From IMG/VR virus record IMGVR_UViG_3300033121_000366: a stretch of DNA of 64,000 nt. One strand, written 5' to 3'. The translations under genes were made by a program, and so were the position numbers. Positions 1 through 64,000 of this stretch are shown piece after piece. The stretch's first letter is position 1. Every line of letters starts with the position of its first letter. Source of the stretch: an uncultured virus (IMG/VR IMGVR_UViG_3300033121_000366) (taxonomy: Duplodnaviria > Heunggongvirae > Uroviricota > Caudoviricetes). The notes beneath the pieces are model-generated. The model was not told the origin of the DNA. It searched no databases and saw only the letters and a program-made list of their open reading frames with translations.

Positions 1-204
1 GTTATTCTACTATCATGTAAATCAGGTATATCATACTTATGGAGGGTATATGTATATCATGTCCTATGAGGGAATATAAATCAGTATTATATGGTATCAT
101 GATAGTTCATATAATATGGGTGGGTTTGTGTTATAACACGTATTATTAATCTATGTGGTGATTTTTTGTATCATGTAGGGTGTGTGGTTATACATGATAG
201 TATT

Positions 205-351
205 TTACTGGAGTTTTTGTTTGTTGGATATATCAATTATATCTTCTAGGGAGGTGGTGGTGGAGATTTTATCTAGGGTGGAGGTATCTGAGGTATCGAG
301 TTTTATTACCACTGGGCAATCGTTTATGGTGACGGTAATTTCTTTAGTCAT
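205..351 (-). CDS. small hypothetical protein (48 aa, MTKEITVTINDCPVV...)
   Basis: Hand-translated ATG..TAA ORF below the track cutoff, same strand as neighbours. Confidence 0.35.
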   Translation of the reverse strand: MTKEITVTINDCPVVIKLDTSDTSTLDKISTTTSLEDIIDISNKQKLQ

Positions 352-401
352 AGGAGGAGGTATTATTTTTAATTTGGTATTACCTTGCTATACCAAGTGA
401 G

Positions 402-1418
402 TTATATGGAGTACTTATCTTGGAGTTCTAATATTTTATTTTGTACGGAGTTTATAATGGATGTATCTGCATTTTGTTGTTTGAGTTTAATCAGGGTATC
501 TTTAAGGTTTTGTATATGGTTTTTGTTTTGGTTTATCAGTGTTACGTGGTTTGGTGTTGGGTTATCTTTTGGTTTGGCATCAGTGGATGTAATTAATTTT
601 TTTAATTTATCTCTTTCTATGGTCAGGTATTTTATTTTATCTTGGTTAACATTATATGCTTTTGTAAAGGACTCTATTTTGGCTATGGTTGTGGTGGTGG
701 AGTTAGTATCCATCACTTGGTTGGTGGTATCATTTAATATTTGTTGTTTTTGTTCATCTGTTGGATTTTGTATATTGGACAATTTTTGGTTTACTTGGGA
801 TTGTATCATATCATTGGCATCTCTGGTGGAGATCATGGTTTTGGATGTTTGGTTAACGATAGTTTTTTTATAATCTGTATTTTGTTGTAGGAGGTTTTGT
901 ATAAGGACATCGTATTCGTGTATTTTTCTTTTAATGGTTTTGTATGTGGATGTATGGTAATTATTGGCTGAGTTTAGTGTTTGTACTAGGTTTAGTTCAT
1001 GTAGGTATATCACATCGCATTCTTTTGTGGCGATGGATACTACTTCCATGGTGGTTGGTGAGAGGTCTATGTAGCATTCGATATTTCTAAGGTAATTATC
1101 TAGAGTTGCGAATGATAGTGGACCTGTTGGTCCTATAGGTTCTCTATTGCCTGTTGGACCGGTTGGGCCTGTTGGAGTGGTTCCGGTAGGTCCTGTTGGT
1201 TGGCATATCAGGAAACTAGGATATATTGAGCCAGTTGGTGTGGTGGTGGAGGTTGTATTAACTAATGGTGCTAGTGGTCCTTCTAATTGTTGGTATTTAT
1301 CAGGATCAATAAGTAGTAGGTTAAATTTTTGCAACAGTTGTACTACTTTAACGTGGTTAAAGGTAAGTAATCGGTTGGTGGTAAATTTAAATTCATCTAT
1401 TATTTTTTTAGCGTTCAT
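402..1418 (-). CDS. hypothetical protein with collagen-like PTG/GPT repeat and coiled-coil C-terminus
   Basis: 338-aa ORF, ATGA overlap with upstream gene; PTGPTGTTPTGPTGPTGNREPIGPTGP. Confidence 0.7.
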   Translation of the reverse strand: MNAKKIIDEFKFTTNRLLTFNHVKVVQLLQKFNLLLIDPDKYQQLEGPLAPLVNTTSTTTPTGSIYPSFLICQPTGPTGTTPTGPTGPTGNREPIGPTGPLSFATLDNYLRNIECYIDLSPTTMEVVSIATKECDVIYLHELNLVQTLNSANNYHTSTYKTIKRKIHEYDVLIQNLLQQNTDYKKTIVNQTSKTMISTRDANDMIQSQVNQKLSNIQNPTDEQKQQILNDTTNQVMDTNSTTTTIAKIESFTKAYNVNQDKIKYLTIERDKLKKLITSTDAKPKDNPTPNHVTLINQNKNHIQNLKDTLIKLKQQNADTSIINSVQNKILELQDKYSI

Positions 1419-1735
1419 TGGGTTGTTTTATAATTTAGCATAATAAAGGCTTTTCTCAGGATGGGTATATGTTTTTCATCTTGAATTTTTATATATTCAT
1501 TTACGTTTTCTTTTTTGAGTTTATCGAGGAAAAGGTTCCATTCTTCATCTATCAGGCGGTAGGAGGATTGAGTGGTTTTAATATCGGTCATAGTAATTTC
1601 TATTATATTATCATTTGTATTGCCTATAGGTTTTATAAAGGCTAATGTTGTTTGTTTGGAATTTTTCAATTCTTTCATCAGTTCATCTTCTAGGAGTTGT
1701 ACTATATCAATCATAGTATCCATATTTATATTCAT
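1415..1735 (-). CDS. hypothetical protein
   Basis: ORF in tightly packed minus-strand run with ATGA overlaps. Confidence 0.65.
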   Translation of the reverse strand: MNINMDTMIDIVQLLEDELMKELKNSKQTTLAFIKPIGNTNDNIIEITMTDIKTTQSSYRLIDEEWNLFLDKLKKENVNEYIKIQDEKHIPILRKAFIMLNYKTTQ

Positions 1736-2025
1736 TTCAAATATTGGTTAAGTGCATTATTTATTTTATCATGATAATGATTAATGCTATTATTACAAAC
1801 ATCAATCTTATTAAACATTACATTTATATCATTTATATGATCGGTTATTTTGTAAGAATTTGTACATTTAATTGCTTCACTTTTTATATTTTCATAATAA
1901 TCTATAAGGTTAAATGTTGATTCTATAGATTCTATCTCTTCTTCTGTAAATTTTATGGATTGGAATGATATATTATTATTGGATAAAATATCATGTAAAT
2001 TGATATAATATAGCTTATTATTCAC
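1732..2025 (-). CDS. hypothetical protein
   Basis: Packed ORF. Confidence 0.6.
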   Translation of the reverse strand: MNNKLYYINLHDILSNNNISFQSIKFTEEEIESIESTFNLIDYYENIKSEAIKCTNSYKITDHINDINVMFNKIDVCNNSINHYHDKINNALNQYLK

Positions 2026-2260
2026 GGGTTATCTCCATTATTTCATCTTTATACGCTTTAATATCATTCCTTAGACCTTGTATAATCAAATCTTTTTCAT
2101 TTAGATCTTTTTCATATAAATTTGATATTTCGCGTAATATATCAAGAAGTGCTTGTGAAGAGTTAAGATTAACTGCTGTAGATTCTGAACCATGTATAAT
2201 AGGTTTAGCTAATTTCATTATTTTATCTTTAAATTCTTTTTTTCGTGTTGTTGTATCATT
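2018..2260 (-). CDS. hypothetical protein (probable start MNDTTTRKK)
   Basis: Packed ORF; internal ATG overlaps upstream stop. Confidence 0.6.
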   Translation of the reverse strand, partial: NDTTTRKKEFKDKIMKLAKPIIHGSESTAVNLNSSQALLDILREISNLYEKDLNEKDLIIQGLRNDIKAYKDEIMEITRE

Positions 2261-2885
2261 CATCTTGGTTATCCTTCTCAATTATTTGTATCTCTTTAAC
2301 ATATAAAAATGCATCTGATATACACTGGTCTATTGTATTAAAAGATTTAAATGGTGTATATTCTACATCTTGAAATGACAATTCAGAGGATATAAATCTA
2401 TATTTATTATTATAGAACAATTTTACCAATTTAAATTTATATGTACCAAATGTGAGTATAAAATCATTATCTCTTAGTGAGAGACCTCGTGTATTATCAT
2501 CTTTACGTAATACTGAAGGTTTACTTGGTTTATTTTTATCTCTTCTTATTTTTTCCTCTATTATAGGAATCATCATTGTGGATACTGTAGTTTTTAAACG
2601 GTATCCTAAAAATTTATGTATATTACATTCTTCTATCAGGTCTTGTAATTTGGTTTCAAATTTAGCAAGATCAACATTTCTAAGGTGTGAATCAAATTTT
2701 CCTAATACATCATCATTAGCAATAATAAATGTTGTCAATTCTGATATATTTTCGATTAGAAAATTCATAACATATTTATGGTAACTTTCTTCATATTCTT
2801 TATCAATTTTATCATTTACATTTTTGATGTAGTTCTTATCATCATCTGATAAATAGTACATATCATCACTCATATTATTCTCCAA
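2256..2885 (-). CDS. hypothetical protein
   Basis: 209-aa ORF. Confidence 0.7.
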   Translation of the reverse strand: MENNMSDDMYYLSDDDKNYIKNVNDKIDKEYEESYHKYVMNFLIENISELTTFIIANDDVLGKFDSHLRNVDLAKFETKLQDLIEECNIHKFLGYRLKTTVSTMMIPIIEEKIRRDKNKPSKPSVLRKDDNTRGLSLRDNDFILTFGTYKFKLVKLFYNNKYRFISSELSFQDVEYTPFKSFNTIDQCISDAFLYVKEIQIIEKDNQDE

Positions 2886-3153
2886 ATTCTATTATTCTGT
2901 TGGCATATTTTATTAAAGTGTTGGCTAATTCTAATCTAGCATCTTTATATGTTTTAAAATCTTTATCTAATATAGATTGTAATTTTTCATCATAAATTTT
3001 TAATGGGTCTTTTGTTATTGCGTTTATTATTATATGGTATCTAGTATTCTTTGGATGAACACAGAGATATTCATACCTACGTACATCTAAAAAATCAAGA
3101 TCAAATATTTTATCACCAGGTTTAAGTTCATTTACCATTTTAATGGACATCAC
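2875..3153 (-). CDS. hypothetical protein
   Basis: Packed ORF. Confidence 0.6.
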   Translation of the reverse strand: MMSIKMVNELKPGDKIFDLDFLDVRRYEYLCVHPKNTRYHIIINAITKDPLKIYDEKLQSILDKDFKTYKDARLELANTLIKYANRIIEFGE

Positions 3154-3328
3154 AATACTCCATCATAATTTGTAAAGCTTCATCATAGCTACCACAATCA
3201 AATATCTTATTTGACATCTCTTTAGCTTCTTTTTCTAGACCTTCTCTTTTTAAGGCTTTGCTACATATTCCCATAAGGTTAAAAACATTTCCATTTTCAC
3301 CTATCAATTTAACTTTAGGTTTTTTCAT
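3140..3328 (-). CDS. small conserved phage protein
   Basis: KLIGENGNVFNLMG...SYDEALQIMMEY pattern common in phage ORFs. Confidence 0.7.
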   Translation of the reverse strand: MKKPKVKLIGENGNVFNLMGICSKALKREGLEKEAKEMSNKIFDCGSYDEALQIMMEYCDVH

Positions 3329-3657
3329 AAGGATTTTTCTAAAAAATCAATTTTATAATTAATATCATTTAACAGACTGGTTGTTTTATCAGTTTCTAAA
3401 TCGTAATGTTTTTTATCTCTTTGTAATTGAAAAACGTATACGATGAGCGAAATTACAACTGTAACCATTATGGTAGCCATAATGGATATGGAGTAGCGTG
3501 CTACGACTGGATCTCTATACATATATGAATTTGGTCCTTGAGTATCTAATCCAATTAGATGAAAGAATAAAAAGAATAACGGTATAGCTGGTACAACAGT
3601 TGAAAATATCCAGAATCTTATAGTATCTATACGTTCTCTTTTTTTGGATAATTTCAT
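3325..3657 (-). CDS. membrane protein, 2 TM
   Basis: Two hydrophobic stretches. Confidence 0.65.
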   Translation of the reverse strand: MKLSKKRERIDTIRFWIFSTVVPAIPLFFLFFHLIGLDTQGPNSYMYRDPVVARYSISIMATIMVTVVISLIVYVFQLQRDKKHYDLETDKTTSLLNDINYKIDFLEKSL

Positions 3658-3826
3658 TCTTTTGAAGTCTTAAAAGTTCTATAGCTTCTTTTACCAATTT
3701 AGTATCATCATCTACAAATGTACGATTGCTATATAATTGTCTAGAATTATCTGGATTAGGATTTGTGAAATCTTTAAATGATAATATCATTCCACTGTCT
3801 TCAAGGTATTGACAAGGTTGTAACAT

Positions 3827-4102
3827 TTATAAATTACTTTTAGGAAATTGACTAAAAAAGTTATCTTCTTCTATTTCTTTATCAGTCATTACTTCTCCTT
3901 TTAATCCTGAAATTAAAAGTTCTTTTGATTTGAACAATTTTCTTTCTCTATAGGATAAACCATTTACTAACTTATAAATAATGGAAGTTATTTTACTAAC
4001 TGCAAAAATATCAATTGATATGATAGTGCTACTGGTTATTTTATTTTCATGATTAAGGTACCATACCTCATCATCTATATCAAATTTTGTTTTTATTATC
4101 AT
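3827..4102 (-). CDS. hypothetical protein
   Basis: IKTKFDIDDEVWY N-terminus typical of small phage SH3-like proteins. Confidence 0.65.
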   Translation of the reverse strand: MIIKTKFDIDDEVWYLNHENKITSSTIISIDIFAVSKITSIIYKLVNGLSYRERKLFKSKELLISGLKGEVMTDKEIEEDNFFSQFPKSNL

Positions 4103-4998
4103 AATATTTGTTTTAATTCGGAAATTGGTATATCAAAAACTGATGCTACTGGTAGTGGTACACCATTTATACATTCCATAATTTTATTAATGGTACCATC
4201 ATTATTATAATGATAATTTTTATCAATCATTTTACCATTTTTATAAAATCTAGATTCTTGTATCATACCATTTGTATAATATAACATCCAGATACCATCC
4301 GGTTCACCTGCTAAAAATTGGGTTCGTAATTTTAAAGTACCATCTTGATAATTAACTATGTATGCACCAAAAAGTTTATCATAAATATAATTACACTGTG
4401 TATTTAGTTGACCATTATCATAATAATATCTATATGGTCCTATAAGTTTACCATCATTATAATGTGAATGATATTCTATTTTACCATTTTTATGGTAGGA
4501 TAAATATTCACCATTTAATAAATTATTTACTAATTTATATTTTTCTTTTAGTACTCTGGTATCAGAATCATAATATTTTTTAATTAACTGTACTCTATCG
4601 GTACCTTTTATAATGATATATGAATAGTGTAATTTACCATTCGTTAAATAAAAATAATGTTTTTCTTTATTATCTAAATAGATTTTTATATAATGTATTA
4701 TAGGTTCGTGCTGAGTAGAATATCTATATGAGATGCCTCTATTCTTGGCTAATTTTTTAATCTCATCTTCGTTAATATAGTTATATAATATTCTTGTACG
4801 TTTACTTTCATATATAATAGTACCTAAATTTCCAAGAATTATTTGCCATGCTTTTAATTCTTCTTTAGGAGTTAAATCATCTATATGTTTCAATAGAGAA
4901 TCCAAAACCGGTATATCTATAGTGTAATTTGTATTACTTACAGCATCTCTAATATTTTTTATATCATGTAATGTTATCATCTTGTTCATTATTACCAT
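4099..4998 (-). CDS. MORN-variant repeat (YwqK-like) protein
   Basis: Repeated G.Y..YY.NG motifs (YLSYHKNGK, YRYYYDNGQ, WMLYYTNGM). Confidence 0.8.
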   Translation of the reverse strand: MVIMNKMITLHDIKNIRDAVSNTNYTIDIPVLDSLLKHIDDLTPKEELKAWQIILGNLGTIIYESKRTRILYNYINEDEIKKLAKNRGISYRYSTQHEPIIHYIKIYLDNKEKHYFYLTNGKLHYSYIIIKGTDRVQLIKKYYDSDTRVLKEKYKLVNNLLNGEYLSYHKNGKIEYHSHYNDGKLIGPYRYYYDNGQLNTQCNYIYDKLFGAYIVNYQDGTLKLRTQFLAGEPDGIWMLYYTNGMIQESRFYKNGKMIDKNYHYNNDGTINKIMECINGVPLPVASVFDIPISELKQIL

Positions 4999-5007
4999 TT
5001 AAAGATA

Positions 5008-5040
5008 ATTGCACCATTATATCATCTACAATGGTGCAAT
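5008..5040. terminator. intergenic inverted repeat (ATTGCACCATT...AATGGTGCAAT)
   Basis: About 11-bp perfect stem between ORFs; no strong U-tract. Confidence 0.4.
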
Positions 5041-5084
5041 GTTTGTAATATTCGTATAACCAATTATCAGATAATGGTGTTGAA

Positions 5085-5678
5085 TTAAAACGGTTTAACA
5101 TAGTTAATTTGTTCTTGTTCGAGATAATTCATTTTCTTTTTTAGATTATCATCATGGATTGATGTATTATAATCACCAATAATTTGATCATTCACATAAT
5201 CTTGCATTTTTGTTGTAGATTCAGAATTTGGATCATACAATGGATGATTTGAATCTTCAAATGGATTATAATCTGGTATTATTTGTGGTCTGATATTTTT
5301 ATCGTAAATATAAACCATATCAGATTTATCTATTTTTTGAGTTTTATCGAAATCATTAGTATCATTAAATTCACTAATAGGAATATACAATGGATCATCT
5401 TCATTTTTACTTTTAATTTTTTCATATTTATCCAATTGTTCTATAAACTTATCAAAGAATTTACGTCTTTCGGATTTTGAATATTCTTCGAATTTAGAAT
5501 ATTCTCTTAATCTGATAATTGATTCTATTTTTTTAAATGTTTCAATATTCAGTTTTTCTTTAAATTTTAATAAAGAAGTTTCATGTTCTATAATGATATT
5601 TTTAATATCAGAATCATCAATATTATTTGTATTGTATGTATCGATTAAAAAATCGATTATATAATTATTTGTTTTCAT
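5085..5678 (-). CDS. hypothetical protein (probable start MKTNNYII)
   Basis: Track start overlaps the upstream ORF; internal ATG fits packing. Confidence 0.6.
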   Translation of the reverse strand: MKTNNYIIDFLIDTYNTNNIDDSDIKNIIIEHETSLLKFKEKLNIETFKKIESIIRLREYSKFEEYSKSERRKFFDKFIEQLDKYEKIKSKNEDDPLYIPISEFNDTNDFDKTQKIDKSDMVYIYDKNIRPQIIPDYNPFEDSNHPLYDPNSESTTKMQDYVNDQIIGDYNTSIHDDNLKKKMNYLEQEQINYVKPF

Positions 5679-5694
5679 AGTGTTTTTTAATTTT

Positions 5695-5901
5695 TTAATT
5701 TTTAATAAAGAGATTATCATTTTTACTAGTTGAACTATTAATATCGTTTGCTCCTTGGATATATCCCATATTATATACAGAATAAAAAATGAATAATAAT
5801 CCTTGAAGATCATCTGCTGGTGTGCTACTTTTTAATGTGGCATATGTGCCACAATCTTTCAAATTTTTTATGAATTTATCATACATATCATATCCTATCA
5901 A
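5695..5901 (-). CDS. hypothetical protein
   Basis: Packed ORF. Confidence 0.5.
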   Translation of the reverse strand: MIGYDMYDKFIKNLKDCGTYATLKSSTPADDLQGLLFIFYSVYNMGYIQGANDINSSTSKNDNLFIKN

Positions 5902-6508
5902 ATAATTGTTCAGTTAAAGATTCTCTTATTGAATGTACTATTTTCCAAAATAATGGAGTTTTATTTATTCTACCTTTTGCTTTATCAACGTTTTCAAACA
6001 TCATTTTTCTTATACCGTAAGAAAATTCAAATTGAACTCCCGCCTTTATTGCATTTTTATTAACTATATTGTTTTTAGATAAACCTAAAATATCTCTAAG
6101 AAAAGGTGCTTTATATTTATCTAAATCATTTTTTTGAAATATTTCATTTATATGTCTTATCATTTGAATATCTTGCCCTCCTATATAAATAAGAGGTTCT
6201 TTTTCATTTGAACCATGTATAGCTATTGATGTAGTTGAATTGGCTTGCATTGCCAAGCACGTAGGTTCATCAAAATTAGTGGATGTTATATGAAGTAGTT
6301 TATTATCATTCTTGCGTTTGGCAGTGAATGAATAATATGACATATCAGTAGATGCTATTTCTTTAACTAGTTCTGTTGTACCAGGTTCAATACCTCCACC
6401 ATGTGGTGTAAATATGAGTACATTTGTTTTTTTATTATATTCGATTATAAAATCTTCATTCAGTTTATAATCTGATAAAAGATGATTGTAATTTTTATAT
6501 AAATCCAT
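5888..6508 (-). CDS. poly-gamma-glutamate hydrolase family protein (PghP/DUF867-like)
   Basis: PHGGGIEPGTTE, HITSTNFDEP, IAIHG and GVQFE motifs. Confidence 0.85.
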   Translation of the reverse strand: MDLYKNYNHLLSDYKLNEDFIIEYNKKTNVLIFTPHGGGIEPGTTELVKEIASTDMSYYSFTAKRKNDNKLLHITSTNFDEPTCLAMQANSTTSIAIHGSNEKEPLIYIGGQDIQMIRHINEIFQKNDLDKYKAPFLRDILGLSKNNIVNKNAIKAGVQFEFSYGIRKMMFENVDKAKGRINKTPLFWKIVHSIRESLTEQLFDRI

Positions 6509-6512
6509 AGCA

Positions 6513-7085
6513 TTACGAATAATATTTCATTCTTTTTAAAAAAGAATTTATAGTTGGTAGGTTATACAAATCATATGTTTTAATCTTTTTAACTGGATAA
6601 TATCCATTAGGAGAATCATCATCATTAATGTAGAATCTATCATTTTTCGAAAGCTTCTTTTTATTAAAGCCTTTATAGATCTCAAATCTCATTTTATCTA
6701 AATCTATAAGGTAGCACCATTCGCAACTAAGTGAATCATTTGCAAATTTTGTATCTAATTTAACTCTTCTTATAGAACCATCTAATATACCATATAATAT
6801 TTTTGCACCAGTATCAATTGTAATATCTGATATATAATAGCGAATATCTATACCATTTACATGTTTAATATCATTACCATTTCTTTGTTCTTCTATTATA
6901 AGTGAATATACATCTTCTAATGTTGAAAGATAATCTACATTTAATGAAAATAATGATAAATTACTATTTAGTAAAAATTCTAATACTATCAATCCTTGTA
7001 CAGTTGGATAACCAGATGTTTGACAGTATTGGGCTACCTTAATCTCTTTATTTTTAACAACTACAGTTAGGCTTCTGGTGGACAT
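6513..7085 (-). CDS. conserved phage protein
   Basis: MSTRSLT..AQY..GYP and CEWCYLIDLD pattern. Confidence 0.7.
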   Translation of the reverse strand: MSTRSLTVVVKNKEIKVAQYCQTSGYPTVQGLIVLEFLLNSNLSLFSLNVDYLSTLEDVYSLIIEEQRNGNDIKHVNGIDIRYYISDITIDTGAKILYGILDGSIRRVKLDTKFANDSLSCEWCYLIDLDKMRFEIYKGFNKKKLSKNDRFYINDDDSPNGYYPVKKIKTYDLYNLPTINSFLKRMKYYS

Positions 7086-7483
7086 CCATATAACCTTTCA
7101 AAATCTTCTAATTCTTTTTTGTGTCTTTTCAAAATAGAATCTTTGGTATGTTTTGTATTTTTCCGTTTTTCTTCATTAAAGTATTCAATTTCATCTTCGG
7201 ATGATTTTTTTATCAAAAATGATTCAATTTCATATTCTTGATGGTCTTCATGAAAAAATAAAGTTACATAATTAGCACCATTATTTTGAGCAACTTGTAA
7301 ACTATGTATGATTCTATCTATATTTATAGGTTGTATATCCGAGTATGTACTTTTACATGTAAAAATATAATCATCATACAATTCATCACCATTTTCATCA
7401 AAAAATCCAAAATCATCTTCTATACTAACGTATAGATCTTCTTTTGATATAAGAGTTTTATGTAAATATAAATTTTTACCCAT
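7067..7483 (-). CDS. hypothetical protein (probable start MGKNLYLHK)
   Basis: Packed ORF; internal ATG overlaps upstream stop. Confidence 0.6.
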   Translation of the reverse strand: MGKNLYLHKTLISKEDLYVSIEDDFGFFDENGDELYDDYIFTCKSTYSDIQPINIDRIIHSLQVAQNNGANYVTLFFHEDHQEYEIESFLIKKSSEDEIEYFNEEKRKNTKHTKDSILKRHKKELEDFERLYGCPPEA

Positions 7484-7907
7484 TTGATAATTGCATTTTA
7501 AGGTTATTAATAGAATTTGAATTATAAATAACTTTACCTCCGATATTATTCCAATCAACACCCTTAATTAATCTTGGTTTAATATTTTTGGATCTACTAC
7601 CATTTCTATAATGTTTTAAAGAAGTTTCCGATCTATTGAGAATTCTCATAGCATCTTTGTTTCCAATAAAATATGTTCTTTTTCTACAACCACGTTTAGA
7701 TCTATTTTTAGCAATATTTCTAATTGATTTTTCATTATACATGACAGTTCTACCTTCTTTTTTCCAATCTTGACCTTCTATAAGTTGTGGCTTATAATAA
7801 CCATTTTTATGGTAACCTTTTCTCAAAGAGTAGAAATATTGATAATTTCTATAACCAATAATTTCCATAGCTTTATGTACGCGAATCCAATTTGTTGAAT
7901 CATTCAT
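7476..7907 (-). CDS. putative DNA-binding protein with two internal repeats
   Basis: Duplicated AM.IL...KP.LI.G.DW...G..V.YN..SI unit; basic. Confidence 0.55.
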   Translation of the reverse strand: MNDSTNWIRVHKAMEIIGYRNYQYFYSLRKGYHKNGYYKPQLIEGQDWKKEGRTVMYNEKSIRNIAKNRSKRGCRKRTYFIGNKDAMRILNRSETSLKHYRNGSRSKNIKPRLIKGVDWNNIGGKVIYNSNSINNLKMQLSNG

Positions 7908-7944
7908 AATATAATCCTTAAATAAATTAAAAAACTACAAGTTG

Positions 7945-8031
7945 CGGAGAGTGAAGGAATCGAACCTTCGCTGGGATTAACCAGACTTGTTTAGCAAACA
8001 AGCGTAACAAACCAACATTTACCTACTCTCC
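7945..8031 (-). tRNA. tRNA-Ser(GCT)
   Basis: GGAGAGT/ACTCTCC acceptor, CTTGT-TTGCTAA-ACAAG anticodon arm, long V-arm, GGTTCGATTCC. Confidence 0.95.
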
Positions 8032-8036
8032 TATTA

Positions 8037-8225
8037 TCATTTTTTTTCTATTTTACAAAAATACTTACCAGTGTGATTATTTTTACATGTCAGGTAAATT
8101 GATATAGCACAATCATTTGTTTGTTGATTGTTTACCTCTGTTATAATTTTATTAACTTTGATATTCAAACTTTCATATTCAACATATATTATATCATCAC
8201 ATCTATTGCACTTGATAGTTTTCAT
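8037..8225 (-). CDS. small Zn-ribbon-like protein
   Basis: CxxC ... CxxxH. Confidence 0.55.
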   Translation of the reverse strand: MKTIKCNRCDDIIYVEYESLNIKVNKIITEVNNQQTNDCAISIYLTCKNNHTGKYFCKIEKK

Positions 8226-8226
8226 A

Positions 8227-8538
8227 TTATTGTTTATTTATAGTTGTAATACGTGATTCAATTATATAATTTGAATCAGTTAAATCAGCATAACTTTTAG
8301 TCACTATATTTTTTCTTATATCATCCAAGAGTTTATCAGAACATTGCTTTTCTAACTTGTTTATATATTCTGCATCTCTATATTGCATATAGATGTAATC
8401 ATCTCTTGAAATTTCTATTTTTGATACATATTCATCAATTTTACCATATTTTACATCTGGTAAAATTTTAACTAATGGATTTGTATTAACTATACAATAA
8501 CCGAATTTAGATAATATTTTATTTAGGAAAATTCTCAT
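8227..8538 (-). CDS. hypothetical protein
   Basis: Packed ORF. Confidence 0.6.
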   Translation of the reverse strand: MRIFLNKILSKFGYCIVNTNPLVKILPDVKYGKIDEYVSKIEISRDDYIYMQYRDAEYINKLEKQCSDKLLDDIRKNIVTKSYADLTDSNYIIESRITTINKQ

Positions 8539-8783
8539 TTTCTATTTTCTATAATAACTTCACCTTCTAATATTCCATAATTAGAATATTCTTTAAAATG
8601 AAATTTATGTGTGGTTGTATTTTCAACAACAATCCAAAGATTATCATCTTTCCAAGTAGAGCTTATAAACCTTTCATTCGATTGAATAGTTATATGTTCT
8701 GTACCACCAAATTTTTTGGCTAATTGGTTTTCTGTACATGATGCTAATGAAAATAGCACGATTAATGCGAGTAATGTTTTCAT
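8535..8783 (-). CDS. putative lipoprotein (probable start MKTLLAL)
   Basis: MKTLLALIVLFSLAS-C lipobox. Confidence 0.7.
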   Translation of the reverse strand: MKTLLALIVLFSLASCTENQLAKKFGGTEHITIQSNERFISSTWKDDNLWIVVENTTTHKFHFKEYSNYGILEGEVIIENRK

Positions 8784-8787
8784 ATAT

Positions 8788-9378
8788 TTAAACAAAATCT
8801 GTATAATTAATATCGTAAACTTTGTAAGATTTATCATTAATAGGTATACCATTAATTTCAACAACTAAACGATCATCGTATAGATCTATAATTGTGCATG
8901 ATACTCTATCATTAGAATCTTCTTTTCCTAAAGAAGATGATTCTACATATATTGTTTTACCAACATATGGTTTATTTATTTCAGATAATGTTAGGTAAAA
9001 TGAACCATACATTGTATTTGTACAATATTGTATAGTATTTTTATCTTCGGAATAAAGTGGGTATAAATTTTTTACCATATATCCACCACCATCATATGGA
9101 CCATATTTATTATCAGGTAAAAATGCTATTCGATCTATATTTAGATTAGATGTAACTTGTTCTATATGTTCTGCAATATCTTCATCTGAATAAATATTTT
9201 GAGAAAATATAACTGTTAATGCTCTTGCAGGAAGAGTATCATTATCATCCTTAAATAATAAGGATGATAAACCAATAGATGGCTTAATATAATTTAAATA
9301 TTGTACAGTATATGTATATTTTTGTCTATCAAGCCATTTAATGGCTTCTGCTATTGTTGTTATTTTATTTAAATTCAT
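8788..9378 (-). CDS. hypothetical protein
   Basis: 196-aa ORF. Confidence 0.65.
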   Translation of the reverse strand: MNLNKITTIAEAIKWLDRQKYTYTVQYLNYIKPSIGLSSLLFKDDNDTLPARALTVIFSQNIYSDEDIAEHIEQVTSNLNIDRIAFLPDNKYGPYDGGGYMVKNLYPLYSEDKNTIQYCTNTMYGSFYLTLSEINKPYVGKTIYVESSSLGKEDSNDRVSCTIIDLYDDRLVVEINGIPINDKSYKVYDINYTDFV

Positions 9379-9572
9379 TTGAAATTATTTATAATGATAA
9401 TTGGATAATAAAATTCAGTACCTATTGTATATGGAGCTATCAATACATTATTTTCTGGAAATTGTGCATCGTATTTTACTTGAGCATTTGCTATAATTTC
9501 CTCTCTTTTTCTTGGAGCAATGGTTGACTTAATTGCTAATGGTATTACCAGTATATCTTTCTTTAATGACAT
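9375..9572 (-). CDS. hypothetical protein
   Basis: ORF with AAGGA upstream, ATGA overlap downstream. Confidence 0.6.
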   Translation of the reverse strand: MSLKKDILVIPLAIKSTIAPRKREEIIANAQVKYDAQFPENNVLIAPYTIGTEFYYPIIIINNFK

Positions 9573-9604
9573 ATATTTATCCTTTATTTTATAAAATGTA
9601 AATT

Positions 9605-9865
9605 TTATTCGAAATTATTAACTAATTCTTGTAGTTTGATTGCGTGTATATTCGTTGATGACAATTTATCCCAAAGATCATCATCACCATTAAATGGTAT
9701 TCCTTTAATATATTGAGGATAATCTTTTAAGAAATTATCAAGTTGTGTAAGTGTATCATTATCATATACATCTTCTGTCTCCAGGAAAGAAACATCACCT
9801 GACCAAGTATTATATACAAAATTTTGAATGTTTTCTAGATATGGTTCTGTTGTAATATTAATCAT
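9605..9865 (-). CDS. hypothetical protein
   Basis: Packed ORF. Confidence 0.6.
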   Translation of the reverse strand: MINITTEPYLENIQNFVYNTWSGDVSFLETEDVYDNDTLTQLDNFLKDYPQYIKGIPFNGDDDLWDKLSSTNIHAIKLQELVNNFE

Positions 9866-10059
9866 TTTATATTATTATCATATAATTCTGAAATTCTGTA
9901 AACTTTATCATTTTTATCAAACCATATTGAGCGACAATTATAAATATTTATATTATCACCATATAAATTTGCATAATGGGTTAATCCCAAATTTTTTGCT
10001 TGTTCTATTGAAATAATTTTAAATAACCTAATGTATAATAGTTTTAATCTTCGTATCAT
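9862..10059 (-). CDS. hypothetical protein
   Basis: Packed ORF. Confidence 0.6.
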   Translation of the reverse strand: MIRRLKLLYIRLFKIISIEQAKNLGLTHYANLYGDNINIYNCRSIWFDKNDKVYRISELYDNNIK

Positions 10060-10313
10060 TATTCATCCTCCAAATAACTTAGAAAATCGCCAGTCTCTTC
10101 TAGTGTATATTCTATACTACGTACCATTACACCTTCTATTGTTTCATCATCTATAAAATTGATAACATGATTAAAAAATACATCTTCGTGTATAATTTTT
10201 GCAATACCAACATCTTCTTTCATAGAATCGGCAATTTCTAATATTGTTTTCTTTTTAATCGTAATGATTATATCTTCATCATTTTGACTAAATTGTATGT
10301 AATATGGTTCCAT
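10059..10313 (-). CDS. hypothetical acidic protein
   Basis: Packed ORF. Confidence 0.6.
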   Translation of the reverse strand: MEPYYIQFSQNDEDIIITIKKKTILEIADSMKEDVGIAKIIHEDVFFNHVINFIDDETIEGVMVRSIEYTLEETGDFLSYLEDE

Positions 10314-10315
10314 AA

Positions 10316-11470
10316 TTATCCTTTGATAGTATTTTGTATTTCAAAAATTAATGCTAATAGAGCTAATGGTGGATCAATTATTTGAGTTTTTAAAAACTGA
10401 TAATTAACGGTGTGTAATGTTATCTTTGGTATAAATTTTACTAAACTTGGTTGATTTTCAATTATCCAATCACAAAATTCTGTACCTAAACTTAGGAAGA
10501 CATCATCAATTTTATTAGAATAATCTGTCATTATAGTTTTATAAGTTTTTTGAGTATCAATATCTTTAGAAATTGCTAAATTAAATATATCATTAAAAGT
10601 ATAATTTAATGTTTTAATATTATCCATTGTGACTGTACCACAATTAGAATCTCTAAAGTCTTGTAATTTTCTAACAATAGATCTTAAATCCGGGAAATTC
10701 TTTTTTATAAACATTCTCAATACTTCATCATTTTCCCATTCTATGCCTAATTTAGGACTAAGCATATTTACACGCTTCATGTATTTTGAATATAATTCTT
10801 CTTCCTCTTCGGAATTCTTAGGATCAAATTCTAAAATTAGAAATCTACTTTTAATCGGGTCTGGTAAATTATTAAGATAATTACAAGTTGCTATAAATTT
10901 TATATGTGGGTATTTTTCAGAAGCAGCACGAAATGCTTGATAAAAATCATTAGTTGCACCATCAAACTCATCTAATAAAACATATTTAGAAGCATTTGTA
11001 CCTTTGGTACTATAAGTTACACAATATCCCATAATCTTATCTCTAACTGTACCAATACCTCTTTCTTCAGAAGCATTAATATAAAGATAATCATCATCTG
11101 CAACCAAAAGTTTCATTAAAGAAGTATTGTGTGATAATATACCATTAGTATAATATCTATGGTTTGAATTATCAGGCAATTCTAAATCGTACATATTATC
11201 AGAAATATAAGTTTTTTCTATACTTCTTATTTCTTCTAATCCTAAAATAGATTGTATTTTATCATTTATTTTTAAATCTTTAACATAAATTTCATTCATG
11301 TTTTCATCAAATACTATATGAGTATCTGCACATTCTAATGAATAATTTTCAGTCCTTACCTTCCATATAAGATATGGAATAGTTTTATGTATAAAATTAA
11401 TATCTACAAAACCATTATCAGTTTCAATTTCATAATCTGATATTTTTTTACTATCAACAAATTTTTTCAT
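10316..11470 (-). CDS. gp44: clamp loader AAA+ subunit (gp44-like), C-terminal fragment fused to split-intein C-half
   Basis: Intein blocks then ILSHN|TS; YINASEERGI, LLDEFD, ATCNY, SRF, FPDLRS RFC-type motifs. Confidence 0.92.
   Translation of the reverse strand: MKKFVDSKKISDYEIETDNGFVDINFIHKTIPYLIWKVRTENYSLECADTHIVFDENMNEIYVKDLKINDKIQSILGLEEIRSIEKTYISDNMYDLELPDNSNHRYYTNGILSHNTSLMKLLVADDDYLYINASEERGIGTVRDKIMGYCVTYSTKGTNASKYVLLDEFDGATNDFYQAFRAASEKYPHIKFIATCNYLNNLPDPIKSRFLILEFDPKNSEEEEELYSKYMKRVNMLSPKLGIEWENDEVLRMFIKKNFPDLRSIVRKLQDFRDSNCGTVTMDNIKTLNYTFNDIFNLAISKDIDTQKTYKTIMTDYSNKIDDVFLSLGTEFCDWIIENQPSLVKFIPKITLHTVNYQFLKTQIIDPPLALLALIFEIQNTIKG
11126..11470 (-). mobile_element. split intein C-half (115 aa) of gp44
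   Basis: Block B CADTH, block F MYDLEL, terminal SHN followed by Thr+1. Confidence 0.92.
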
Positions 11471-12626
11471 TTTTTATTCCTATAAATTCTAAACATTTAT
11501 CAATTTCTTTATTTGGATCATTAATATAATCAGATTCCCATATAACTAATATATCGTATCCATATTTTTTAGCAGTATCTATTTTAACGCGATCTTTATC
11601 CCATATTTCTTTAGCTGTAAGTTTTATAACTGGATGATAAAAATCTTCTTTAAAGTAAGAAGGATTGCAGTGCCAAAAATCTCCATTATATTCTATAATT
11701 TTTTTATTAAATGTAAAATCATATTTATAATGTATACCATTTTTATCAGTTATAAACTTTTCATTTTTACCATATTTAATACTTTCATGTATTTTTATAT
11801 CTATATTTGATAATATATCATTTATAAAAATTTCTGATGATTTAGATACACCATTTGATATACATGTATATTTATTAAATACTTTCTTTTTCCATTCACT
11901 TTGTCTGTTGTTATATTTTTTAGTACCTTCATTTTTACCATATTTTTCTATACATTTTTCTAATGTAAATGTAGTTTGTCTTTCCTTTAACATTTCAATA
12001 GCTTCTGTATTAGAATAACCTTTATCTAACCAATACTGTAATCGTGTTGTAGTTTTTCGTTTATTATAATCTATGAATTTAGATTTATTTTGTATTTCGG
12101 ATACTTTTTTTAAAGCATCTTCTTCAGAATACCCATTATTAATCCAATACTCAACACATCTAATAGATGATTTTTTAAAATAATTTTTTCTTATATCAAA
12201 TGCCTCTTCTTCTGAACAATTATAATTATTTTTTATCCAATCTATACTAGTGATAGTATGATTCATGTTTTTTCTATTAATACCTGTTGTATTTTTAATT
12301 TGGATAGAACTTATATTTTTAATAGCATCTTCTTTTGAAAATCCTCTTTTTAACCAGTATTCTACACAAAATTTGCTACTATTTCTTTTTGATAAAATTA
12401 CATTTTTTTCATACTCATCATATACTATTTTAGGTAATAAAAAACTTAAATATTCTCTATGTTTAATATCATATGAATTCGATTTACAATCATCATTAGA
12501 ACATTTTATGATATTATTAACTTTTTTCTGATTTTTTTCTATTACTAAATCACTACCACATTTACATTTCAAATGTTTTTCATCATACTCAAATCTAAAT
12601 TTTTTAGATATTATGTTATATTTCAT
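11454..12626 (-). CDS. free-standing Vsr-like (EDxHD/Hef-type) homing endonuclease
   Basis: YW...GYS.E.A repeats; YDF..IIEYNGDFWH..W.KD..GY..LVIWESD C-terminal domain. Confidence 0.85.
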   Translation of the reverse strand: MKYNIISKKFRFEYDEKHLKCKCGSDLVIEKNQKKVNNIIKCSNDDCKSNSYDIKHREYLSFLLPKIVYDEYEKNVILSKRNSSKFCVEYWLKRGFSKEDAIKNISSIQIKNTTGINRKNMNHTITSIDWIKNNYNCSEEEAFDIRKNYFKKSSIRCVEYWINNGYSEEDALKKVSEIQNKSKFIDYNKRKTTTRLQYWLDKGYSNTEAIEMLKERQTTFTLEKCIEKYGKNEGTKKYNNRQSEWKKKVFNKYTCISNGVSKSSEIFINDILSNIDIKIHESIKYGKNEKFITDKNGIHYKYDFTFNKKIIEYNGDFWHCNPSYFKEDFYHPVIKLTAKEIWDKDRVKIDTAKKYGYDILVIWESDYINDPNKEIDKCLEFIGIKNEKIC

Positions 12627-12629
12627 ATA

Positions 12630-12657
12630 ATATTTTTATTTTATATATTAAAAATAT
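12630..12657 (-). promoter_or_regulatory. AATATATA promoter-like motif in a hairpin upstream of endonuclease
   Basis: ATATTTTTA/TAAAAATAT inverted repeat 3 nt upstream of ATG. Confidence 0.6.
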
Positions 12658-12676
12658 AGTGTATAATATTATATTT

Positions 12677-12922
12677 TCAGGCAATGTTGGTATCATTAAA
12701 AAATTCTTCAATTTCTATTATTTTTATTTTACCAGTTTCTTTATGTCTTATTTTTATAAGAGTATTACCTAAAATGCACTTACCAATACCAGCTTTTCCA
12801 CAAAACAACATATTCTGCTCCACATTACCATCACCCATAGAATTTCTAACTCTATCCAAAAGGATGATATGTTTTAATGTTGTTGGTCTTAGTTTTTCTG
12901 TTAACTGCTGTTCGAATACCAT
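12677..12922 (-). CDS. gp44: clamp loader gp44 N-terminal fragment fused to 33-aa split-intein N-half
   Basis: EKLRP motif, Walker A GKAGIGK then C-ILGNTLI intein block A. Confidence 0.92.
   Translation of the reverse strand: MVFEQQLTEKLRPTTLKHIILLDRVRNSMGDGNVEQNMLFCGKAGIGKCILGNTLIKIRHKETGKIKIIEIEEFFNDTNIA
12680..12778 (-). mobile_element. split intein N-half (33 aa) of gp44
   Basis: CILGNTLIKI...IEIEEFF directly after Walker A Lys. Confidence 0.9.
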
Positions 12923-12967
12923 TTTTCAATCCAATATAAAATGTAAAATTGCTTAACTAATATAATT

Positions 12968-12996
12968 CTTATACGTTTAAAATTTATTTTTGTTTA
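12968..12996 (-). promoter_or_regulatory. early/middle-type promoter TAAACA-N17-TATAAG
   Basis: Same motif and spacing at four intergenic sites. Confidence 0.65.
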
Positions 12997-13009
12997 AAAT
13001 AAAAATAAA

Positions 13010-13417
13010 TTATTTTGCTACAAAACATAATTCCAAATCAATTAATGGAGAATAGTCTTTTGTAGTATCAATTTCAAGACATTCCCAACCATATAAAGGT
13101 TTACCATTCCAAAATGATTGGAACATATTATCAACAATAACATCAGGTATAAAACCTCTATAAAATATAGCCAAATCTTTATATGTTCCAGTTAATTCAT
13201 CAAATCTATCATTAAAATAATCAAATAATTTATCATTGTACAATCTTTCACCTTCTTTATAATAAAAGTTATATCTATCTATACCCTCTACCATTGGTAT
13301 GGTATCTTTCATCCATTCATAAATTTCGTTTTCATTATTTGCCAATAAAAAACATATAATATTATCTTCTATGCGGTTTTGTATATACCGTCTAACCATT
13401 ATTTTATATAAGTTCAT
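13010..13417 (-). CDS. hypothetical protein
   Basis: Packed ORF. Confidence 0.65.
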   Translation of the reverse strand: MNLYKIMVRRYIQNRIEDNIICFLLANNENEIYEWMKDTIPMVEGIDRYNFYYKEGERLYNDKLFDYFNDRFDELTGTYKDLAIFYRGFIPDVIVDNMFQSFWNGKPLYGWECLEIDTTKDYSPLIDLELCFVAK

Positions 13418-13715
13418 TATATTTATTTAATAGATGTGGATTTTTAGATAGAAATTTTTTATATGTTATAGATTTTAATTTAAACTCATTACATGTTAAA
13501 CAAAAATTATACCAATCAAATATGGAATATTTTTTTACATCATGATGTAAATCTAACATTATATCATTAAAACTAAAATAATAATCGCCGAGCATAATCA
13601 CGCCAGACCAATCATCTACAACCGCAAATTCTATAGAAAGATCATGCTTTCTTGCAAAAAGTTTTACTAATTTTTTGCAATGTTTTTGTATATCTTCTTT
13701 TTTAAATTGTTTCAT
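13404..13715 (-). CDS. hypothetical protein (probable start MKQFKKE)
   Basis: ORF. Confidence 0.6.
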   Translation of the reverse strand: MKQFKKEDIQKHCKKLVKLFARKHDLSIEFAVVDDWSGVIMLGDYYFSFNDIMLDLHHDVKKYSIFDWYNFCLTCNEFKLKSITYKKFLSKNPHLLNKYNELI

Positions 13716-13810
13716 GTTATTTAAATAATAAAAATGCGATAAAAAATCCAACAAACATAGCACAAATAACAATAAATAATATTGTTAGTATTATTTTTTT
13801 AAAATATTCA

Positions 13811-14035
13811 TCAAAATTCATCTTTATCATCCTCTAATTCTTTCAATTTTAAATAAAATTCATAACCACACACAATCTGATTATATATATGTGGTCTTTT
13901 AAAATATTCATGTTGTCTGTATATTTCAGGTATTATATCTTCACTATTCATATCTCCAATTTTATGAATATTTTTTTGAATTTGTTCTATGAGATTCATA
14001 TTTTGTATAATAAATTGTCTTAGTTTATTGTACAT
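13811..14035 (-). CDS. hypothetical protein
   Basis: ORF. Confidence 0.5.
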   Translation of the reverse strand: MYNKLRQFIIQNMNLIEQIQKNIHKIGDMNSEDIIPEIYRQHEYFKRPHIYNQIVCGYEFYLKLKELEDDKDEF

Positions 14036-14086
14036 TTATTGGTTTATCATACCAACTAAGACAATAACCAAGACAGGGTGTCTAAG

Positions 14087-14566
14087 TTAAATAATTAAAT
14101 TAAAAAATTCCATGATATCATATTTACTTATAGCAGACTTTTCCAGCCCTTCTAATTGCATAGACTCCCATTTGTTATACCACGGTGTACCTGGCATATT
14201 AGTGAAAGATACTAGTTCTACAATATCAGTCAACCTGTACGTTTCCCATATTGATTCCAGCAGTTTTATAGTTTGTTCATCCTCATCATCTATAAATTTT
14301 TTATTTGGATCTATAGTTTTGATATAATCTTTAATTACACCGGAACCATATTTCAAAGTATTGTAATATAAATCTGGGAAAACTGGACCATAATTCCATG
14401 CCTGAACATCTTCTGAAATAAGATAAAAGCCATTTGATAATGATAAATGCCAACATTGTGATAGATAAACTAATTTATGTAGTTTATTGGAATGTAATTC
14501 AAATTCGGAGTCTAATGATTTTTTGATAAACCAATTAGATATTTGGAGGGAGGTATAAGGTATCAT
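14087..14566 (-). CDS. Panacea (DUF4065/SocA/GepA) domain protein
   Basis: KLHKLVYLSQ..H, EDVQAWNYGPVFPDLY, GTPW motifs. Confidence 0.88.
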   Translation of the reverse strand: MIPYTSLQISNWFIKKSLDSEFELHSNKLHKLVYLSQCWHLSLSNGFYLISEDVQAWNYGPVFPDLYYNTLKYGSGVIKDYIKTIDPNKKFIDDEDEQTIKLLESIWETYRLTDIVELVSFTNMPGTPWYNKWESMQLEGLEKSAISKYDIMEFFNLII

Positions 14567-14787
14567 TTATCTTTCCTTAGTTCTATTATATCTTCATCAT
14601 CCAATGGTATGATTCGTTTCTCAAATTTGATTAAAAATTTATCATCATTAATTGGTATTAAACCTGATATATATGACTCTTTTATAATAGCATCAGTATA
14701 TAACAATTCTAAATATTTAAATAATGATTTATTATTTATTTCCATATAATAATGTCTACTATCTTTATTAATCTCATATATTAACAT
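14563..14787 (-). CDS. hypothetical protein
   Basis: Packed ORF. Confidence 0.55.
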   Translation of the reverse strand: MLIYEINKDSRHYYMEINNKSLFKYLELLYTDAIIKESYISGLIPINDDKFLIKFEKRIIPLDDEDIIELRKDK

Positions 14788-15107
14788 TTTTTATTCCTAC
14801 TCTTAAATAGTTTTTTTAAAGTTATTATTTCTTGTTTTGTATCAGCTATTAATTTTGTCTTACTTTCAATCAATTGTAGTATATCATTTTTAGAATTCCA
14901 TTCTTGTATGCATCCTTGGACCATACTATATGTTTTTGTTTTATTTTCACAATTTCCACATTTTATTGTAGAAATAAATCCATATTCATCTTCATATTCT
15001 GATATATTTTTTTCTGGTATTTCACTTCCACATTTTACACAATTAGAAATATTATATTTATATTCTACAAATGTGGATGGTATTTGTTGTTTAATGGTAT
15101 ATATCAT
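14781..15107 (-). CDS. Zn-finger protein (Lar-like)
   Basis: CxxCG...CxxC...WN. Confidence 0.6.
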   Translation of the reverse strand: MIYTIKQQIPSTFVEYKYNISNCVKCGSEIPEKNISEYEDEYGFISTIKCGNCENKTKTYSMVQGCIQEWNSKNDILQLIESKTKLIADTKQEIITLKKLFKSRNKKC

Positions 15108-15216
15108 TTTTTAATTAAATATTTGAATATTTTATAGAAAGGAAAGATTATCATGATAACTAAAAAAAGAAAACTGGATATAAAACCAAAGAATGCTATA
15201 ATGATATAAATTATGT

Positions 15217-15669
15217 TCATAATTTTGAATTATCTATTGCCATTTTGATATTAGAATATTTTGGATCACCAGTTACTTCTAATCCACATATTTCTGGTAT
15301 GATAGTAAATTCACCTTTATATTCTACTTCAACAATAGCTATATCATTTCCAAAAAAATCAACTTCAATTATATAATTGGGATATCTATCATCATTAATT
15401 TTATAACGCTCTTTATATACAATCATTTTAGTAGAATTCATCATATCATAACCATCATTATATGGTATTTCATATTCATATTCGATTCTATATGATGGAT
15501 CAATAACATTTTTAAAACATAAATAACAACGTTCATGATTTATTATTCGAATTCTTAAATGTTTATTACCATCAAACATAAGATAACCTTGTTTTATGTA
15601 AGTTGGAATACCTGTAATGATATGTCTGTATTCATCACGTAATAAAAATTTTCTTTCTTTTTCAATCAT
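15217..15669 (-). CDS. CYTH-domain protein
   Basis: EKERKFL, IKQGY, LRIR, EYEYEI, EVE, EVTGDPKYSN. Confidence 0.9.
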   Translation of the reverse strand: MIEKERKFLLRDEYRHIITGIPTYIKQGYLMFDGNKHLRIRIINHERCYLCFKNVIDPSYRIEYEYEIPYNDGYDMMNSTKMIVYKERYKINDDRYPNYIIEVDFFGNDIAIVEVEYKGEFTIIPEICGLEVTGDPKYSNIKMAIDNSKL

Positions 15670-15677
15670 TTTGTTTT

Positions 15678-15959
15678 TTAATAAGTTAGTGCGTAGTAAC
15701 CATCATATGTTTCGTAACCATCATCTCTCAATGATTTTAAAATTTTAGAATTTGGTAGTTTGTGTTCTGTCCATAAATAATGGTATATCCCCTTTTCTTT
15801 GAAAAGTTTGAATGCATAACATGTTACTTGAAAATATCTAAAACCTGTTAGACGTTCTACTTCTCGTTCATACAACCATCTTACTGATTTACCACATTGA
15901 GCAGCAGAATTTGCTTGATTCTCAGTTATCATTACAGAGCCGTGCAATCCGTTTATCAT
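15678..15959 (-). CDS. hypothetical protein
   Basis: Packed ORF. Confidence 0.6.
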   Translation of the reverse strand: MINGLHGSVMITENQANSAAQCGKSVRWLYEREVERLTGFRYFQVTCYAFKLFKEKGIYHYLWTEHKLPNSKILKSLRDDGYETYDGYYALTY

Positions 15960-15961
15960 AT

Positions 15962-16396
15962 TTAATATTGTTTACCGTGTAATTTTTCTCTTGTTTTATT
16001 ATATTGTAATTTAAACATTATGTGTTTGTAAATATCAATATTAAGACCACCACACATATCAAATAATCTAATGAAAGCATCAGATATTTCATCTTCAAAA
16101 GTATCCTTTACATTCTCTTTGAAAAAATCAATATCAAATGTGTAAATAATATTTTGAATATCGTGTTCATCATATTCATCAGTATATTCAATATTCTCAC
16201 AATCGGCAATATCAACTTTACACATTCTTCCTTTTCGATGGGCTTCTATGGCTTCACCTAATTCCGAAACAACTAACATTAACATTTCACCAATATTGCG
16301 GTTGTTATCTTCTGGCCAAAAACCTTTTTCTTTATTTGCTTTATAAATATCATTTGATAATTGGTTAATATTTATTTTTTCTGGATCTGTAAGCAT
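15962..16396 (-). CDS. MazG-like nucleotide pyrophosphohydrolase
   Basis: KGFW, SELGEAIEAHRK, EDEISDAFIRLFD, YNKTR..HGK. Confidence 0.88.
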   Translation of the reverse strand: MLTDPEKININQLSNDIYKANKEKGFWPEDNNRNIGEMLMLVVSELGEAIEAHRKGRMCKVDIADCENIEYTDEYDEHDIQNIIYTFDIDFFKENVKDTFEDEISDAFIRLFDMCGGLNIDIYKHIMFKLQYNKTREKLHGKQY

Positions 16397-16411
16397 TATA
16401 ATTCCCTTGTA

Positions 16412-16822
16412 TTATTTACCTAATTCTAATTTAAGTTTTTCAAATTGTTTAATTTTTCTTTGTAATTTTTCTTCTTCTTTTTTAAGTTTTTCTTTTTTTT
16501 GTTTTTTCTTTAATTCATTAGCTTGTTCTTTTTTTGATTCAATAATATTATTGATATAATCATCAAATTCTTTATCAGTATATGAAAGTTCTTCAAGTGT
16601 TATATCTTGATAATAATATTCTGGTTCATGAAAAGTGTCTTCAACAAATTTTACTCCTATTATATTTTCAAAATTTTTATAATCATCATAAATTATTTTA
16701 GAAAATTTTACATCATATTCTAATTTTTTATTTATTTCTAATAAACGTCTTGCTCTTTTGGCAAAAAATAATTCAAATGCAATTATACCATCTATTGTTT
16801 GTTTTATTCCTGTAGTTTTCAT
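16412..16822 (-). CDS. hypothetical protein
   Basis: ORF, basic coiled-coil tail. Confidence 0.65.
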   Translation of the reverse strand: MKTTGIKQTIDGIIAFELFFAKRARRLLEINKKLEYDVKFSKIIYDDYKNFENIIGVKFVEDTFHEPEYYYQDITLEELSYTDKEFDDYINNIIESKKEQANELKKKQKKEKLKKEEEKLQRKIKQFEKLKLELGK

Positions 16823-16823
16823 A

Positions 16824-17309
16824 TCAATCCCACCACTCTTCTATGTGTTTGTCTAAAATTTTATAAAGTAATCTTCTATCTCTGGATTTCCAATGGTTCT
16901 CCCATTCCATCCATTTTTTAAATTGTTCATCTGTATATGATCTTTTACTTTTAAATGTACCATTAGTTACAATAACATCTAAATGGTTTAAATATTCTGG
17001 GTGGGTGTAATCATCAGCTATCAATCTATCTAATAATTTAATACAAAAATTGATTTGTTTAACATGTTGTTGAGTTGTTGTATGTCTATCATTTATCCTA
17101 AATAACTCGGACATACGTTTCAATTTAAATCTTAACATGATGTCAATATAAGAAAAATCCCAATCTCTATCTCTATATATCAATGGAGCATAAGTTATTA
17201 TGTTTTTTATACCATAAAAAATATCATTTATAAAATATTTAATATTCTTATAATAATACTGTATATTATCAACTATATCGAAAATAATGGAACCGAATAT
17301 TTTCTTCAT
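16824..17309 (-). CDS. conserved phage protein
   Basis: DRDWD...WWD pattern. Confidence 0.7.
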   Translation of the reverse strand: MKKIFGSIIFDIVDNIQYYYKNIKYFINDIFYGIKNIITYAPLIYRDRDWDFSYIDIMLRFKLKRMSELFRINDRHTTTQQHVKQINFCIKLLDRLIADDYTHPEYLNHLDVIVTNGTFKSKRSYTDEQFKKWMEWENHWKSRDRRLLYKILDKHIEEWWD

Positions 17310-17337
17310 TTCATATATTCAAAACGTTAAACAAAAG

Positions 17338-17412
17338 TGGAGCCACTATACAGACTCGAACTGTTGTCGGATGTTTACAAGACATCTGCTCTGCCAATTG
17401 AGCTATAGTGGC
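17338..17412 (-). tRNA. tRNA-Thr(TGT), CCA encoded
   Basis: Cloverleaf; GATGT-CTTGTAA-ACATC. Confidence 0.95.
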
Positions 17413-17417
17413 AAGGG

Positions 17418-17490
17418 AGACCTTAGTAAGATTCGAACTTACATTGCAAGTTTCGTAGACTAGCATTTTCTCCTGTTAAATTATAAGGTC
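17418..17490 (-). tRNA. tRNA-Arg(ACG)
   Basis: GACCTTA/TAAGGTC acceptor; loop CTACGAA. Confidence 0.9.
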
Positions 17491-17496
17491 ATATAG

Positions 17497-17570
17497 TAGC
17501 CACGGCAGGATTCAAACCTGCAACGATCCATTTAGAAGAAGGATGAACTATTCAGTTGTTCTACGTGGCC
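17497..17570 (-). tRNA. tRNA-Arg(TCT)
   Basis: GGCCACG/CGTGGCT; loop CTTCTAA. Confidence 0.88.
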
Positions 17571-17582
17571 ATTAAACTCGTG

Positions 17583-17668
17583 TGTACCTGAAGGGAGTCG
17601 AACCCATACGCCATTTACATAGCAGCAGATTTTAAGTCTGCGATGTCTGCCAATTTCATCACAGGTAC
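17583..17668 (-). tRNA. tRNA-Leu(TAA)
   Basis: GTACCTG/CAGGTAC; GCAGA-CTTAAAA-TCTGC; long V-arm. Confidence 0.93.
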
Positions 17669-17673
17669 ATATA

Positions 17674-18420
17674 TTATATAATTATTCCTAATATTAGAAG
17701 ATCATTTTTTTCTAAAATCTTTATTATTTTATCAGGATTTTGTTCACAAACTTTTCTCATCTTTCGTTTATCATCAACTCTACCATCTAAACTTTTCCAC
17801 CACCAACCTTTTATTTCAATATATTCATTGTTATCTGGCAAATAAAAATCTGGATAATAAGTATGTATATAATCTTTTTCATGTAGTTTATATTTTAAAT
17901 TTATTGTTTTACTTCTTATCCATTTTATAGTATTTTCATTTAAATATTCGGCGTATTTTAATTCATATGTACCTCGAACTTTAACAAAATCATTAATATA
18001 AGGGCAAAAAATCGGATAATATTTAGTTTTCACATATCCATTATTATTTTCACAGGCCTTTTGTGATAATAATTGCTTAGTTTCATTAGAATGTTTTTTA
18101 TTTAAAAATGATGGAATTATTTCTCCAGTTAAATATTTTTCATGCATTAAATTTGCATGTAAATTAACTCTTTCATCTGTATCCTTTGTTAAGCCTTTAT
18201 TCCATTTCATATTTTCTTTTATATTATCTGGTAAATTTTCATATTGAATTTTCTGAGATATCCTTGTACCATTTTCATATGAATTTTTTAAACCTTTACT
18301 ATTTTTATTTTTATTTACTAAACAAGAATTTGGAGATTTAGAACAACAAAATTTACCAGATTTTAATTGGTAATTTGCAACTAATCCACAACCAAATTGA
18401 CATAATTGAATATTTTCCAT
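17674..18420 (-). CDS. free-standing PD-(D/E)xK putative homing endonuclease
   Basis: WNKGLTK, NUMOD3-like KKHSNETK, YYPDF..YIEIKG. Confidence 0.8.
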   Translation of the reverse strand: MENIQLCQFGCGLVANYQLKSGKFCCSKSPNSCLVNKNKNSKGLKNSYENGTRISQKIQYENLPDNIKENMKWNKGLTKDTDERVNLHANLMHEKYLTGEIIPSFLNKKHSNETKQLLSQKACENNNGYVKTKYYPIFCPYINDFVKVRGTYELKYAEYLNENTIKWIRSKTINLKYKLHEKDYIHTYYPDFYLPDNNEYIEIKGWWWKSLDGRVDDKRKMRKVCEQNPDKIIKILEKNDLLILGIII

Positions 18421-18452
18421 ACATTATATTTTTTATTATAATGTATATATTT
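18419..18452 (-). promoter_or_regulatory. AATATATA motif plus hairpin covering endonuclease start
   Basis: ATACATTATA/TATAATGTAT 10-bp stem includes AT of the ATG. Confidence 0.65.
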
Positions 18453-18468
18453 AAAAAATAAAATAGTT

Positions 18469-18504
18469 TTTTTACAAACTAATGCGTCTGCCAATTACAT
18501 TATC
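18469..18504 (-). pseudogene. 5-prime half tRNA remnant (Leu-like D arm)
   Basis: TAATGTAATTGGCAGACGCATTAGTTTGTAAA; no T arm follows. Confidence 0.5.
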
Positions 18505-18841
18505 GAAATTTGGAAAATATTGGATCATTAAACATAGAACCAATATTTTTAATAGTTTCCAATCTTTCATTTCTTTCTTTTAAGATGATTGGACCAATTT
18601 CTTTATATATAAATGATAAAATACCTTCATCAATAAGTTTCTTACCTATTAAAATCGCACATAATATTTTTTCAGAAGATTCTATAGTTTGACTAAAATT
18701 ATATTTTTCATATTTTGGAGCAAATGGTATATCATTTAAATCTTGATATAATGGTATCATTTTATCTTCTTCGAGTTGATCATAAAATGATATCTTCACT
18801 TCTTTATTATCAATGCGTATTGTTTGTAGATATTCTACCAT
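18500..18841 (-). CDS. hypothetical protein
   Basis: ORF between tRNA elements. Confidence 0.6.
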   Translation of the reverse strand: MVEYLQTIRIDNKEVKISFYDQLEEDKMIPLYQDLNDIPFAPKYEKYNFSQTIESSEKILCAILIGKKLIDEGILSFIYKEIGPIILKERNERLETIKNIGSMFNDPIFSKFR

Positions 18842-18857
18842 GTTTTATTAAAAAATG

Positions 18858-18930
18858 TGGGCTTGGTAGGAGTCGAACCTACACTGTATCGTTTCTAAAA
18901 CGATTTTCTCTGCCGTTGGAATACAAACCC
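18858..18930 (-). tRNA. tRNA-Leu(TAG), short variable loop
   Basis: GGGTTTG/CAAGCCC; ATCGT-TTTAGAA-ACGAT. Confidence 0.9.
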
Positions 18931-18937
18931 ATAAATA

Positions 18938-19912
18938 TCATAATTTATTAAAAAATGGATTTAATTCATCCAACATATATTCTTTAACAAATTTCACTGT
19001 TTTTTGAGAACTTATACCTAATAATTTACTCAATTTTAAACCCCAACCAAAAATTGAAAAATCTATATTACTATTTCTAATTATATTTTTACGCTCTTCT
19101 ATTTTTTCTAATCTTTTTCCAATTGCATTTTCACGTTTTATAATTCTATATTTTTCAAGTTTTTCTATTTTTTCCAATCTTTTATTTAATTTAATTAATT
19201 CCTTTTCTTCTTTATCTTTCTTCTTTTTTTCTTCTAATTCTAGATGATGTTTATCATTATATAAATGATATAATTTATCAATTTTATATGTTTCTTTAAC
19301 ATAATTTATATATGGTAAAATTTCATTTGTAGATAAAACCTTTAATGGAAATTTAAATTGTTTTATCTTTTCTTCATCTTTACCATTCATATATCCTTTT
19401 ATTTCAAGATAAGTACCATCTTCTAATATAAAATCTGGATAATATTTACAAACTTCTCCATTATAAATATATTCAAAACCTTCCTTGTTTCTTTCAAACT
19501 TTATATCATGGTCTAGATTATAAATAACAAATGCTAATTCCCAAGTACTATCACACCAGTAATCTTTATACCAACCAAACTTACCTCTACCTACAGTATC
19601 AGAATTTTTTCTTTTCCTATTAGATTGTTTCATCTTTAAAATAGATTCTGATGTATGTTTTCTATTTAAAAATGAACGAGATGGTATTATTTTACCATTT
19701 TTATATTTTTCTTTAATAATCTTAGAATTTTTTAATAAAATATCATTTGTATCTTTTGTTAAACCTTTATTCCAAACAACTCTATTACCATCTTTATAAC
19801 CTCTATTTGGATCATGATTTACACCTTCACCATGATTTCTCCATATATGGCTTTTAATACCATACTTATTATATTCTTTACCACAAAATTCACATTTTAC
19901 CAGTTCTTCCAT
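18938..19912 (-). CDS. free-standing PD-(D/E)xK putative homing endonuclease with C2H2 finger
   Basis: CEFCGK..H...H, WNKGLTK, DSTWELAF, YYPDF..YLEIKG. Confidence 0.8.
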   Translation of the reverse strand: MEELVKCEFCGKEYNKYGIKSHIWRNHGEGVNHDPNRGYKDGNRVVWNKGLTKDTNDILLKNSKIIKEKYKNGKIIPSRSFLNRKHTSESILKMKQSNRKRKNSDTVGRGKFGWYKDYWCDSTWELAFVIYNLDHDIKFERNKEGFEYIYNGEVCKYYPDFILEDGTYLEIKGYMNGKDEEKIKQFKFPLKVLSTNEILPYINYVKETYKIDKLYHLYNDKHHLELEEKKKKDKEEKELIKLNKRLEKIEKLEKYRIIKRENAIGKRLEKIEERKNIIRNSNIDFSIFGWGLKLSKLLGISSQKTVKFVKEYMLDELNPFFNKL

Positions 19913-19944
19913 ATTTTAATATATTTTTTAGTATATATTAAAAT
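19913..19944 (-). promoter_or_regulatory. AATATATA motif in hairpin abutting endonuclease ATG
   Basis: ATTTTAATATAT/ATATATTAAAAT 12-bp stem. Confidence 0.65.
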
Positions 19945-19988
19945 TCGAACCTTTTATTTTAAAAAAGCGTGAACATTACCATTTTTTG

Positions 19989-20061
19989 TCAGTGTAGCAG
20001 GGCTCGAACCTGCATTCTCATGTTCCCAAAACATGCGGAATCCCAATTATCCTATACACTG
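19989..20061 (-). tRNA. tRNA-Pro(TGG)
   Basis: CAGTGTA/TACACTG; CATGT-TTTGGGA-ACATG. Confidence 0.93.
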
Positions 20062-20246
20062 AATATTTTCATATCACCACCAATATCAACTTCTTTTTGG
20101 AATTCACACATCATTTCCTTTAATGATTGTTTGGCTTTTTCTATTCTTTCTGGAGTCATTTCACCCATTCGAATAGTAAATACCATTTTTTTATCATTAT
20201 CATGCACATTATTATATTCGAAAGATTCTGGTAAAACTAAGCACAT
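20052..20246 (-). CDS. mini-protein resembling a portal (gp20) segment
   Basis: By-eye alignment to this window's own portal (see findings). Confidence 0.55.
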   Translation of the reverse strand: MCLVLPESFEYNNVHDNDKKMVFTIRMGEMTPERIEKAKQSLKEMMCEFQKEVDIGGDMKIFSV

Positions 20247-20247
20247 A

Positions 20248-20469
20248 TCATTTTATAAAATTTTCATCATAATTACTTTTAGAACTACAACCAACCATAA
20301 GACCTTCAGTTATTGCATCTAATAAATTTTTATCATGTATCGTTGCTTCACATGAATATGAACCATCCTTATTTGGTATAAGGTTAGTTATTGTATATTT
20401 ATCTGGTTCTAAACTCAATTCTTTTAAATTTAAATTAGATAAATCTATTTGCATTATATAAGGTATCAT
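20248..20469 (-). CDS. mini-protein weakly resembling a prohead protease (gp21) segment
   Basis: AITEGLMVGCSSKS recalls gp21 L..G...GVSSRG. Confidence 0.45.
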   Translation of the reverse strand: MIPYIMQIDLSNLNLKELSLEPDKYTITNLIPNKDGSYSCEATIHDKNLLDAITEGLMVGCSSKSNYDENFIK

Positions 20470-20497
20470 GATAAGTTTGAATGATAAAATAAAATTG

Positions 20498-20569
20498 CTC
20501 CGGTTGATGGATTCAAACCACCGACCAACCCGTTAACAGCGGGGCGCTCTATCACTGAGCTAAACCGGA
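20498..20569 (-). tRNA. tRNA-Asn(GTT)
   Basis: TCCGGTT/AACCGGA; loop CTGTTAA. Confidence 0.93.
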
Positions 20570-20574
20570 ATTTG

Positions 20575-20644
20575 TAGCGACATATAGAATCAAACCATAT
20601 CCTATCACAGCCAAGTGATTGTGCTATCATTACACCATATCGCA
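20575..20644 (-). pseudogene. degenerate tRNA (Gln-like), 6-nt anticodon loop
   Basis: TGGTGTAATGATAGCAC D arm; ATCAC-TTGGCT-GTGAT; weak T arm GGTTTGATTC. Confidence 0.65.
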
Positions 20645-20646
20645 AA

Positions 20647-20714
20647 CTCATATTCGTCAATATGAGGATTTTTTAATATCATGTTCTCTATCCGCGGTAG
20701 TACATGATATTAAA
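20647..20714. other. two tandem hairpins in tRNA spacer
   Basis: CTCATATT/AATATGAG and TTTAATATCATGT/ACATGATATTAAA. Confidence 0.6.
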
Positions 20715-20718
20715 GAAG

Positions 20719-20789
20719 TTGCGGGATCCAGAGTTGAACTGGAAGCTAAGGGGTATGAGCCCATTGTGTTACCATTACACCATCCCGCA
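20719..20789 (-). tRNA. tRNA-Met(CAT), initiator-like
   Basis: TGCGGGA/TCCCGCA; GGG-CTCATAC-CCC three G-C pairs. Confidence 0.88.
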
Positions 20790-20802
20790 ATATAAACTTA
20801 TG

Positions 20803-20876
20803 TGGACCATGAGGGAATCGAACCCGTAACATCTCTGCATTGCAAATGCAGCGTTTTCCCATTAAACTAAAGGCCC
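20803..20876 (-). tRNA. tRNA-Ala(TGC)
   Basis: G3:U70 pair; CTGCA-TTTGCAA-TGCAG. Confidence 0.92.
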
Positions 20877-20886
20877 ATATTTTTAG

Positions 20887-20958
20887 TACAGCATCCGGGG
20901 TTCGAACCCGAACTACATCCGTGAAAGGGATGTGACCTAACCATTAGTCTAATGCTGC
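20887..20958 (-). tRNA. tRNA-Glu(TTC)
   Basis: GCAGCAT/ATGCTGT; CATCC-CTTTCAC-GGATG. Confidence 0.94.
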
Positions 20959-20967
20959 ATTTTTTTG

Positions 20968-21094
20968 ACCGGATGTCAGGATTCGAACCTGAATATAGGG
21001 AATAATAATTTATCATTTACGTACATGATATATCATTATCACATTATATGAAGAATGGCCAATTCAACTTTGACAACCTGTCAAATTCATCCTT
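20968..21094 (-). ncRNA. enlarged tRNA-like RNA 1 (~125 nt)
   Basis: GGATG/CATCC closing stem, TTTGAC/GTCAAA D-like arm, perfect TCAGG-TTCGAAT-CCTGA T arm, no canonical anticodon arm, long insert. Confidence 0.7.
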
Positions 21095-21104
21095 ATACAT
21101 TTTG

Positions 21105-21243
21105 TGCCAGCGTCGGGATTCGAACCACGATTGTACATCTCTTCCTAATTTATAAATATATCATCCGCGCGAATGGGTTATATCTATAAATTATAGTATC
21201 GCAAGGCTTACGGCCCGCTTTAACTCCATGTTAATTCACTAGC
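21105..21243 (-). ncRNA. enlarged tRNA-like RNA 2 (~139 nt)
   Basis: GCTAGTG/CGCTGGC-A acceptor, TTAAC/GTTAA arm, 15-bp AU-rich extra stem, GGTTCGAATCC T loop. Confidence 0.75.
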
Positions 21244-21252
21244 ATATTTTTG

Positions 21253-21333
21253 TGCCGCCCACAGGAATCGAACCTACCATGTACAAGTACTGAAAATTTA
21301 CAGTTTTCTTTAGCACCTTGCTGATCTACTGGC
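21253..21333 (-). tRNA. tRNA-Tyr(GTA), irregular acceptor stem
   Basis: GAAAA-CTGTAAA-TTTTC, V-arm GTAC/GTAC, GGTTCGATTCC. Confidence 0.75.
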
Positions 21334-21347
21334 ATATTTAAAATTTG

Positions 21348-21420
21348 AGCGATATCCGAGATTCGAACTCGGATTTGCGACTTGGAAGGACGCCACTTTT
21401 GCCATTTAAGTTAATATCGC
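21348..21420 (-). tRNA. tRNA-Gly(TCC)
   Basis: GCGATAT/ATATCGC-T; loop CTTCCAA. Confidence 0.94.
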
Positions 21421-21425
21421 ATTTG

Positions 21426-21497
21426 CAAGTAACCAGTGAATCGAACACTGATGGTCGGTTTTGGAGACCGAAATCTTAGCCTTTAGATGAGTTACTT
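21426..21497 (-). tRNA. tRNA-Trp(CCA)
   Basis: AAGTAAC/GTTACTT; TCGGT-CTCCAAA-ACCGA. Confidence 0.93.
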
Positions 21498-21508
21498 GTA
21501 TATTTTTT

Positions 21509-21694
21509 TTACCAATCAGCCAATATTAATTCATATTCATAAAATTCACATTCTTGGAGACCATGGTTATTTAACCATCTACAAACATAAGTAATTTCAG
21601 AACTATATGGTGTTTTAACTTCATTTACTAATAATCTAATCCCGTGATTTGTTACATGATTTACTATATCATGTTTTTTGAATTTAGTTTCCAT
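21509..21694 (-). CDS. small hypothetical protein (YodC/DUF2158-like)
   Basis: KFK..DIV...V.......CRW......F...EL pattern. Confidence 0.55.
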   Translation of the reverse strand: METKFKKHDIVNHVTNHGIRLLVNEVKTPYSSEITYVCRWLNNHGLQECEFYEYELILADW

Positions 21695-21698
21695 ATTA

Positions 21699-21983
21699 TT
21701 ATAATATTTTATTCATACCATCTATAAAATCACTAGCACTTTCACCTATAGCTTTTCTTTTCTTAAAGAGAAGAAATAATGACATTATTAAGGATGATAT
21801 TAAATTCATTATTAATATATCATCAAAATTAATATTTACACTATTATGAAATAGTGAATAGAAAAAATTTACTAGTATTAGAGTAAGAAATATCCATATC
21901 GCATCTATAATAAATATTATAAATATTGCAAAATATAATAACATTGTAGTTACAATGTGTGGTTTATTTTCATAATTCATCAT
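21699..21983 (-). CDS. membrane protein
   Basis: Two long hydrophobic segments. Confidence 0.6.
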   Translation of the reverse strand: MMNYENKPHIVTTMLLYFAIFIIFIIDAIWIFLTLILVNFFYSLFHNSVNINFDDILIMNLISSLIMSLFLLFKKRKAIGESASDFIDGMNKIL

Positions 21984-22441
21984 TTGTTATCCATCATAAT
22001 TGCAGTATTTTTAAAAATATTTTCTATCATATCAGGATATCCAAACCTTTGTTTATTTATCTTAATAGATTTTAAAATATTACCATCATTATGTCTTTCT
22101 GAGGAAGCCTTCCAATCTATAAACATCTCTATCAGGTCGAACAAATTATAATCATTCATGCCATTTTCATAATGTTCTGGATGGTGACTATTGTTTGCAT
22201 AATGGTGTATGAGTGCTGGCTTTAATTGTTCTTTAAAATCATTATACTCTTTACTACCATATGTACAATTAGCTAAACCTTGTGTATATTTATCGAATAA
22301 TTCTTTTTCTGGACTTTCTAATTTAGAATTATCATGTACTTTTCCTCTTCTTAATAATTCTGAAGCCGCTTCTATCAGAAGTTCATTAACTCTTTTTATA
22401 TGAAGTAAAGTATCAGCTTTACTATCGTAATCTAGTTCCAT
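21980..22441 (-). CDS. DUF5662-like HD-fold protein
   Basis: HIKRV, HDNSK, HHYANNSHHPEH, EMFIDW. Confidence 0.8.
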   Translation of the reverse strand: MELDYDSKADTLLHIKRVNELLIEAASELLRRGKVHDNSKLESPEKELFDKYTQGLANCTYGSKEYNDFKEQLKPALIHHYANNSHHPEHYENGMNDYNLFDLIEMFIDWKASSERHNDGNILKSIKINKQRFGYPDMIENIFKNTAIMMDNK

Positions 22442-22734
22442 ATATCCTCATCATATTCTTTATGTATAATTACAATTTTGGATTTAAAATACCTATATTC
22501 TCCATTTTTATAAAATTCTACCCATAAATCATCATCTTCTTCACCTTTACCTTCTAATCTAAATATTTTATCTTTATGATTTAAAGATATTTTTATCATG
22601 TCATGACGACGTTCGTACCATTTACATTTTTCATTTAGGTAGTATTGTAAATCTTCATTATTGTCTAATATTTCATCTAATAAGTAATTATTATCATTCA
22701 ATATTGATAAATCAAATTTTGTATAGTATCCCAT
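22432..22734 (-). CDS. conserved phage protein
   Basis: MGYYTKF..KWYE..S..F.L.GKGEE..D.W..Y..G. Confidence 0.7.
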   Translation of the reverse strand: MGYYTKFDLSILNDNNYLLDEILDNNEDLQYYLNEKCKWYERRHDMIKISLNHKDKIFRLEGKGEEDDDLWVEFYKNGEYRYFKSKIVIIHKEYDEDIWN

Positions 22735-22764
22735 ATTTTATTCTTATTGTGTTTAAATATAAAA

Positions 22765-22793
22765 ATTATACGTTTCAATCTTATTTTTGTTTA
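22765..22793 (-). promoter_or_regulatory. early/middle-type promoter TAAACA-N17-TATAAT heading the tRNA transcription unit
   Basis: Near-identical to 12968-12996. Confidence 0.7.
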
Positions 22794-22836
22794 AAAATTA
22801 TTTACAAAAATAATAAAAATATTTTAATGATACAAA

Positions 22837-22870
22837 TAAAAAAGGGATTTAAAAATAATTTAAATCCCTT
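22837..22870 (-). terminator. rho-independent terminator
   Basis: AAGGGATTTA/TAAATCCCTT stem followed by T-run on minus strand. Confidence 0.8.
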
Positions 22871-22895
22871 AGTTAAAGTTGATTTTAATTATTTT

Positions 22896-23405
22896 CTACT
22901 GCTTAAATATATTTCTCGCTAGAGTTATTTCTGATTGAGGTATATTAACTAATTCTTGTTCTGTTTCATATTGATATAGACGATATATAGGTTCACCGGC
23001 ACTTACGCCTGCATGTTGTCTAACTTGAAATCGCATATTATTATATTTTTTGGGTACATTTACCCAAGATTTTACTGGGAATATAAAATCTACATTTGAA
23101 TAGTTGTCTGTTGGTTCTGGTTTTGCTTGAAGTTCAAAAACTAAATCTACGTTATGTTTTTCTAATTTAGTAATATGTGCTTGTAGTTCTTCTACTTGGT
23201 TACCCCAATTAGTTTTTAGTTCTTCTATATTATTTTCCAATTGTTCAATTGTATTTAAAAGTGTAGTATTTTGATCCGTTAAATCTTTAACTTGTTCTTG
23301 TAAATTTAAAACTACTGTATCATCCACGGCAACAACCGTATCATCTGTTTGTGATACTTGTTCTGTAGTTTCCACTTGTTCAGTTATTTCGGATTTCTTA
23401 GCCAT
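22896..23405 (-). CDS. coiled-coil hypothetical protein
   Basis: Heptad-rich ORF with AATATATA motif upstream (~23447-23454). Confidence 0.7.
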   Translation of the reverse strand: MAKKSEITEQVETTEQVSQTDDTVVAVDDTVVLNLQEQVKDLTDQNTTLLNTIEQLENNIEELKTNWGNQVEELQAHITKLEKHNVDLVFELQAKPEPTDNYSNVDFIFPVKSWVNVPKKYNNMRFQVRQHAGVSAGEPIYRLYQYETEQELVNIPQSEITLARNIFKQ

Positions 23406-23473
23406 TTTTTGCCTTTAAAATAAGTTGTTGTTTGTAATTATAAATGTATATATTAAAATTTTAAAAAAGTTTT

Positions 23474-23968
23474 TTAATATAAAATAGAGGATGTGCAACC
23501 ATATCGTTTTAAGATTCTTTCATCTAACATTGTTATTCTTTGGTAATAATCTTTTGGTAAAATTTCTTCTGCTCTATCATCTATCTTATATTGAGCATCT
23601 TTAACCATGTGATCAGAATACATATCAGCCATAACATTTTTAAATTGATCTGCGTGTTCATTACCTGTATTAACTAACCTTGATTTATAATGTAAATCTT
23701 TATATGTTTCCAAATCTCTTCTATATTTTCTAGTTTTTGGATCACTATCCAATATCTTTCTAATTTCTTTAAATTCTTCTAAAGAAAATTCATCATTAAT
23801 CATTTTTTCTATAGCTTCTTTACGTTTTGCACCAGCATATGCTGCCCAACCTATAAGAGCACCAACCCCAATTATAGCAGCTGATGCAATTAAAATAGTT
23901 TTAATATCCTCATTTACTGGTTTAAATAAGTTTTTAAGATTTGAATATTCATTTTGTTTTAATATCAT
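23474..23968 (-). CDS. putative virion/internal protein with TM segment
   Basis: N-terminal ..KPVNE then hydrophobic helix. Confidence 0.6.
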   Translation of the reverse strand: MILKQNEYSNLKNLFKPVNEDIKTILIASAAIIGVGALIGWAAYAGAKRKEAIEKMINDEFSLEEFKEIRKILDSDPKTRKYRRDLETYKDLHYKSRLVNTGNEHADQFKNVMADMYSDHMVKDAQYKIDDRAEEILPKDYYQRITMLDERILKRYGCTSSILY

Positions 23969-24531
23969 TGTATATCAAATTGTTTTTTATAATTAGGACC
24001 AAATATAATCTTTAAAACATCATGTTCCAAATAATTGTATTTTTCTCCAACGGTTTCACTTATTTCTTTATTTATTGTTTCATATTGTTTAATATATTTT
24101 GGTGATATAACTCTAATAGTTTCTGTTTTTAAATTACCTTTAATTTTTTGTAATTTTACATCATTATTTACAGAATTTATAAAATTAATTATAGTATCTT
24201 TAGTGACAATACCCCTTTGCATTATATCAAGAGTTGATCCATATTTATTATTAAAATAATCCATATATTCTTTATGATATTTTGTCAATTTTTCATCATT
24301 ATCTAATATATTTATTAAATCTTTTTGTTCTTCTTCTGATAAATGCTTATTTATTATATCCTTTATCTTTTGGTCTATTGATGGTGCATTTATTATTTTA
24401 ATTATTTTGTACAATCCATAAGATATTGCACCAATAGTACCCAAAAATAAACTAGCTAATATAGCAATACCTGTACGGTGTTTTTCTGTCATTTCATTTA
24501 AAAATTCATCATATTCTTTTACGTATATCAT
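23965..24531 (-). CDS. putative virion/internal protein with TM segment (start MIYVKEYDEFLNE)
   Basis: Shared N-terminal motif; hydrophobic helix. Confidence 0.65.
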   Translation of the reverse strand: MIYVKEYDEFLNEMTEKHRTGIAILASLFLGTIGAISYGLYKIIKIINAPSIDQKIKDIINKHLSEEEQKDLINILDNDEKLTKYHKEYMDYFNNKYGSTLDIMQRGIVTKDTIINFINSVNNDVKLQKIKGNLKTETIRVISPKYIKQYETINKEISETVGEKYNYLEHDVLKIIFGPNYKKQFDIQ

Positions 24532-24547
24532 TGTATACCAATTTTTT

Positions 24548-26170
24548 TTATTGAAAATCAAAAGCATCTATCGATTTTTTAGCATTTTTTGTATCATCAC
24601 CAGTTGCTTTTTTACCTTCTTTATATATTTTATTTTCTTCTAATTCATCAGGTGTCATACTCAAATATTTTTGTATAAGCCATTCTGTAGAGAAATATGC
24701 TTCTGTACCATCATCTACCATTATATCTTTTAATGATTGTACAATTTCTAATTCTTTTTGTAATACTTCTTTTTCTCGCATACGTTCAAAGATATTATCT
24801 TTAACGTAACGTATACCTAAATTAGCTTTAAATAATTCATCATCTATTATTTCTGGATAATCAAGTGTCATTTGTATCCATAGAGGTTTTTGTATTATTT
24901 CTTGAAAAATACTTCTTAATCTGTTTATAAATCTTTGAAAGCGTACTTCTTCTCTATCAAGACCTTCTGCACTAATATAGACTTGACCACCACCAGAATC
25001 ATTATTAAATCTAGATGTTGGTATTTTACTATCACTTTTTAATTTATCGGCATAATACTTCATAGTATCAGGATTTGATAAATCTGGACCATCTCCTGAT
25101 AATGTTTCAATATCTGGACTTTCCCCATTTTTACTAGGGAACATATAATTTTTATAAAATTGTCCAACGGATGCTCTACCATTAACTATTAATTCGCCTG
25201 AATCATAATCTAAATTAATTTCTTCCTTATAAACAGACATTAATTCAGCTAATGATTCTTTAGCTTTTTGTGGTGATTTATTACCAATAGGAACAACCAT
25301 TTTTAGACGAAAAGTACTGTTCATAATTTTCCATATAACAGCTGTATTTTCCATTATACGTAAAAGATTAAATGATCTTACTAATCTTTCAGTATATGAT
25401 ATTCTATTTTTATATGCACTTTTTGCATAAGAAATGTATATCACTTGAGAATCATATAATTTTCTTTTTAACTGTGGGCTATCTTCATATTGGTACCAAA
25501 CCTTCTTTATACCATCTGCGGTTTGCTCTACATCCGGTCTTAATGATGTAGGATCTAATTCTTTAAACCCTATTATCTTAGTAGCCTTTTCATTATAAAT
25601 AATTTCAAATGCTAAAAAACCATCTATCAAGAATTGTTTAAAATATTGCCATGCTGATATATCATCATTAAAATGAAAATGTACGTATATTTTTTTAAAA
25701 TTATCATTTATAGACTTTATAATTTCCTTTCTTTTGTCTTCCTTTATATAACTAACTAAATTAGTAGTATCAGGACCACAAAAGAAATTTTTCATATCAT
25801 ATACTATAGATTCATCAGCTAAAGTATCAAGGATAAATTCTATTTCAGAATTAAGTGCAAATTTTCTTAAAAACTCTCTTCTATTTTTATATTCTTTATC
25901 AAAGAAGCTGATATATTTTTTATTGCCTATATCAGCCATTCTTAATGAATACAGTAAGTTTGGTGCCATTGGACCATCAACTGCGAATGCTGCTTCTGTT
26001 GCTCCAACAGATTTTGATTGTTTTACTACTAAATCATCATATCTCATACCAAGTGTAGCAATTTTTTTCAATGTAGAACTTACCATTGCACCAAATGTAG
26101 TATCAGTTCTCTGTATAAAGCCACCTTCATTTAATGGTTCCAAATCATATTCAAATGGATTTTGTTTCAT
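24548..26170 (-). CDS. gp20: portal vertex protein (T4 gp20-like)
   Basis: FLIDG..FEII, LRIME..VIW, LDREEVRFQRFINRLR..F, STEWLIQKYL. Confidence 0.9.
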   Translation of the reverse strand: MKQNPFEYDLEPLNEGGFIQRTDTTFGAMVSSTLKKIATLGMRYDDLVVKQSKSVGATEAAFAVDGPMAPNLLYSLRMADIGNKKYISFFDKEYKNRREFLRKFALNSEIEFILDTLADESIVYDMKNFFCGPDTTNLVSYIKEDKRKEIIKSINDNFKKIYVHFHFNDDISAWQYFKQFLIDGFLAFEIIYNEKATKIIGFKELDPTSLRPDVEQTADGIKKVWYQYEDSPQLKRKLYDSQVIYISYAKSAYKNRISYTERLVRSFNLLRIMENTAVIWKIMNSTFRLKMVVPIGNKSPQKAKESLAELMSVYKEEINLDYDSGELIVNGRASVGQFYKNYMFPSKNGESPDIETLSGDGPDLSNPDTMKYYADKLKSDSKIPTSRFNNDSGGGQVYISAEGLDREEVRFQRFINRLRSIFQEIIQKPLWIQMTLDYPEIIDDELFKANLGIRYVKDNIFERMREKEVLQKELEIVQSLKDIMVDDGTEAYFSTEWLIQKYLSMTPDELEENKIYKEGKKATGDDTKNAKKSIDAFDFQ

Positions 26171-26172
26171 AT

Positions 26173-26697
26173 TTAATTATATTTTGTTAAATCATTAGAA
26201 AAACGTTTAATACCTTTTGAATCTATTATAAAAAAATCCATTCCGTTTTCCAAACAATATTTTTTTGCGCTAGAATATTTATTTATAATATTTTGTTCTT
26301 CATCGACTAAATTCATATAAACTCCAGCTTCTTCATCAGACATTGCATATAATTCATCCTCTGTTATTAAAGGTATAACTATAGGATCAAATTCTTCAAT
26401 ATCAAAAACATTAATTTTTAATTTATCACCATCTCTAAAAATTACATGATAATGTGGTATATATTCATCCATAAAACCATCCACTTTTTGATATTTTATT
26501 CTAAATGGTTTATATTCCCAATAAATAACTTTTTTATCCGACTCTATGGCTTTTAAAAATTTATATTCAAAATCTTTTGTTATTGGTATTTTATCTAAAT
26601 CATTACCAAATTTATTTCTATCTTTTATATGATAGAATTGTTTATCAATAGTATTAGTATACACAAACTTATCATCTATAACTTTAAAATATTGCAT
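26173..26697 (-). CDS. divergent gp4/TnsA-like nuclease paralog
   Basis: FEYKF..D..VIYW..P..IKY..YIPHY...AKKYC..GMDFFII. Confidence 0.6.
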   Translation of the reverse strand: MQYFKVIDDKFVYTNTIDKQFYHIKDRNKFGNDLDKIPITKDFEYKFLKAIESDKKVIYWEYKPFRIKYQKVDGFMDEYIPHYHVIFRDGDKLKINVFDIEEFDPIVIPLITEDELYAMSDEEAGVYMNLVDEEQNIINKYSSAKKYCLENGMDFFIIDSKGIKRFSNDLTKYN

Positions 26698-26728
26698 ATC
26701 AGTTTAATAAATATTAAATAAATAGAAT

Positions 26729-27412
26729 CTACGTTTTTCTTTTCTTTTGTTTAGTTTTTTTATGTTTGTTATCATAATATTCTTTATATATCTGACCAAT
26801 TGGTGCACCTACAATATCTCTACTTTCTAAAAATAATATTTGTCCCCAATCTTGATAATCTATAGATTTTATATTTTGCATTCTTGAAAATATATAATTT
26901 CTACATGCGAACCTATAATTGGTATTACCAACACTATCCCATAAATAATCCAAAACTTTCATAAAATCATGAGTATCATTAAAAAGAGGTTTTTGGTTTA
27001 AAATATTACCACTTTCTATATTACGCATATTTCTATCAATCAAAGAGCGGTAGGTTTGATATAATCTATCAAGAACTATTTTTTTTGCTTGTGCTGGTAA
27101 AAAATTTAAATTTATACCAAATTCAATTGGATTACTTGTACTTTCTGCTTTATAATGTCTTATACTTATTATTATTGGTCTAGTATCATACCAATTTAAT
27201 TTATCTGCACCTATTGGCGAATATTGATATGTATAAATTTTACCAGGTATTAAATGTCTAAATGCTAATAATTGCTGGACTGTAGATTCTTGTACAATTG
27301 GTGTGAAATATTTATTAGTGAAATTATTATAATAGTAAACTTTAGCAGCTTGTACACCACCATGCTCTCTTGAACCATCTTTATAAAATTTTACAGGATC
27401 TATTAATGCCAT
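26729..27412 (-). CDS. gp2: DNA end protector (T4 gp2-like)
   Basis: PGKIYTYQY.P...L.WYD..P, GINLNFLP. Confidence 0.75.
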   Translation of the reverse strand: MALIDPVKFYKDGSREHGGVQAAKVYYYNNFTNKYFTPIVQESTVQQLLAFRHLIPGKIYTYQYSPIGADKLNWYDTRPIIISIRHYKAESTSNPIEFGINLNFLPAQAKKIVLDRLYQTYRSLIDRNMRNIESGNILNQKPLFNDTHDFMKVLDYLWDSVGNTNYRFACRNYIFSRMQNIKSIDYQDWGQILFLESRDIVGAPIGQIYKEYYDNKHKKTKQKKRKT

Positions 27413-27426
27413 ATCATTTGAATATT

Positions 27427-28734
27427 TTATGCATCTTTTGAAAAATAATGTTTTGCTCCACCAGAAAACATTTTTGTACTACGTTTAGTTATTTTTTCCA
27501 TAGGTTCATCACCACCAGCCATCTTTAAAATCATAGCAGTTATTTGTGCCTTTTTAACCATATTTAAAACTTTAACTAATGTACCTATACCTAAACCTAT
27601 CAATGATAATGGTGCAGTTGCAGTAGCAGCCAATGCAGCAGCACCTTTAACAGCCCCATGATTTAGCATCATACGCAACGGTGTTTTCCAATTTTTCAAT
27701 AAACCGCCTTTACCACTGTGATGTATACCAGAATAAGTATAAACTAAAGATGTATATGGAAAACCACCTTCTGGTTTTTTAGGACCACCAGCAGCAGCAA
27801 TACCAGCCGCAAAACCTTTTAAACCTGTTTCAGTAACATTTTTTTCTATAATATCTAAAATATCACCAACTTTATAAACTGCTAATTCCACGCTATGGAA
27901 AATTTTAGCCTTAGTACCCTTTGGCATTGCACCATGTTCATGATCCCCTTGTTGCAATTCCTTTTTCATAACTTTATCAATTTTGTGTGTTATTTTTTTA
28001 AAAGTTTTTATAGATGGTTTAATTTTTAAATCTTCTGTTAATAAATCAAAAACGCCATATTCATTTAAAGATTCTTTAACCCCACTTTCAACTCCACTTT
28101 TAAATGCATTTTTTATTTTATCTTTTATACCTTCGAAAAATTTAATAACACTTTCGAAATACATTTTTTCTTCCTTTTTAGCCTTTTTTGCAGCCTTTTT
28201 AATATTATTATATTTCTGTATAGTCCATGTTGCTGCAACTCTTACATCTTTTTCTGCATCTTTTGTGAAAAGCATAAAACTTTTATTAAATTCTTTCAAT
28301 ACAACACCAATAAAATCTTTAACTGCAATTGCAGCATTTGCTATTTTTGTACCTACAGTTTTAATTTTTTGACCTGCACTTTTAAGTGTACTACCAATAG
28401 AACTAGAAGCCTTTTTAATACCATGTTTTATAACAGAAGGTGATTGTTTTATTTTATGCACAACATTTTTCATAAAATTACCTATACCCTCTATTAACAT
28501 CTCATCTGAACTATTGTTTATAAATTCTTTTAGTTCTAAAGATTCTTCTTCTGTAAAATATAACAAATCATTTGAAAAATTTAAAAGGAACTTTCTATCG
28601 GCAAATATATCTATAACCATATTTTCTGCCAATATATCTTCTTCATGCCCATGATATTCATTTAACCAATCTTGATATTCATCAAGAAATATATCATATT
28701 CACTTATTTCATTATATTCTAATATGTATTTCAT
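27427..28734 (-). CDS. putative internal virion protein
   Basis: MKYILEY..; several LNE/LIE/LTE sites; hydrophobic Ala/Gly-rich C-terminus. Confidence 0.6.
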   Translation of the reverse strand: MKYILEYNEISEYDIFLDEYQDWLNEYHGHEEDILAENMVIDIFADRKFLLNFSNDLLYFTEEESLELKEFINNSSDEMLIEGIGNFMKNVVHKIKQSPSVIKHGIKKASSSIGSTLKSAGQKIKTVGTKIANAAIAVKDFIGVVLKEFNKSFMLFTKDAEKDVRVAATWTIQKYNNIKKAAKKAKKEEKMYFESVIKFFEGIKDKIKNAFKSGVESGVKESLNEYGVFDLLTEDLKIKPSIKTFKKITHKIDKVMKKELQQGDHEHGAMPKGTKAKIFHSVELAVYKVGDILDIIEKNVTETGLKGFAAGIAAAGGPKKPEGGFPYTSLVYTYSGIHHSGKGGLLKNWKTPLRMMLNHGAVKGAAALAATATAPLSLIGLGIGTLVKVLNMVKKAQITAMILKMAGGDEPMEKITKRSTKMFSGGAKHYFSKDA

Positions 28735-29217
28735 TTATTTTAAAAATTTTTCAGTTATAACCATAAATTTCATATTTCTTGATTCTGCATACTCCTTTGC
28801 AGCTTTCCATTTTGCAATATTCTGAATATACATTTTCATAGCATAATTATAATTTTTTACTTTATTTAAAGTATGCCTTTTTGCTTCATAAATAGGTGCA
28901 CTAATTTGAGATTCTGGCTTAATCTCAATTAATACACTTTCTAATATACCATTAGAATTTATTATCTTAATATAAAAATCAATAAAATAATTATGAGTCT
29001 TTTCATCAATTGGATTTACATATTTAATACCAACTGGTTCAGAACTCCATTGTATTATTTTATCATTTTTATCACAATAAACCATAAATTTGTATTCGTA
29101 TGAGCTTCTATATATTATAGATGTCACATCGCCTAAATATTTTTCAGGGTATACTGGATTATAATAACCTTGGTAATAATTTTTGTTTGTAGGTAAAACT
29201 CGTTTTATACTATTCAT
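28735..29217 (-). CDS. gp4: head completion nuclease (T4 gp4-like)
   Basis: PEKYLGD..IIYRSSYE, WSSEP, YFIDF, IEIKP, AKWKAA, F.VITE. Confidence 0.9.
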   Translation of the reverse strand: MNSIKRVLPTNKNYYQGYYNPVYPEKYLGDVTSIIYRSSYEYKFMVYCDKNDKIIQWSSEPVGIKYVNPIDEKTHNYFIDFYIKIINSNGILESVLIEIKPESQISAPIYEAKRHTLNKVKNYNYAMKMYIQNIAKWKAAKEYAESRNMKFMVITEKFLK

Positions 29218-30043
29218 TGGTAGTATTAATTTTTATTCTATCTATTATTTTATATCCATAAAAAGTACCAGTTACAAAAAATCTTGTACTACATCCTAAT
29301 AATTCAATAACTTTTTTCTTTGTTAAAATTTCTATAATATCATGTTTTGGTGTTTCTATAATATATTTAGTAGTAGATGGATGCTTAGTACCTTTTAAAC
29401 TTTCACTTATACCTTGCCTGTGTTTATCTGTAAATTTTTTACCAAGCATAGGTTTTCTACCTTTATTTTTATTTCCTATCTTTGTTTTAGCATCATTAGA
29501 ATGTTTTTTACCCAACATATTTTTATTACCTTTCATTTTTTCACTTAATTTCATTTTATATTCTTCTGTATGATGTATTTTTCCGAATAAACTTTTTCCT
29601 ATTTTTAATTTAGTTTCTTCTGTTATAATTTGCAATTTTCTTTTTTCTTTAATTTTAATTACACTTTCTTTTGTATGTTTATGACCTAAAAAAGATTTTT
29701 TACCAGTATTTTTACCTTTATTATTATTTTTTATCTTTAATATGGATTCTTCTGTGTGTTTACATCCAGTAAAAAATGCTTTAGAAGGTTTAGCAATATT
29801 ATATCCTATTTTTCTATCTCTAGAATTGTAAAATTCTACCCAATAGTTTTCTCTTTCAAAAGCTTCTATTCCTTCAGGTACTATTTCTAAAATTTCTTTT
29901 GTAAAATTTTCTATACCATATTTTTTAATAGCTCTTTTGAATATTGTACCTGAACCGGCATATTCTTTTATAGGTCTATCATACATATCTTGACCTATAT
30001 AAATTTTACCATTAACTAGATTGGTTGTTTTATAAATTATCAT
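29210..30043 (-). CDS. GIY-YIG homing endonuclease (Seg-like) with NUMOD3 repeats
   Basis: IIYKTTNLVNGKIYIG, Y.GSG, GYNI; repeated G.KHT.E. Confidence 0.9.
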   Translation of the reverse strand: MIIYKTTNLVNGKIYIGQDMYDRPIKEYAGSGTIFKRAIKKYGIENFTKEILEIVPEGIEAFERENYWVEFYNSRDRKIGYNIAKPSKAFFTGCKHTEESILKIKNNNKGKNTGKKSFLGHKHTKESVIKIKEKRKLQIITEETKLKIGKSLFGKIHHTEEYKMKLSEKMKGNKNMLGKKHSNDAKTKIGNKNKGRKPMLGKKFTDKHRQGISESLKGTKHPSTTKYIIETPKHDIIEILTKKKVIELLGCSTRFFVTGTFYGYKIIDRIKINTTNE

Positions 30044-30055
30044 ATTTTATATGGT

Positions 30056-31039
30056 TCATCGGGTTAACATCTTTATATTTTCTATTCTTTTATTTACTAT
30101 ATTTTTCATAACAGTTAAAAATTTATCATAAATATTTTTATTATAATCTTTAAATAAATATTTATAAACATTTATAAAATGAACCTTTTCAGAATATTTA
30201 TCAGGATTATTAATTATATTTAAAATATCATCATAAGATAATTTATCATTATAATGTAACTGTTTTACAGTTTCATGCGCATATGCATCAATCTCATATT
30301 CATTTGAATAATATTGTTGATCTATATTCATTTTATTTAAATTTATCATAGCATTTGTATTCTTGACATGTTTTCTATAATCACTTAACATTAAATTAGG
30401 ATTTAATTTATGTTGTAGATAATGTACAGTTTCATGATAAAATGTTATGGACAATTCATTTAACATTTTATGAAAAGTTTTCTCATCGCTAAAAATAAAT
30501 TTATGAAAAGTTGTGTTATCAAAAAAATTATTGAAATATATTATTATATCATTATTAGCATTAAATATATATTCACCAGCAACTTTAAATCTCTCATTAC
30601 CTTTTGGGTGTTTAGTTAAATCAAAAACTACATACTTCATATCATACCCATCAAAAACTATTTTTAAATGATCTATTAGTTCAGAATCACTTAAAAATTT
30701 TAATGGTTTATTATTTTTATAATTATTTTCTAAATTTTTAGATTCATATTCTAATATAGTTTTTCTAAATTCTGATATTATATAAAAAAATCTATCGTAT
30801 TCATCATCCAATAACCTAAAATTTTCAAAAATTGCACTATTATCTAATGATTCTTTTAATTTAATAGATTGTAATTCAGATAAAACTTTTTTATAACCAT
30901 TTATTCTAAATGTTTTTAATTGTAATAATCCATATTTAGATAATGATATTTTATAATCAAAATTATTTTTTATATAATTAGACAAATTATTATCTAAACC
31001 TTCATTTAAAAAATTCTCATATTCTAAAATATATTTCAT
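30056..31039 (-). CDS. putative internal virion protein with HExxH metallopeptidase-like motif
   Basis: MKYILEYENFLNE; YHETVHYLQ...EIDAY. Confidence 0.65.
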   Translation of the reverse strand: MKYILEYENFLNEGLDNNLSNYIKNNFDYKISLSKYGLLQLKTFRINGYKKVLSELQSIKLKESLDNSAIFENFRLLDDEYDRFFYIISEFRKTILEYESKNLENNYKNNKPLKFLSDSELIDHLKIVFDGYDMKYVVFDLTKHPKGNERFKVAGEYIFNANNDIIIYFNNFFDNTTFHKFIFSDEKTFHKMLNELSITFYHETVHYLQHKLNPNLMLSDYRKHVKNTNAMINLNKMNIDQQYYSNEYEIDAYAHETVKQLHYNDKLSYDDILNIINNPDKYSEKVHFINVYKYLFKDYNKNIYDKFLTVMKNIVNKRIENIKMLTR

Positions 31040-31275
31040 TAATTTAATCTTTTGTAATTTTTACCAGCTGCATTTCGTATATAATTTACTGCTTTCCCAC
31101 TAGAATGTTTTAAGATATTTTTAAATTTTTTAATAATAAAATCATTCACATAAAATTCATATTCTACCTTATCTATAAACATATCAATTATACCGTGAGA
31201 ATTTACTGATACTATTCTAACTACAGGTGATTCCTTTTCGTTTAGAAAATTCTCATATTCTAAAATATATTCCAT
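31039..31275 (-). CDS. small putative internal virion protein
   Basis: MEYILEYENFLNE. Confidence 0.65.
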   Translation of the reverse strand: MEYILEYENFLNEKESPVVRIVSVNSHGIIDMFIDKVEYEFYVNDFIIKKFKNILKHSSGKAVNYIRNAAGKNYKRLN

Positions 31276-31297
31276 TTTTGTACGTTTTTATTCAAAT

Positions 31298-31317
31298 AAT
31301 ATATACACTTATATATT
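31298..31317. promoter_or_regulatory. two opposed AATATATA motifs between divergent genes
   Basis: AATATATA-CACT-TATATATT. Confidence 0.55.
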
Positions 31318-31348
31318 TAAAATATTTAATAAAAAAACAAGGAGATTT

Positions 31349-32680
31349 TTGATGAGAAAGGCATTATTATTGCTTATTGGTTTATTATTCAGTGCTAATA
31401 TTGTATTAGCAGATGGATTTAAAGATGTTAAAACATCATATTTTTGGGGTAGAACATATAGTATTGGATATGAAGATTTGAATCCAGCTATTTCGGATAG
31501 TTGTTATTTTGCAATTTCTAAAAATGATACAAACTATACTCGATTGACTGATAATTTTGGTTGGAGAGCGCCTATTACCAAAGATGTTAGTTTGTCTATT
31601 AATTCAATAGGCTCACGTTGGATAAGCTTATACGCTAATCCTAACGGTAGTTGGTTACAATATGAGAAATTCTCAACAACTTTTAGATTTGCTGATCCTG
31701 TGACATTTACAGTTGTACCTGATACTATTTATAATGGTGGCAATTATTATTTAACATTTGAAGGTAATGAAGATCAATTACCTCAAACATTACGTATCGA
31801 ATATTCTTATAATTCTATTGATTGGTCATTTTATACATATGTTGGTAGAGGAATAACACGTAGTTTAAACTTTGAAAATACATTTATTAATAAAAATATA
31901 AAATTCAGAGTAACATATATTGATACATCATATTCTTTAGGTGAAACACCTTATATTCCATTTAAAAACTATACACCATACTTTGAATTAAAAACACAAG
32001 GTGGTCAAAAGAATTTAAATGATAAAACAAATATTTATTGGGAAAAATCATACGACTTTAGTGTTGTACATTACAAATTATATTTTAATGATACATTAAT
32101 TGTTAATAATAATTATGTTAGCGATGGTATAGAATTAAATTTTGCAAAAAATGGCAGATATAATGTTGTTTGTTTAGTCGAATCAAAAACACATAGATTT
32201 GAAAAAAGTATATCATTTACAGTTGGTGATCCATGTGAAGAAGCAATCAAAACTAATAAAATTTTAAATGATTCTATTGTAAAACTAAATAGAAACATTT
32301 CAGGATTAAATACTGAACTATTAACTAAAGATTCTATAATTAGAGTTAGAAATAATAAAATAGAGTATTTAACTAGATTTATTCGTGATAGTTCCACTAT
32401 TAAATTAATTTACACTAATGATAGTGTTACATCAGTCAAAGATGAGAAATATACTATCGATGTTAGAAATGATTTAAAATTGACTGACAATTTTATAGTT
32501 TTACCTGATAATAATACAGACAATATTAAATGGTGGTTGTTTACTTTGGATGGCAAATTAGTGAAATATGGTAATAATCAATATAATAATAAAATTGATA
32601 TTACAGTTATTAATAATGGTACATATTTTCTATACCTTTCAACAAGCAAAGAATATATAGTCTACAAATTTAATAAATAA
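31349..32680 (+). CDS. secreted protein with T9SS (Por) type-A C-terminal sorting domain
   Basis: Signal peptide ending VLA-D; C-terminus LFTLDGKLV...IDIT..NNGTYFL......YKFNK. Confidence 0.8.
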   Translation: MMRKALLLLIGLLFSANIVLADGFKDVKTSYFWGRTYSIGYEDLNPAISDSCYFAISKNDTNYTRLTDNFGWRAPITKDVSLSINSIGSRWISLYANPNGSWLQYEKFSTTFRFADPVTFTVVPDTIYNGGNYYLTFEGNEDQLPQTLRIEYSYNSIDWSFYTYVGRGITRSLNFENTFINKNIKFRVTYIDTSYSLGETPYIPFKNYTPYFELKTQGGQKNLNDKTNIYWEKSYDFSVVHYKLYFNDTLIVNNNYVSDGIELNFAKNGRYNVVCLVESKTHRFEKSISFTVGDPCEEAIKTNKILNDSIVKLNRNISGLNTELLTKDSIIRVRNNKIEYLTRFIRDSSTIKLIYTNDSVTSVKDEKYTIDVRNDLKLTDNFIVLPDNNTDNIKWWLFTLDGKLVKYGNNQYNNKIDITVINNGTYFLYLSTSKEYIVYKFNK

Positions 32681-32704
32681 TTTCACCTTTTCATAATCAC
32701 CACA

Positions 32705-32740
32705 CCCTCATTCTTTAATTAGAATGAGGGTTTTTTATTT
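32705..32740 (+). terminator. rho-independent terminator
   Basis: CCCTCATTCT/AGAATGAGGG plus T-run. Confidence 0.9.
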
Positions 32741-32802
32741 TTAATATAAAAAACTTTTTTAAAAATTTTAAAATAGTATTTTAAAAAATACATATATAGT
32801 GT

Positions 32803-33033
32803 ATGTCATGTATGTCAAAAAATAAAGGAATAAATATCATGGTTACAAAAGTAACAACTGTTAGAATACCTACAGAGGTGCAAGAATTAGCTAATACTCT
32901 TATTTTATATAGAGCTTATAGAAAAAAAGTAAAAGCAGAATCGTTTAGTTCACTGATAAAAAACTTAATAATTGAAGGTTGGGAAAGAGAAAAGAAAATT
33001 ATTGCTCAAAGTAAAGAGGAGAGACTAAAATGA
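32803..33033 (+). CDS. putative ribbon-helix-helix regulator
   Basis: KVTTVRIP beta strand, SFSSLIKNLI helix; ATGA overlap with gmd. Confidence 0.55.
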   Translation: MSCMSKNKGINIMVTKVTTVRIPTEVQELANTLILYRAYRKKVKAESFSSLIKNLIIEGWEREKKIIAQSKEERLK

Positions 33034-34112
33034 AAAAAGCATTAATTACTGGAATTTCAGGACAATCAGGTTCATACCTTAGCGAATTTCTACTTTCAAA
33101 AGGATATGAAATTCATGGAATTATAAGAAGAAGTTCCTCATTCAATACTGGTAAAATTGACCATATATTTGATCAATTGAATTTACATTATGGTGATGTA
33201 TCAGATTCAGAATCAATATCACACATTATACAAAATGAAAAGCCTGATGAAATATATCATTTGGCTGCTCAATCACATGTCCAAGTATCATTTAATGTTC
33301 CAGAATATACTTCAAATGTAACTGGAATAGGAACATTAAGAATATTAGAGGCAATAAGAAGAAGTAACCGTGATATTAAATTTTACCAAGCAAGTAGTTC
33401 TGAACTTTTTGGTAGTTCTCCTGCCCCACAAAATGAAATGACACAATTTAAACCACAGAGCCCATATGCAGTATCTAAACTTATGGCTTACTGGAATACT
33501 GTCAATTATAGAGATGGTTACGACATATTTGCTTCAAATGGTATTTTGTTTAACCATGAAAGTCCACGTCGTGGTGAAACGTTTGTGACTAGAAAAATAA
33601 CATTAGGTTTATCAAGAATATTAGCAGGTAAACAAACTACTGTTCAATTAGGAAATTTAAATGCAAAAAGAGATTGGGGTTTAGCTGCTGAATATGTTAA
33701 AGCAATGTGGTTGATATTACAACAAGAGAAGTCTAGTGATTATGTAATAGGTACTGGTGAATCACATACAATAAAACAATTTATAGAAGAATGTTTAAAT
33801 TATATTGGTTTAGAATATTATAATAATGATATTGGTGAATACTTTATTAAAAATAAAAATGAATGGAATATACCAATTGGTCAAAAAATAATATCTAGAA
33901 ATCCAAAATATTATAGACCTACAGAAGTTAATCACCTAGAAGCTGATATAACAAAAATGAAAAATGTATTAAAATGGGAACCAAAAATTAAATTTAAAGA
34001 ATTGGTTTCAATTATGATGGATTTTGATATGATGAAAGAGAATTTAATACCAATAGGTGGTAGTATAGAAATAGTTTTAACTCCAGAATTTAATTTTACA
34101 ATAATGAAATAA
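33030..34112 (+). CDS. gmd: GDP-mannose 4,6-dehydratase
   Basis: ALITGISGQ.GSYL, AAQSHV, FYQASSSELFG, SPYAVSK, GILFNHESPRRGETFVTRKI. Confidence 0.97.
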   Translation: MKKALITGISGQSGSYLSEFLLSKGYEIHGIIRRSSSFNTGKIDHIFDQLNLHYGDVSDSESISHIIQNEKPDEIYHLAAQSHVQVSFNVPEYTSNVTGIGTLRILEAIRRSNRDIKFYQASSSELFGSSPAPQNEMTQFKPQSPYAVSKLMAYWNTVNYRDGYDIFASNGILFNHESPRRGETFVTRKITLGLSRILAGKQTTVQLGNLNAKRDWGLAAEYVKAMWLILQQEKSSDYVIGTGESHTIKQFIEECLNYIGLEYYNNDIGEYFIKNKNEWNIPIGQKIISRNPKYYRPTEVNHLEADITKMKNVLKWEPKIKFKELVSIMMDFDMMKENLIPIGGSIEIVLTPEFNFTIMK

Positions 34113-34157
34113 TTTTGTCACAAAAATAGACAAGATTTATGACAAATAAAAATATAA

Positions 34158-34706
<549 letters not shown>

Positions 34707-34709
34707 AAT

Positions 34710-34928
34710 GTGTATTATGTATATGGTTATTATGATGAAATTGGTAATCCATTTTACATAGGTAAGGGTAAAAATAATAGAATGTTTTATCATTTATATG
34801 AGAGTCAAAATAAAAGAAAAGATAAAACTGTATACAATAAACATAAAACAAATAAGATAAAATCTATAATTGATAAAATTGGTATAGATAATTTTATAGA
34901 AAATAATATTAAAATAATATTAAAATAA
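34710..34928 (+). pseudogene. truncated GIY-YIG endonuclease remnant
   Basis: YYVY..PFYIGKG..R...H then stop at 72 aa, before the catalytic Glu/Asn region. Confidence 0.65.
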
Positions 34929-34998
34929 TTATAAGCAATTTTGGTTGGGAACCAAAAGTTAATATAGTTTGGTATAAAACAAGTATTTAAAGATTACA

Positions 34999-35030
34999 AA
35001 AAAGCCCTTAAAAAAAATTTAAGGGCTTTT
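34999..35030. terminator. bidirectional terminator between convergent genes
   Basis: AAAAGCCCTTAAA/TTTAAGGGCTTTT. Confidence 0.85.
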
Positions 35031-35041
35031 ATCAATCATAT

Positions 35042-35248
35042 TTATTTATTTCTTCTACCATTAGTCATGCCATGTGCTATTCCCAATGCACCAGCACCTA
35101 TCATTGCTGTACCTAATGCATATTTGCCAGAATGTTTCTTAAAATGTTTTGAGATTTTACCTTCATTAATATATTTAGATACCACAGAAGCTAAACATTC
35201 TATAGTATTACATTCCGATTCACTTAATATTTTTTTTAATGTATTCAT
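35042..35248 (-). CDS. small protein with hydrophobic C-terminus
   Basis: MNTLKKILSE...YINE; AATATATA motif upstream (~35301). Confidence 0.6.
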   Translation of the reverse strand: MNTLKKILSESECNTIECLASVVSKYINEGKISKHFKKHSGKYALGTAMIGAGALGIAHGMTNGRRNK

Positions 35249-35332
35249 ATATGGGAAATTATTTTTAAAATTTATCTGATAAGAATTTACCAGTTTTACC
35301 TATATATTTATAATAGTTATTTATTTTATTTT

Positions 35333-35677
35333 TTATATATTTAAGTTATTAGAACTTAATGATATAAACGTGTTAGATTTACCTTTTGAAATTTTCTTCC
35401 AGCCTTTAGCACCACCACATTTAATTAATTGTGTATAATAAGAAAAACAATTAGCATTTGGATGTGTTGGATCATATCTATCCCAATATTTGAGAACATC
35501 AAATGCAGCTTCAGCCATAACATCCTTTTTATCTTCTTCGTGTTGATATCTCATTTGTCTTGGAATTTCTTTTACCATTTTTAATAAAAGTTCAACTGCT
35601 CTATCAGTTAAAACTTTATTTTCTAATGAAATTAATATCTCAGCTTCTAATTCTTTTCTATTTACATAATTTGCCAT
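35333..35677 (-). CDS. gp55: late-transcription sigma factor (T4 gp55-like)
   Basis: NYVN.KEL, YDP...N.FSYYTQ. Confidence 0.8.
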   Translation of the reverse strand: MANYVNRKELEAEILISLENKVLTDRAVELLLKMVKEIPRQMRYQHEEDKKDVMAEAAFDVLKYWDRYDPTHPNANCFSYYTQLIKCGGAKGWKKISKGKSNTFISLSSNNLNI

Positions 35678-35687
35678 TATAAATTCC

Positions 35688-36029
35688 TTATTTAATATTT
35701 TTAATCTCGTTATTTATAGATTCTTTAAATGATTTTAATTTTGTTATTACAGAATTAATTGTTTGGTCATTTATTTTACTGTATGATTCTAAATACTTTT
35801 CTAAATCACCTAAACTATTAATATTTGCATCTATCTTGGAAATTATATCATTTAATACTTTTTTATCATCTTTTATAATTTTTTCATCAGGATTAACTAT
35901 AAATTTTCTATTATCATCTTTATTAGATTTAAATTTACCTTTAACACCCCAATTAACGTTATCGCTAGATGCAGTTGGTACTAATTGTTCTTCATTTGTT
36001 TTTAACCATTCTTCTAATGATAATATCAT
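35688..36029 (-). CDS. hypothetical virion-associated protein
   Basis: MILSLEEWLKTNE. Confidence 0.6.
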   Translation of the reverse strand: MILSLEEWLKTNEEQLVPTASSDNVNWGVKGKFKSNKDDNRKFIVNPDEKIIKDDKKVLNDIISKIDANINSLGDLEKYLESYSKINDQTINSVITKLKSFKESINNEIKNIK

Positions 36030-36049
36030 AATTAAAAATATTTTTAAAA

Positions 36050-38512
36050 TTATTTACCGCTATTTAATTTCTTTGCAGCATCTTTAGCCATTTTAATGAT
36101 ATCATCATTCGTATTTGGTTCAGCTGTTGTAACTTTTGGTTTAATTTTAAATTTAAAACCAGTTCCACCCTTTTCTATTTCAAAAGATTTAAAATCTTCA
36201 GACATTTTACCTTTTAATTCATCGGAAGCTTTTTTAGCAACCTTTTCAATATCAGATAATTTGGAAGCTAATTCATCTTTTATAATTTCTAAGGCATCTT
36301 TTGGTAATTCTAATGTGGTACCCTCATCTGTTAAAAGAGAAACCATACCAGTAACACCATTAATACCTGTAACTTTTGCTACTATGCCACTACTTTTAAC
36401 TTTAACTTGATCATTAACCTTTAATGAACCATCATCCTTTACAATACTATCAACATCAGATTCATTCATCTTTTGTTTACAATCATTTATTACAGTTTGT
36501 AATGATTTTAAATCTTGGTCTAATGTTTGTGCAAATATTTTAGATTTAAATTCTTGCTCATCTCTCATATCATTATAATACAAGATTGTATACCATTTAC
36601 CATTTTTAGAATCATTTTTTTGTTTAACAAAACAAACAACATCTGTATGATTTACATTTAATGTTAATTCATTTGGGTATCTATTTAATGCTGGTGGTAA
36701 TGCTGCACCTGGAAAACTTTTAGTAATTAATTTTTTCTCATCATCTGTAAAATCCAATAAAACTTGTCCGGAGAAAAATTTTACTATTTTTGCACCAATA
36801 TATCTCATCACACCTTCATTTAGTTCAGATTCTCCAATTGGAGTTTCTTTTTTAGCAGAATCTATTTTATTTTGTAATTTATTTTTAAATTTATCACTAA
36901 CATTATAGTTAGGAGAAAAATTTTTATATGGTGTAAATTTTGTATCGAAATTTTTACCACCGGTAACATTATGATCTATTTTTGTAGAAGGATTTGATGT
37001 ATTTTGTAATTTAATTATAGCAACAGAAATATCATTATATTTTGCTTTTAATGCTTCTATTTGTTCATTAATTGTTTTAATTATACCTGACTCTTCCAAT
37101 TTATTAACAGGTAAAAGATTTTTTTGTTTAACGATATCAATTTTTTTAAATTGTTCATTTAATAATTCGATAGCATTTTGTATATCTTCTTGTGTTTTTC
37201 TTAATTTTGCTATCTCTGCTTGATCACCTTCTAAAAATTCATAAAGAGTTTCGCTTATATCATAACCCATATGTTCCAGAATTTCATTTCTAACTTGTAG
37301 GCACGTACCTTCTTTAATGTTATTGACATTCATTGCTGGATTAGTTAAATGAACATAATAATCCTCATTTAATTTAAATAAAGTTGCGGATAATCCTGTA
37401 AATTTATTACTATAAATTTCTTTACCAAAATCTATATTAATCAATGTACTGAAGTTTTCCCAAATTTTATTAATAACTACTAAATCATTTCCATATGATG
37501 TAAATAATCCACATTGTGCTAAAAATGCTCTAGGCTCATTACCGTTGATCTCCTTTTCATTTAAAAATGCTTTATTTGTTCCATCCGGATGTTGTTTGAA
37601 TGCAATAGTTTCTTTTCCTAATTTAATAGTCAAAGTATTTTCATTAACAAATGTTTTTCCACTTGATAAGTATTTAGAAATTTGAATATAATCGGAAGGT
37701 AATTGATTATATTTTTCTTCTGATAAAACACCAAATTTATTATTTTCTAAATTATAGAAAACACCATTATGATAAAATGTTTTACTTTTATCTTCATTTA
37801 CAAAAATAAATGAATTTATCGGTTTAACTGAAAAATTACTATTTTCTTTTAATAAGAAGTCGTTTTTATTATCAGAATGTTTTTGAAGAATAGTTACCAA
37901 TTCTCGCATTGTTGGTTCAAATTGATATTTATTCATTTCATTCATCAGCTCATTTCTAGTAATAGTACCTAAATAGACATATTCATCTATCATTTCTAAA
38001 ATATTACCATATAAACTATTATTTCTATTATTTTGCAAGATTAGTTTACCTCGTAATAAACTTAAACTTTCATTATTTTCTGCAATATATGAAGTTATTT
38101 TCTTAATATGTTTATCTACTTGTGGTAAATAATCAAACGGTTTAACAGTATTTAAAAAGTGCTCTACAATATAAGTAACAGGTTGAGTTTTATTATCATA
38201 TACAACTTTTAATTGATTTAAAGATGTTGCTAAAAATGGATTAGAATTTAAAATATTAGGTTGTAATATTTCAGATAAAGCTTCATTGATGCCAATATCA
38301 TTTAATTCATCTATTCTATTTTCTACTCTAATAAATTCTACGATTAAACTTGAATGTTGTTTAATCTTATTTAGGTTTTCCAAAATTATTTTTCTTAATG
38401 ATGGATCATTATCAGGTAAAGAAGTTTCAAATATACCTTTGCATGATTCCTTAACAGAATCTAATTTAGTTGTATCAATCAATTTTACAATTCGTTCTTT
38501 GAATGTTTTCAT
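36050..38512 (-). CDS. large putative head/virion protein
   Basis: 820 aa, coiled coils, many xNE sites, AATATATA motif upstream (~38548). Confidence 0.65.
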   Translation of the reverse strand: MKTFKERIVKLIDTTKLDSVKESCKGIFETSLPDNDPSLRKIILENLNKIKQHSSLIVEFIRVENRIDELNDIGINEALSEILQPNILNSNPFLATSLNQLKVVYDNKTQPVTYIVEHFLNTVKPFDYLPQVDKHIKKITSYIAENNESLSLLRGKLILQNNRNNSLYGNILEMIDEYVYLGTITRNELMNEMNKYQFEPTMRELVTILQKHSDNKNDFLLKENSNFSVKPINSFIFVNEDKSKTFYHNGVFYNLENNKFGVLSEEKYNQLPSDYIQISKYLSSGKTFVNENTLTIKLGKETIAFKQHPDGTNKAFLNEKEINGNEPRAFLAQCGLFTSYGNDLVVINKIWENFSTLINIDFGKEIYSNKFTGLSATLFKLNEDYYVHLTNPAMNVNNIKEGTCLQVRNEILEHMGYDISETLYEFLEGDQAEIAKLRKTQEDIQNAIELLNEQFKKIDIVKQKNLLPVNKLEESGIIKTINEQIEALKAKYNDISVAIIKLQNTSNPSTKIDHNVTGGKNFDTKFTPYKNFSPNYNVSDKFKNKLQNKIDSAKKETPIGESELNEGVMRYIGAKIVKFFSGQVLLDFTDDEKKLITKSFPGAALPPALNRYPNELTLNVNHTDVVCFVKQKNDSKNGKWYTILYYNDMRDEQEFKSKIFAQTLDQDLKSLQTVINDCKQKMNESDVDSIVKDDGSLKVNDQVKVKSSGIVAKVTGINGVTGMVSLLTDEGTTLELPKDALEIIKDELASKLSDIEKVAKKASDELKGKMSEDFKSFEIEKGGTGFKFKIKPKVTTAEPNTNDDIIKMAKDAAKKLNSGK

Positions 38513-38589
38513 GTATTAATCTAATTTTTAATATTTCGTAATAAACTTATATATTATTATGCTTGAAACGTTTAATTTATTTTTTATAA

Positions 38590-39429
38590 TTAAGCGTTAG
38601 TTATGCTATTAGAAGTAGAAGGTATTGTTATGATTTCTTTATCAGTTATTATTGATCTATTTGGTATAATAGTATCATACATAGGATCTTTAAATACTCC
38701 TACAGTATTTTGACCAAAATGTCCATCAGCATCTATTGGATTATAGAAATCTTCAATTCTCTGACTCTTCAAGAAATCTAAAGATTCATCTATAACTGGT
38801 AAATATGTTTCAACCTCTAATGAGAATGGAATAGTTCTTATTGTATCATCAGCATATGAATGTTCAAATGTTCTTTCTAAACCGCCACTCTCTGGGAAAC
38901 CTGTTTGAGCTTTGATTGTAAAACCACCAAATAAAAAATAAAAAACTTGAGTTCTATAAAAAACTTCTAACATTTTTTGTACAATTTTCAAAGCATTTAA
39001 CTCACCATCTATAGTTATTTTACATTCAAATGATAAATCTAATGGTATATGATTTAATGGTGCATTGTGTGTTATTAAATTACCATCATCATTTTCTTTT
39101 CTGTATTCACCACGTTCAAATCTATTTATTAAAGATGATGTATTTATATTTATATTTGTTAATCGTATAGCACCCCTTGGTATTCTATCAGTATTGCCTT
39201 CTGTTATTTTTAAATCAATACAATCATCTAATGAATCACCAAGGTAAAAATCTTGCATAAACCTTTCATCACCAGTAAGATCGTAAAAGAATGGTATAGG
39301 TATAGTAGTATACTCTTTATCACCGGTTCTATTCCAAACACTGATTTTATTATTTAATACATTTAATAAACCAATTGCTGCTGCTCTGAAAAATACGTCA
39401 TCGAAATTATATCTATGATTGATAGCCAT
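38590..39429 (-). CDS. tail terminator/sheath stabilizer (T4 gp15-like)
   Basis: IPIPFFY, IPRG, P.DLSFE.....ALKIVQKML..FY pattern. Confidence 0.6.
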   Translation of the reverse strand: MAINHRYNFDDVFFRAAAIGLLNVLNNKISVWNRTGDKEYTTIPIPFFYDLTGDERFMQDFYLGDSLDDCIDLKITEGNTDRIPRGAIRLTNININTSSLINRFERGEYRKENDDGNLITHNAPLNHIPLDLSFECKITIDGELNALKIVQKMLEVFYRTQVFYFLFGGFTIKAQTGFPESGGLERTFEHSYADDTIRTIPFSLEVETYLPVIDESLDFLKSQRIEDFYNPIDADGHFGQNTVGVFKDPMYDTIIPNRSIITDKEIITIPSTSNSITNA

Positions 39430-39466
39430 ATTTAATATATTTTTTGTATTACATATATATTCAAAT

Positions 39467-39492
39467 AAAAAAAAGCCACTATTAGTGGCTTT
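39467..39492 (-). terminator. rho-independent terminator
   Basis: AAAGCCACT/AGTGGCTTT with T-run on minus strand. Confidence 0.85.
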
Positions 39493-39512
39493 AAATTTAA
39501 AGGAGTATTTTT

Positions 39513-39887
39513 TTAATAAAAATCAATTAAACGTTGTTTTGATACTATAACTTCTTTATAAGTATTATCATTATCATCAAAATAATTTAAAACTATTTCA
39601 TCCTTACCAACACCTATTATTTTTGCAGGCTTTTCACCATCAAAAAGATCTGCATGATAAACATATCCTTCAATTTGTTTATTTTTCTTAAAATTATCAA
39701 CTTCTTTGGATAGTGTAAATGTAGAATTTGTTTTTTCTTCTTTTTTTCTAAATAATATTTGACCATCTTCTGATTTTTCAATTGTAACAGGTATTGATAT
39801 TTGGTATAATATTTTCCAAGGACCAAATATAGAAGTATGTTCTTCTTTAGCTTTTGTACCAATTAATATTTTTTCAGGTTCACTCAT
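39513..39887 (-). CDS. hypothetical protein
   Basis: Packed ORF. Confidence 0.65.
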   Translation of the reverse strand: MSEPEKILIGTKAKEEHTSIFGPWKILYQISIPVTIEKSEDGQILFRKKEEKTNSTFTLSKEVDNFKKNKQIEGYVYHADLFDGEKPAKIIGVGKDEIVLNYFDDNDNTYKEVIVSKQRLIDFY

Positions 39888-40177
39888 AATATTTCTATAA
39901 CTTTACCATAAACTAATTTTGTCCAACCATTTATACCACCTTTATTATTACCAATTAATAAACCTCTGTCATTATTTTTAGCTTTAACTAAATGAGTTAA
40001 AAATTTTCCTTTTATTTTACAGTAGACTATATCACCTATATCGCATTCATTCCATTTAATTGGTGACAATTTGTGTTCTTGTCCTGATTTTATTAAAGGT
40101 ACCATTGAATTACCCTTTTCACTGGTAACAAATGTTTCACCATTTAATAATTTTTCATATTTGAAATTTTTATACAT
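39884..40177 (-). CDS. S24/S26 peptidase-like protein
   Basis: GNSMVPLI, GDIV, HLV, GN..G.V. Confidence 0.7.
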   Translation of the reverse strand: MYKNFKYEKLLNGETFVTSEKGNSMVPLIKSGQEHKLSPIKWNECDIGDIVYCKIKGKFLTHLVKAKNNDRGLLIGNNKGGINGWTKLVYGKVIEIL

Positions 40178-40484
40178 CTTCTTCTATTATTTGTTGTTTA
40201 GAATTATCAAAAATAGCTAAATAATCATCATCTCCAAAATCGGACGATAATTTCATCATAGTATATTCTTTACCAATAAATAAATCCGAATTTAAATCTA
40301 AATCACAACAATACATTCCATCATTCCATTCATCTAATGTAAATCCATATGTTAAAACACCACCATCTATAGACCAATAATTTTCTCTATGATCTTCTAT
40401 AATATATGTCATGTGCCTATTTGGTACATTAAAATATTTATAGATTGATTTTATTTTTTTGTAGTATTCATCTAATAGTTTCAT
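40170..40484 (-). CDS. hypothetical protein
   Basis: Packed ORF. Confidence 0.65.
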   Translation of the reverse strand: MKLLDEYYKKIKSIYKYFNVPNRHMTYIIEDHRENYWSIDGGVLTYGFTLDEWNDGMYCCDLDLNSDLFIGKEYTMMKLSSDFGDDDYLAIFDNSKQQIIEEDV

Positions 40485-40493
40485 TTTTAAATC

Positions 40494-41396
40494 CTATTCA
40501 AATTTTGCAAAAAATAATGTGGTTTCGTGTGTTTTACAAAGAAATGATTTTTTATAATTTCTTCGAAATGTAAATGCTGTCAATGCTGATCTATTAACTG
40601 TTATCAATCTATCCCATAATACAAATCCATGTTTACGTGCAGCAGTTTGAAACATATAATCCATATCAATTATACCATTTTTACCATCCCTTTTAGAACC
40701 AACGGTTATAGCTACTAAATGTATTGGAGCTTTATTTTCAGAATCATTTTCATCATTTTCATAAAATGAAGGTTTAATTAATCTATATAAATGACCAAAC
40801 ATATTATCTATTTTAGCATCAAAATCTTTAGTATTCATATATGATAAATCACCATCAACACCAGAATATTTTTCTGCATCATAGTATGGTGGACATGATA
40901 AAATCATATCAAACATATCTTTATCATTTTTATAATGTTCTAATTCTGTACCATCACCACAATGAAATGTATAATTTTCTTTTTTGAAACCATTTCTTTC
41001 TGATAATTGCTCATTAAGTCTAATTGTTTCTGGATCAATATCATAACCAACATAACGTCGTTTCATTTTTAAACACATCTGTGAACGACTTGCTCTACCA
41101 GAAAAAGGATCAAGAATTAAATCATTCTCTCTAGAATAATATTTTAAAAGAAAAACTACCTGATCTGGTATATAAATACTTTGTCTTAGTGATTGTCCAG
41201 ATAAAGAAGCTTTACTTTTCATACCTATATCACCAACAGTATTAACATCACCATCTTGAATATAAGACATTAATTCTTTACTTTTATCAAATTCCATAAC
41301 TGATGTTGGAATTTTACCAAATTCTTCTTTAAAATCAAATTTATCCTGACCTCTATCAACTTCACTAGCTTCAAATAGTGTTTTTATTTTTGACAT
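40494..41396 (-). CDS. amino-(N4C/N6A) DNA methyltransferase-like protein
   Basis: ILDPFSG, YVGYDI, SCPPYY motif IV variant. Confidence 0.8.
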   Translation of the reverse strand: MSKIKTLFEASEVDRGQDKFDFKEEFGKIPTSVMEFDKSKELMSYIQDGDVNTVGDIGMKSKASLSGQSLRQSIYIPDQVVFLLKYYSRENDLILDPFSGRASRSQMCLKMKRRYVGYDIDPETIRLNEQLSERNGFKKENYTFHCGDGTELEHYKNDKDMFDMILSCPPYYDAEKYSGVDGDLSYMNTKDFDAKIDNMFGHLYRLIKPSFYENDENDSENKAPIHLVAITVGSKRDGKNGIIDMDYMFQTAARKHGFVLWDRLITVNRSALTAFTFRRNYKKSFLCKTHETTLFFAKFE

Positions 41397-41887
41397 ATCA
41401 TTTGTTCCATTAATTTATTAGGAGTTTCTCTACCATAATATTCTGATATACTATTAGTAGAGTTGTTAAAATTTCTTAAACATGATATAAGATGTTCTGC
41501 TAATATATAATCTGGAGTATTACTTTCTGATTCTTTATTATATGAGTTTAATAATTTTATTAAATCTCTACGAAATTCTTGGTCTTTTGGTATTATATCA
41601 TCTATTATAATTCTATTTAAATTTTTTAAAGATTCTAAAACACCATCTATCACATCCGCAAATGAAATATTTTCTTCTCCAGTAAACCATCTTTCAATTA
41701 TAGTATTATTTGTATTAAAAATATTACCATCATATTCCGAATAAATTATTACAAATGTACTATAAAATTTACCAGTTGATATTTGTCTATACCACCTTTT
41801 ATATTTAACACCGTTGACAATAACACAAGATGGTAATTTATCATTACAAGCATTTTTAAATATTTCAATTAATTCTTCATCAGTCAT
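41384..41887 (-). CDS. hypothetical protein
   Basis: ORF; C-terminal ESNTPDYILA motif. Confidence 0.65.
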   Translation of the reverse strand: MTDEELIEIFKNACNDKLPSCVIVNGVKYKRWYRQISTGKFYSTFVIIYSEYDGNIFNTNNTIIERWFTGEENISFADVIDGVLESLKNLNRIIIDDIIPKDQEFRRDLIKLLNSYNKESESNTPDYILAEHLISCLRNFNNSTNSISEYYGRETPNKLMEQMICQK

Positions 41888-41888
41888 A

Positions 41889-42206
41889 TCATTTGTTCCA
41901 TTTCTTATAATTACGAACTACATTTTTGGGTACAATTTGTATATTTTCTTTAAAATCATGTATCTCTTGAATTGACAATGCTGGTCCTATTGCTATAATT
42001 CTCCAAGGTATACCATCCCAAATATCATTTATTTTAAATTCTAAAAATCCATCAGGATATACAATATGATGTTCATGAATCCATCTAGTTAAAACTGTAT
42101 TATTGGATGATATCTTACATTGCATATATTTATCAAGAGTTTTATCATCATGTATTGTAACAATAGTATAATCTGTATTTCTATATTCCGCTATACCTTT
42201 TTTCAT
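41889..42206 (-). CDS. hypothetical protein
   Basis: Packed ORF. Confidence 0.6.
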   Translation of the reverse strand: MKKGIAEYRNTDYTIVTIHDDKTLDKYMQCKISSNNTVLTRWIHEHHIVYPDGFLEFKINDIWDGIPWRIIAIGPALSIQEIHDFKENIQIVPKNVVRNYKKWNK

Positions 42207-42907
42207 TATTGTATTTGTTTTTTTCTATGGTTTACCATTTCTTTAAATTTCGGCAATACACTTAAATTTGGTTCTATATAGACTGGTTTTTTAAAAACAT
42301 CATTATCATTTACACCTTCTGATATTAAATTTACAGGAGCTATTGAAATTATACCACCAGGTATTATTTTAATATTATCAGTGGTCATATGTTTAAGTAA
42401 TAAACCATAAGTTAATATTTGTTTATTAAATTTTTCTAATTTATCTTTACCTAATTTAGAAGAAGTTTTTATATCAAAAATTTTATAAACATTTTCATCT
42501 ATTTTTGTAATTATATCAGCTGTACCGGCTATCAATAATTTCTCTGAACATAATTTTATTTCTGACCATGTATTTTCAGGATTAATACCTAAGTTTTCAA
42601 AGAATTTTGATTCTAAACATGATTCAGTTTCACCAGTTAACCATTTTTCTATACTATCATGTTTTGTTTTACCACGTGTACCAGTAGACTCCCATAATAC
42701 AACAATATCTCGTGGATCTAATCCATAATATTCAGAATTTGGATTTTTAGAAACTTTTTTAGCTATTTCATATGAATTAAATTCTTTATCAAAAGAAGAA
42801 AGCCATGTGGTGACTCCAATAACATCTTTACCATTCAAATAATATTCATGTAATTCTTCATCGAATGTTAAATTATTATTTATATAGGGAAATGTTTCTT
42901 TTTTCAA
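42206..42907 (-). CDS. PD-(D/E)xK (Cas4/RecB-like) exonuclease
   Basis: F.E..H.Y, GVTT, AGTAD, DIKT, Q...Y. Confidence 0.8.
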   Translation of the reverse strand: MKKETFPYINNNLTFDEELHEYYLNGKDVIGVTTWLSSFDKEFNSYEIAKKVSKNPNSEYYGLDPRDIVVLWESTGTRGKTKHDSIEKWLTGETESCLESKFFENLGINPENTWSEIKLCSEKLLIAGTADIITKIDENVYKIFDIKTSSKLGKDKLEKFNKQILTYGLLLKHMTTDNIKIIPGGIISIAPVNLISEGVNDNDVFKKPVYIEPNLSVLPKFKEMVNHRKKQIQ

Positions 42908-42911
42908 ATTA

Positions 42912-44582
42912 TTATTGTATTGTTATGGACGAAAATTCATTAGTCTTTTTTACTAATATAACTTTGTCAAATAAATTATTATCAAGAACAGCATGATGAA
43001 CTACAAATATATGCATTGCATGTTCAATTGCTAATTTATTTAATATTTTTAATATATGTATTGTAGAATTTGTATCTAATGATGCTAATAATTCATCTAA
43101 GAATAAAAGGTTTAAGCCTGGATATCTAGATTTCATTATTTTAATAATTGCTACTATAACTGCAAAATCTAATTTTTTATTCTCACCAGAACTTAATGTT
43201 GAATGGCTTATTTCTTTACCAAGATGTGTTATTTTAGCATTGAATTCACTATCAAATTCCAATTTAAATTCGAGACCCAATTCTTTAAGTAGTTTTTGAA
43301 TTTGAAAATTCATACTAGGTATAATGGTATTGATTGCCATCTGTTTTATACCCTTTTCACTTAATAAGTCATCTACTATCTTGTAGAATTTTTGTTTGTT
43401 TTCTATTTTACTTTTATTCTTTAAAACAACATCTAATTGTTCTTTACTATCTTCCACCAATTTATTCATTGATAATGTCTGTTTATCAATATTATCAGAA
43501 CGATCTATATTTCTTAATTCTTTTAAAAGATTATCATTTTTTAAATCTATTTTTTGAATTTTGGAACGTATATTTTCCTGTTTTTCTCTTAATTCATCTC
43601 TTTGTTTATTTTCTTCTTTTAATTCTGCTTGTAATTCTGAATTAATGAATGATGCGTTATCATAATTTTTTTGATATTCGTGCAATATTGAAATGTGTTC
43701 ATCATCTTGTAGTGGAGTACCACATTCAGGACATTTTTCTTGCTTAAATAAATGTATTTTATCTTCTAATTTACTAATATTTATATTATTAGATTGTATC
43801 TTTTTTTGAAGATCTTTTATAGAAGAATTTCTTTGTGTAAGAATATCATTTAAATCTTGGAGTTCGGATGATACATCAAGTTTAAGTTTTTTTAATTTTT
43901 CTATATTTTTTTGTATTTCTTCTTTTTTAGAAGAAGTATCATTTATAATATTTTCCGATAATTTTTCTAATTCTTGAGTTGCTCTATCTATTTGTTCTGT
44001 TAAAATAAAAGTCTTAGTAGTTAAATCTTTGCTAGAATCTTTTATCTCTTTTATATCAATTTTTAATAAATTATACATATCATTTATAATGGATAGACCA
44101 AAAATCTTATCTATTATATCTATTTTATCTTTATTAGACATCTTAATAAAAGATTTGAAATCATTTATTGATAATGTTATAATATTATTAAAAAGATGAT
44201 ATGGTATTTTTATCCATTCATTTTCAATATATTCTTGTATACTTAATTTACCAGCTTTATCACTGACATCAAAGTCACCATTTATGGCTACTCTAAAATA
44301 ATTTGGCGAAAGTCCACGTTGTATAGTTAAAATATGGTTATTTATTTCTAATTCTATTTCACCTTCACATTTTTCATTTAATCTATTTGGTATATCTTTC
44401 AATTTCTTATTTGATATTTTACCATAAATTAAAAATTGAAACATCTCAAATATAGTACTTTTACCATGACCATTACCACCAGCTATCAATGTAGTACTAT
44501 TAGTTACAGTTGTAAAATCTAATTCTAACCATTCATTACCATATGAACCAAAATTTCTAACCTTAGCTTTTAGTATTTTCAT
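42912..44582 (-). CDS. gp46: recombination nuclease ATPase subunit (gp46/Rad50/SbcC-like)
   Basis: GGNGHGKS, CPEC hook, LSSGE, LFLDE. Confidence 0.95.
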   Translation of the reverse strand: MKILKAKVRNFGSYGNEWLELDFTTVTNSTTLIAGGNGHGKSTIFEMFQFLIYGKISNKKLKDIPNRLNEKCEGEIELEINNHILTIQRGLSPNYFRVAINGDFDVSDKAGKLSIQEYIENEWIKIPYHLFNNIITLSINDFKSFIKMSNKDKIDIIDKIFGLSIINDMYNLLKIDIKEIKDSSKDLTTKTFILTEQIDRATQELEKLSENIINDTSSKKEEIQKNIEKLKKLKLDVSSELQDLNDILTQRNSSIKDLQKKIQSNNINISKLEDKIHLFKQEKCPECGTPLQDDEHISILHEYQKNYDNASFINSELQAELKEENKQRDELREKQENIRSKIQKIDLKNDNLLKELRNIDRSDNIDKQTLSMNKLVEDSKEQLDVVLKNKSKIENKQKFYKIVDDLLSEKGIKQMAINTIIPSMNFQIQKLLKELGLEFKLEFDSEFNAKITHLGKEISHSTLSSGENKKLDFAVIVAIIKIMKSRYPGLNLLFLDELLASLDTNSTIHILKILNKLAIEHAMHIFVVHHAVLDNNLFDKVILVKKTNEFSSITIQ

Positions 44583-44595
44583 TTATTTTTCCTTA

Positions 44596-45678
44596 TTACT
44601 CTTCCTCTTCTACATTAACTACTTTATTATACAAATATTGAACTTTTTGTTTAAGTAGATTTTTCATCTTATCACTAAAGTCTAAATTATCAACATACCT
44701 ATTAGAAAAATCTATAATGTCAAAATTTATCAATTCACTTTCATTTGTTATATTAGTAACATCTATATCAGTATCAGTATTATCCAATATTATATTTAAC
44801 TGTCTATGCTCCTTAGAAAGTTCTATTAGTTGGTTCAATGGTATAGACGTACTTTGTTCTGTAGTGACTATAATGTCTACAAAGTTGTTTTTCGTCAAGC
44901 CTTGAAACTCCTCAAGCGTTTTTTCAAGCAATAAAGAGAGTTTAAACTTCAAAAAACGTGGACTATATGTATTTTCTATGAACTTTAAATCATTTGAGTT
45001 TGGATCAAATAAATAAACACCTTTAGAATTTCCAGAGTCCCCTCTGGTTAAAGGAATTATAGATCCTATCAAATTAATATTATTTTTATTTTGTCTCCAG
45101 TGTATGTGACCACCAAATACTCTAATATATTTAGAGAATACATTAACATCATTACCATCTAAAACAGATGTATGACCATTAAATTTGAATCCACATATAT
45201 CTAAATGACAAAATAAATAATCACTATTATTATTTAATATAGTATCACGTTCTACTTCATGATTAGCTCTCCACGGTAACATAAATAATGTTTTACCATT
45301 ATCTAATGTTATTATTTCTGGCTCTTTTATAATTTTTATATTACTTATATAATTTAACACCTTTAAAGAATTTATATCATTAGTTGAACGATTATAAATA
45401 TCATGATTTCCTAATATTATATAAATTGGTAATATTTTTGCCATTTCTTCAAAAATAGCTATCATATCATTTAAAACTAAAATTGATAAATTTTGTCTAT
45501 TATCAAAAATATCACCTAATATAAATAATACATCATCATCTTGTTTTTTATTTTTAATTAAAGGTATAAACCAATTATTAAAATAATCTTTTTGAATTTG
45601 CAACCATTCCATGCTATTTGAACGAACACCAGCATGTACATCTGAAATTAAAAAAATACGAGAACATTTTATATTCAT
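44596..45678 (-). CDS. gp47: recombination nuclease subunit (gp47/Mre11/SbcD-like)
   Basis: SDVH, GDIFD, GNHD, GHIH. Confidence 0.95.
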   Translation of the reverse strand: MNIKCSRIFLISDVHAGVRSNSMEWLQIQKDYFNNWFIPLIKNKKQDDDVLFILGDIFDNRQNLSILVLNDMIAIFEEMAKILPIYIILGNHDIYNRSTNDINSLKVLNYISNIKIIKEPEIITLDNGKTLFMLPWRANHEVERDTILNNNSDYLFCHLDICGFKFNGHTSVLDGNDVNVFSKYIRVFGGHIHWRQNKNNINLIGSIIPLTRGDSGNSKGVYLFDPNSNDLKFIENTYSPRFLKFKLSLLLEKTLEEFQGLTKNNFVDIIVTTEQSTSIPLNQLIELSKEHRQLNIILDNTDTDIDVTNITNESELINFDIIDFSNRYVDNLDFSDKMKNLLKQKVQYLYNKVVNVEEEE

Positions 45679-46589
45679 AAATTTTTTATTCCTAGCAATT
45701 TATAATCTTTGAATTTCTTTTTTTGAAAAAATGCTAATGAACATTCCAAAGTTTCCATTACCTTTTTTCTAGAAATTATTTCTATAATATTATTATCAGG
45801 AGTTTGTATGATATAAATTTTTGATAATTTATCAATTTTTTGTTGTTTTCTTTTATTAGCATATTCTATACCATATTTTTCTATCCACACATCAAATGAA
45901 TTTTTACCATACATTGCATTATTTTCACCACTATTTTTTTCAGAATTTATTCGTCTCATCTCTTTAGTATTTTTCTTACCATACATTGGATTATTAATAC
46001 CACTTACATTTGAATGATTTTTTGAAATATTATTTTTATGTTCTTCTGAAAGTTTTTTTCCAATTTTTGATAAACTTATATTTTTCTTTCTTTCTTCTGA
46101 AAAAATCACACCTTTATTAGCTTCACTTATTAGTTTTTTTGTTTCATACGACATTGGACCTTTCATTTTTTCTAATTGTTCTTCTGTATATACACCTGTT
46201 CGACCTTTATTCCATGGTATATTATTTAATTTACTTTCATGATTTGCAGTTTTTAAAAATGAATATTCTTTAGATCCTTTAATTTTATACCTTTGTTTTG
46301 ATTTGCCAGGATTATTCATCATAGTAAATGCATGACACATTTTTTTAGTATTTTCATTATAGGTTCCATATTTACTCCTTAATCCCCACCAAAGTAATAA
46401 ATGAACTATGTAGTGTTCTTTGGCAGTAAGTTTGACTAAATATTTATTTTGACCATAAATAGACTTTGGATAAATATGGTGTTTTTCTACATAAGTATCA
46501 GGAGAAAGAACTCTATCTTTAGCTCTATTACAAATGGACCAATACCATTTAAAATATTTGTTACCTTCTAATAAATCTTGTTCTATCAT
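45675..46589 (-). CDS. HNH homing endonuclease (Mob-like) with NUMOD3 repeats
   Basis: EKHHIYPKS..LV.LTAKEHYIVHLLL; NPMYGK repeats. Confidence 0.85.
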   Translation of the reverse strand: MIEQDLLEGNKYFKWYWSICNRAKDRVLSPDTYVEKHHIYPKSIYGQNKYLVKLTAKEHYIVHLLLWWGLRSKYGTYNENTKKMCHAFTMMNNPGKSKQRYKIKGSKEYSFLKTANHESKLNNIPWNKGRTGVYTEEQLEKMKGPMSYETKKLISEANKGVIFSEERKKNISLSKIGKKLSEEHKNNISKNHSNVSGINNPMYGKKNTKEMRRINSEKNSGENNAMYGKNSFDVWIEKYGIEYANKRKQQKIDKLSKIYIIQTPDNNIIEIISRKKVMETLECSLAFFQKKKFKDYKLLGIKNL

Positions 46590-46591
46590 AT

Positions 46592-46993
46592 TTAATCACA
46601 AATAAACCAATCGAATTCTAAAGTTTCTGGTAAAAGTATTTCTTTATTTTTTTCATTTTCTAATTCGTATTTTTTCCAAATATCCAAAACAACCTCAAAT
46701 AAACAACCTATTGCATTTTTAAAATTATTAGTTTCGGTTAAATTATTTAATTCTATATAATCTAATTTTGTAACATTTAAATATTTTTTATAATTAAATA
46801 ATGGAAATGTTATAGCTATTATACTTTTATTATTAATTTCATCATTTTTAATTAAAAATCCCAATTCATATTCTTTAGTTATTTTATAAATAACATTATC
46901 TTTTTTTTCATGTTTTGTGAAAAATTCACCTATAATAAATGGCAATTCAATACCATATAAAATAGTGTGTGGATATGTTCTATTTTGTTCCAT
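46592..46993 (-). CDS. hypothetical protein
   Basis: Packed ORF. Confidence 0.6.
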   Translation of the reverse strand: MEQNRTYPHTILYGIELPFIIGEFFTKHEKKDNVIYKITKEYELGFLIKNDEINNKSIIAITFPLFNYKKYLNVTKLDYIELNNLTETNNFKNAIGCLFEVVLDIWKKYELENEKNKEILLPETLEFDWFICD

Positions 46994-46996
46994 TTT

Positions 46997-47221
46997 TTAA
47001 AAGTAATTTTGGTTTAATTTTGCTACATATATATCATATGGATACATTGTATTATATTGCAATGTTGTTGGTAAATTTGATCTTTGTTCTTTGCATGGAA
47101 TTTGTATCAAATTACCATTTGTTTTAATTTTTTCAGTTAGAATATAATCAATACCTTCTACTTTAAAAACTTGACCAATTATTAATTGATCTGGTTTCGT
47201 ATTATAAAATTTATCATTCAT
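46997..47221 (-). CDS. hypothetical protein
   Basis: Packed ORF. Confidence 0.6.
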   Translation of the reverse strand: MNDKFYNTKPDQLIIGQVFKVEGIDYILTEKIKTNGNLIQIPCKEQRSNLPTTLQYNTMYPYDIYVAKLNQNYF

Positions 47222-47423
47222 CTTTTTTTGTGTTTTTTAATTCTTCATTAAATTCTCTGGCATAATCTACAAATTCTTGTTCATATTTAATAGTCAAAAA
47301 ATTACCTAACATTTGTATGGCTAAATCTTGACCTTTAACATAATCGAATAACGCTTTAACTGTTGAACCTAATGTATTTATATGTTCTGCTAAATCATGT
47401 ATAACTTGATCTTCATCATTCAT
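47214..47423 (-). CDS. hypothetical protein
   Basis: Packed ORF. Confidence 0.6.
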   Translation of the reverse strand: MNDEDQVIHDLAEHINTLGSTVKALFDYVKGQDLAIQMLGNFLTIKYEQEFVDYAREFNEELKNTKKDE

Positions 47424-47820
47424 TTTTGTGTCTCCCTAATTGTTCTAAATTATAAATTAACATATCATCACTATTAACTGGTATGAAAAATTGAACTATA
47501 CCTTTTGATGCTAGTCTTAATTGACCTAAAACTTTTCCTTGAAAAATTACACCACTTTTACTTTCGTTTAGAATTGGAGTTGTTATAATAGTAGTTTTTT
47601 GGAAAATTAAACTATCTTTTGCTATTATTTGGTAATCATTTCCAGCAACTAATGATAATGGTGAAAGTCTCCTTAAAACAATATCATTATAAATACCTTC
47701 TCTTATATTTACTATACCATTAATGATATTAATATCAACCTCTTCATCTGAAATAGTTAAATTATATAGATGTTGTGGATTATCTATTTTTATTTGGTAT
47801 ACTTTATCTTTATTTATCAT
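47416..47820 (-). CDS. hypothetical protein
   Basis: Packed ORF. Confidence 0.6.
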   Translation of the reverse strand: MINKDKVYQIKIDNPQHLYNLTISDEEVDINIINGIVNIREGIYNDIVLRRLSPLSLVAGNDYQIIAKDSLIFQKTTIITTPILNESKSGVIFQGKVLGQLRLASKGIVQFFIPVNSDDMLIYNLEQLGRHKNE

Positions 47821-47824
47821 TGTT

Positions 47825-48172
47825 TTAAATATTTACATGAATATAATTTTCATTATTAATAGTATCATATTCCATAATTTTTAATGTATCCTCGTGTACA
47901 AAATTTATTACATTATATTGATTTGTTATAGTTTTATAATTATTCTCATCTTGTTGATTTATATTAAAAAAAATATCAAATGCATCATATGTAAATGTAG
48001 CTTCTAAATTTAAATCATTATTAGAATTTACATTTTTTGATAAATTTAAAATATCATTAAAAAATAATATTTTTAAATTTAAAAATTGATAAGATATATA
48101 AATGTCACCATTCAAATCATGCAATGCAATACCAATACCAGGCAAAATTATTTTTGAATATTTCAATATCAA
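47825..48172 (-). CDS. hypothetical protein (start uncertain)
   Basis: ORF with TTG start. Confidence 0.45.
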   Translation of the reverse strand: MILKYSKIILPGIGIALHDLNGDIYISYQFLNLKILFFNDILNLSKNVNSNNDLNLEATFTYDAFDIFFNINQQDENNYKTITNQYNVINFVHEDTLKIMEYDTINNENYIHVNI

Positions 48173-48295
48173 TTGAACATGTTTCTATATTTTTTTTAAA
48201 TAAATCGCATGTTGTTTTATTAAAATATTTATTATCAAATATTTTAACATGAAATAAACTTATATCTACATTTTCATATTTTTCTTTTTTCATAT

Positions 48296-48808
48296 TTAGA
48301 ATAATTTTATAATATTATCATTTTTTAATCTTTTATGATCTTTATTTAATTCTTGTATCAGTTGTATTTTAAATTCTGTTGGTATAACATCATATAATAT
48401 TTTATAATTAGCACTTAAAAAATTTGCTATACCTATAAATATTTCTACATTGGTTATGGTGGGATCTAATATCTGTAATTTTATATATGAAAAAATTTCA
48501 GAAAGCTCTTGTTTTGGTATATTCTTTTTAATATTATTAGAATAATATTTTTGCCAATATGTACCATTATAAATTTCTTCTATCATATCATTCAATGCTA
48601 TGTTTCTATATTCATCATAAGAATTATATTTTTCTGATGACTGAGAACCATACCATGAATCATCAACTTTAATAGATTTAAAGGATTCATATTCTATTTC
48701 TCCTCTATTTAAAGTGTTATCTAATATCTTATCATTACCATTTCTATTTCTTTGACGTTTTATTGATTTTTTTAATTCGTCAATTTCTTCTTTTGTAAAT
48801 ATTATCAT
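48296..48808 (-). CDS. hypothetical protein
   Basis: ORF immediately downstream of helicase. Confidence 0.7.
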   Translation of the reverse strand: MIIFTKEEIDELKKSIKRQRNRNGNDKILDNTLNRGEIEYESFKSIKVDDSWYGSQSSEKYNSYDEYRNIALNDMIEEIYNGTYWQKYYSNNIKKNIPKQELSEIFSYIKLQILDPTITNVEIFIGIANFLSANYKILYDVIPTEFKIQLIQELNKDHKRLKNDNIIKLF

Positions 48809-48821
48809 AAAGGTATTTTTT

Positions 48822-50153
48822 TTATCGAGTTAAATCTTCAAAAGAAGAATCGGAACTAAAATATGTTCCAGATTCCATTTTTTCAGTTATTCTCATATGT
48901 TCATAATCTATATGAAAATGTTTTCTATCTTCGCTAGTGGTAGCATCTCTCAATGCTAATGCTTTTAAGATATAAGTATTTTCTAATTTTTGCATTTCAT
49001 CTTGCATAATTCCAAAAACAGCATCGGCTGTATGTGCAATACCCATAGATTCTGAGATACTTTCAATGGTAATATCATTTGAATTAACTGCCGCTCTATT
49101 AACTTGAGTAACTGTAACTATGCACCAATTATTTCTGGTTGCCATACCCCTCAAATCTTCTGCTATTCTTTTTATTTTCAAATATGTACTATCTGAATTT
49201 GGATTTCTCCAATCCTGCATTAAATTGATATAGTCTATAACTATCAATTCAAATTTTTCACCCTTTGCTTCCTCTAATTTTTGTAAATATCTCTCTACAT
49301 CTGGTACACCAGTAGTCGATGCTGGATATTCCTTTACTATTAATTTACCTGGTATTGCTGTTAATACATCTAAAGTAATATTTTCTAATTTATCCTTTAT
49401 TCTTGTTTCTTGTTCTGCATAAGAATAATATGTACTTATAGGTATATTTAATAAATTAGATCCTAATCTTTTAATTACACCTCTATCTCTTAATTCAAAT
49501 GAAACATATGATGTATTGATACCAGATTTTACAGCATTAACTGCTAAATTACTTAGCCATATTGATTTACCAATCTTACTTTTACCTGCAAAAACAACCA
49601 ATGTTTTTCTTTGTAATCCACCACCCAGACATTGATCTATAAATGGATATCCGGAAGAAAATGTATCATTTATTAATTGTTTATGACTAGCTGTATCAAA
49701 AAAATCTAATCCTAAATCAAAATCTAAATTTATATTATTTCTGGTTAATATAGTATCTTTTACTGTTTGTACAACTTTTTTAATATTGGTTGAATCAACT
49801 TTTGTCGATTGTAAATAATCCGAAGTATCTACTATACTAGTTACTAATGTTTGATATTCTATCCAAAATTCTATAGTTTCATCTACCCAATTATTATCAT
49901 ATTCATTTATATCCAAATCAAATATAGAATCTAATTTTGATTCCGTAATATCCTTTATATTTCTTTGATTTATGATTTGAAATAATTGTTGTTTTGTTGG
50001 TACATTTTTATATTTTAAAGTAAATTCTTTATCTAATTTAAAGATTATTTTAATATCATTATTACTAAAATATTGTGGATCAGTTAAATTATAAAAATCA
50101 ATCTTTTTACGTATAGCATGGTATAAAATTTTCTCTTGGGAAACATCTAACAT
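48822..50153 (-). CDS. gp41: replicative DnaB-like helicase (T4 gp41-like)
   Basis: GKSKIGKS, IVIDYINL, AEDLRG.A, TQVNR, SESMG..HTAD. Confidence 0.95.
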   Translation of the reverse strand: MLDVSQEKILYHAIRKKIDFYNLTDPQYFSNNDIKIIFKLDKEFTLKYKNVPTKQQLFQIINQRNIKDITESKLDSIFDLDINEYDNNWVDETIEFWIEYQTLVTSIVDTSDYLQSTKVDSTNIKKVVQTVKDTILTRNNINLDFDLGLDFFDTASHKQLINDTFSSGYPFIDQCLGGGLQRKTLVVFAGKSKIGKSIWLSNLAVNAVKSGINTSYVSFELRDRGVIKRLGSNLLNIPISTYYSYAEQETRIKDKLENITLDVLTAIPGKLIVKEYPASTTGVPDVERYLQKLEEAKGEKFELIVIDYINLMQDWRNPNSDSTYLKIKRIAEDLRGMATRNNWCIVTVTQVNRAAVNSNDITIESISESMGIAHTADAVFGIMQDEMQKLENTYILKALALRDATTSEDRKHFHIDYEHMRITEKMESGTYFSSDSSFEDLTR

Positions 50154-50167
50154 ATTTTTTCTTTCAA

Positions 50168-50350
50168 TTAATTTGGTAATAAATCGTGTCTTAACAAGAA
50201 TTCGTAAATATCATTTTTATTAAATCTATATAATAAATGATATAATAATTCTTCATCACTCAAAACTAAATCATCAACATGTAAATTTAATTCTTCTTTA
50301 CAAACATGACCACAATTTGGACATTCACATTCAATATCAATTGTTTTCAT
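50168..50350 (-). CDS. small protein with CPNCG
   Basis: Packed ORF. Confidence 0.55.
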   Translation of the reverse strand: MKTIDIECECPNCGHVCKEELNLHVDDLVLSDEELLYHLLYRFNKNDIYEFLLRHDLLPN

Positions 50351-50909
50351 AATAAAAAATATTTTCTATATTTTTATAACCATGCTCTATTAAAAGTTTT
50401 TTGGCATGATTTATTCCATTATAATCATTTTCTATAATTATAATACAATCTTCACTAATATGTGGTATAAATTTTTGTAAAATTGATGTTTTGAAATCAT
50501 TAAATGGTTCTCTAGCTGAATACCCACCACCATTTAATATTAAAATATTAACTTTTATATCATCGTCAACTATTAATTCTGGTTTAGAACTACTAAAATT
50601 ATACAACTTATATGTTCCATTCATTATAGAAGCCCATTCTGAAAAAATGAATGTGTAATCACTATTTGGTGGATAAGTGTGTGAAAAACCTATAGGTCCA
50701 TTAGGAAATAATTCACCATCTTCTATAAATCTAGATTCTAAATGTATTGTGACATTTTTAATTTCTATTATATTTGACTTTTTATCATTAAAACCTTTTT
50801 CAATCAAAAAATCAAATATTTTATGAAATATACTACCATAATAATCATCTAATTCATTTTCTATGGTATCTCTTATACGATTAATATGTTCAATATTATT
50901 TATTTCCAT
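50337..50909 (-). CDS. hypothetical protein
   Basis: 190-aa ORF. Confidence 0.65.
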   Translation of the reverse strand: MEINNIEHINRIRDTIENELDDYYGSIFHKIFDFLIEKGFNDKKSNIIEIKNVTIHLESRFIEDGELFPNGPIGFSHTYPPNSDYTFIFSEWASIMNGTYKLYNFSSSKPELIVDDDIKVNILILNGGGYSAREPFNDFKTSILQKFIPHISEDCIIIIENDYNGINHAKKLLIEHGYKNIENIFYYENN

Positions 50910-51193
50910 GGATGGTCAATTAATTTATAATTATTAGTCTTTTTATTATTTTGTACGTTTAATATGTAATTTTGTTTAATTAAAATACGTAATAAATTTT
51001 CTAATTTATCATTATCAATTTTAAATGATAATGAATGTTTAATATGATTTAATGTTACTTCTTTATCACTTAAAATATCATCATCATTTGACAACTCATA
51101 TAAAAGATCTGTTGCTGTTGGTTCTTCATTTAAACTTTTATAAACGTTTAAATGATATTTTAATTCTAATTTATCTTTATTTATTGGTTCCAT
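50900..51193 (-). CDS. putative winged-helix protein
   Basis: Helical core followed by beta-hairpin-like C-terminus. Confidence 0.5.
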   Translation of the reverse strand: MEPINKDKLELKYHLNVYKSLNEEPTATDLLYELSNDDDILSDKEVTLNHIKHSLSFKIDNDKLENLLRILIKQNYILNVQNNKKTNNYKLIDHPWK

Positions 51194-51194
51194 T

Positions 51195-52058
51195 TTAATA
51201 TCTACTAGGAGTATTTGTTGGAAATGTAGGTTTTTTAGGATATAATGGAAATCCTATCTCTGATAAATCTATAGTATTTGAAACTCTTGTGCCAGAATTA
51301 AATTTAGTTTTATATTTTTTAGATTCTGGTAATATTAAATCATTCATCCTTATAAATTCTGGCGATTCGGTATTTATAAATTTATCATATTTTATTTTTT
51401 TAATATATTCAAAATCATTTAAGTTTTTTATACCAAAAAAATATAAAAATGCTGAACCAAAAAGTACTAATAAAACAAACGGTTGTATAGGTGGTGGCAT
51501 ATTAAGTATGAATATTATAAATAGTATATTAAATCCAATTAAAAGTAATGATGATATTTTTTTAATATCATTTATAGTTTTATCAAATTTATTTTGATCG
51601 TTTTCTATTCTTTTTTCCCAATCGTACAGATGAACTTCATTAGATATCAATATAATATTTTTATCCTCATCATTTAAATCTGAAAAGGAAATATCATACA
51701 TTTCTTGTTCTCCAAAATAATGTTTAACATTATCCATCTCTCTTTTATATGAATCTGTTAAGTATGGTCTAATTGGTACTGGAATAGATCTTCCCATATT
51801 TAGTTTTTCTTCTATTAATCTAATATTCCTATCATTTTCTTCCTGCTCTTTTCTTTTTAAGAAAGAATCAGACTCTTCTTTTATCTCTGGAGGAATCAGG
51901 AGTTGATCTTTATAATTATGTTTAGATGATAATGATACAAGTTCTGTTTTATCATCTATAAAAACTGATATAATACCAGCTTCTTCTGTAATATATTCGG
52001 TTTCCTTCTGTAAGGCACTAATAGGTATATCTAAAAATGAACTTATAGATTTAGACAT
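51195..52058 (-). CDS. membrane protein, 2 TM
   Basis: Hydrophobic hairpin at about aa 168-210. Confidence 0.65.
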   Translation of the reverse strand: MSKSISSFLDIPISALQKETEYITEEAGIISVFIDDKTELVSLSSKHNYKDQLLIPPEIKEESDSFLKRKEQEENDRNIRLIEEKLNMGRSIPVPIRPYLTDSYKREMDNVKHYFGEQEMYDISFSDLNDEDKNIILISNEVHLYDWEKRIENDQNKFDKTINDIKKISSLLLIGFNILFIIFILNMPPPIQPFVLLVLFGSAFLYFFGIKNLNDFEYIKKIKYDKFINTESPEFIRMNDLILPESKKYKTKFNSGTRVSNTIDLSEIGFPLYPKKPTFPTNTPSRY

Positions 52059-52062
52059 AAAA

Positions 52063-53520
52063 TCAACTTTTTAATAAAATATCATCATCGTCATAATCTA
52101 ATATTTCACCAGTTTCTGTATTAATACCGATAATCTCATCTATTTCTTCCATCTGAGCTTTCATTGGATCAGGAAACTCAAAAATAACTTTTATCTTTTC
52201 ATCCAATTTACGAAGAACTTCATCTGTAAAAATAGTAGAAGACCAAAGTTCTTTAGCTTTAATATGTTTATTTAAATGCTCTATTGCATAATATTTTGGC
52301 GTTTCTGATGTATCTTCTTGATATACACCATCTATAAGTTTGCCTTTACCAATACCACACGTTTTATAATCTACATAATTTTCTAATCCAACATAAGGGT
52401 TCATACCTTTCAAGAAAGAGATATGAAATTTAATTGGAATTTCTCTTGTAAATCTAGACTTCTTTAATTTAGAAGTAACTATAATACCTGTTTTAGTTAC
52501 ATTATCTTCTTTTAATTGAGCCTTAGATAGCATTAGTGTTACTGACGGATTATATTCAGCACCGCCACCACCACCAATAACATCTTGTGTTATAAAACTA
52601 CCAATATCTTTATGTGTATGATTAGTAATTACACAAGGTATTTTTAAAATACCAAAATCTCTAATCATAACTCTAAATAATTTTTTAATTTCTGCTGGTC
52701 TTGTCATATCTTTTTTATCAGCACCACTTAGAGTATCAGCTTTTTCTTTTGAAGTAGAAAGATTACCTAATGAATCTAAAACAACAAATATTTTTGGCAT
52801 TTCTCCGCCACTTTTACGTTGAATATTTAATTGTTCTGCAATATTTCTCAATAAGTTTATAGCCATACTAATATCATCCACTGGTTGATAATCGACCAGT
52901 TCTGAATTAATACCAAAACGTTCCATCATATCAATATCAACTGCATTTTCAGTATCTATCCAAATGATATAATATCCCATTTTTTGGGCTTCTCTGGCAG
53001 AATTCAATGCTAAATATGTTTTACCTGTATTGTGTGATGATATACCCATATTATCAAAACCTGTACCTGCCCAATATCTATGATTTTCATGCTCAACTTC
53101 AAAATCATATACTATTTCTTTATCATTATTAGTTACAATATCAATAATTTTTTCTAATCCATTTTTAGTAAGAATATTATCACCTATAGATAATTCATCT
53201 GCATGATACCAACCATTATCAGTTTCTATCAAATGATCATTTGAACATGAAAGTTTATTTTTATAATTTTCTGTAAAAATATTTTTAATAACTCTTTCAT
53301 TTTTTATCCAAAAATCACCAATTGATTGGTAACCATCAGGTGTATCAATTATTATCTCATCTTCTTTATGATTATAAATTAAATCTTTTATTGGTATTGT
53401 TTGTTTATTTTTTTCTATTATACCATAAAAATCATTTTTAATGCAATCTAAATCATGTATAACATAATGAGGATTATAATATAATATCTCATTCAACATC
53501 TCTTGTTCTGTAAAATTCAT
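52063..53520 (-). CDS. uvsX: UvsX/RecA recombinase C-terminal fragment fused to split-intein C-half
   Basis: ISSHN|TGKT; IDTENA, VVLDSLGNL, DMTR, TNH, GGG.G..Y, KSRF. Confidence 0.93.
   Translation of the reverse strand: MNFTEQEMLNEILYYNPHYVIHDLDCIKNDFYGIIEKNKQTIPIKDLIYNHKEDEIIIDTPDGYQSIGDFWIKNERVIKNIFTENYKNKLSCSNDHLIETDNGWYHADELSIGDNILTKNGLEKIIDIVTNNDKEIVYDFEVEHENHRYWAGTGFDNMGISSHNTGKTYLALNSAREAQKMGYYIIWIDTENAVDIDMMERFGINSELVDYQPVDDISMAINLLRNIAEQLNIQRKSGGEMPKIFVVLDSLGNLSTSKEKADTLSGADKKDMTRPAEIKKLFRVMIRDFGILKIPCVITNHTHKDIGSFITQDVIGGGGGAEYNPSVTLMLSKAQLKEDNVTKTGIIVTSKLKKSRFTREIPIKFHISFLKGMNPYVGLENYVDYKTCGIGKGKLIDGVYQEDTSETPKYYAIEHLNKHIKAKELWSSTIFTDEVLRKLDEKIKVIFEFPDPMKAQMEEIDEIIGINTETGEILDYDDDDILLKS
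53029..53520 (-). mobile_element. split intein C-half (up to 164 aa) of UvsX
   Basis: TPDGY, block B CSNDHLI, block F VYDFEV, SHN then Thr+1. Confidence 0.92.
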
Positions 53521-54757
53521 TTTTTATTTCCTTTAATATAAAATTTAATTTATCAAATTTTTCATAATCATAAATAACATAATATTTATAATTATTGTTT
53601 AATGCACAATATTTTTTAAGAGTTTCTTTTTTTATTGTTTCGTAATAATTATCTTTAGAATATGGATGTTTCCATACATTTTTTTCATCTTCTGTTAATA
53701 GAAGTGATGGATGTACATGCGAGCCATTATATTCTATAATAATTTTTAATTCTGGTATACAAAAATCATAAAAATATATTTTATCATCTATATTTAAAAA
53801 AATTTCAGAATCTTTATATAAGTATATCAAATCTAAATTTAATTCTTTTATTATAATATCAAAATATTTAACTGATTCGTTTGAATAAAATCTTACATTA
53901 TTATTTCTAAATTTTTTCAAAGCTATAGATGTTTTTTCTTCTATAGTTTTATTTTTCATTTTTTCAACCCATTTAGATTGTCTATCATAGAATTTTTTTG
54001 TACCTTCAATTTCACCATATTTAAGAATACATTTTTCTAAAGTAAATGTCGATTGTCTATCAATCAATAATTTATAAGCTTTTTCTATATCATTATCAGC
54101 ATATTGCATCCAATATTCAAGAGTTGTATTATATTGAATTTTATAATTATGATTTATTTTATTATTTTCTTTTCTTGATGCTGAACCTATAGATTGTCTT
54201 TTTTTAAGTTGTAATTTAGCTTCATCTATAGTATAAAATATACCAGTAATTGGATTTATTTTATCTAAAAAATAATCATATCTTAATGATGAACCTTTTT
54301 TTAAATTTATATTTTTTATTTCAACATCAGAATATTTAGAATTAAATGTATTATTCATTTTTGTATGAATATCATCGTATAATTCTTTTCTTTTTATAAT
54401 AGCATCATAATAACTCAAAGAGTATTTTTTTTGAATTTTTTCTATACTCAAAGTTTTTTGCAATTTACTAATCAATTCGGAACCTTCACTAATAGAATAA
54501 CCTCTATTAATATAAAAATCTATAGATTTATTGGACATTATAGGTTCAAATCCTAATAATCTCATATCAAATCTAGATAATAAAGTTATTTCTTTAGATT
54601 TATATTTACCATATAAATCTAAATATTTAACATACTTATCATTTAAAAAATCTAAATTATTAGTATTTAATATACTATACATCTTATTTAATTCCTTTAC
54701 AAAGGAATCAAAAGTTAATGCATAATCATTATCAAAAAATATTTTCTTTCTATTCAT
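53489..54757 (-). CDS. free-standing Vsr-like (EDxHD/Hef-type) homing endonuclease
   Basis: RQSTFTLEKCILKYGEIEG repeat; FYDF..IIIEYNGSHVH. Confidence 0.82.
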   Translation of the reverse strand: MNRKKIFFDNDYALTFDSFVKELNKMYSILNTNNLDFLNDKYVKYLDLYGKYKSKEITLLSRFDMRLLGFEPIMSNKSIDFYINRGYSISEGSELISKLQKTLSIEKIQKKYSLSYYDAIIKRKELYDDIHTKMNNTFNSKYSDVEIKNINLKKGSSLRYDYFLDKINPITGIFYTIDEAKLQLKKRQSIGSASRKENNKINHNYKIQYNTTLEYWMQYADNDIEKAYKLLIDRQSTFTLEKCILKYGEIEGTKKFYDRQSKWVEKMKNKTIEEKTSIALKKFRNNNVRFYSNESVKYFDIIIKELNLDLIYLYKDSEIFLNIDDKIYFYDFCIPELKIIIEYNGSHVHPSLLLTEDEKNVWKHPYSKDNYYETIKKETLKKYCALNNNYKYYVIYDYEKFDKLNFILKEIKNEFYRTRDVE

Positions 54758-54758
54758 A

Positions 54759-54792
54759 TTAACTTTTTTATTTTATATATTAAAAAAGTTAA
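54759..54792 (-). promoter_or_regulatory. AATATATA motif in hairpin abutting endonuclease ATG
   Basis: TTAACTTTTTTA/TAAAAAAGTTAA 12-bp stem. Confidence 0.65.
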
Positions 54793-54801
54793 CCAGAATG
54801 T

Positions 54802-55101
54802 CTAGCTTTCAGTATTTATTTTTCTATCTCTTTTCAAAGTTTTCATTATATAACAATCAATTGTTTCACTACCAGGTAAACATCCACTTTGACCAGCAAT
54901 CATAGTAACTCTACCTTCTGGTATACCTCTAAAAAGACTTCCAGTTACTTGTGCATTTAATAAATAATTACCTAATGGAATCCACGCATTAATTTTACTA
55001 AATGGATTATTTTTTAGCACTGAACTTTCTGGATTGATTTTTGTCAAATGATTGCAAAATGTTGCAAAAGAAAATGGTGCACTTTCTGTTCTTTTAGCCA
55101 T
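54802..55101 (-). CDS. uvsX: UvsX N-terminal fragment fused to 26-aa split-intein N-half
   Basis: GNYLLNA..TG...GIPEGRVTMIAGQSG|CLPGSETI. Confidence 0.92.
   Translation of the reverse strand: MAKRTESAPFSFATFCNHLTKINPESSVLKNNPFSKINAWIPLGNYLLNAQVTGSLFRGIPEGRVTMIAGQSGCLPGSETIDCYIMKTLKRDRKINTES
54805..54882 (-). mobile_element. split intein N-half (26 aa) of UvsX
   Basis: Cys1 block A CLPGSETIDCYI inside Walker A. Confidence 0.88.
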
Positions 55102-55103
55102 AA

Positions 55104-55397
55104 TTATTTCTTTGTATATTGTTCGTTATTAAATGTGCCAATTTTTTTGGCAATGTTATTATATTTTTCAGTAAGAAACGTGTGTATCAAGCTCTCCATA
55201 GCTTCATCTTCTGTATTATAGAATAAACTATACTCATTCATTATAAACCAAAACCATGACTGTTCTAATGGATGAAAATTTAAATATCCTATAACACCTT
55301 TTCTTGATTCTTCTCGAACTATTATAAGTCCGTCATGTATTTTAGCTTTTTCAAATTTTAAGTTTGAAGTTGGTCCTGTAGTAATTATATTATTCAT
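55104..55397 (-). CDS. hypothetical protein
   Basis: Packed ORF. Confidence 0.6.
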   Translation of the reverse strand: MNNIITTGPTSNLKFEKAKIHDGLIIVREESRKGVIGYLNFHPLEQSWFWFIMNEYSLFYNTEDEAMESLIHTFLTEKYNNIAKKIGTFNNEQYTKK

Positions 55398-55594
55398 TTT
55401 TTATCATATGTAATAAAACTGTTAGCAATAGAAAAAATAAGGTTAATATTCCCCAAAATGCAAATCCACCCCCAAAACGGTAATGTAACATACCACCAAG
55501 ACCAATCAATAACATTACATAATTTTAAAATTACGAATGCTATACCTAACAAACCAAATATACTTATACCAGATTGTGTTATATTTTTACTCAT
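55394..55594 (-). CDS. small membrane protein
   Basis: GLL.IAFVILKL..VIDWSWW.V..P.W motif. Confidence 0.7.
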   Translation of the reverse strand: MSKNITQSGISIFGLLGIAFVILKLCNVIDWSWWYVTLPFWGWICILGNINLIFSIANSFITYDKK

Positions 55595-55605
55595 ATATTT
55601 TTAAA

Positions 55606-55956
55606 TTAAATTCCTAAATCATCTCTTAAACGTCGTATTTCATCATCTGTATGTTTATTTGCTGCTATTAGATTAGCATCAATTTTCGCATCTAATTTTT
55701 TAATTTCTTTTTTAATATCTTCTATATCAGTTACTAAATTTTCAAATTTATCATCCACCGCAGTGAATTTAGTATTCATTTGACCATTCAAATCAGAAAT
55801 TTTCGTATTTATATATGATATAATCCAATTTATAAAAATAATTATATCCTTTATTAAGGGGCCAATATATGCACTTGGATATTTTTTATCGGCACCATCA
55901 CCTTCGGTTATCGGTTTATATTTTGTTAAAAAATCATCGACATTGAAATTTTCCAT
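55606..55956 (-). CDS. coiled-coil hypothetical protein
   Basis: ORF. Confidence 0.65.
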   Translation of the reverse strand: MENFNVDDFLTKYKPITEGDGADKKYPSAYIGPLIKDIIIFINWIISYINTKISDLNGQMNTKFTAVDDKFENLVTDIEDIKKEIKKLDAKIDANLIAANKHTDDEIRRLRDDLGI

Positions 55957-55964
55957 AACACTTA

Positions 55965-56753
55965 TTATTTTTTATACATTGCATCATCTATATAATAATC
56001 TTCTACTGTTGGTATGTTTACTTGTACATAATCCGATATTTTTTGTTTAAATAAATCTATATTTTTATCAGTTTCATCTGTTTTGATTATAGATTTAATA
56101 ATAAAATTACAAGTTGTAAATTTATTTTTAATTATTTCAATATCAGAAATAGATTCGAAACCTGTATAATGATATAATATATTTACTTTTTTACCAGTAT
56201 TCAATTTATATTTATTACAATAATTAACAATCTTTTGTAATCTTAAATATAAGATACCATGATTTTTAAACATATCATTTCTATCTTTATCATTCAAAGA
56301 TGTTATATTGAAAAATAAATTAAAATCTTTATATTTTAAAGACATATTTAAAATTCTACTTAAAATATCTGGATATTCTACTCCAACAGTATAAAGATTA
56401 AATGTAAAATTTAAATTTTTACAATACTCTACAAATCTTTCAACCTCTACCCAATTCATCATTGGTTCACCACTACATAAATTATCAATTTCTACTCTTG
56501 AATATTTTTCATTTGTATTTTTAACAGAATCCAAAACAGTATTTAATTGCTGTTTCATTTCATCTAATGTTAAATTTCTATAAAAGGAATTACCAAACTT
56601 ACAATATTTACAACCTATAACACATCCTGATTGTACAGATATTGATATTTTTAATGTATCATTAACAATATAAGCAAATGATGTATTATTTTGTTTTTTT
56701 TCTATATCTAAAATTACTGGTTTAATAATTTCATTATTTTTATTGAGATTCAT
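55965..56753 (-). CDS. radical SAM protein, RlmN/Cfr-like but divergent (probable start MNLNKNN)
   Basis: SVQSGCVIGCKYC, RNLT..E, GEPM.N. Confidence 0.75.
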   Translation of the reverse strand: MNLNKNNEIIKPVILDIEKKQNNTSFAYIVNDTLKISISVQSGCVIGCKYCKFGNSFYRNLTLDEMKQQLNTVLDSVKNTNEKYSRVEIDNLCSGEPMMNWVEVERFVEYCKNLNFTFNLYTVGVEYPDILSRILNMSLKYKDFNLFFNITSLNDKDRNDMFKNHGILYLRLQKIVNYCNKYKLNTGKKVNILYHYTGFESISDIEIIKNKFTTCNFIIKSIIKTDETDKNIDLFKQKISDYVQVNIPTVEDYYIDDAMYKK

Positions 56754-57015
56754 TTTGAATTTTTTTAATATTTTTAAGAATAGATGTTTTATCATTTCTG
56801 TATTCTCTTTTAAAGATTTCAAATTTATCATTTGAAATCTTATAGTCCTTTTTAAAGTCTTTAAATTCAATAGACATATCTATAATAATTTTTAACATTT
56901 TTTGCTGTTGTTCATCATTATATGATATATAATTAGATAATATCTTTCTAGTTCTATATAAAGTATAAAGAATATAAAATATTATAAATATTAATATTAT
57001 ATCTATGTATGTCAT
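56740..57015 (-). CDS. small membrane-anchored protein
   Basis: N-terminal TM helix. Confidence 0.6.
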   Translation of the reverse strand: MTYIDIILIFIIFYILYTLYRTRKILSNYISYNDEQQQKMLKIIIDMSIEFKDFKKDYKISNDKFEIFKREYRNDKTSILKNIKKIQNESQ

Positions 57016-57018
57016 ATT

Positions 57019-57993
57019 TTAAAATAAAGTTTTAACAGATACTAAATTGTATGGTATTTTTGGTTTACCTAATGCTTCCATAAATCTATTTATAGGATCT
57101 AAAATACAGTTAGAAAACATTAAATCATAATCGAAATTTGGAGCTATTTCTGCTGGAAAATTACCTTGTGCGTAGCCAAAAACTTCCCAAGATTTTGATT
57201 CATCTTTAACATAATAATATTTTATTTTGTTACCAGATTTTATCAAATTATACTTACTTTTATATTTGGAATTATTTAATTTATAATTATGTATTGCGGC
57301 AGCTTTTACATGAATTGGACATTTTGATTCTAGTTCTAAACCATTTCTATCATTCAAAACATATTTTTCATAATCATTAACATTTCTAGATAAAGAAATG
57401 TTTTCAATATTTTGTAATTTAAAATCAGATTTCAATGCTTTTATTTTATTCATAAAAACAGTTGTATCAAAATTCTTACCCTTTTCAATAATAAATTTTA
57501 TTAAACTGAATAATGATTCCCTGGCAAATGTTGGATAAGAAGATTGAGAAGTTTCAATACCTTTGGTATATATTTTTTGCTGTGGTTTATAATAAATACC
57601 ATTTTCACCACCATCTTTCCATGCCATATCCAACACATATTTTTTCTTAGAAGTCCATATACCAGCATATGATATAGATTCCATTTCAAACTCGTGCAAA
57701 TTTTCTGTATTCCATTTTTTTGCATATTTCTCATGCATTTTAATAAAATAATCATTTAATCTGTGTTTATAAACTAAACGGATGAATTCTATAGGATCTA
57801 TTTTACCATTTTTCCATTCAATGACAGAATCATATGCTTCTTCGAATGATACATAACTAGAATTATGTACAAGTATATCATTAGCTATAAATGTATGTGT
57901 ATCATCATTAATTTCTAAATCATATACATATTCATCTTCAAAATTACCTATACATTCACAACTCTCAACATCATCAAAATAATATTCAATCAT
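57019..57993 (-). CDS. gp43: DNA polymerase B (gp43) C-terminal fragment fused to split-intein C-half
   Basis: ILVHN|SSYV; FEMESI, KKKY, KGIE, PIHVKAA. Confidence 0.93.
   Translation of the reverse strand: MIEYYFDDVESCECIGNFEDEYVYDLEINDDTHTFIANDILVHNSSYVSFEEAYDSVIEWKNGKIDPIEFIRLVYKHRLNDYFIKMHEKYAKKWNTENLHEFEMESISYAGIWTSKKKYVLDMAWKDGGENGIYYKPQQKIYTKGIETSQSSYPTFARESLFSLIKFIIEKGKNFDTTVFMNKIKALKSDFKLQNIENISLSRNVNDYEKYVLNDRNGLELESKCPIHVKAAAIHNYKLNNSKYKSKYNLIKSGNKIKYYYVKDESKSWEVFGYAQGNFPAEIAPNFDYDLMFSNCILDPINRFMEALGKPKIPYNLVSVKTLF
57862..57993 (-). mobile_element. split intein C-half (44 aa) of gp43
   Basis: YVYDLEI..HTFIANDILVHN then Ser+1. Confidence 0.93.
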
Positions 57994-59129
57994 TTTATAC
58001 CTAAAGTATTATTTATAAAATCTTTAATATTTAATTTAGGAACATCAGATTCCCAAATAATATAAGTTGTTATACCATATTCTTCTTTTAGAGCAGAATA
58101 TCTAAAATTATCTTTTTCCCAAAGTTCACAAGCTTTAATATCTTTATTTAAAATCTTTAATAGAGGCATATCATTGGCTTCAAATATTTTAGGATTTCCA
58201 TGAAATAAATCACCATTATATTCTATACATATATTCAAATCTGATATATAAAAATCTAAACTTATAATCTTTTTTAAGGATTTTAATAGTATTCTTTTTT
58301 CTTTATTTTTTAAAGAATAATAAATATCTGTTATATTATATTTTTTTAATTCTGATTCTAATTTTTTAAAAAATATTTTTGATTGTTTTGAAACCGGCTG
58401 ATATTTTCTATTTGAACAAGCTTCCAATTTTTTAGATAACATATTATAATATTTTTCTTCACCTATTTCCTTACCATAAGTTTCTATGAAATATTCATAT
58501 GTTATACCAGCAGTTCTTTGTTTTTCTATATAATCATTAAATATTTTTTCACCTTTAATATCACCATGTCTTTTTTTACAATTATCTAATGTTATGGATC
58601 TTGATAAATTATATTCTTCAAATTGTTCTTTTGACCAACCATATTTATCTTTTTTATATTCGAATGTGTTGGTTTCAGATTGTTTACTACAATAATTATT
58701 CCATACTTTTAAACCTTCATCATTACCATATTTTTTAATCATATTATCTAATGTCATGGCATAACGGTCTCTTGAATTAAGAAAATCAACATCTGAAATA
58801 TCAAATGCAAATTTTGTCATATCAGACATTATATTATATACCTTAGTTTTATTGATATTTTTATAATTTTCAAAAGTATATTCCATACAAGATTGGCAAA
58901 CTGTTAAATTATATTCTTTATCATTAATTATTTTACAAGTTTTATATGTTGTACCACCATATTTAAATTCCTTTGTTTTTTTATTATAACGTACAATAGT
59001 ATTATCATAATATATTACATCATTGCACAATCTACATTGTGTAGCTGTATGATCAACATACATTTGTAAATTTTTAAATGTATTTTTATTTTTATCAATC
59101 CTGAACTGTTTTATTAATTCTAATAACAT
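57990..59129 (-). CDS. free-standing Vsr-like (EDxHD/Hef-type) homing endonuclease
   Basis: TL...KYG..EG repeats; LDFY..IEYNGDLFHGNP..WEKD..IIWESD. Confidence 0.85.
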   Translation of the reverse strand: MLLELIKQFRIDKNKNTFKNLQMYVDHTATQCRLCNDVIYYDNTIVRYNKKTKEFKYGGTTYKTCKIINDKEYNLTVCQSCMEYTFENYKNINKTKVYNIMSDMTKFAFDISDVDFLNSRDRYAMTLDNMIKKYGNDEGLKVWNNYCSKQSETNTFEYKKDKYGWSKEQFEEYNLSRSITLDNCKKRHGDIKGEKIFNDYIEKQRTAGITYEYFIETYGKEIGEEKYYNMLSKKLEACSNRKYQPVSKQSKIFFKKLESELKKYNITDIYYSLKNKEKRILLKSLKKIISLDFYISDLNICIEYNGDLFHGNPKIFEANDMPLLKILNKDIKACELWEKDNFRYSALKEEYGITTYIIWESDVPKLNIKDFINNTLGIK

Positions 59130-59165
59130 ATATAATCATTATTTTTTATTATAATGTTATATATG
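59127..59165 (-). promoter_or_regulatory. ATATATA motif in hairpin that buries the endonuclease ATG
   Basis: CATATATAA-CATTAT/ATAATG-A-TTATATATG. Confidence 0.65.
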
Positions 59166-59182
59166 CTGATACAGGATAAAAA

Positions 59183-59896
59183 TTATTTTAAAACTAAAAT
59201 TTTGTCTGTTTTTAATATTTCACATGGTTTAACTTCTAGTTTTTCACCATCTCTAAATACTATCATTGAATGATCATTTGTCATTATTATTTCTTTACCA
59301 GACTTTGTTTTTAATTTCCATTTAGATTTATTAACTTTGTGCCTTATAATTTTAGATACTTCAACTTCTTTTATATCATTATTTTTAGTATAATTTAAAA
59401 CTTTAAATGAAGTATTTTGTACAATTTCATGACCAAAAGAATCTATTATAAAACCTTCAAGTTTAGAAAATTCTTCCCATATAAACCAGACTGGTAATTT
59501 AATATCATTACTAATATTAATCAATGTATCAAAATTCACACTGTCGGTATCACCATATTTAACAGCATCACCTGTTAATTGATGTAACACTTTTATACCT
59601 AGTTTATCATGCAATTCTTTATCTAAGTGCCATTTTTCTTTAAAGTAATTATTAATGGAGTTAATAGCATACATTAATAAATCTTGACCTTGTGTAGTTA
59701 TAGCTTCTGCTACATCTGTATTATAACATTGAAAATATTGATTACCAATAGCACCATATGCAGAATTAATAAAAATCTTTAATGCCATTTGTAAATTTTC
59801 ATTATCATCTTTAATTTTTTTTAATCTTATTATTTCTTGTTTTATTTCATCTATCGATGAATTATTGGGGTCTATATTACAATATTTTAATTTCAT
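59183..59896 (-). CDS. gp43: DNA polymerase B (gp43) middle fragment fused to split-intein N-half
   Basis: K.FINSAYG motif B, AEAITTQGQ, YGDTD|SV intein start. Confidence 0.93.
   Translation of the reverse strand: MKLKYCNIDPNNSSIDEIKQEIIRLKKIKDDNENLQMALKIFINSAYGAIGNQYFQCYNTDVAEAITTQGQDLLMYAINSINNYFKEKWHLDKELHDKLGIKVLHQLTGDAVKYGDTDSVNFDTLINISNDIKLPVWFIWEEFSKLEGFIIDSFGHEIVQNTSFKVLNYTKNNDIKEVEVSKIIRHKVNKSKWKLKTKSGKEIIMTNDHSMIVFRDGEKLEVKPCEILKTDKILVLK
59186..59542 (-). mobile_element. split intein N-half (119 aa, Ser1) of gp43
   Basis: SVNFDTLI, IIRHKV, block B MTNDHS. Confidence 0.92.
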
Positions 59897-59906
59897 ATTA
59901 ATTTAA

Positions 59907-59940
59907 TAAAAAATAGGGAGTAAAAAATACTCCCTATTTT
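59907..59940 (-). terminator. rho-independent terminator-like hairpin
   Basis: AAAATAGGGAGTA/TACTCCCTATTTT. Confidence 0.8.
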
Positions 59941-59953
59941 ATTTAAGAAAACA

Positions 59954-60781
59954 TTATTCATCATCACCAGTAACCGCACCAAATGATATATTTGTTTCAG
60001 TTTGTGAACTTTTAAAGACTATTTTACCATCATTAATATAAATTTTATATTCCTCTTTATCCAAATATTTTAAATAATCCTTTTGGATAGTAATACTTGT
60101 ATTTGGTTCTGATACATCAACCGACGTATCACATTTCCATTTACTATTTTTAGTAATAAAGAATAATTCATTATCATCTTGATCACCGACCAATTTAATT
60201 TCTATATTTGATCCCTTTTCAACCGATGTAATCAATTCTAATTTTTTAAGATGAATAGTATCAAAATCGAAAGAAAAATTACTATCATCTGTATGAAATA
60301 CTTTATCAAGTACATCATTTGCTATATGTTTAAATAGTTTTTTACTGGAGCATTTAAAATTGTAATTTAAATCTTTATTATAAACATTTACAGATGTTGC
60401 AACATATTCATCCTCATCATCTTTTTCATAGAAAATATCTAAAAACACATCAGTAGAACCCTCTGAAACTATACCAATCATCTTTATGAAAGTTTCTACA
60501 AAATAAATGCCAATTTTAATATTTTCTGTTATAGGTGTTTCTTTATCATCAAAGTCAAAAATATCTACCAAATTTAAAGAACCTACTTTTACAGCTGCTC
60601 TATTAGCGGTAAATGATTTGATAACTATTGTATTATTAGTTTTTAATTCTAATAAAGCATTTGCTTCAACAACTATAAATTTTTTCAAAAAATCCATAAA
60701 TGTTGAAGCACTTAGGATATTAAATGTAAGTTGTTTTGTTGTGTTTACTTGTGTATTTTTTGCCATTTTATGGACTTTCAA
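59954..60781 (-). CDS. probable sliding clamp (gp45-like)
   Basis: Size, acidic beta-rich two-domain pattern, position next to gp43; no diagnostic motif. Confidence 0.55.
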   Translation of the reverse strand: MKVHKMAKNTQVNTTKQLTFNILSASTFMDFLKKFIVVEANALLELKTNNTIVIKSFTANRAAVKVGSLNLVDIFDFDDKETPITENIKIGIYFVETFIKMIGIVSEGSTDVFLDIFYEKDDEDEYVATSVNVYNKDLNYNFKCSSKKLFKHIANDVLDKVFHTDDSNFSFDFDTIHLKKLELITSVEKGSNIEIKLVGDQDDNELFFITKNSKWKCDTSVDVSEPNTSITIQKDYLKYLDKEEYKIYINDGKIVFKSSQTETNISFGAVTGDDE

Positions 60782-60803
60782 TATAGTTTAACAATTTATA
60801 AGT

Positions 60804-60832
60804 ATTATACTGTTTGAGTATGTTTTTGTTTA
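60804..60832 (-). promoter_or_regulatory. early/middle-type promoter TAAACA-N17-TATAAT
   Basis: Recurrent motif with fixed spacing. Confidence 0.65.
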
Positions 60833-61456
60833 TTTTTTTATTATTTGCATCAAGTTAGATATATTTTGGCATTTTTCATATTCTTCTATTTTTAGGAAAT
60901 AGTCCATCATATCGTTTAAAATCTCTAATTGTTTTTCTAAATTTCCTGTATAATTTATAGTATTATTACCTCTTCTGTAAACTATAAAATTTTCCAGTAT
61001 CTCATCTGTAGTTTTACCAGTTTCAAATAAAAGATAATTAGCTTCTTTTATTATATCTTCTTTTAGCTTATCATCATTATTCACATCTTCTTTTTTAGTT
61101 TCGCTTTCATTTCTTCTTTTTTGTATACGATCATTAATATCATCATCTTCATCTTCATAATCATAATCATAACTACTATCAAACTTCTTATCATCCATAA
61201 AGAATTGTGGTGGTAATTCTTCTTGATCTGCTATTATACAAGGACCAGCTATAGGATAATTAAATAGTACACTTGCCGTTTCGTTATATCCTAAATCAAG
61301 TTTATGACCTAATTTATTTACAAAAATCCATTTATCACCAACAAATGATATATCAATTAAACCGCCCAATATATCGGATATTTCATATAATGTGAAGAAA
61401 TCTTTTTCTGGATTCAATCTTCTTTTTTTACCATCAGGTGTTATTATTATACCCAT
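60830..61456 (-). CDS. DUF3846-like N-terminal domain plus UVR-like C-terminus
   Basis: FTL.E....GGLI...N..AS....IAG; EEYEKC. Confidence 0.55.
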   Translation of the reverse strand: MGIIITPDGKKRRLNPEKDFFTLYEISDILGGLIDISFVGDKWIFVNKLGHKLDLGYNETASVLFNYPIAGPCIIADQEELPPQFFMDDKKFDSSYDYDYEDEDDDINDRIQKRRNESETKKEDVNNDDKLKEDIIKEANYLLFETGKTTDEILENFIVYRRGNNTINYTGNLEKQLEILNDMMDYFLKIEEYEKCQNISNLMQIIKK

Positions 61457-61480
61457 AATTATTTAATTATTTTAAAAATA

Positions 61481-62884
61481 TTAAAAATTAAAATCTGGAA
61501 CTTCAACATCTTCTTCTATATCATCGTCTGTTGGTTTAAATATTTCTATATCATCAAGATGTTCGAAATCCTCATCGTATATAGTCATTATTGACTTGTC
61601 TTTTGTATGTAATTTTGTAGATAATGTTTTAACAAAATTTTCTTTTTCCTTATATTCTATTTTCTGATTGTTAATTAAATTAATATATTCAGTTATTTTT
61701 AATGATGTAAGACGTAACTCATCTTCATTTAATTTTCTGAGTTTAATATCATCCAATCTTTTTCTGATATCATCCGTATATTTATTTAAATATAAATCTA
61801 TATCATTTTCCATTAAAGGTTTATTAGTTTTCTTTTGAAGATTCATCCATGTTAAATATTCAAGTTTAGCTTCTAGAAATTTTAATTCTTTTATATTTAA
61901 TTTTAAATTAAAGTTTATACATTCTAAATATAAATGTTCATTTTTAATTTTAAAATCTTCTAAATAATTTTCAACAGAATCATATTCTAAAACAGTTTTA
62001 TCTTTTATAAAAACAATATTTTCTCTTATTATTATTTTTGTAGCTTTTATTATTTTTTCTTTAATAAGAGTCCATTCAGAATTTTCTATTTTATTAGAAA
62101 CATTAATAATAATATCAACATTACTTTTACTATTATTATGTATAGTATAATCAATATCAGTTAATATTTTATCAATTTTTTTTACAAGTAATTGATATTT
62201 CATTAGAGGTGGTATAGAATGTATGTGAATTGTTTTTTTACTATCTATAATTTCTACATTACCTTCTAATAACCATGCATTATCTAAATTATCATATTTC
62301 TGAATATTACCATCAAAATCTTTAAATGAAGGTATTAATTTTTTAATTTTACCTGATAGAAAGTTTTGAATATCCTTTAAACTTCTTGGTAATATTATTG
62401 TACTATATCCAACTGCTATACCTATAGTTGGTAGTAGAAGTCCTATTGGTATATCTATACCTATTGGTAAATAGGATTCATCTTCATCCTTTTTATTCAA
62501 GAATTTAAATTTATTTATTAAATTTTGAACTGTTGGGTTAATTTTAACAGCAGTATATCTAGCAGAAGCAGCCTCTTGCGTTATTTGGTTTCCAAAAAAA
62601 CCATCACCTATTAATAAAGATTCAGAGCAATCATAAGGTTTTGCTAATCTGGCAATAGATTTTTCTATCGAACTGTTGCCACTATGATATCCATCAGCTA
62701 TACAATTACCAACTACACTCAATGTTTTAGATGTATTTGTTGGAGAATTTAATAAAATTATTCTTTGAACTGGTGTTAATGAATCATAAAAATTTGGTAT
62801 ACCACGTGAAGTTAATGTATGTATAGCATATTCTTTATAATCATTATTAATGAAATTTGTTATCGTTCTTTTTTTAACTGTCAT
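61481..62884 (-). CDS. gp52: type II topoisomerase medium subunit (gp52/GyrA-like)
   Basis: R.IP..YD.LTPVQR, YHSG, G.FG, ASARY active-site Tyr, GIAVGY. Confidence 0.9.
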   Translation of the reverse strand: MTVKKRTITNFINNDYKEYAIHTLTSRGIPNFYDSLTPVQRIILLNSPTNTSKTLSVVGNCIADGYHSGNSSIEKSIARLAKPYDCSESLLIGDGFFGNQITQEAASARYTAVKINPTVQNLINKFKFLNKKDEDESYLPIGIDIPIGLLLPTIGIAVGYSTIILPRSLKDIQNFLSGKIKKLIPSFKDFDGNIQKYDNLDNAWLLEGNVEIIDSKKTIHIHSIPPLMKYQLLVKKIDKILTDIDYTIHNNSKSNVDIIINVSNKIENSEWTLIKEKIIKATKIIIRENIVFIKDKTVLEYDSVENYLEDFKIKNEHLYLECINFNLKLNIKELKFLEAKLEYLTWMNLQKKTNKPLMENDIDLYLNKYTDDIRKRLDDIKLRKLNEDELRLTSLKITEYINLINNQKIEYKEKENFVKTLSTKLHTKDKSIMTIYDEDFEHLDDIEIFKPTDDDIEEDVEVPDFNF

Positions 62885-62916
62885 ATTTTTAATAATTATA
62901 GTATTTCAATTTAAAA

Positions 62917-62945
62917 ATTATACGTATTTCAATTTAAAATGTTTT
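62917..62945 (-). promoter_or_regulatory. early/middle-type promoter AAAACA-N17-TATAAT overlapping a tandem duplication
   Basis: Variant of the recurrent motif. Confidence 0.5.
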
Positions 62946-62965
62946 ATGAAAAATGAAAATTAGAG

Positions 62966-63622
62966 TTATATTATTTTCAATCTCTTAATATAGCAATTAT
63001 AATATATCATTTTATCATCAATACCTTTTATAATATATTGTTCTTTACCCTCATATAAATTATCATCTTCTATCAAGTTAAAATGTTCTTTTATCATACA
63101 TATTACATCTAATTTATCATTAAAATTAGATATTAACTCTCTACATTTTTCTTTAGATGAACAATATGCTGAATATTCCACAGTTTTTTCAATCCAAGGA
63201 TTATATTTTTCTATATCTAATCGATATATATAATTTTTTACTTTTATTTTATTTATTTCTTTTAACTTTTCTATTTTATCTAGAATATACTTATAAATAT
63301 AAGGACAACGTGTTGGCAATTCTGCTAATCCTGTACCTAAACCATCTTCTGGTATAACAACATTTGCATCGACAGGTATTCTATCAAATGCTTTATCTAT
63401 ATAAAAACAGGCCTCGAATATATCATTATTACTGAAAAATGAATCTTCTGTCCAAGAAGGTTTTCTTTTTGTTGGAATACCTATGGCATTTGGTTCTCCT
63501 CGCATTTCTGCTGCTTGACCACCCATACCAATTTCTAAAAGATTATCACCAAATAAAAAATATGTATCTGGTTCTTTCTGTAAATCTTGTCTATATATCA
63601 TTTTTCTGTATTCTACACTCAT
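62966..63622 (-). CDS. conserved phage protein, macro-domain-like N-terminus
   Basis: FLFGDNL..G.GGQA..RGEPNAIGIPTK, DGLGTGLAEL. Confidence 0.65.
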   Translation of the reverse strand: MSVEYRKMIYRQDLQKEPDTYFLFGDNLLEIGMGGQAAEMRGEPNAIGIPTKRKPSWTEDSFFSNNDIFEACFYIDKAFDRIPVDANVVIPEDGLGTGLAELPTRCPYIYKYILDKIEKLKEINKIKVKNYIYRLDIEKYNPWIEKTVEYSAYCSSKEKCRELISNFNDKLDVICMIKEHFNLIEDDNLYEGKEQYIIKGIDDKMIYYNCYIKRLKII

Positions 63623-63981
63623 GAAAATAATTCCTTTATAGATTGTTCTAATATTTTTTTAGAATTTTTAATTTGTTCTTTTAATTTTTCAAGATTATAA
63701 ATTACATCATTATTTTTAACCATTACCATTTTATTATTAATATTTGTAAATTTAATATTTGCAAATTTATCACAATAATCAAATGATAATAAATAACTTT
63801 TAAGAGATGCATGGTATTCAGAATCAGTTTTATGCACCTTTCTTTCAAAGAAAGGTTGATCAGAATTTCTTTTTAAATTAAGTAATTCTTCTAAAATATC
63901 TCTTTCAAATATCCAGAAAATATCAGGAGTACCTTGAACATAATATTTTAATCTAGCATGATTTAAAATACCACTTTTCAT
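63619..63981 (-). CDS. hypothetical protein
   Basis: ORF, ATGA overlap. Confidence 0.6.
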   Translation of the reverse strand: MKSGILNHARLKYYVQGTPDIFWIFERDILEELLNLKRNSDQPFFERKVHKTDSEYHASLKSYLLSFDYCDKFANIKFTNINNKMVMVKNNDVIYNLEKLKEQIKNSKKILEQSIKELFS

Positions 63982-64000
63982 CCAATTTTTAACATTATAT

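Follow-up and report, generated by a model that had tools for sequence, protein, structure and literature searches.

Two neighbouring minus-strand genes, referred to here as R2 and R1, lie in the tRNA operon of a T4-core megaphage. They are oversized and tRNA-shaped. Their surroundings within the window, by which we mean the whole 64,000-nucleotide (64-kb) stretch that was analysed, are laid out by coordinate as follows.

20886..20958, minus strand: flanking canonical tRNA-Glu(UUC), called by ARAGORN and Rfam
20959..20967, minus strand: A-rich spacer between R1 and tRNA-Glu, CAAAAAAAU, read directly
20968..21094, minus strand: R1, oversized tRNA-shaped gene of 127 nt (126 nt plus U at 20968), read directly
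21095-21104, minus strand: A-rich spacer between R2 and R1, CAAAAUGUAU, read directly
21105..21243, minus strand: R2, oversized tRNA-shaped gene of 139 nt (138 nt plus discriminator A at 21105), read directly
21244-21252, minus strand: A-rich spacer between the Tyr-like gene and R2, CAAAAAUAU, read directly
21253..21333, minus strand: Tyr-like gene of 81 nt, by alignment a paralog, with canonical CUGUAAA anticodon loop, D arm with AAGGU pentaloop and short variable hairpin
21347-21420, minus strand: tRNA-Gly, upstream, called by ARAGORN and Rfam
21425-21497, minus strand: tRNA-Trp, upstream, called by ARAGORN and Rfam

The spacers of R1 and R2 (9–10 nt) are similar to those between true tRNAs nearby (Glu to Ala 9 nt, Ala to Met 12 nt), and CCA is encoded neither in the two genes nor in the adjoining tRNAs. 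Matches to a promoter of their own occur at chance level and no terminator of their own was found. Open reading frames over R1 and R2 are all at most 49 aa and lack support; with nothing above that length, a small-protein gene was dropped as a candidate. When the three elements were searched by BLAST in the window and in all loci, nothing but short chance matches came back, and a dispersed repeat or mobile mini-element was likewise rejected. Another irregular tRNA of the cluster, with a 6-nt anticodon loop UUGGCU, was noticed at 20575-20644.

R2 can be divided into the following parts.

21237..21243, minus strand: acceptor 5' strand GCUAGUG, 7/7 pairs (two G-U) with CGCUGGC at 21112-21106
21220..21234, minus strand: D-like arm UUAAC-AUGGA-GUUAA, 5-bp stem, pentaloop with GG
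21201..21218, minus strand: anticodon-position hairpin GCGGGC-CGUAA-GCC(U)UGC; alternatively a 5-bp stem with the 8-nt loop CCGUAAGC
21133..21199, minus strand: giant arm of 67 nt at the variable-arm position, with helix UAC/GUA at its base, a 15-bp AU stem, an internal loop and the cap CAUUC-GCGC-GGAUG
21113..21130, minus strand: T arm UCG(U)GG-UUCGAAU-CCCGA, 5 bp, one bulged U

Positions 8-9 are occupied by the linker AA, so R2 has no U8. Folded as a five-way cloverleaf, R2 has an energy of -36.4 kcal/mol, the minimum (-37.6) being 1.2 kcal/mol lower, while its arm at -14.7 kcal/mol falls in the best 2% of 21,311 same-strand 67-nt windows. The corresponding parts of R1 are these.

21088..21094, minus strand: acceptor 5' strand AAGGAUG, of which only GGAUG pairs, with CAUCC (20975-20971), giving 5 pairs
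21069..21085, minus strand: D-like arm UUUGAC-AGGUU-GUCAAA, 6-bp stem, GG pentaloop
21053..21065, minus strand: anticodon-position hairpin GAAU-UGGCC-AUUC; alternatively a 7-nt loop UUGGCCA on a weak stem of 3 standard pairs
20993..21049, minus strand: giant arm of 57 nt, with AUAUA/UAUAU base, 9-bp stem, A.A mismatch, 6-bp stem and 8-nt loop
20976..20992, minus strand: T arm UCAGG-UUCGAAU-CCUGA, perfect pairing

The two terminal acceptor positions of R1 form A.G mismatches with GG at 20970-20969. For this gene the five-way cloverleaf is itself the minimum-energy fold (-30.2 kcal/mol), and the arm, at -11.4 kcal/mol, belongs to the best 9% when ranked against same-strand 67-nt windows. All hairpins quoted for both RNAs in the initial annotation are present on the minus strand. 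Its closing acceptor stems hold for R2, but R1 has only the 5 pairs and the terminal mismatches; its intact T arms hold for R1, whereas the T stem of R2 requires the bulged U. The insert of ~60–70 nt that it described is AU-rich and fits R2, while that of R1 is shorter, and both are arms at the variable-arm position.

Reading and folding confirm that both RNAs are tRNA-shaped with one common non-canonical plan: an acceptor stem, an AA linker, a long D stem with GG pentaloop and a small hairpin, followed in the 3' part by an AU-rich arm of 57-67 nt at the variable-arm position and the T-arm motif GGUUCGAAUCC. The arrangement exceeds chance: exact copies of GGTTCGAATCC occur only twice in the 64-kb window, both in R1/R2 and on the tRNA strand, and with at most one mismatch there are 12 matches versus 0.16 expected. 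When the two genes are aligned, 90.6% of 64 cells are paired, against 36–47% with the partners slid, and 8 of the 32 pairs are changed on both sides. It should be noted that whole-molecule fold z-scores are ordinary (-1.15 for R2, -1.87 for R1) and that the similarity of the two giant arms is at chance, with 634 of 1,000 dinucleotide shuffles scoring at least as high as the real pair. Since the arms are no more alike than shuffles, the four 'compensated' arm pairs rest on an unreliable alignment. AT-rich imperfect inverted repeats are also common in the window (107 pairs of at least 13 nt). The earlier argument that sequences differ while structure is the same, hence selection, is therefore weak, because any two tRNAs show that pattern and the arms are at shuffle level.

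As canonical tRNAs we accepted matches to RF00005 at or above the curated cut-off of 29 bits, or ARAGORN calls. R1 and R2 gave no match to RF00005, whether at the gathering score or with E relaxed to 10, and no ARAGORN call at the default threshold, with or without introns, in line with the initial annotation, which had proposed these runs and saw no canonical anticodon loop in either RNA. Neither has a 5-bp anticodon stem carrying a 7-nt loop with U33: at this position R2 shows CGUAA, of 5 nt, or CCGUAAGC, of 8 nt and with C at position 33, and R1 shows UGGCC (5 nt) or UUGGCCA. The combination of a 7-bp acceptor, a 5-bp T arm with UUCRANY loop and a D-loop GG is found in R2, given the T-stem bulge, and partly (5/7) in R1. 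One may ask whether the two are odd but working decoders, R2 accepting tyrosine and reading a four-base or unusual codon with its 8-nt loop, and R1 carrying a GGC anticodon in the loop UUGGCCA. R2 does have A73, G1-C72, GUA in the loop and a long variable arm, which we take to be bacterial TyrRS identity elements, and the cluster has other irregular tRNAs, e.g. the one with loop UUGGCU at 20575-20644. Nevertheless, we regard decoding as very improbable: C stands at the U33 site of R2; R1 has a pyrimidine at 37, an anticodon-position stem of 3-4 pairs and two terminal acceptor mismatches; and no tRNA finder accepts either gene.

A second reading within the tRNA world treats the insert as intron-like and removed after transcription to leave a working tRNA, as proposed for the Lak 'enigmatic introns', and the related megaphages G002 and LR756500.1 do carry such genes, as Lak phages are reported to. 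For R1 and R2 we consider it very unlikely. Single deletions of 0-94 nt gave no ARAGORN-callable variant (0/7,098 for R2, 0/5,970 for R1), nor did a deletion scan of the Tyr-like gene (0/1,954), while positive controls were called in 1,017/7,944 and 216/1,541 variants and the oversized genes of LR756500.1 yielded from 5 to 623 calls each. The insert sits at the variable-arm position, outside the anticodon loop, and the anticodon-position hairpin would stay abnormal after any excision. ARAGORN in intron mode was silent here, as stated above, and the sole RNA-library contig entering the R1 arm is unspliced. Removal of the insert to give an ordinary tRNA, the outcome that the initial annotation had named as refuting its proposal, is thus unsupported.

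Other known RNA classes fit no better. The tRNA-Sec model RF01852 has no match to R1 or R2, whose acceptor/T lengths are 7/5 with a bulge (R2) and 5/5 (R1), not the 8/5, 8/4 or 9/3 of tRNA-Sec and allo-tRNA. The analogy with Y RNAs drawn earlier fails: RF02553 (YrlA) finds nothing in 20400-21600 at E up to 10, and in R1/R2 the D arm precedes the T arm, whereas YrlA is defined by a T-arm module 5' of the D-arm module in the Ro-binding stem. Of the 96 ORFs of at least 90 aa, 54 were scanned, and no TROVE family turned up in them. ARAGORN reports no tmRNA in the window, and Rfam has no tmRNA match.

The neighbour upstream of R2 is informative about origin. Taken as an ordinary tRNA-Tyr in the initial annotation, the gene at 21333-21253 yields no ARAGORN call and no match to the Rfam tRNA model. 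Its acceptor (GCCAGUA/GGGCGGC) has mismatches at 3 of 7 positions, and its sole Rfam match is to tRNA-Sec (RF01852), at 17.2 bits versus a cut-off of 47. Aligned over their 5' halves, R2 and this gene score 13, compared with -8.6 ± 5.9 for shuffles, of which 3 in 1,000 are as high; the same alignment of R2 with eight other tRNAs gives -15 to +5. In the alignment, the CUGUAAA loop of the Tyr-like gene falls opposite the anticodon-position hairpin of R2. On these alignments R2 is a paralog of its Tyr-like neighbour. As part of our main reading, we see an even chance that R2, R1 and the Tyr-like gene form one local gene family, with a long D stem bearing a GG pentaloop, no U8 and an AAAG junction as its hallmarks; the same style of D arm is also printed for the Lak megaphage tRNA-Tyr (PMC6784885, Table S6). 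The 5' acceptor strand of the Tyr-like gene can pair at 6 of 7 positions with the 3' strand of R2. A nested or permuted tRNA was nevertheless rejected because R2's own 5' strand pairs 7/7 and the inner strands are left unpaired; the fit between the two genes is explained by common ancestry.

If these genes are tandem tRNA-Tyr copies, they could also be decaying duplicates without function, their arms being AT-rich palindromic expansions of the variable loop that have no role. This is the main rival to our reading, and we consider it possible, though on the unlikely side. Every copy is defective in some way: the Tyr-like gene by its 3 acceptor mismatches, R2 by a T-stem bulge and an abnormal loop, R1 by two terminal mismatches and a weak anticodon-position stem. 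The ordinary fold z-scores, the chance-level arm similarity and the abundance of inverted repeats in the window point the same way. On the other hand, the stems of R2 are nearly perfect (7/7, 5/5 and 15+5 bp), the D arm, T arm and 20-bp arm of R1 are intact, and both genes keep the exact T-arm motif GGUUCGAAUCC, the D-loop GG and tRNA-like spacers. The R2 arm is more stably folded than 98% of same-strand windows and the R1 arm than 91%, and dead DNA would usually be deleted from phage genomes.

Natural variants speak on both sides of this question. In the R2 arm of one variant, C>U at 21133 forms an extra pair at the base, and U>G at 21155 breaks a G-U pair in the 15-bp stem, as decay would allow. 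The Tyr-like gene is the fastest to vary, one contig listing 6 changes in its 81 nt, which again suits decay; yet its variant turns two T-stem wobble pairs into Watson-Crick pairs. A 177-nt contig from a metatranscriptome library equals 20866-21042 with zero differences and runs unspliced from inside the R1 arm through tRNA-Glu. It gives a weak hint of transcription: the runs compared consist of assembled contigs, and RNA libraries may contain DNA. Among RNA-library contigs no joint across the arms was seen, this single contig being the one that enters the R1 arm. Stretches that the RNA runs leave uncovered, and short T-arm pieces from other organisms, are uninformative.

The lack of detected homologs also counts on the side of decay. 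Neither megablast nor blastn retrieved any match to the region from 50,697 phage records. Five pattern scans covered viral and metagenome contigs. Only two near-identical IMG/VR contigs were matched by an exact 22-mer from the T arm and acceptor of R2, by a degenerate consensus for the D arm and by a frame pattern; these contigs have zero differences within R1 or R2 and hence carry no information on divergence. On metagenome contigs the frame pattern had 6 matches, all ordinary tRNAs after a chance motif, and the pattern GCCGTAAGCC...GGTTCGAATCC picked up 4 loci that are unrelated, in addition to T4-like rnaC and contigs of the window itself. Portal-based synteny led to 9 related loci in which the tRNA cluster is missing, while a tRNA-Glu 22-mer led to 9 other phage tRNA clusters, none with an R1/R2-like element; the tRNA-Tyr genes of those clusters are ordinary, unlike the Tyr-like gene of the window. 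An R1/R2 covariance model found no relative in the two closest complete megaphages. Covarying homologs, which the initial annotation had set as a check, were thus not found beyond the near-identical contigs by BLAST, pattern scans or the covariance model on two megaphages. A loose descriptor scan for oversized frames gave 61 matches, mostly spanning adjacent tRNAs, and serves as a lead only.

The closest known parallel is in T4, where RNA C (species 1 RNA, rnaC) and RNA D (rnaD), 139 and 119 nt long, stand in tandem inside the tRNA cluster, which also has a homing-endonuclease gene. T4 rnaC is processed by RNase P. Like R1/R2 it has an acceptor-type stem (7 bp in rnaC), a T arm (here CCGGG-UUCGAAU-CCCGG) and extra long hairpins replacing the decoding arm. 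The T4 analogy made earlier was apt in that rnaC itself is a covariation-supported tRNA-like RNA in tRNA arrays: 22 of 44 pairs are compensated in a 7-member alignment, it sits among ordinary tRNAs in other Tevenvirinae, and it was found in 748 phage records, whereas R1/R2 are confined to one lineage. In architecture, rnaC folds around a four-way junction and lacks a D-type arm; R1/R2 have a five-way junction that includes a D arm and a small hairpin at the anticodon position. Both R1 and R2 possess a T arm, which is missing from rnaD. As given in PMC3014915, PMC9697503 and PMC12685909, the function of rnaC is still unknown.

Could R1 and R2 belong to the rnaC (species 1 RNA) family by descent? 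The setting is the same, both lying in the tRNA array of a phage whose core genes are of T4 type, as are the size and the acceptor stem with T arm, and the 10-mer GCCGUAAGCC is common to R2 and T4 rnaC. An rnaC model matches R1 weakly (20.0 bits, E 0.009, where T4 itself scores 156 bits), and the R1/R2 model matches T4 rnaC weakly (25.3 bits, E 0.003). Ordinary tRNAs, however, score similarly, reaching 11-14 bits when searched with the rnaC model and as much as 23.6 bits when searched with that of R1/R2. There is no match of the rnaC model to R2 at E up to 10, and blocks present in 7/7 rnaC members (CGAGGA after the acceptor, the hairpin loop AGCGUCAACU, UAAC before the T arm) are absent from R1/R2. 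The shared 10-mer is missing from 4 of the 7 aligned members; as the family does not conserve it, we judge the match coincidental. Together with the difference between four-way and five-way architecture, this makes common descent highly improbable. That R1/R2 are functional analogs of RNA C, a part of our main reading, is about evenly balanced.

Megaphages offer a second comparison. Lak phages are related to the phage of the window (portal 36-37% identical), and their tRNAs, including tRNA-Tyr(GTA), are described as having 'enigmatic' introns of 23-141 nt (Devoto et al. 2019, PMC6784885). According to that paper they are, like R1/R2, oversized genes missed by standard bacterial tRNA finders, and the D arm of Lak tRNA-Tyr(GTA) in its Table S6 has a 5-bp stem and a pentaloop AAGGU, the loop of the window's Tyr-like gene. 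The Lak inserts are predicted there at positions 37-41 of a normal anticodon loop and a canonical tRNA remains, whereas in R1/R2 the extra arm is at the variable-arm position and no excision yields a canonical tRNA. Oversized tRNA-like genes of 105-149 nt in G002 and LR756500.1 have perfect acceptor stems and T arms, lie in tRNA arrays and carry AU-rich inserts. In G002 a tRNA-like gene of 111 nt, which has a pentaloop hairpin plus one additional hairpin, directly follows tRNA-Tyr, and two tRNA-Ile(GAU) genes have anticodon-loop inserts of 73 and 33 nt; in LR756500.1 four oversized tRNA genes have a common module of ~60 nt whose deletion restores ARAGORN calls. These genes have no sequence similarity to R1/R2, and most become callable after one deletion, whereas R1/R2 do not. 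A Tyr(GUA)-type gene is enlarged, or stands beside an enlarged tRNA-like gene, in four portal-related lineages: the window, G002, LR756500.1 and Lak.

An extra helix between anticodon arm and T arm is shared with class II tRNAs (bacterial Tyr, Leu, Ser), allo-tRNA and tRNA-Sec; the last two are also described with a long D stem, a small loop and no U8, and some allo-tRNAs are thought to be unused in translation (Mukai et al. 2016, PMC5389517). The variable arms of R1/R2 are 57-67 nt long versus about 13-25 nt in class II and V-arm tRNAs, and R1/R2 differ from all of these in that the 7-nt anticodon loop is missing.

Taken as a whole, we give about even weight to the reading that R1 and R2 are processed, non-decoding, tRNA-shaped stable RNAs derived from tRNA genes. 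With it, and held at the same middling level, goes the proposal that they keep what tRNA-processing enzymes read: an acceptor stacked on the T arm, an elbow of D-loop GG and T-loop UUCGAAU, and A-rich spacers. They would be co-transcribed with the tRNAs, released by RNase P and 3'-end enzymes, and accumulate as stable tRNA-shaped RNAs. The tRNA frame would provide processing and stability, and the giant arm or the small hairpin might be the working part that binds a protein or RNA. It is also possible, as speculation, that R1/R2 are tRNA-Tyr look-alikes which occupy tRNA-directed host enzymes; a nuclease example depleting tRNA-Tyr is described in retron-Eco7 PtuAB (PMC11555353). More specifically, they might be an undescribed functional class of tRNA-Tyr-derived giant-arm frames, processed and non-decoding, which mislead tRNA-directed host factors or deliver the arm as a scaffolded RNA module. 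This we consider improbable; if it were true, the Tyr(GUA)-type enlargement in four megaphage lineages would be no coincidence.

T4 RNA C and RNA D have been without an assigned function for some fifty years and the Lak tRNA 'introns' are still enigmatic. The R1/R2 locus is a clean case of oversized tRNA-shaped genes that are not explicable as interrupted tRNAs; it offers a plausible origin in a phage tRNA-Tyr family and fits into a construct of ~400 bp. Annotation is affected as well, because standard tRNA and Rfam scans find none of these genes. Should R1 and R2 prove to be processed, stable RNAs, a second class of product besides decoders would come from phage tRNA arrays, which would bear on how phages handle tRNA-targeting defences.

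Two oversized tRNA-shaped elements, R2 (139 nt) and R1 (127 nt), may well represent processed, non-decoding RNAs that come from a phage tRNA-Tyr family and are functional analogs of T4 RNA C (species 1 RNA, gene rnaC), a reading that we hold with moderate confidence. The feature itself is real, and with an 81-nt Tyr-like paralog the two elements make up the three unusual elements between tRNA-Gly and tRNA-Glu:

21333-21253, minus strand: Tyr-like gene, first of the three
21243-21105, minus strand: R2, the second
21094-20968, minus strand: R1, the third, before tRNA-Glu

The spacers are, in order, 9 nt (CAAAAAUAU), 10 nt (CAAAAUGUAU) and 9 nt (CAAAAAAAU), similar to those between true tRNAs. 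All hairpins quoted in the initial annotation were found on the minus-strand reading, but the T stem of R2, described there as intact, carries a bulged U, and the acceptor stem of R1 has 5 pairs only, with two terminal A.G mismatches. The flanking gene that had been taken for tRNA-Tyr is called neither by ARAGORN nor by the Rfam tRNA model and is mismatched at 3 of 7 acceptor positions; its anticodon loop is canonical (CUGUAAA). Common to the three elements are a long D stem, a GG pentaloop (AAGGU, AUGGA, AGGUU), the lack of U8 and an AAAG junction. In R1 and R2 an extra AU-rich arm (67 nt in R2, 57 nt in R1) occupies the variable-arm position, with the anticodon-position hairpin on one side and the T arm on the other. 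The five-way cloverleaf is the minimum-energy structure of R1 and lies 1.2 kcal/mol above the minimum-energy fold of R2, with ordinary whole-molecule fold z-scores (-1.15 for R2 and -1.87 for R1). Exact copies of GGTTCGAATCC occur twice in the 64-kb window, in R1 and R2 only, while at up to one mismatch there are 12 matches versus 0.16 expected.

R1 and R2 are neither ordinary nor simply interrupted tRNAs. They are not reported by ARAGORN, by default or in intron mode (10-120 nt), nor by Rfam at E up to 10, and the calls obtained only at a lowered ARAGORN threshold are noise-like. Each internal segment of 0-94 nt was removed in silico and ARAGORN was run on every variant: none was called as a tRNA for R2 (0 of 7,098), R1 (0 of 5,970) or the Tyr-like gene (0 of 1,954), and the controls were positive, with 1,017 of 7,944 for an intron-bearing tRNA-Ile of the related megaphage G002 and 216 of 1,541 for tRNA-Glu of the window. 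Contigs from RNA libraries bear on the same point. One of 177 nt, from a metatranscriptome library, is identical to 20866-21042: it starts within the R1 arm, covers the T arm, the spacer and tRNA-Glu, and ends in tRNA-Ala. Another RNA library has a contig that matches tRNA-Gly and tRNA-Trp. Since RNA libraries may contain DNA, co-transcription is hinted at only weakly; no joints across an arm were seen in these contigs. Excision yielding a working tRNA finds its parallel in the insert-bearing tRNAs of related phages, and for R1 and R2 we regard it as quite improbable.

The link to the tRNA-Tyr family comes from the 5' halves. Those of R2 and the Tyr-like gene align with a score of 13 versus -8.6 +/- 5.9 for dinucleotide shuffles (3 of 1,000 as high), and the R2 half scores -15 to +5 against eight other tRNAs of the phage. 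R1 and R2 are only marginally similar in the 5' frame (-1 versus -12.3 +/- 5.6; 57 of 1,000 shuffles as high), a score that exceeds that of R1 with any other tRNA, and their long arms are similar at shuffle level (634 of 1,000 score at least as high). A D arm of the same kind, with loop AAGGU, is present in Lak A1 tRNA-Tyr(GTA) in Table S6 of PMC6784885. The R2 loop CCGUAAG(C) matches CUGUAAA of the Tyr-like gene in position, and the anticodon-position hairpin is abnormal in both elements (loop CGUAA or CCGUAAGC in R2, UGGCC or UUGGCCA in R1); that they are odd decoders using such loops is very improbable.

Decay of duplicated tRNA genes is a serious, if rather unlikely, rival, against which the initial annotation had set the kept structure as a sign of selection. 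In a MAFFT alignment of R1 and R2 with a structure that we specified, 90.6% of 64 cells are paired versus 36-47% with partners slid, and in 8 of 32 pairs both partners are changed (3 acceptor, 1 D stem, 4 arm). This shows that both molecules are tRNA-shaped, not compensation after duplication, because any two tRNAs differ so, the structure comes from the very sequences that were aligned and the alignment of the arms cannot be relied on. Both arms are more stably folded than 98% (R2) and 91% (R1) of 21,311 same-strand 67-nt windows, although imperfect AT-rich inverted repeats are common in the window. Three near-identical IMG/VR contigs show no differences inside R1 or R2. R2 is changed at two positions in a DNA contig of a different sample: one change adds a pair at the arm base, the other turns a G-U of the 15-bp stem into G.G. 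In another contig six changes are listed in the Tyr-like gene, two of which make T-stem wobbles Watson-Crick and one of which breaks an anticodon-stem pair.

The window belongs to a large phage whose core genes are of the T4 type (among them portal, head-closure protein, DNA-end-protector protein, clamp-loader, UvsX/RecA-like, DnaB-like, gp46/47-like and family B polymerase with intein). The portal shares 55% identity with its counterpart in G002 (a 482-kb IMG/VR phage), 48% with that in LR756500.1 (a 462-kb uncultured phage) and 36-37% with those of Lak megaphages. Near-identical DNA (at least half of the sampled words) is carried by 14 run records, which come from 7 studies when the possible source study is set aside. 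The tRNA genes, 13 by ARAGORN and 12 by Rfam at gathering score, all lie on the minus strand from 7944 to 21497, and two homing-endonuclease-like ORFs lie within the cluster, as segB does between the tRNA genes of T4. Other features of the window are:

14087-14566, minus strand: SocA/Panacea antitoxin-domain protein
17674-18420 and 18938-19912, minus strand: endonuclease-like ORFs between tRNA genes (PHROG endonuclease families; Phage_endo_I below cut-off)
18857-18930, minus strand: tRNA-Leu(UAG) of just 74 nt, class I size, without long variable arm
20575-20644, minus strand: tRNA-like gene whose anticodon loop has 6 nt (37.9 bits with the Rfam tRNA model)
28735-29217 and 29210-30043: further homing-type genes (TnsA-like and NUMOD3)
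33030-34112, plus strand: GDP-mannose 4,6-dehydratase
34167-34706, plus strand: Rv2179c-like 3'-5' exoribonuclease
59183-59896, minus strand: family B DNA polymerase fragment with intein-splicing domain

A short tRNA-Leu(UAG) of 75-76 nt also occurs in six of eight other phage tRNA clusters (L049, L050, L052, L055, L057, L059) retrieved via a common tRNA-Glu 22-mer. The gene at 20575-20644 is missed by ARAGORN at default and given as 'tRNA-??? (gg)' at lowered threshold; its loop, UUGGCU, is similar to UUGGCCA of R1.

Oversized tRNA genes are a known, recurrent trait of these phages, as the cases of G002, LR756500.1 and Lak indicate. Among 62 tRNA-model matches, G002 has tRNAs of class I identity whose variable arms are long (His 90 nt, Asn 92 and 88, Lys 92, Met 86, Gln 85, Glu 87, Trp 84), and these 84-92-nt forms (loci L028-L032) often stand beside a normal-sized copy of the same anticodon. 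It also carries:

L028 4329-4474, plus strand: tRNA-Ile(GAU) with a 73-nt AU-rich anticodon-loop insert
L029 2776-2881, minus strand: tRNA-Ile(GAU) with a 33-nt AU-rich anticodon-loop insert
L028 3897-3977 and 4738-4827: D-armless Ile- and Arg-like genes
L030 1017-1127, plus strand: 111-nt tRNA-like gene with perfect acceptor stem, canonical D and T arms and encoded ACCA

The insert-bearing Ile(GAU) genes adjoin a canonical copy; group I introns would be longer than these inserts. In the 111-nt gene, which the Rfam tRNA model does not report, the anticodon arm is replaced by ~58 nt with two small hairpins; it lies directly after a class II tRNA-Tyr and before a 70-nt Tyr(GUA)-like gene. In LR756500.1 there are four such oversized genes, of 149, 137, 134 and 141 nt (one at 86244-86380, minus strand, in record coordinates; one in L063 and two in L068, minus strand), which share a conserved ~60-nt module, AUAACUUU...ACUYAAAGUUAUUACAGAAAAA, near the acceptor/D-arm junction. 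Removal of 56-76 nt at the module brings ARAGORN calls back, e.g. Tyr(GUA) and Ser(UGA). The module, whose place within the tRNA is unusual, may be mobile or intron-like. Devoto et al. 2019 (PMC6784885) described "enigmatic introns" in tRNAs of Lak phages, one of them in tRNA-Tyr. R1 and R2 are a variant of the oversized tRNA gene that is not reducible to a tRNA.

Sequence and pattern searches found no relatives of R1 and R2 outside the near-identical contigs. Their covariance model, which gives the two sequences it was built from 149.6 and 133.9 bits, has no match in G002 at E up to 1; in LR756500.1 its matches are limited to ordinary tRNAs and a single oversized gene that is unrelated. The analogy with T4 drawn initially proved close, since rnaC is itself tRNA-shaped: an alignment of seven members (T4 L015 2909-3047, minus strand, and six Tevenvirinae loci, L043-L048) gives a well-supported four-way structure, made up of an acceptor stem that often contains two U.U, one long arm, another hairpin whose loop is invariant, and the T arm; compensation is seen at 22 of 44 pairs. 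The tRNA cluster of T4 ends with rnaD (119 nt) and rnaC (139 nt) as a tandem pair; rnaC has 748 matches in phage records and is flanked by ordinary tRNAs in Karamvirus and Kagamiyamavirus. No Rfam family matched anything like rnaC in the window, and OQ599310.1 (GenBank) labels rnaC as tRNA-Lys. Descent of R1 and R2 from rnaC seems scarcely probable. With the rnaC model, R1 scores 20.0 bits (E 0.009) and ordinary tRNAs 11-14 bits, and R2 has no match; with the R1/R2 model, T4 rnaC reaches 25.3 bits and ordinary tRNAs reach up to 23.6. The blocks invariant in the rnaC family are missing from both elements, and these comparisons do not demonstrate homology. A 10-mer common to R2 and T4 rnaC was rejected as a sign of homology, as it is not conserved within the rnaC family.

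According to passages of PMC3014915, PMC9697503 and PMC12685909, what RNA C and RNA D do is unknown, and in the open-access literature searched no giant variable-arm tRNA mimics of phages were found beyond these two RNAs and the Lak introns. Roles as decoys or ligands, as the initial annotation proposed, are speculative. If R1 and R2 are non-decoding analogs of RNA C, their tRNA frame would be there for processing and for stability, with activity residing in the giant arm.
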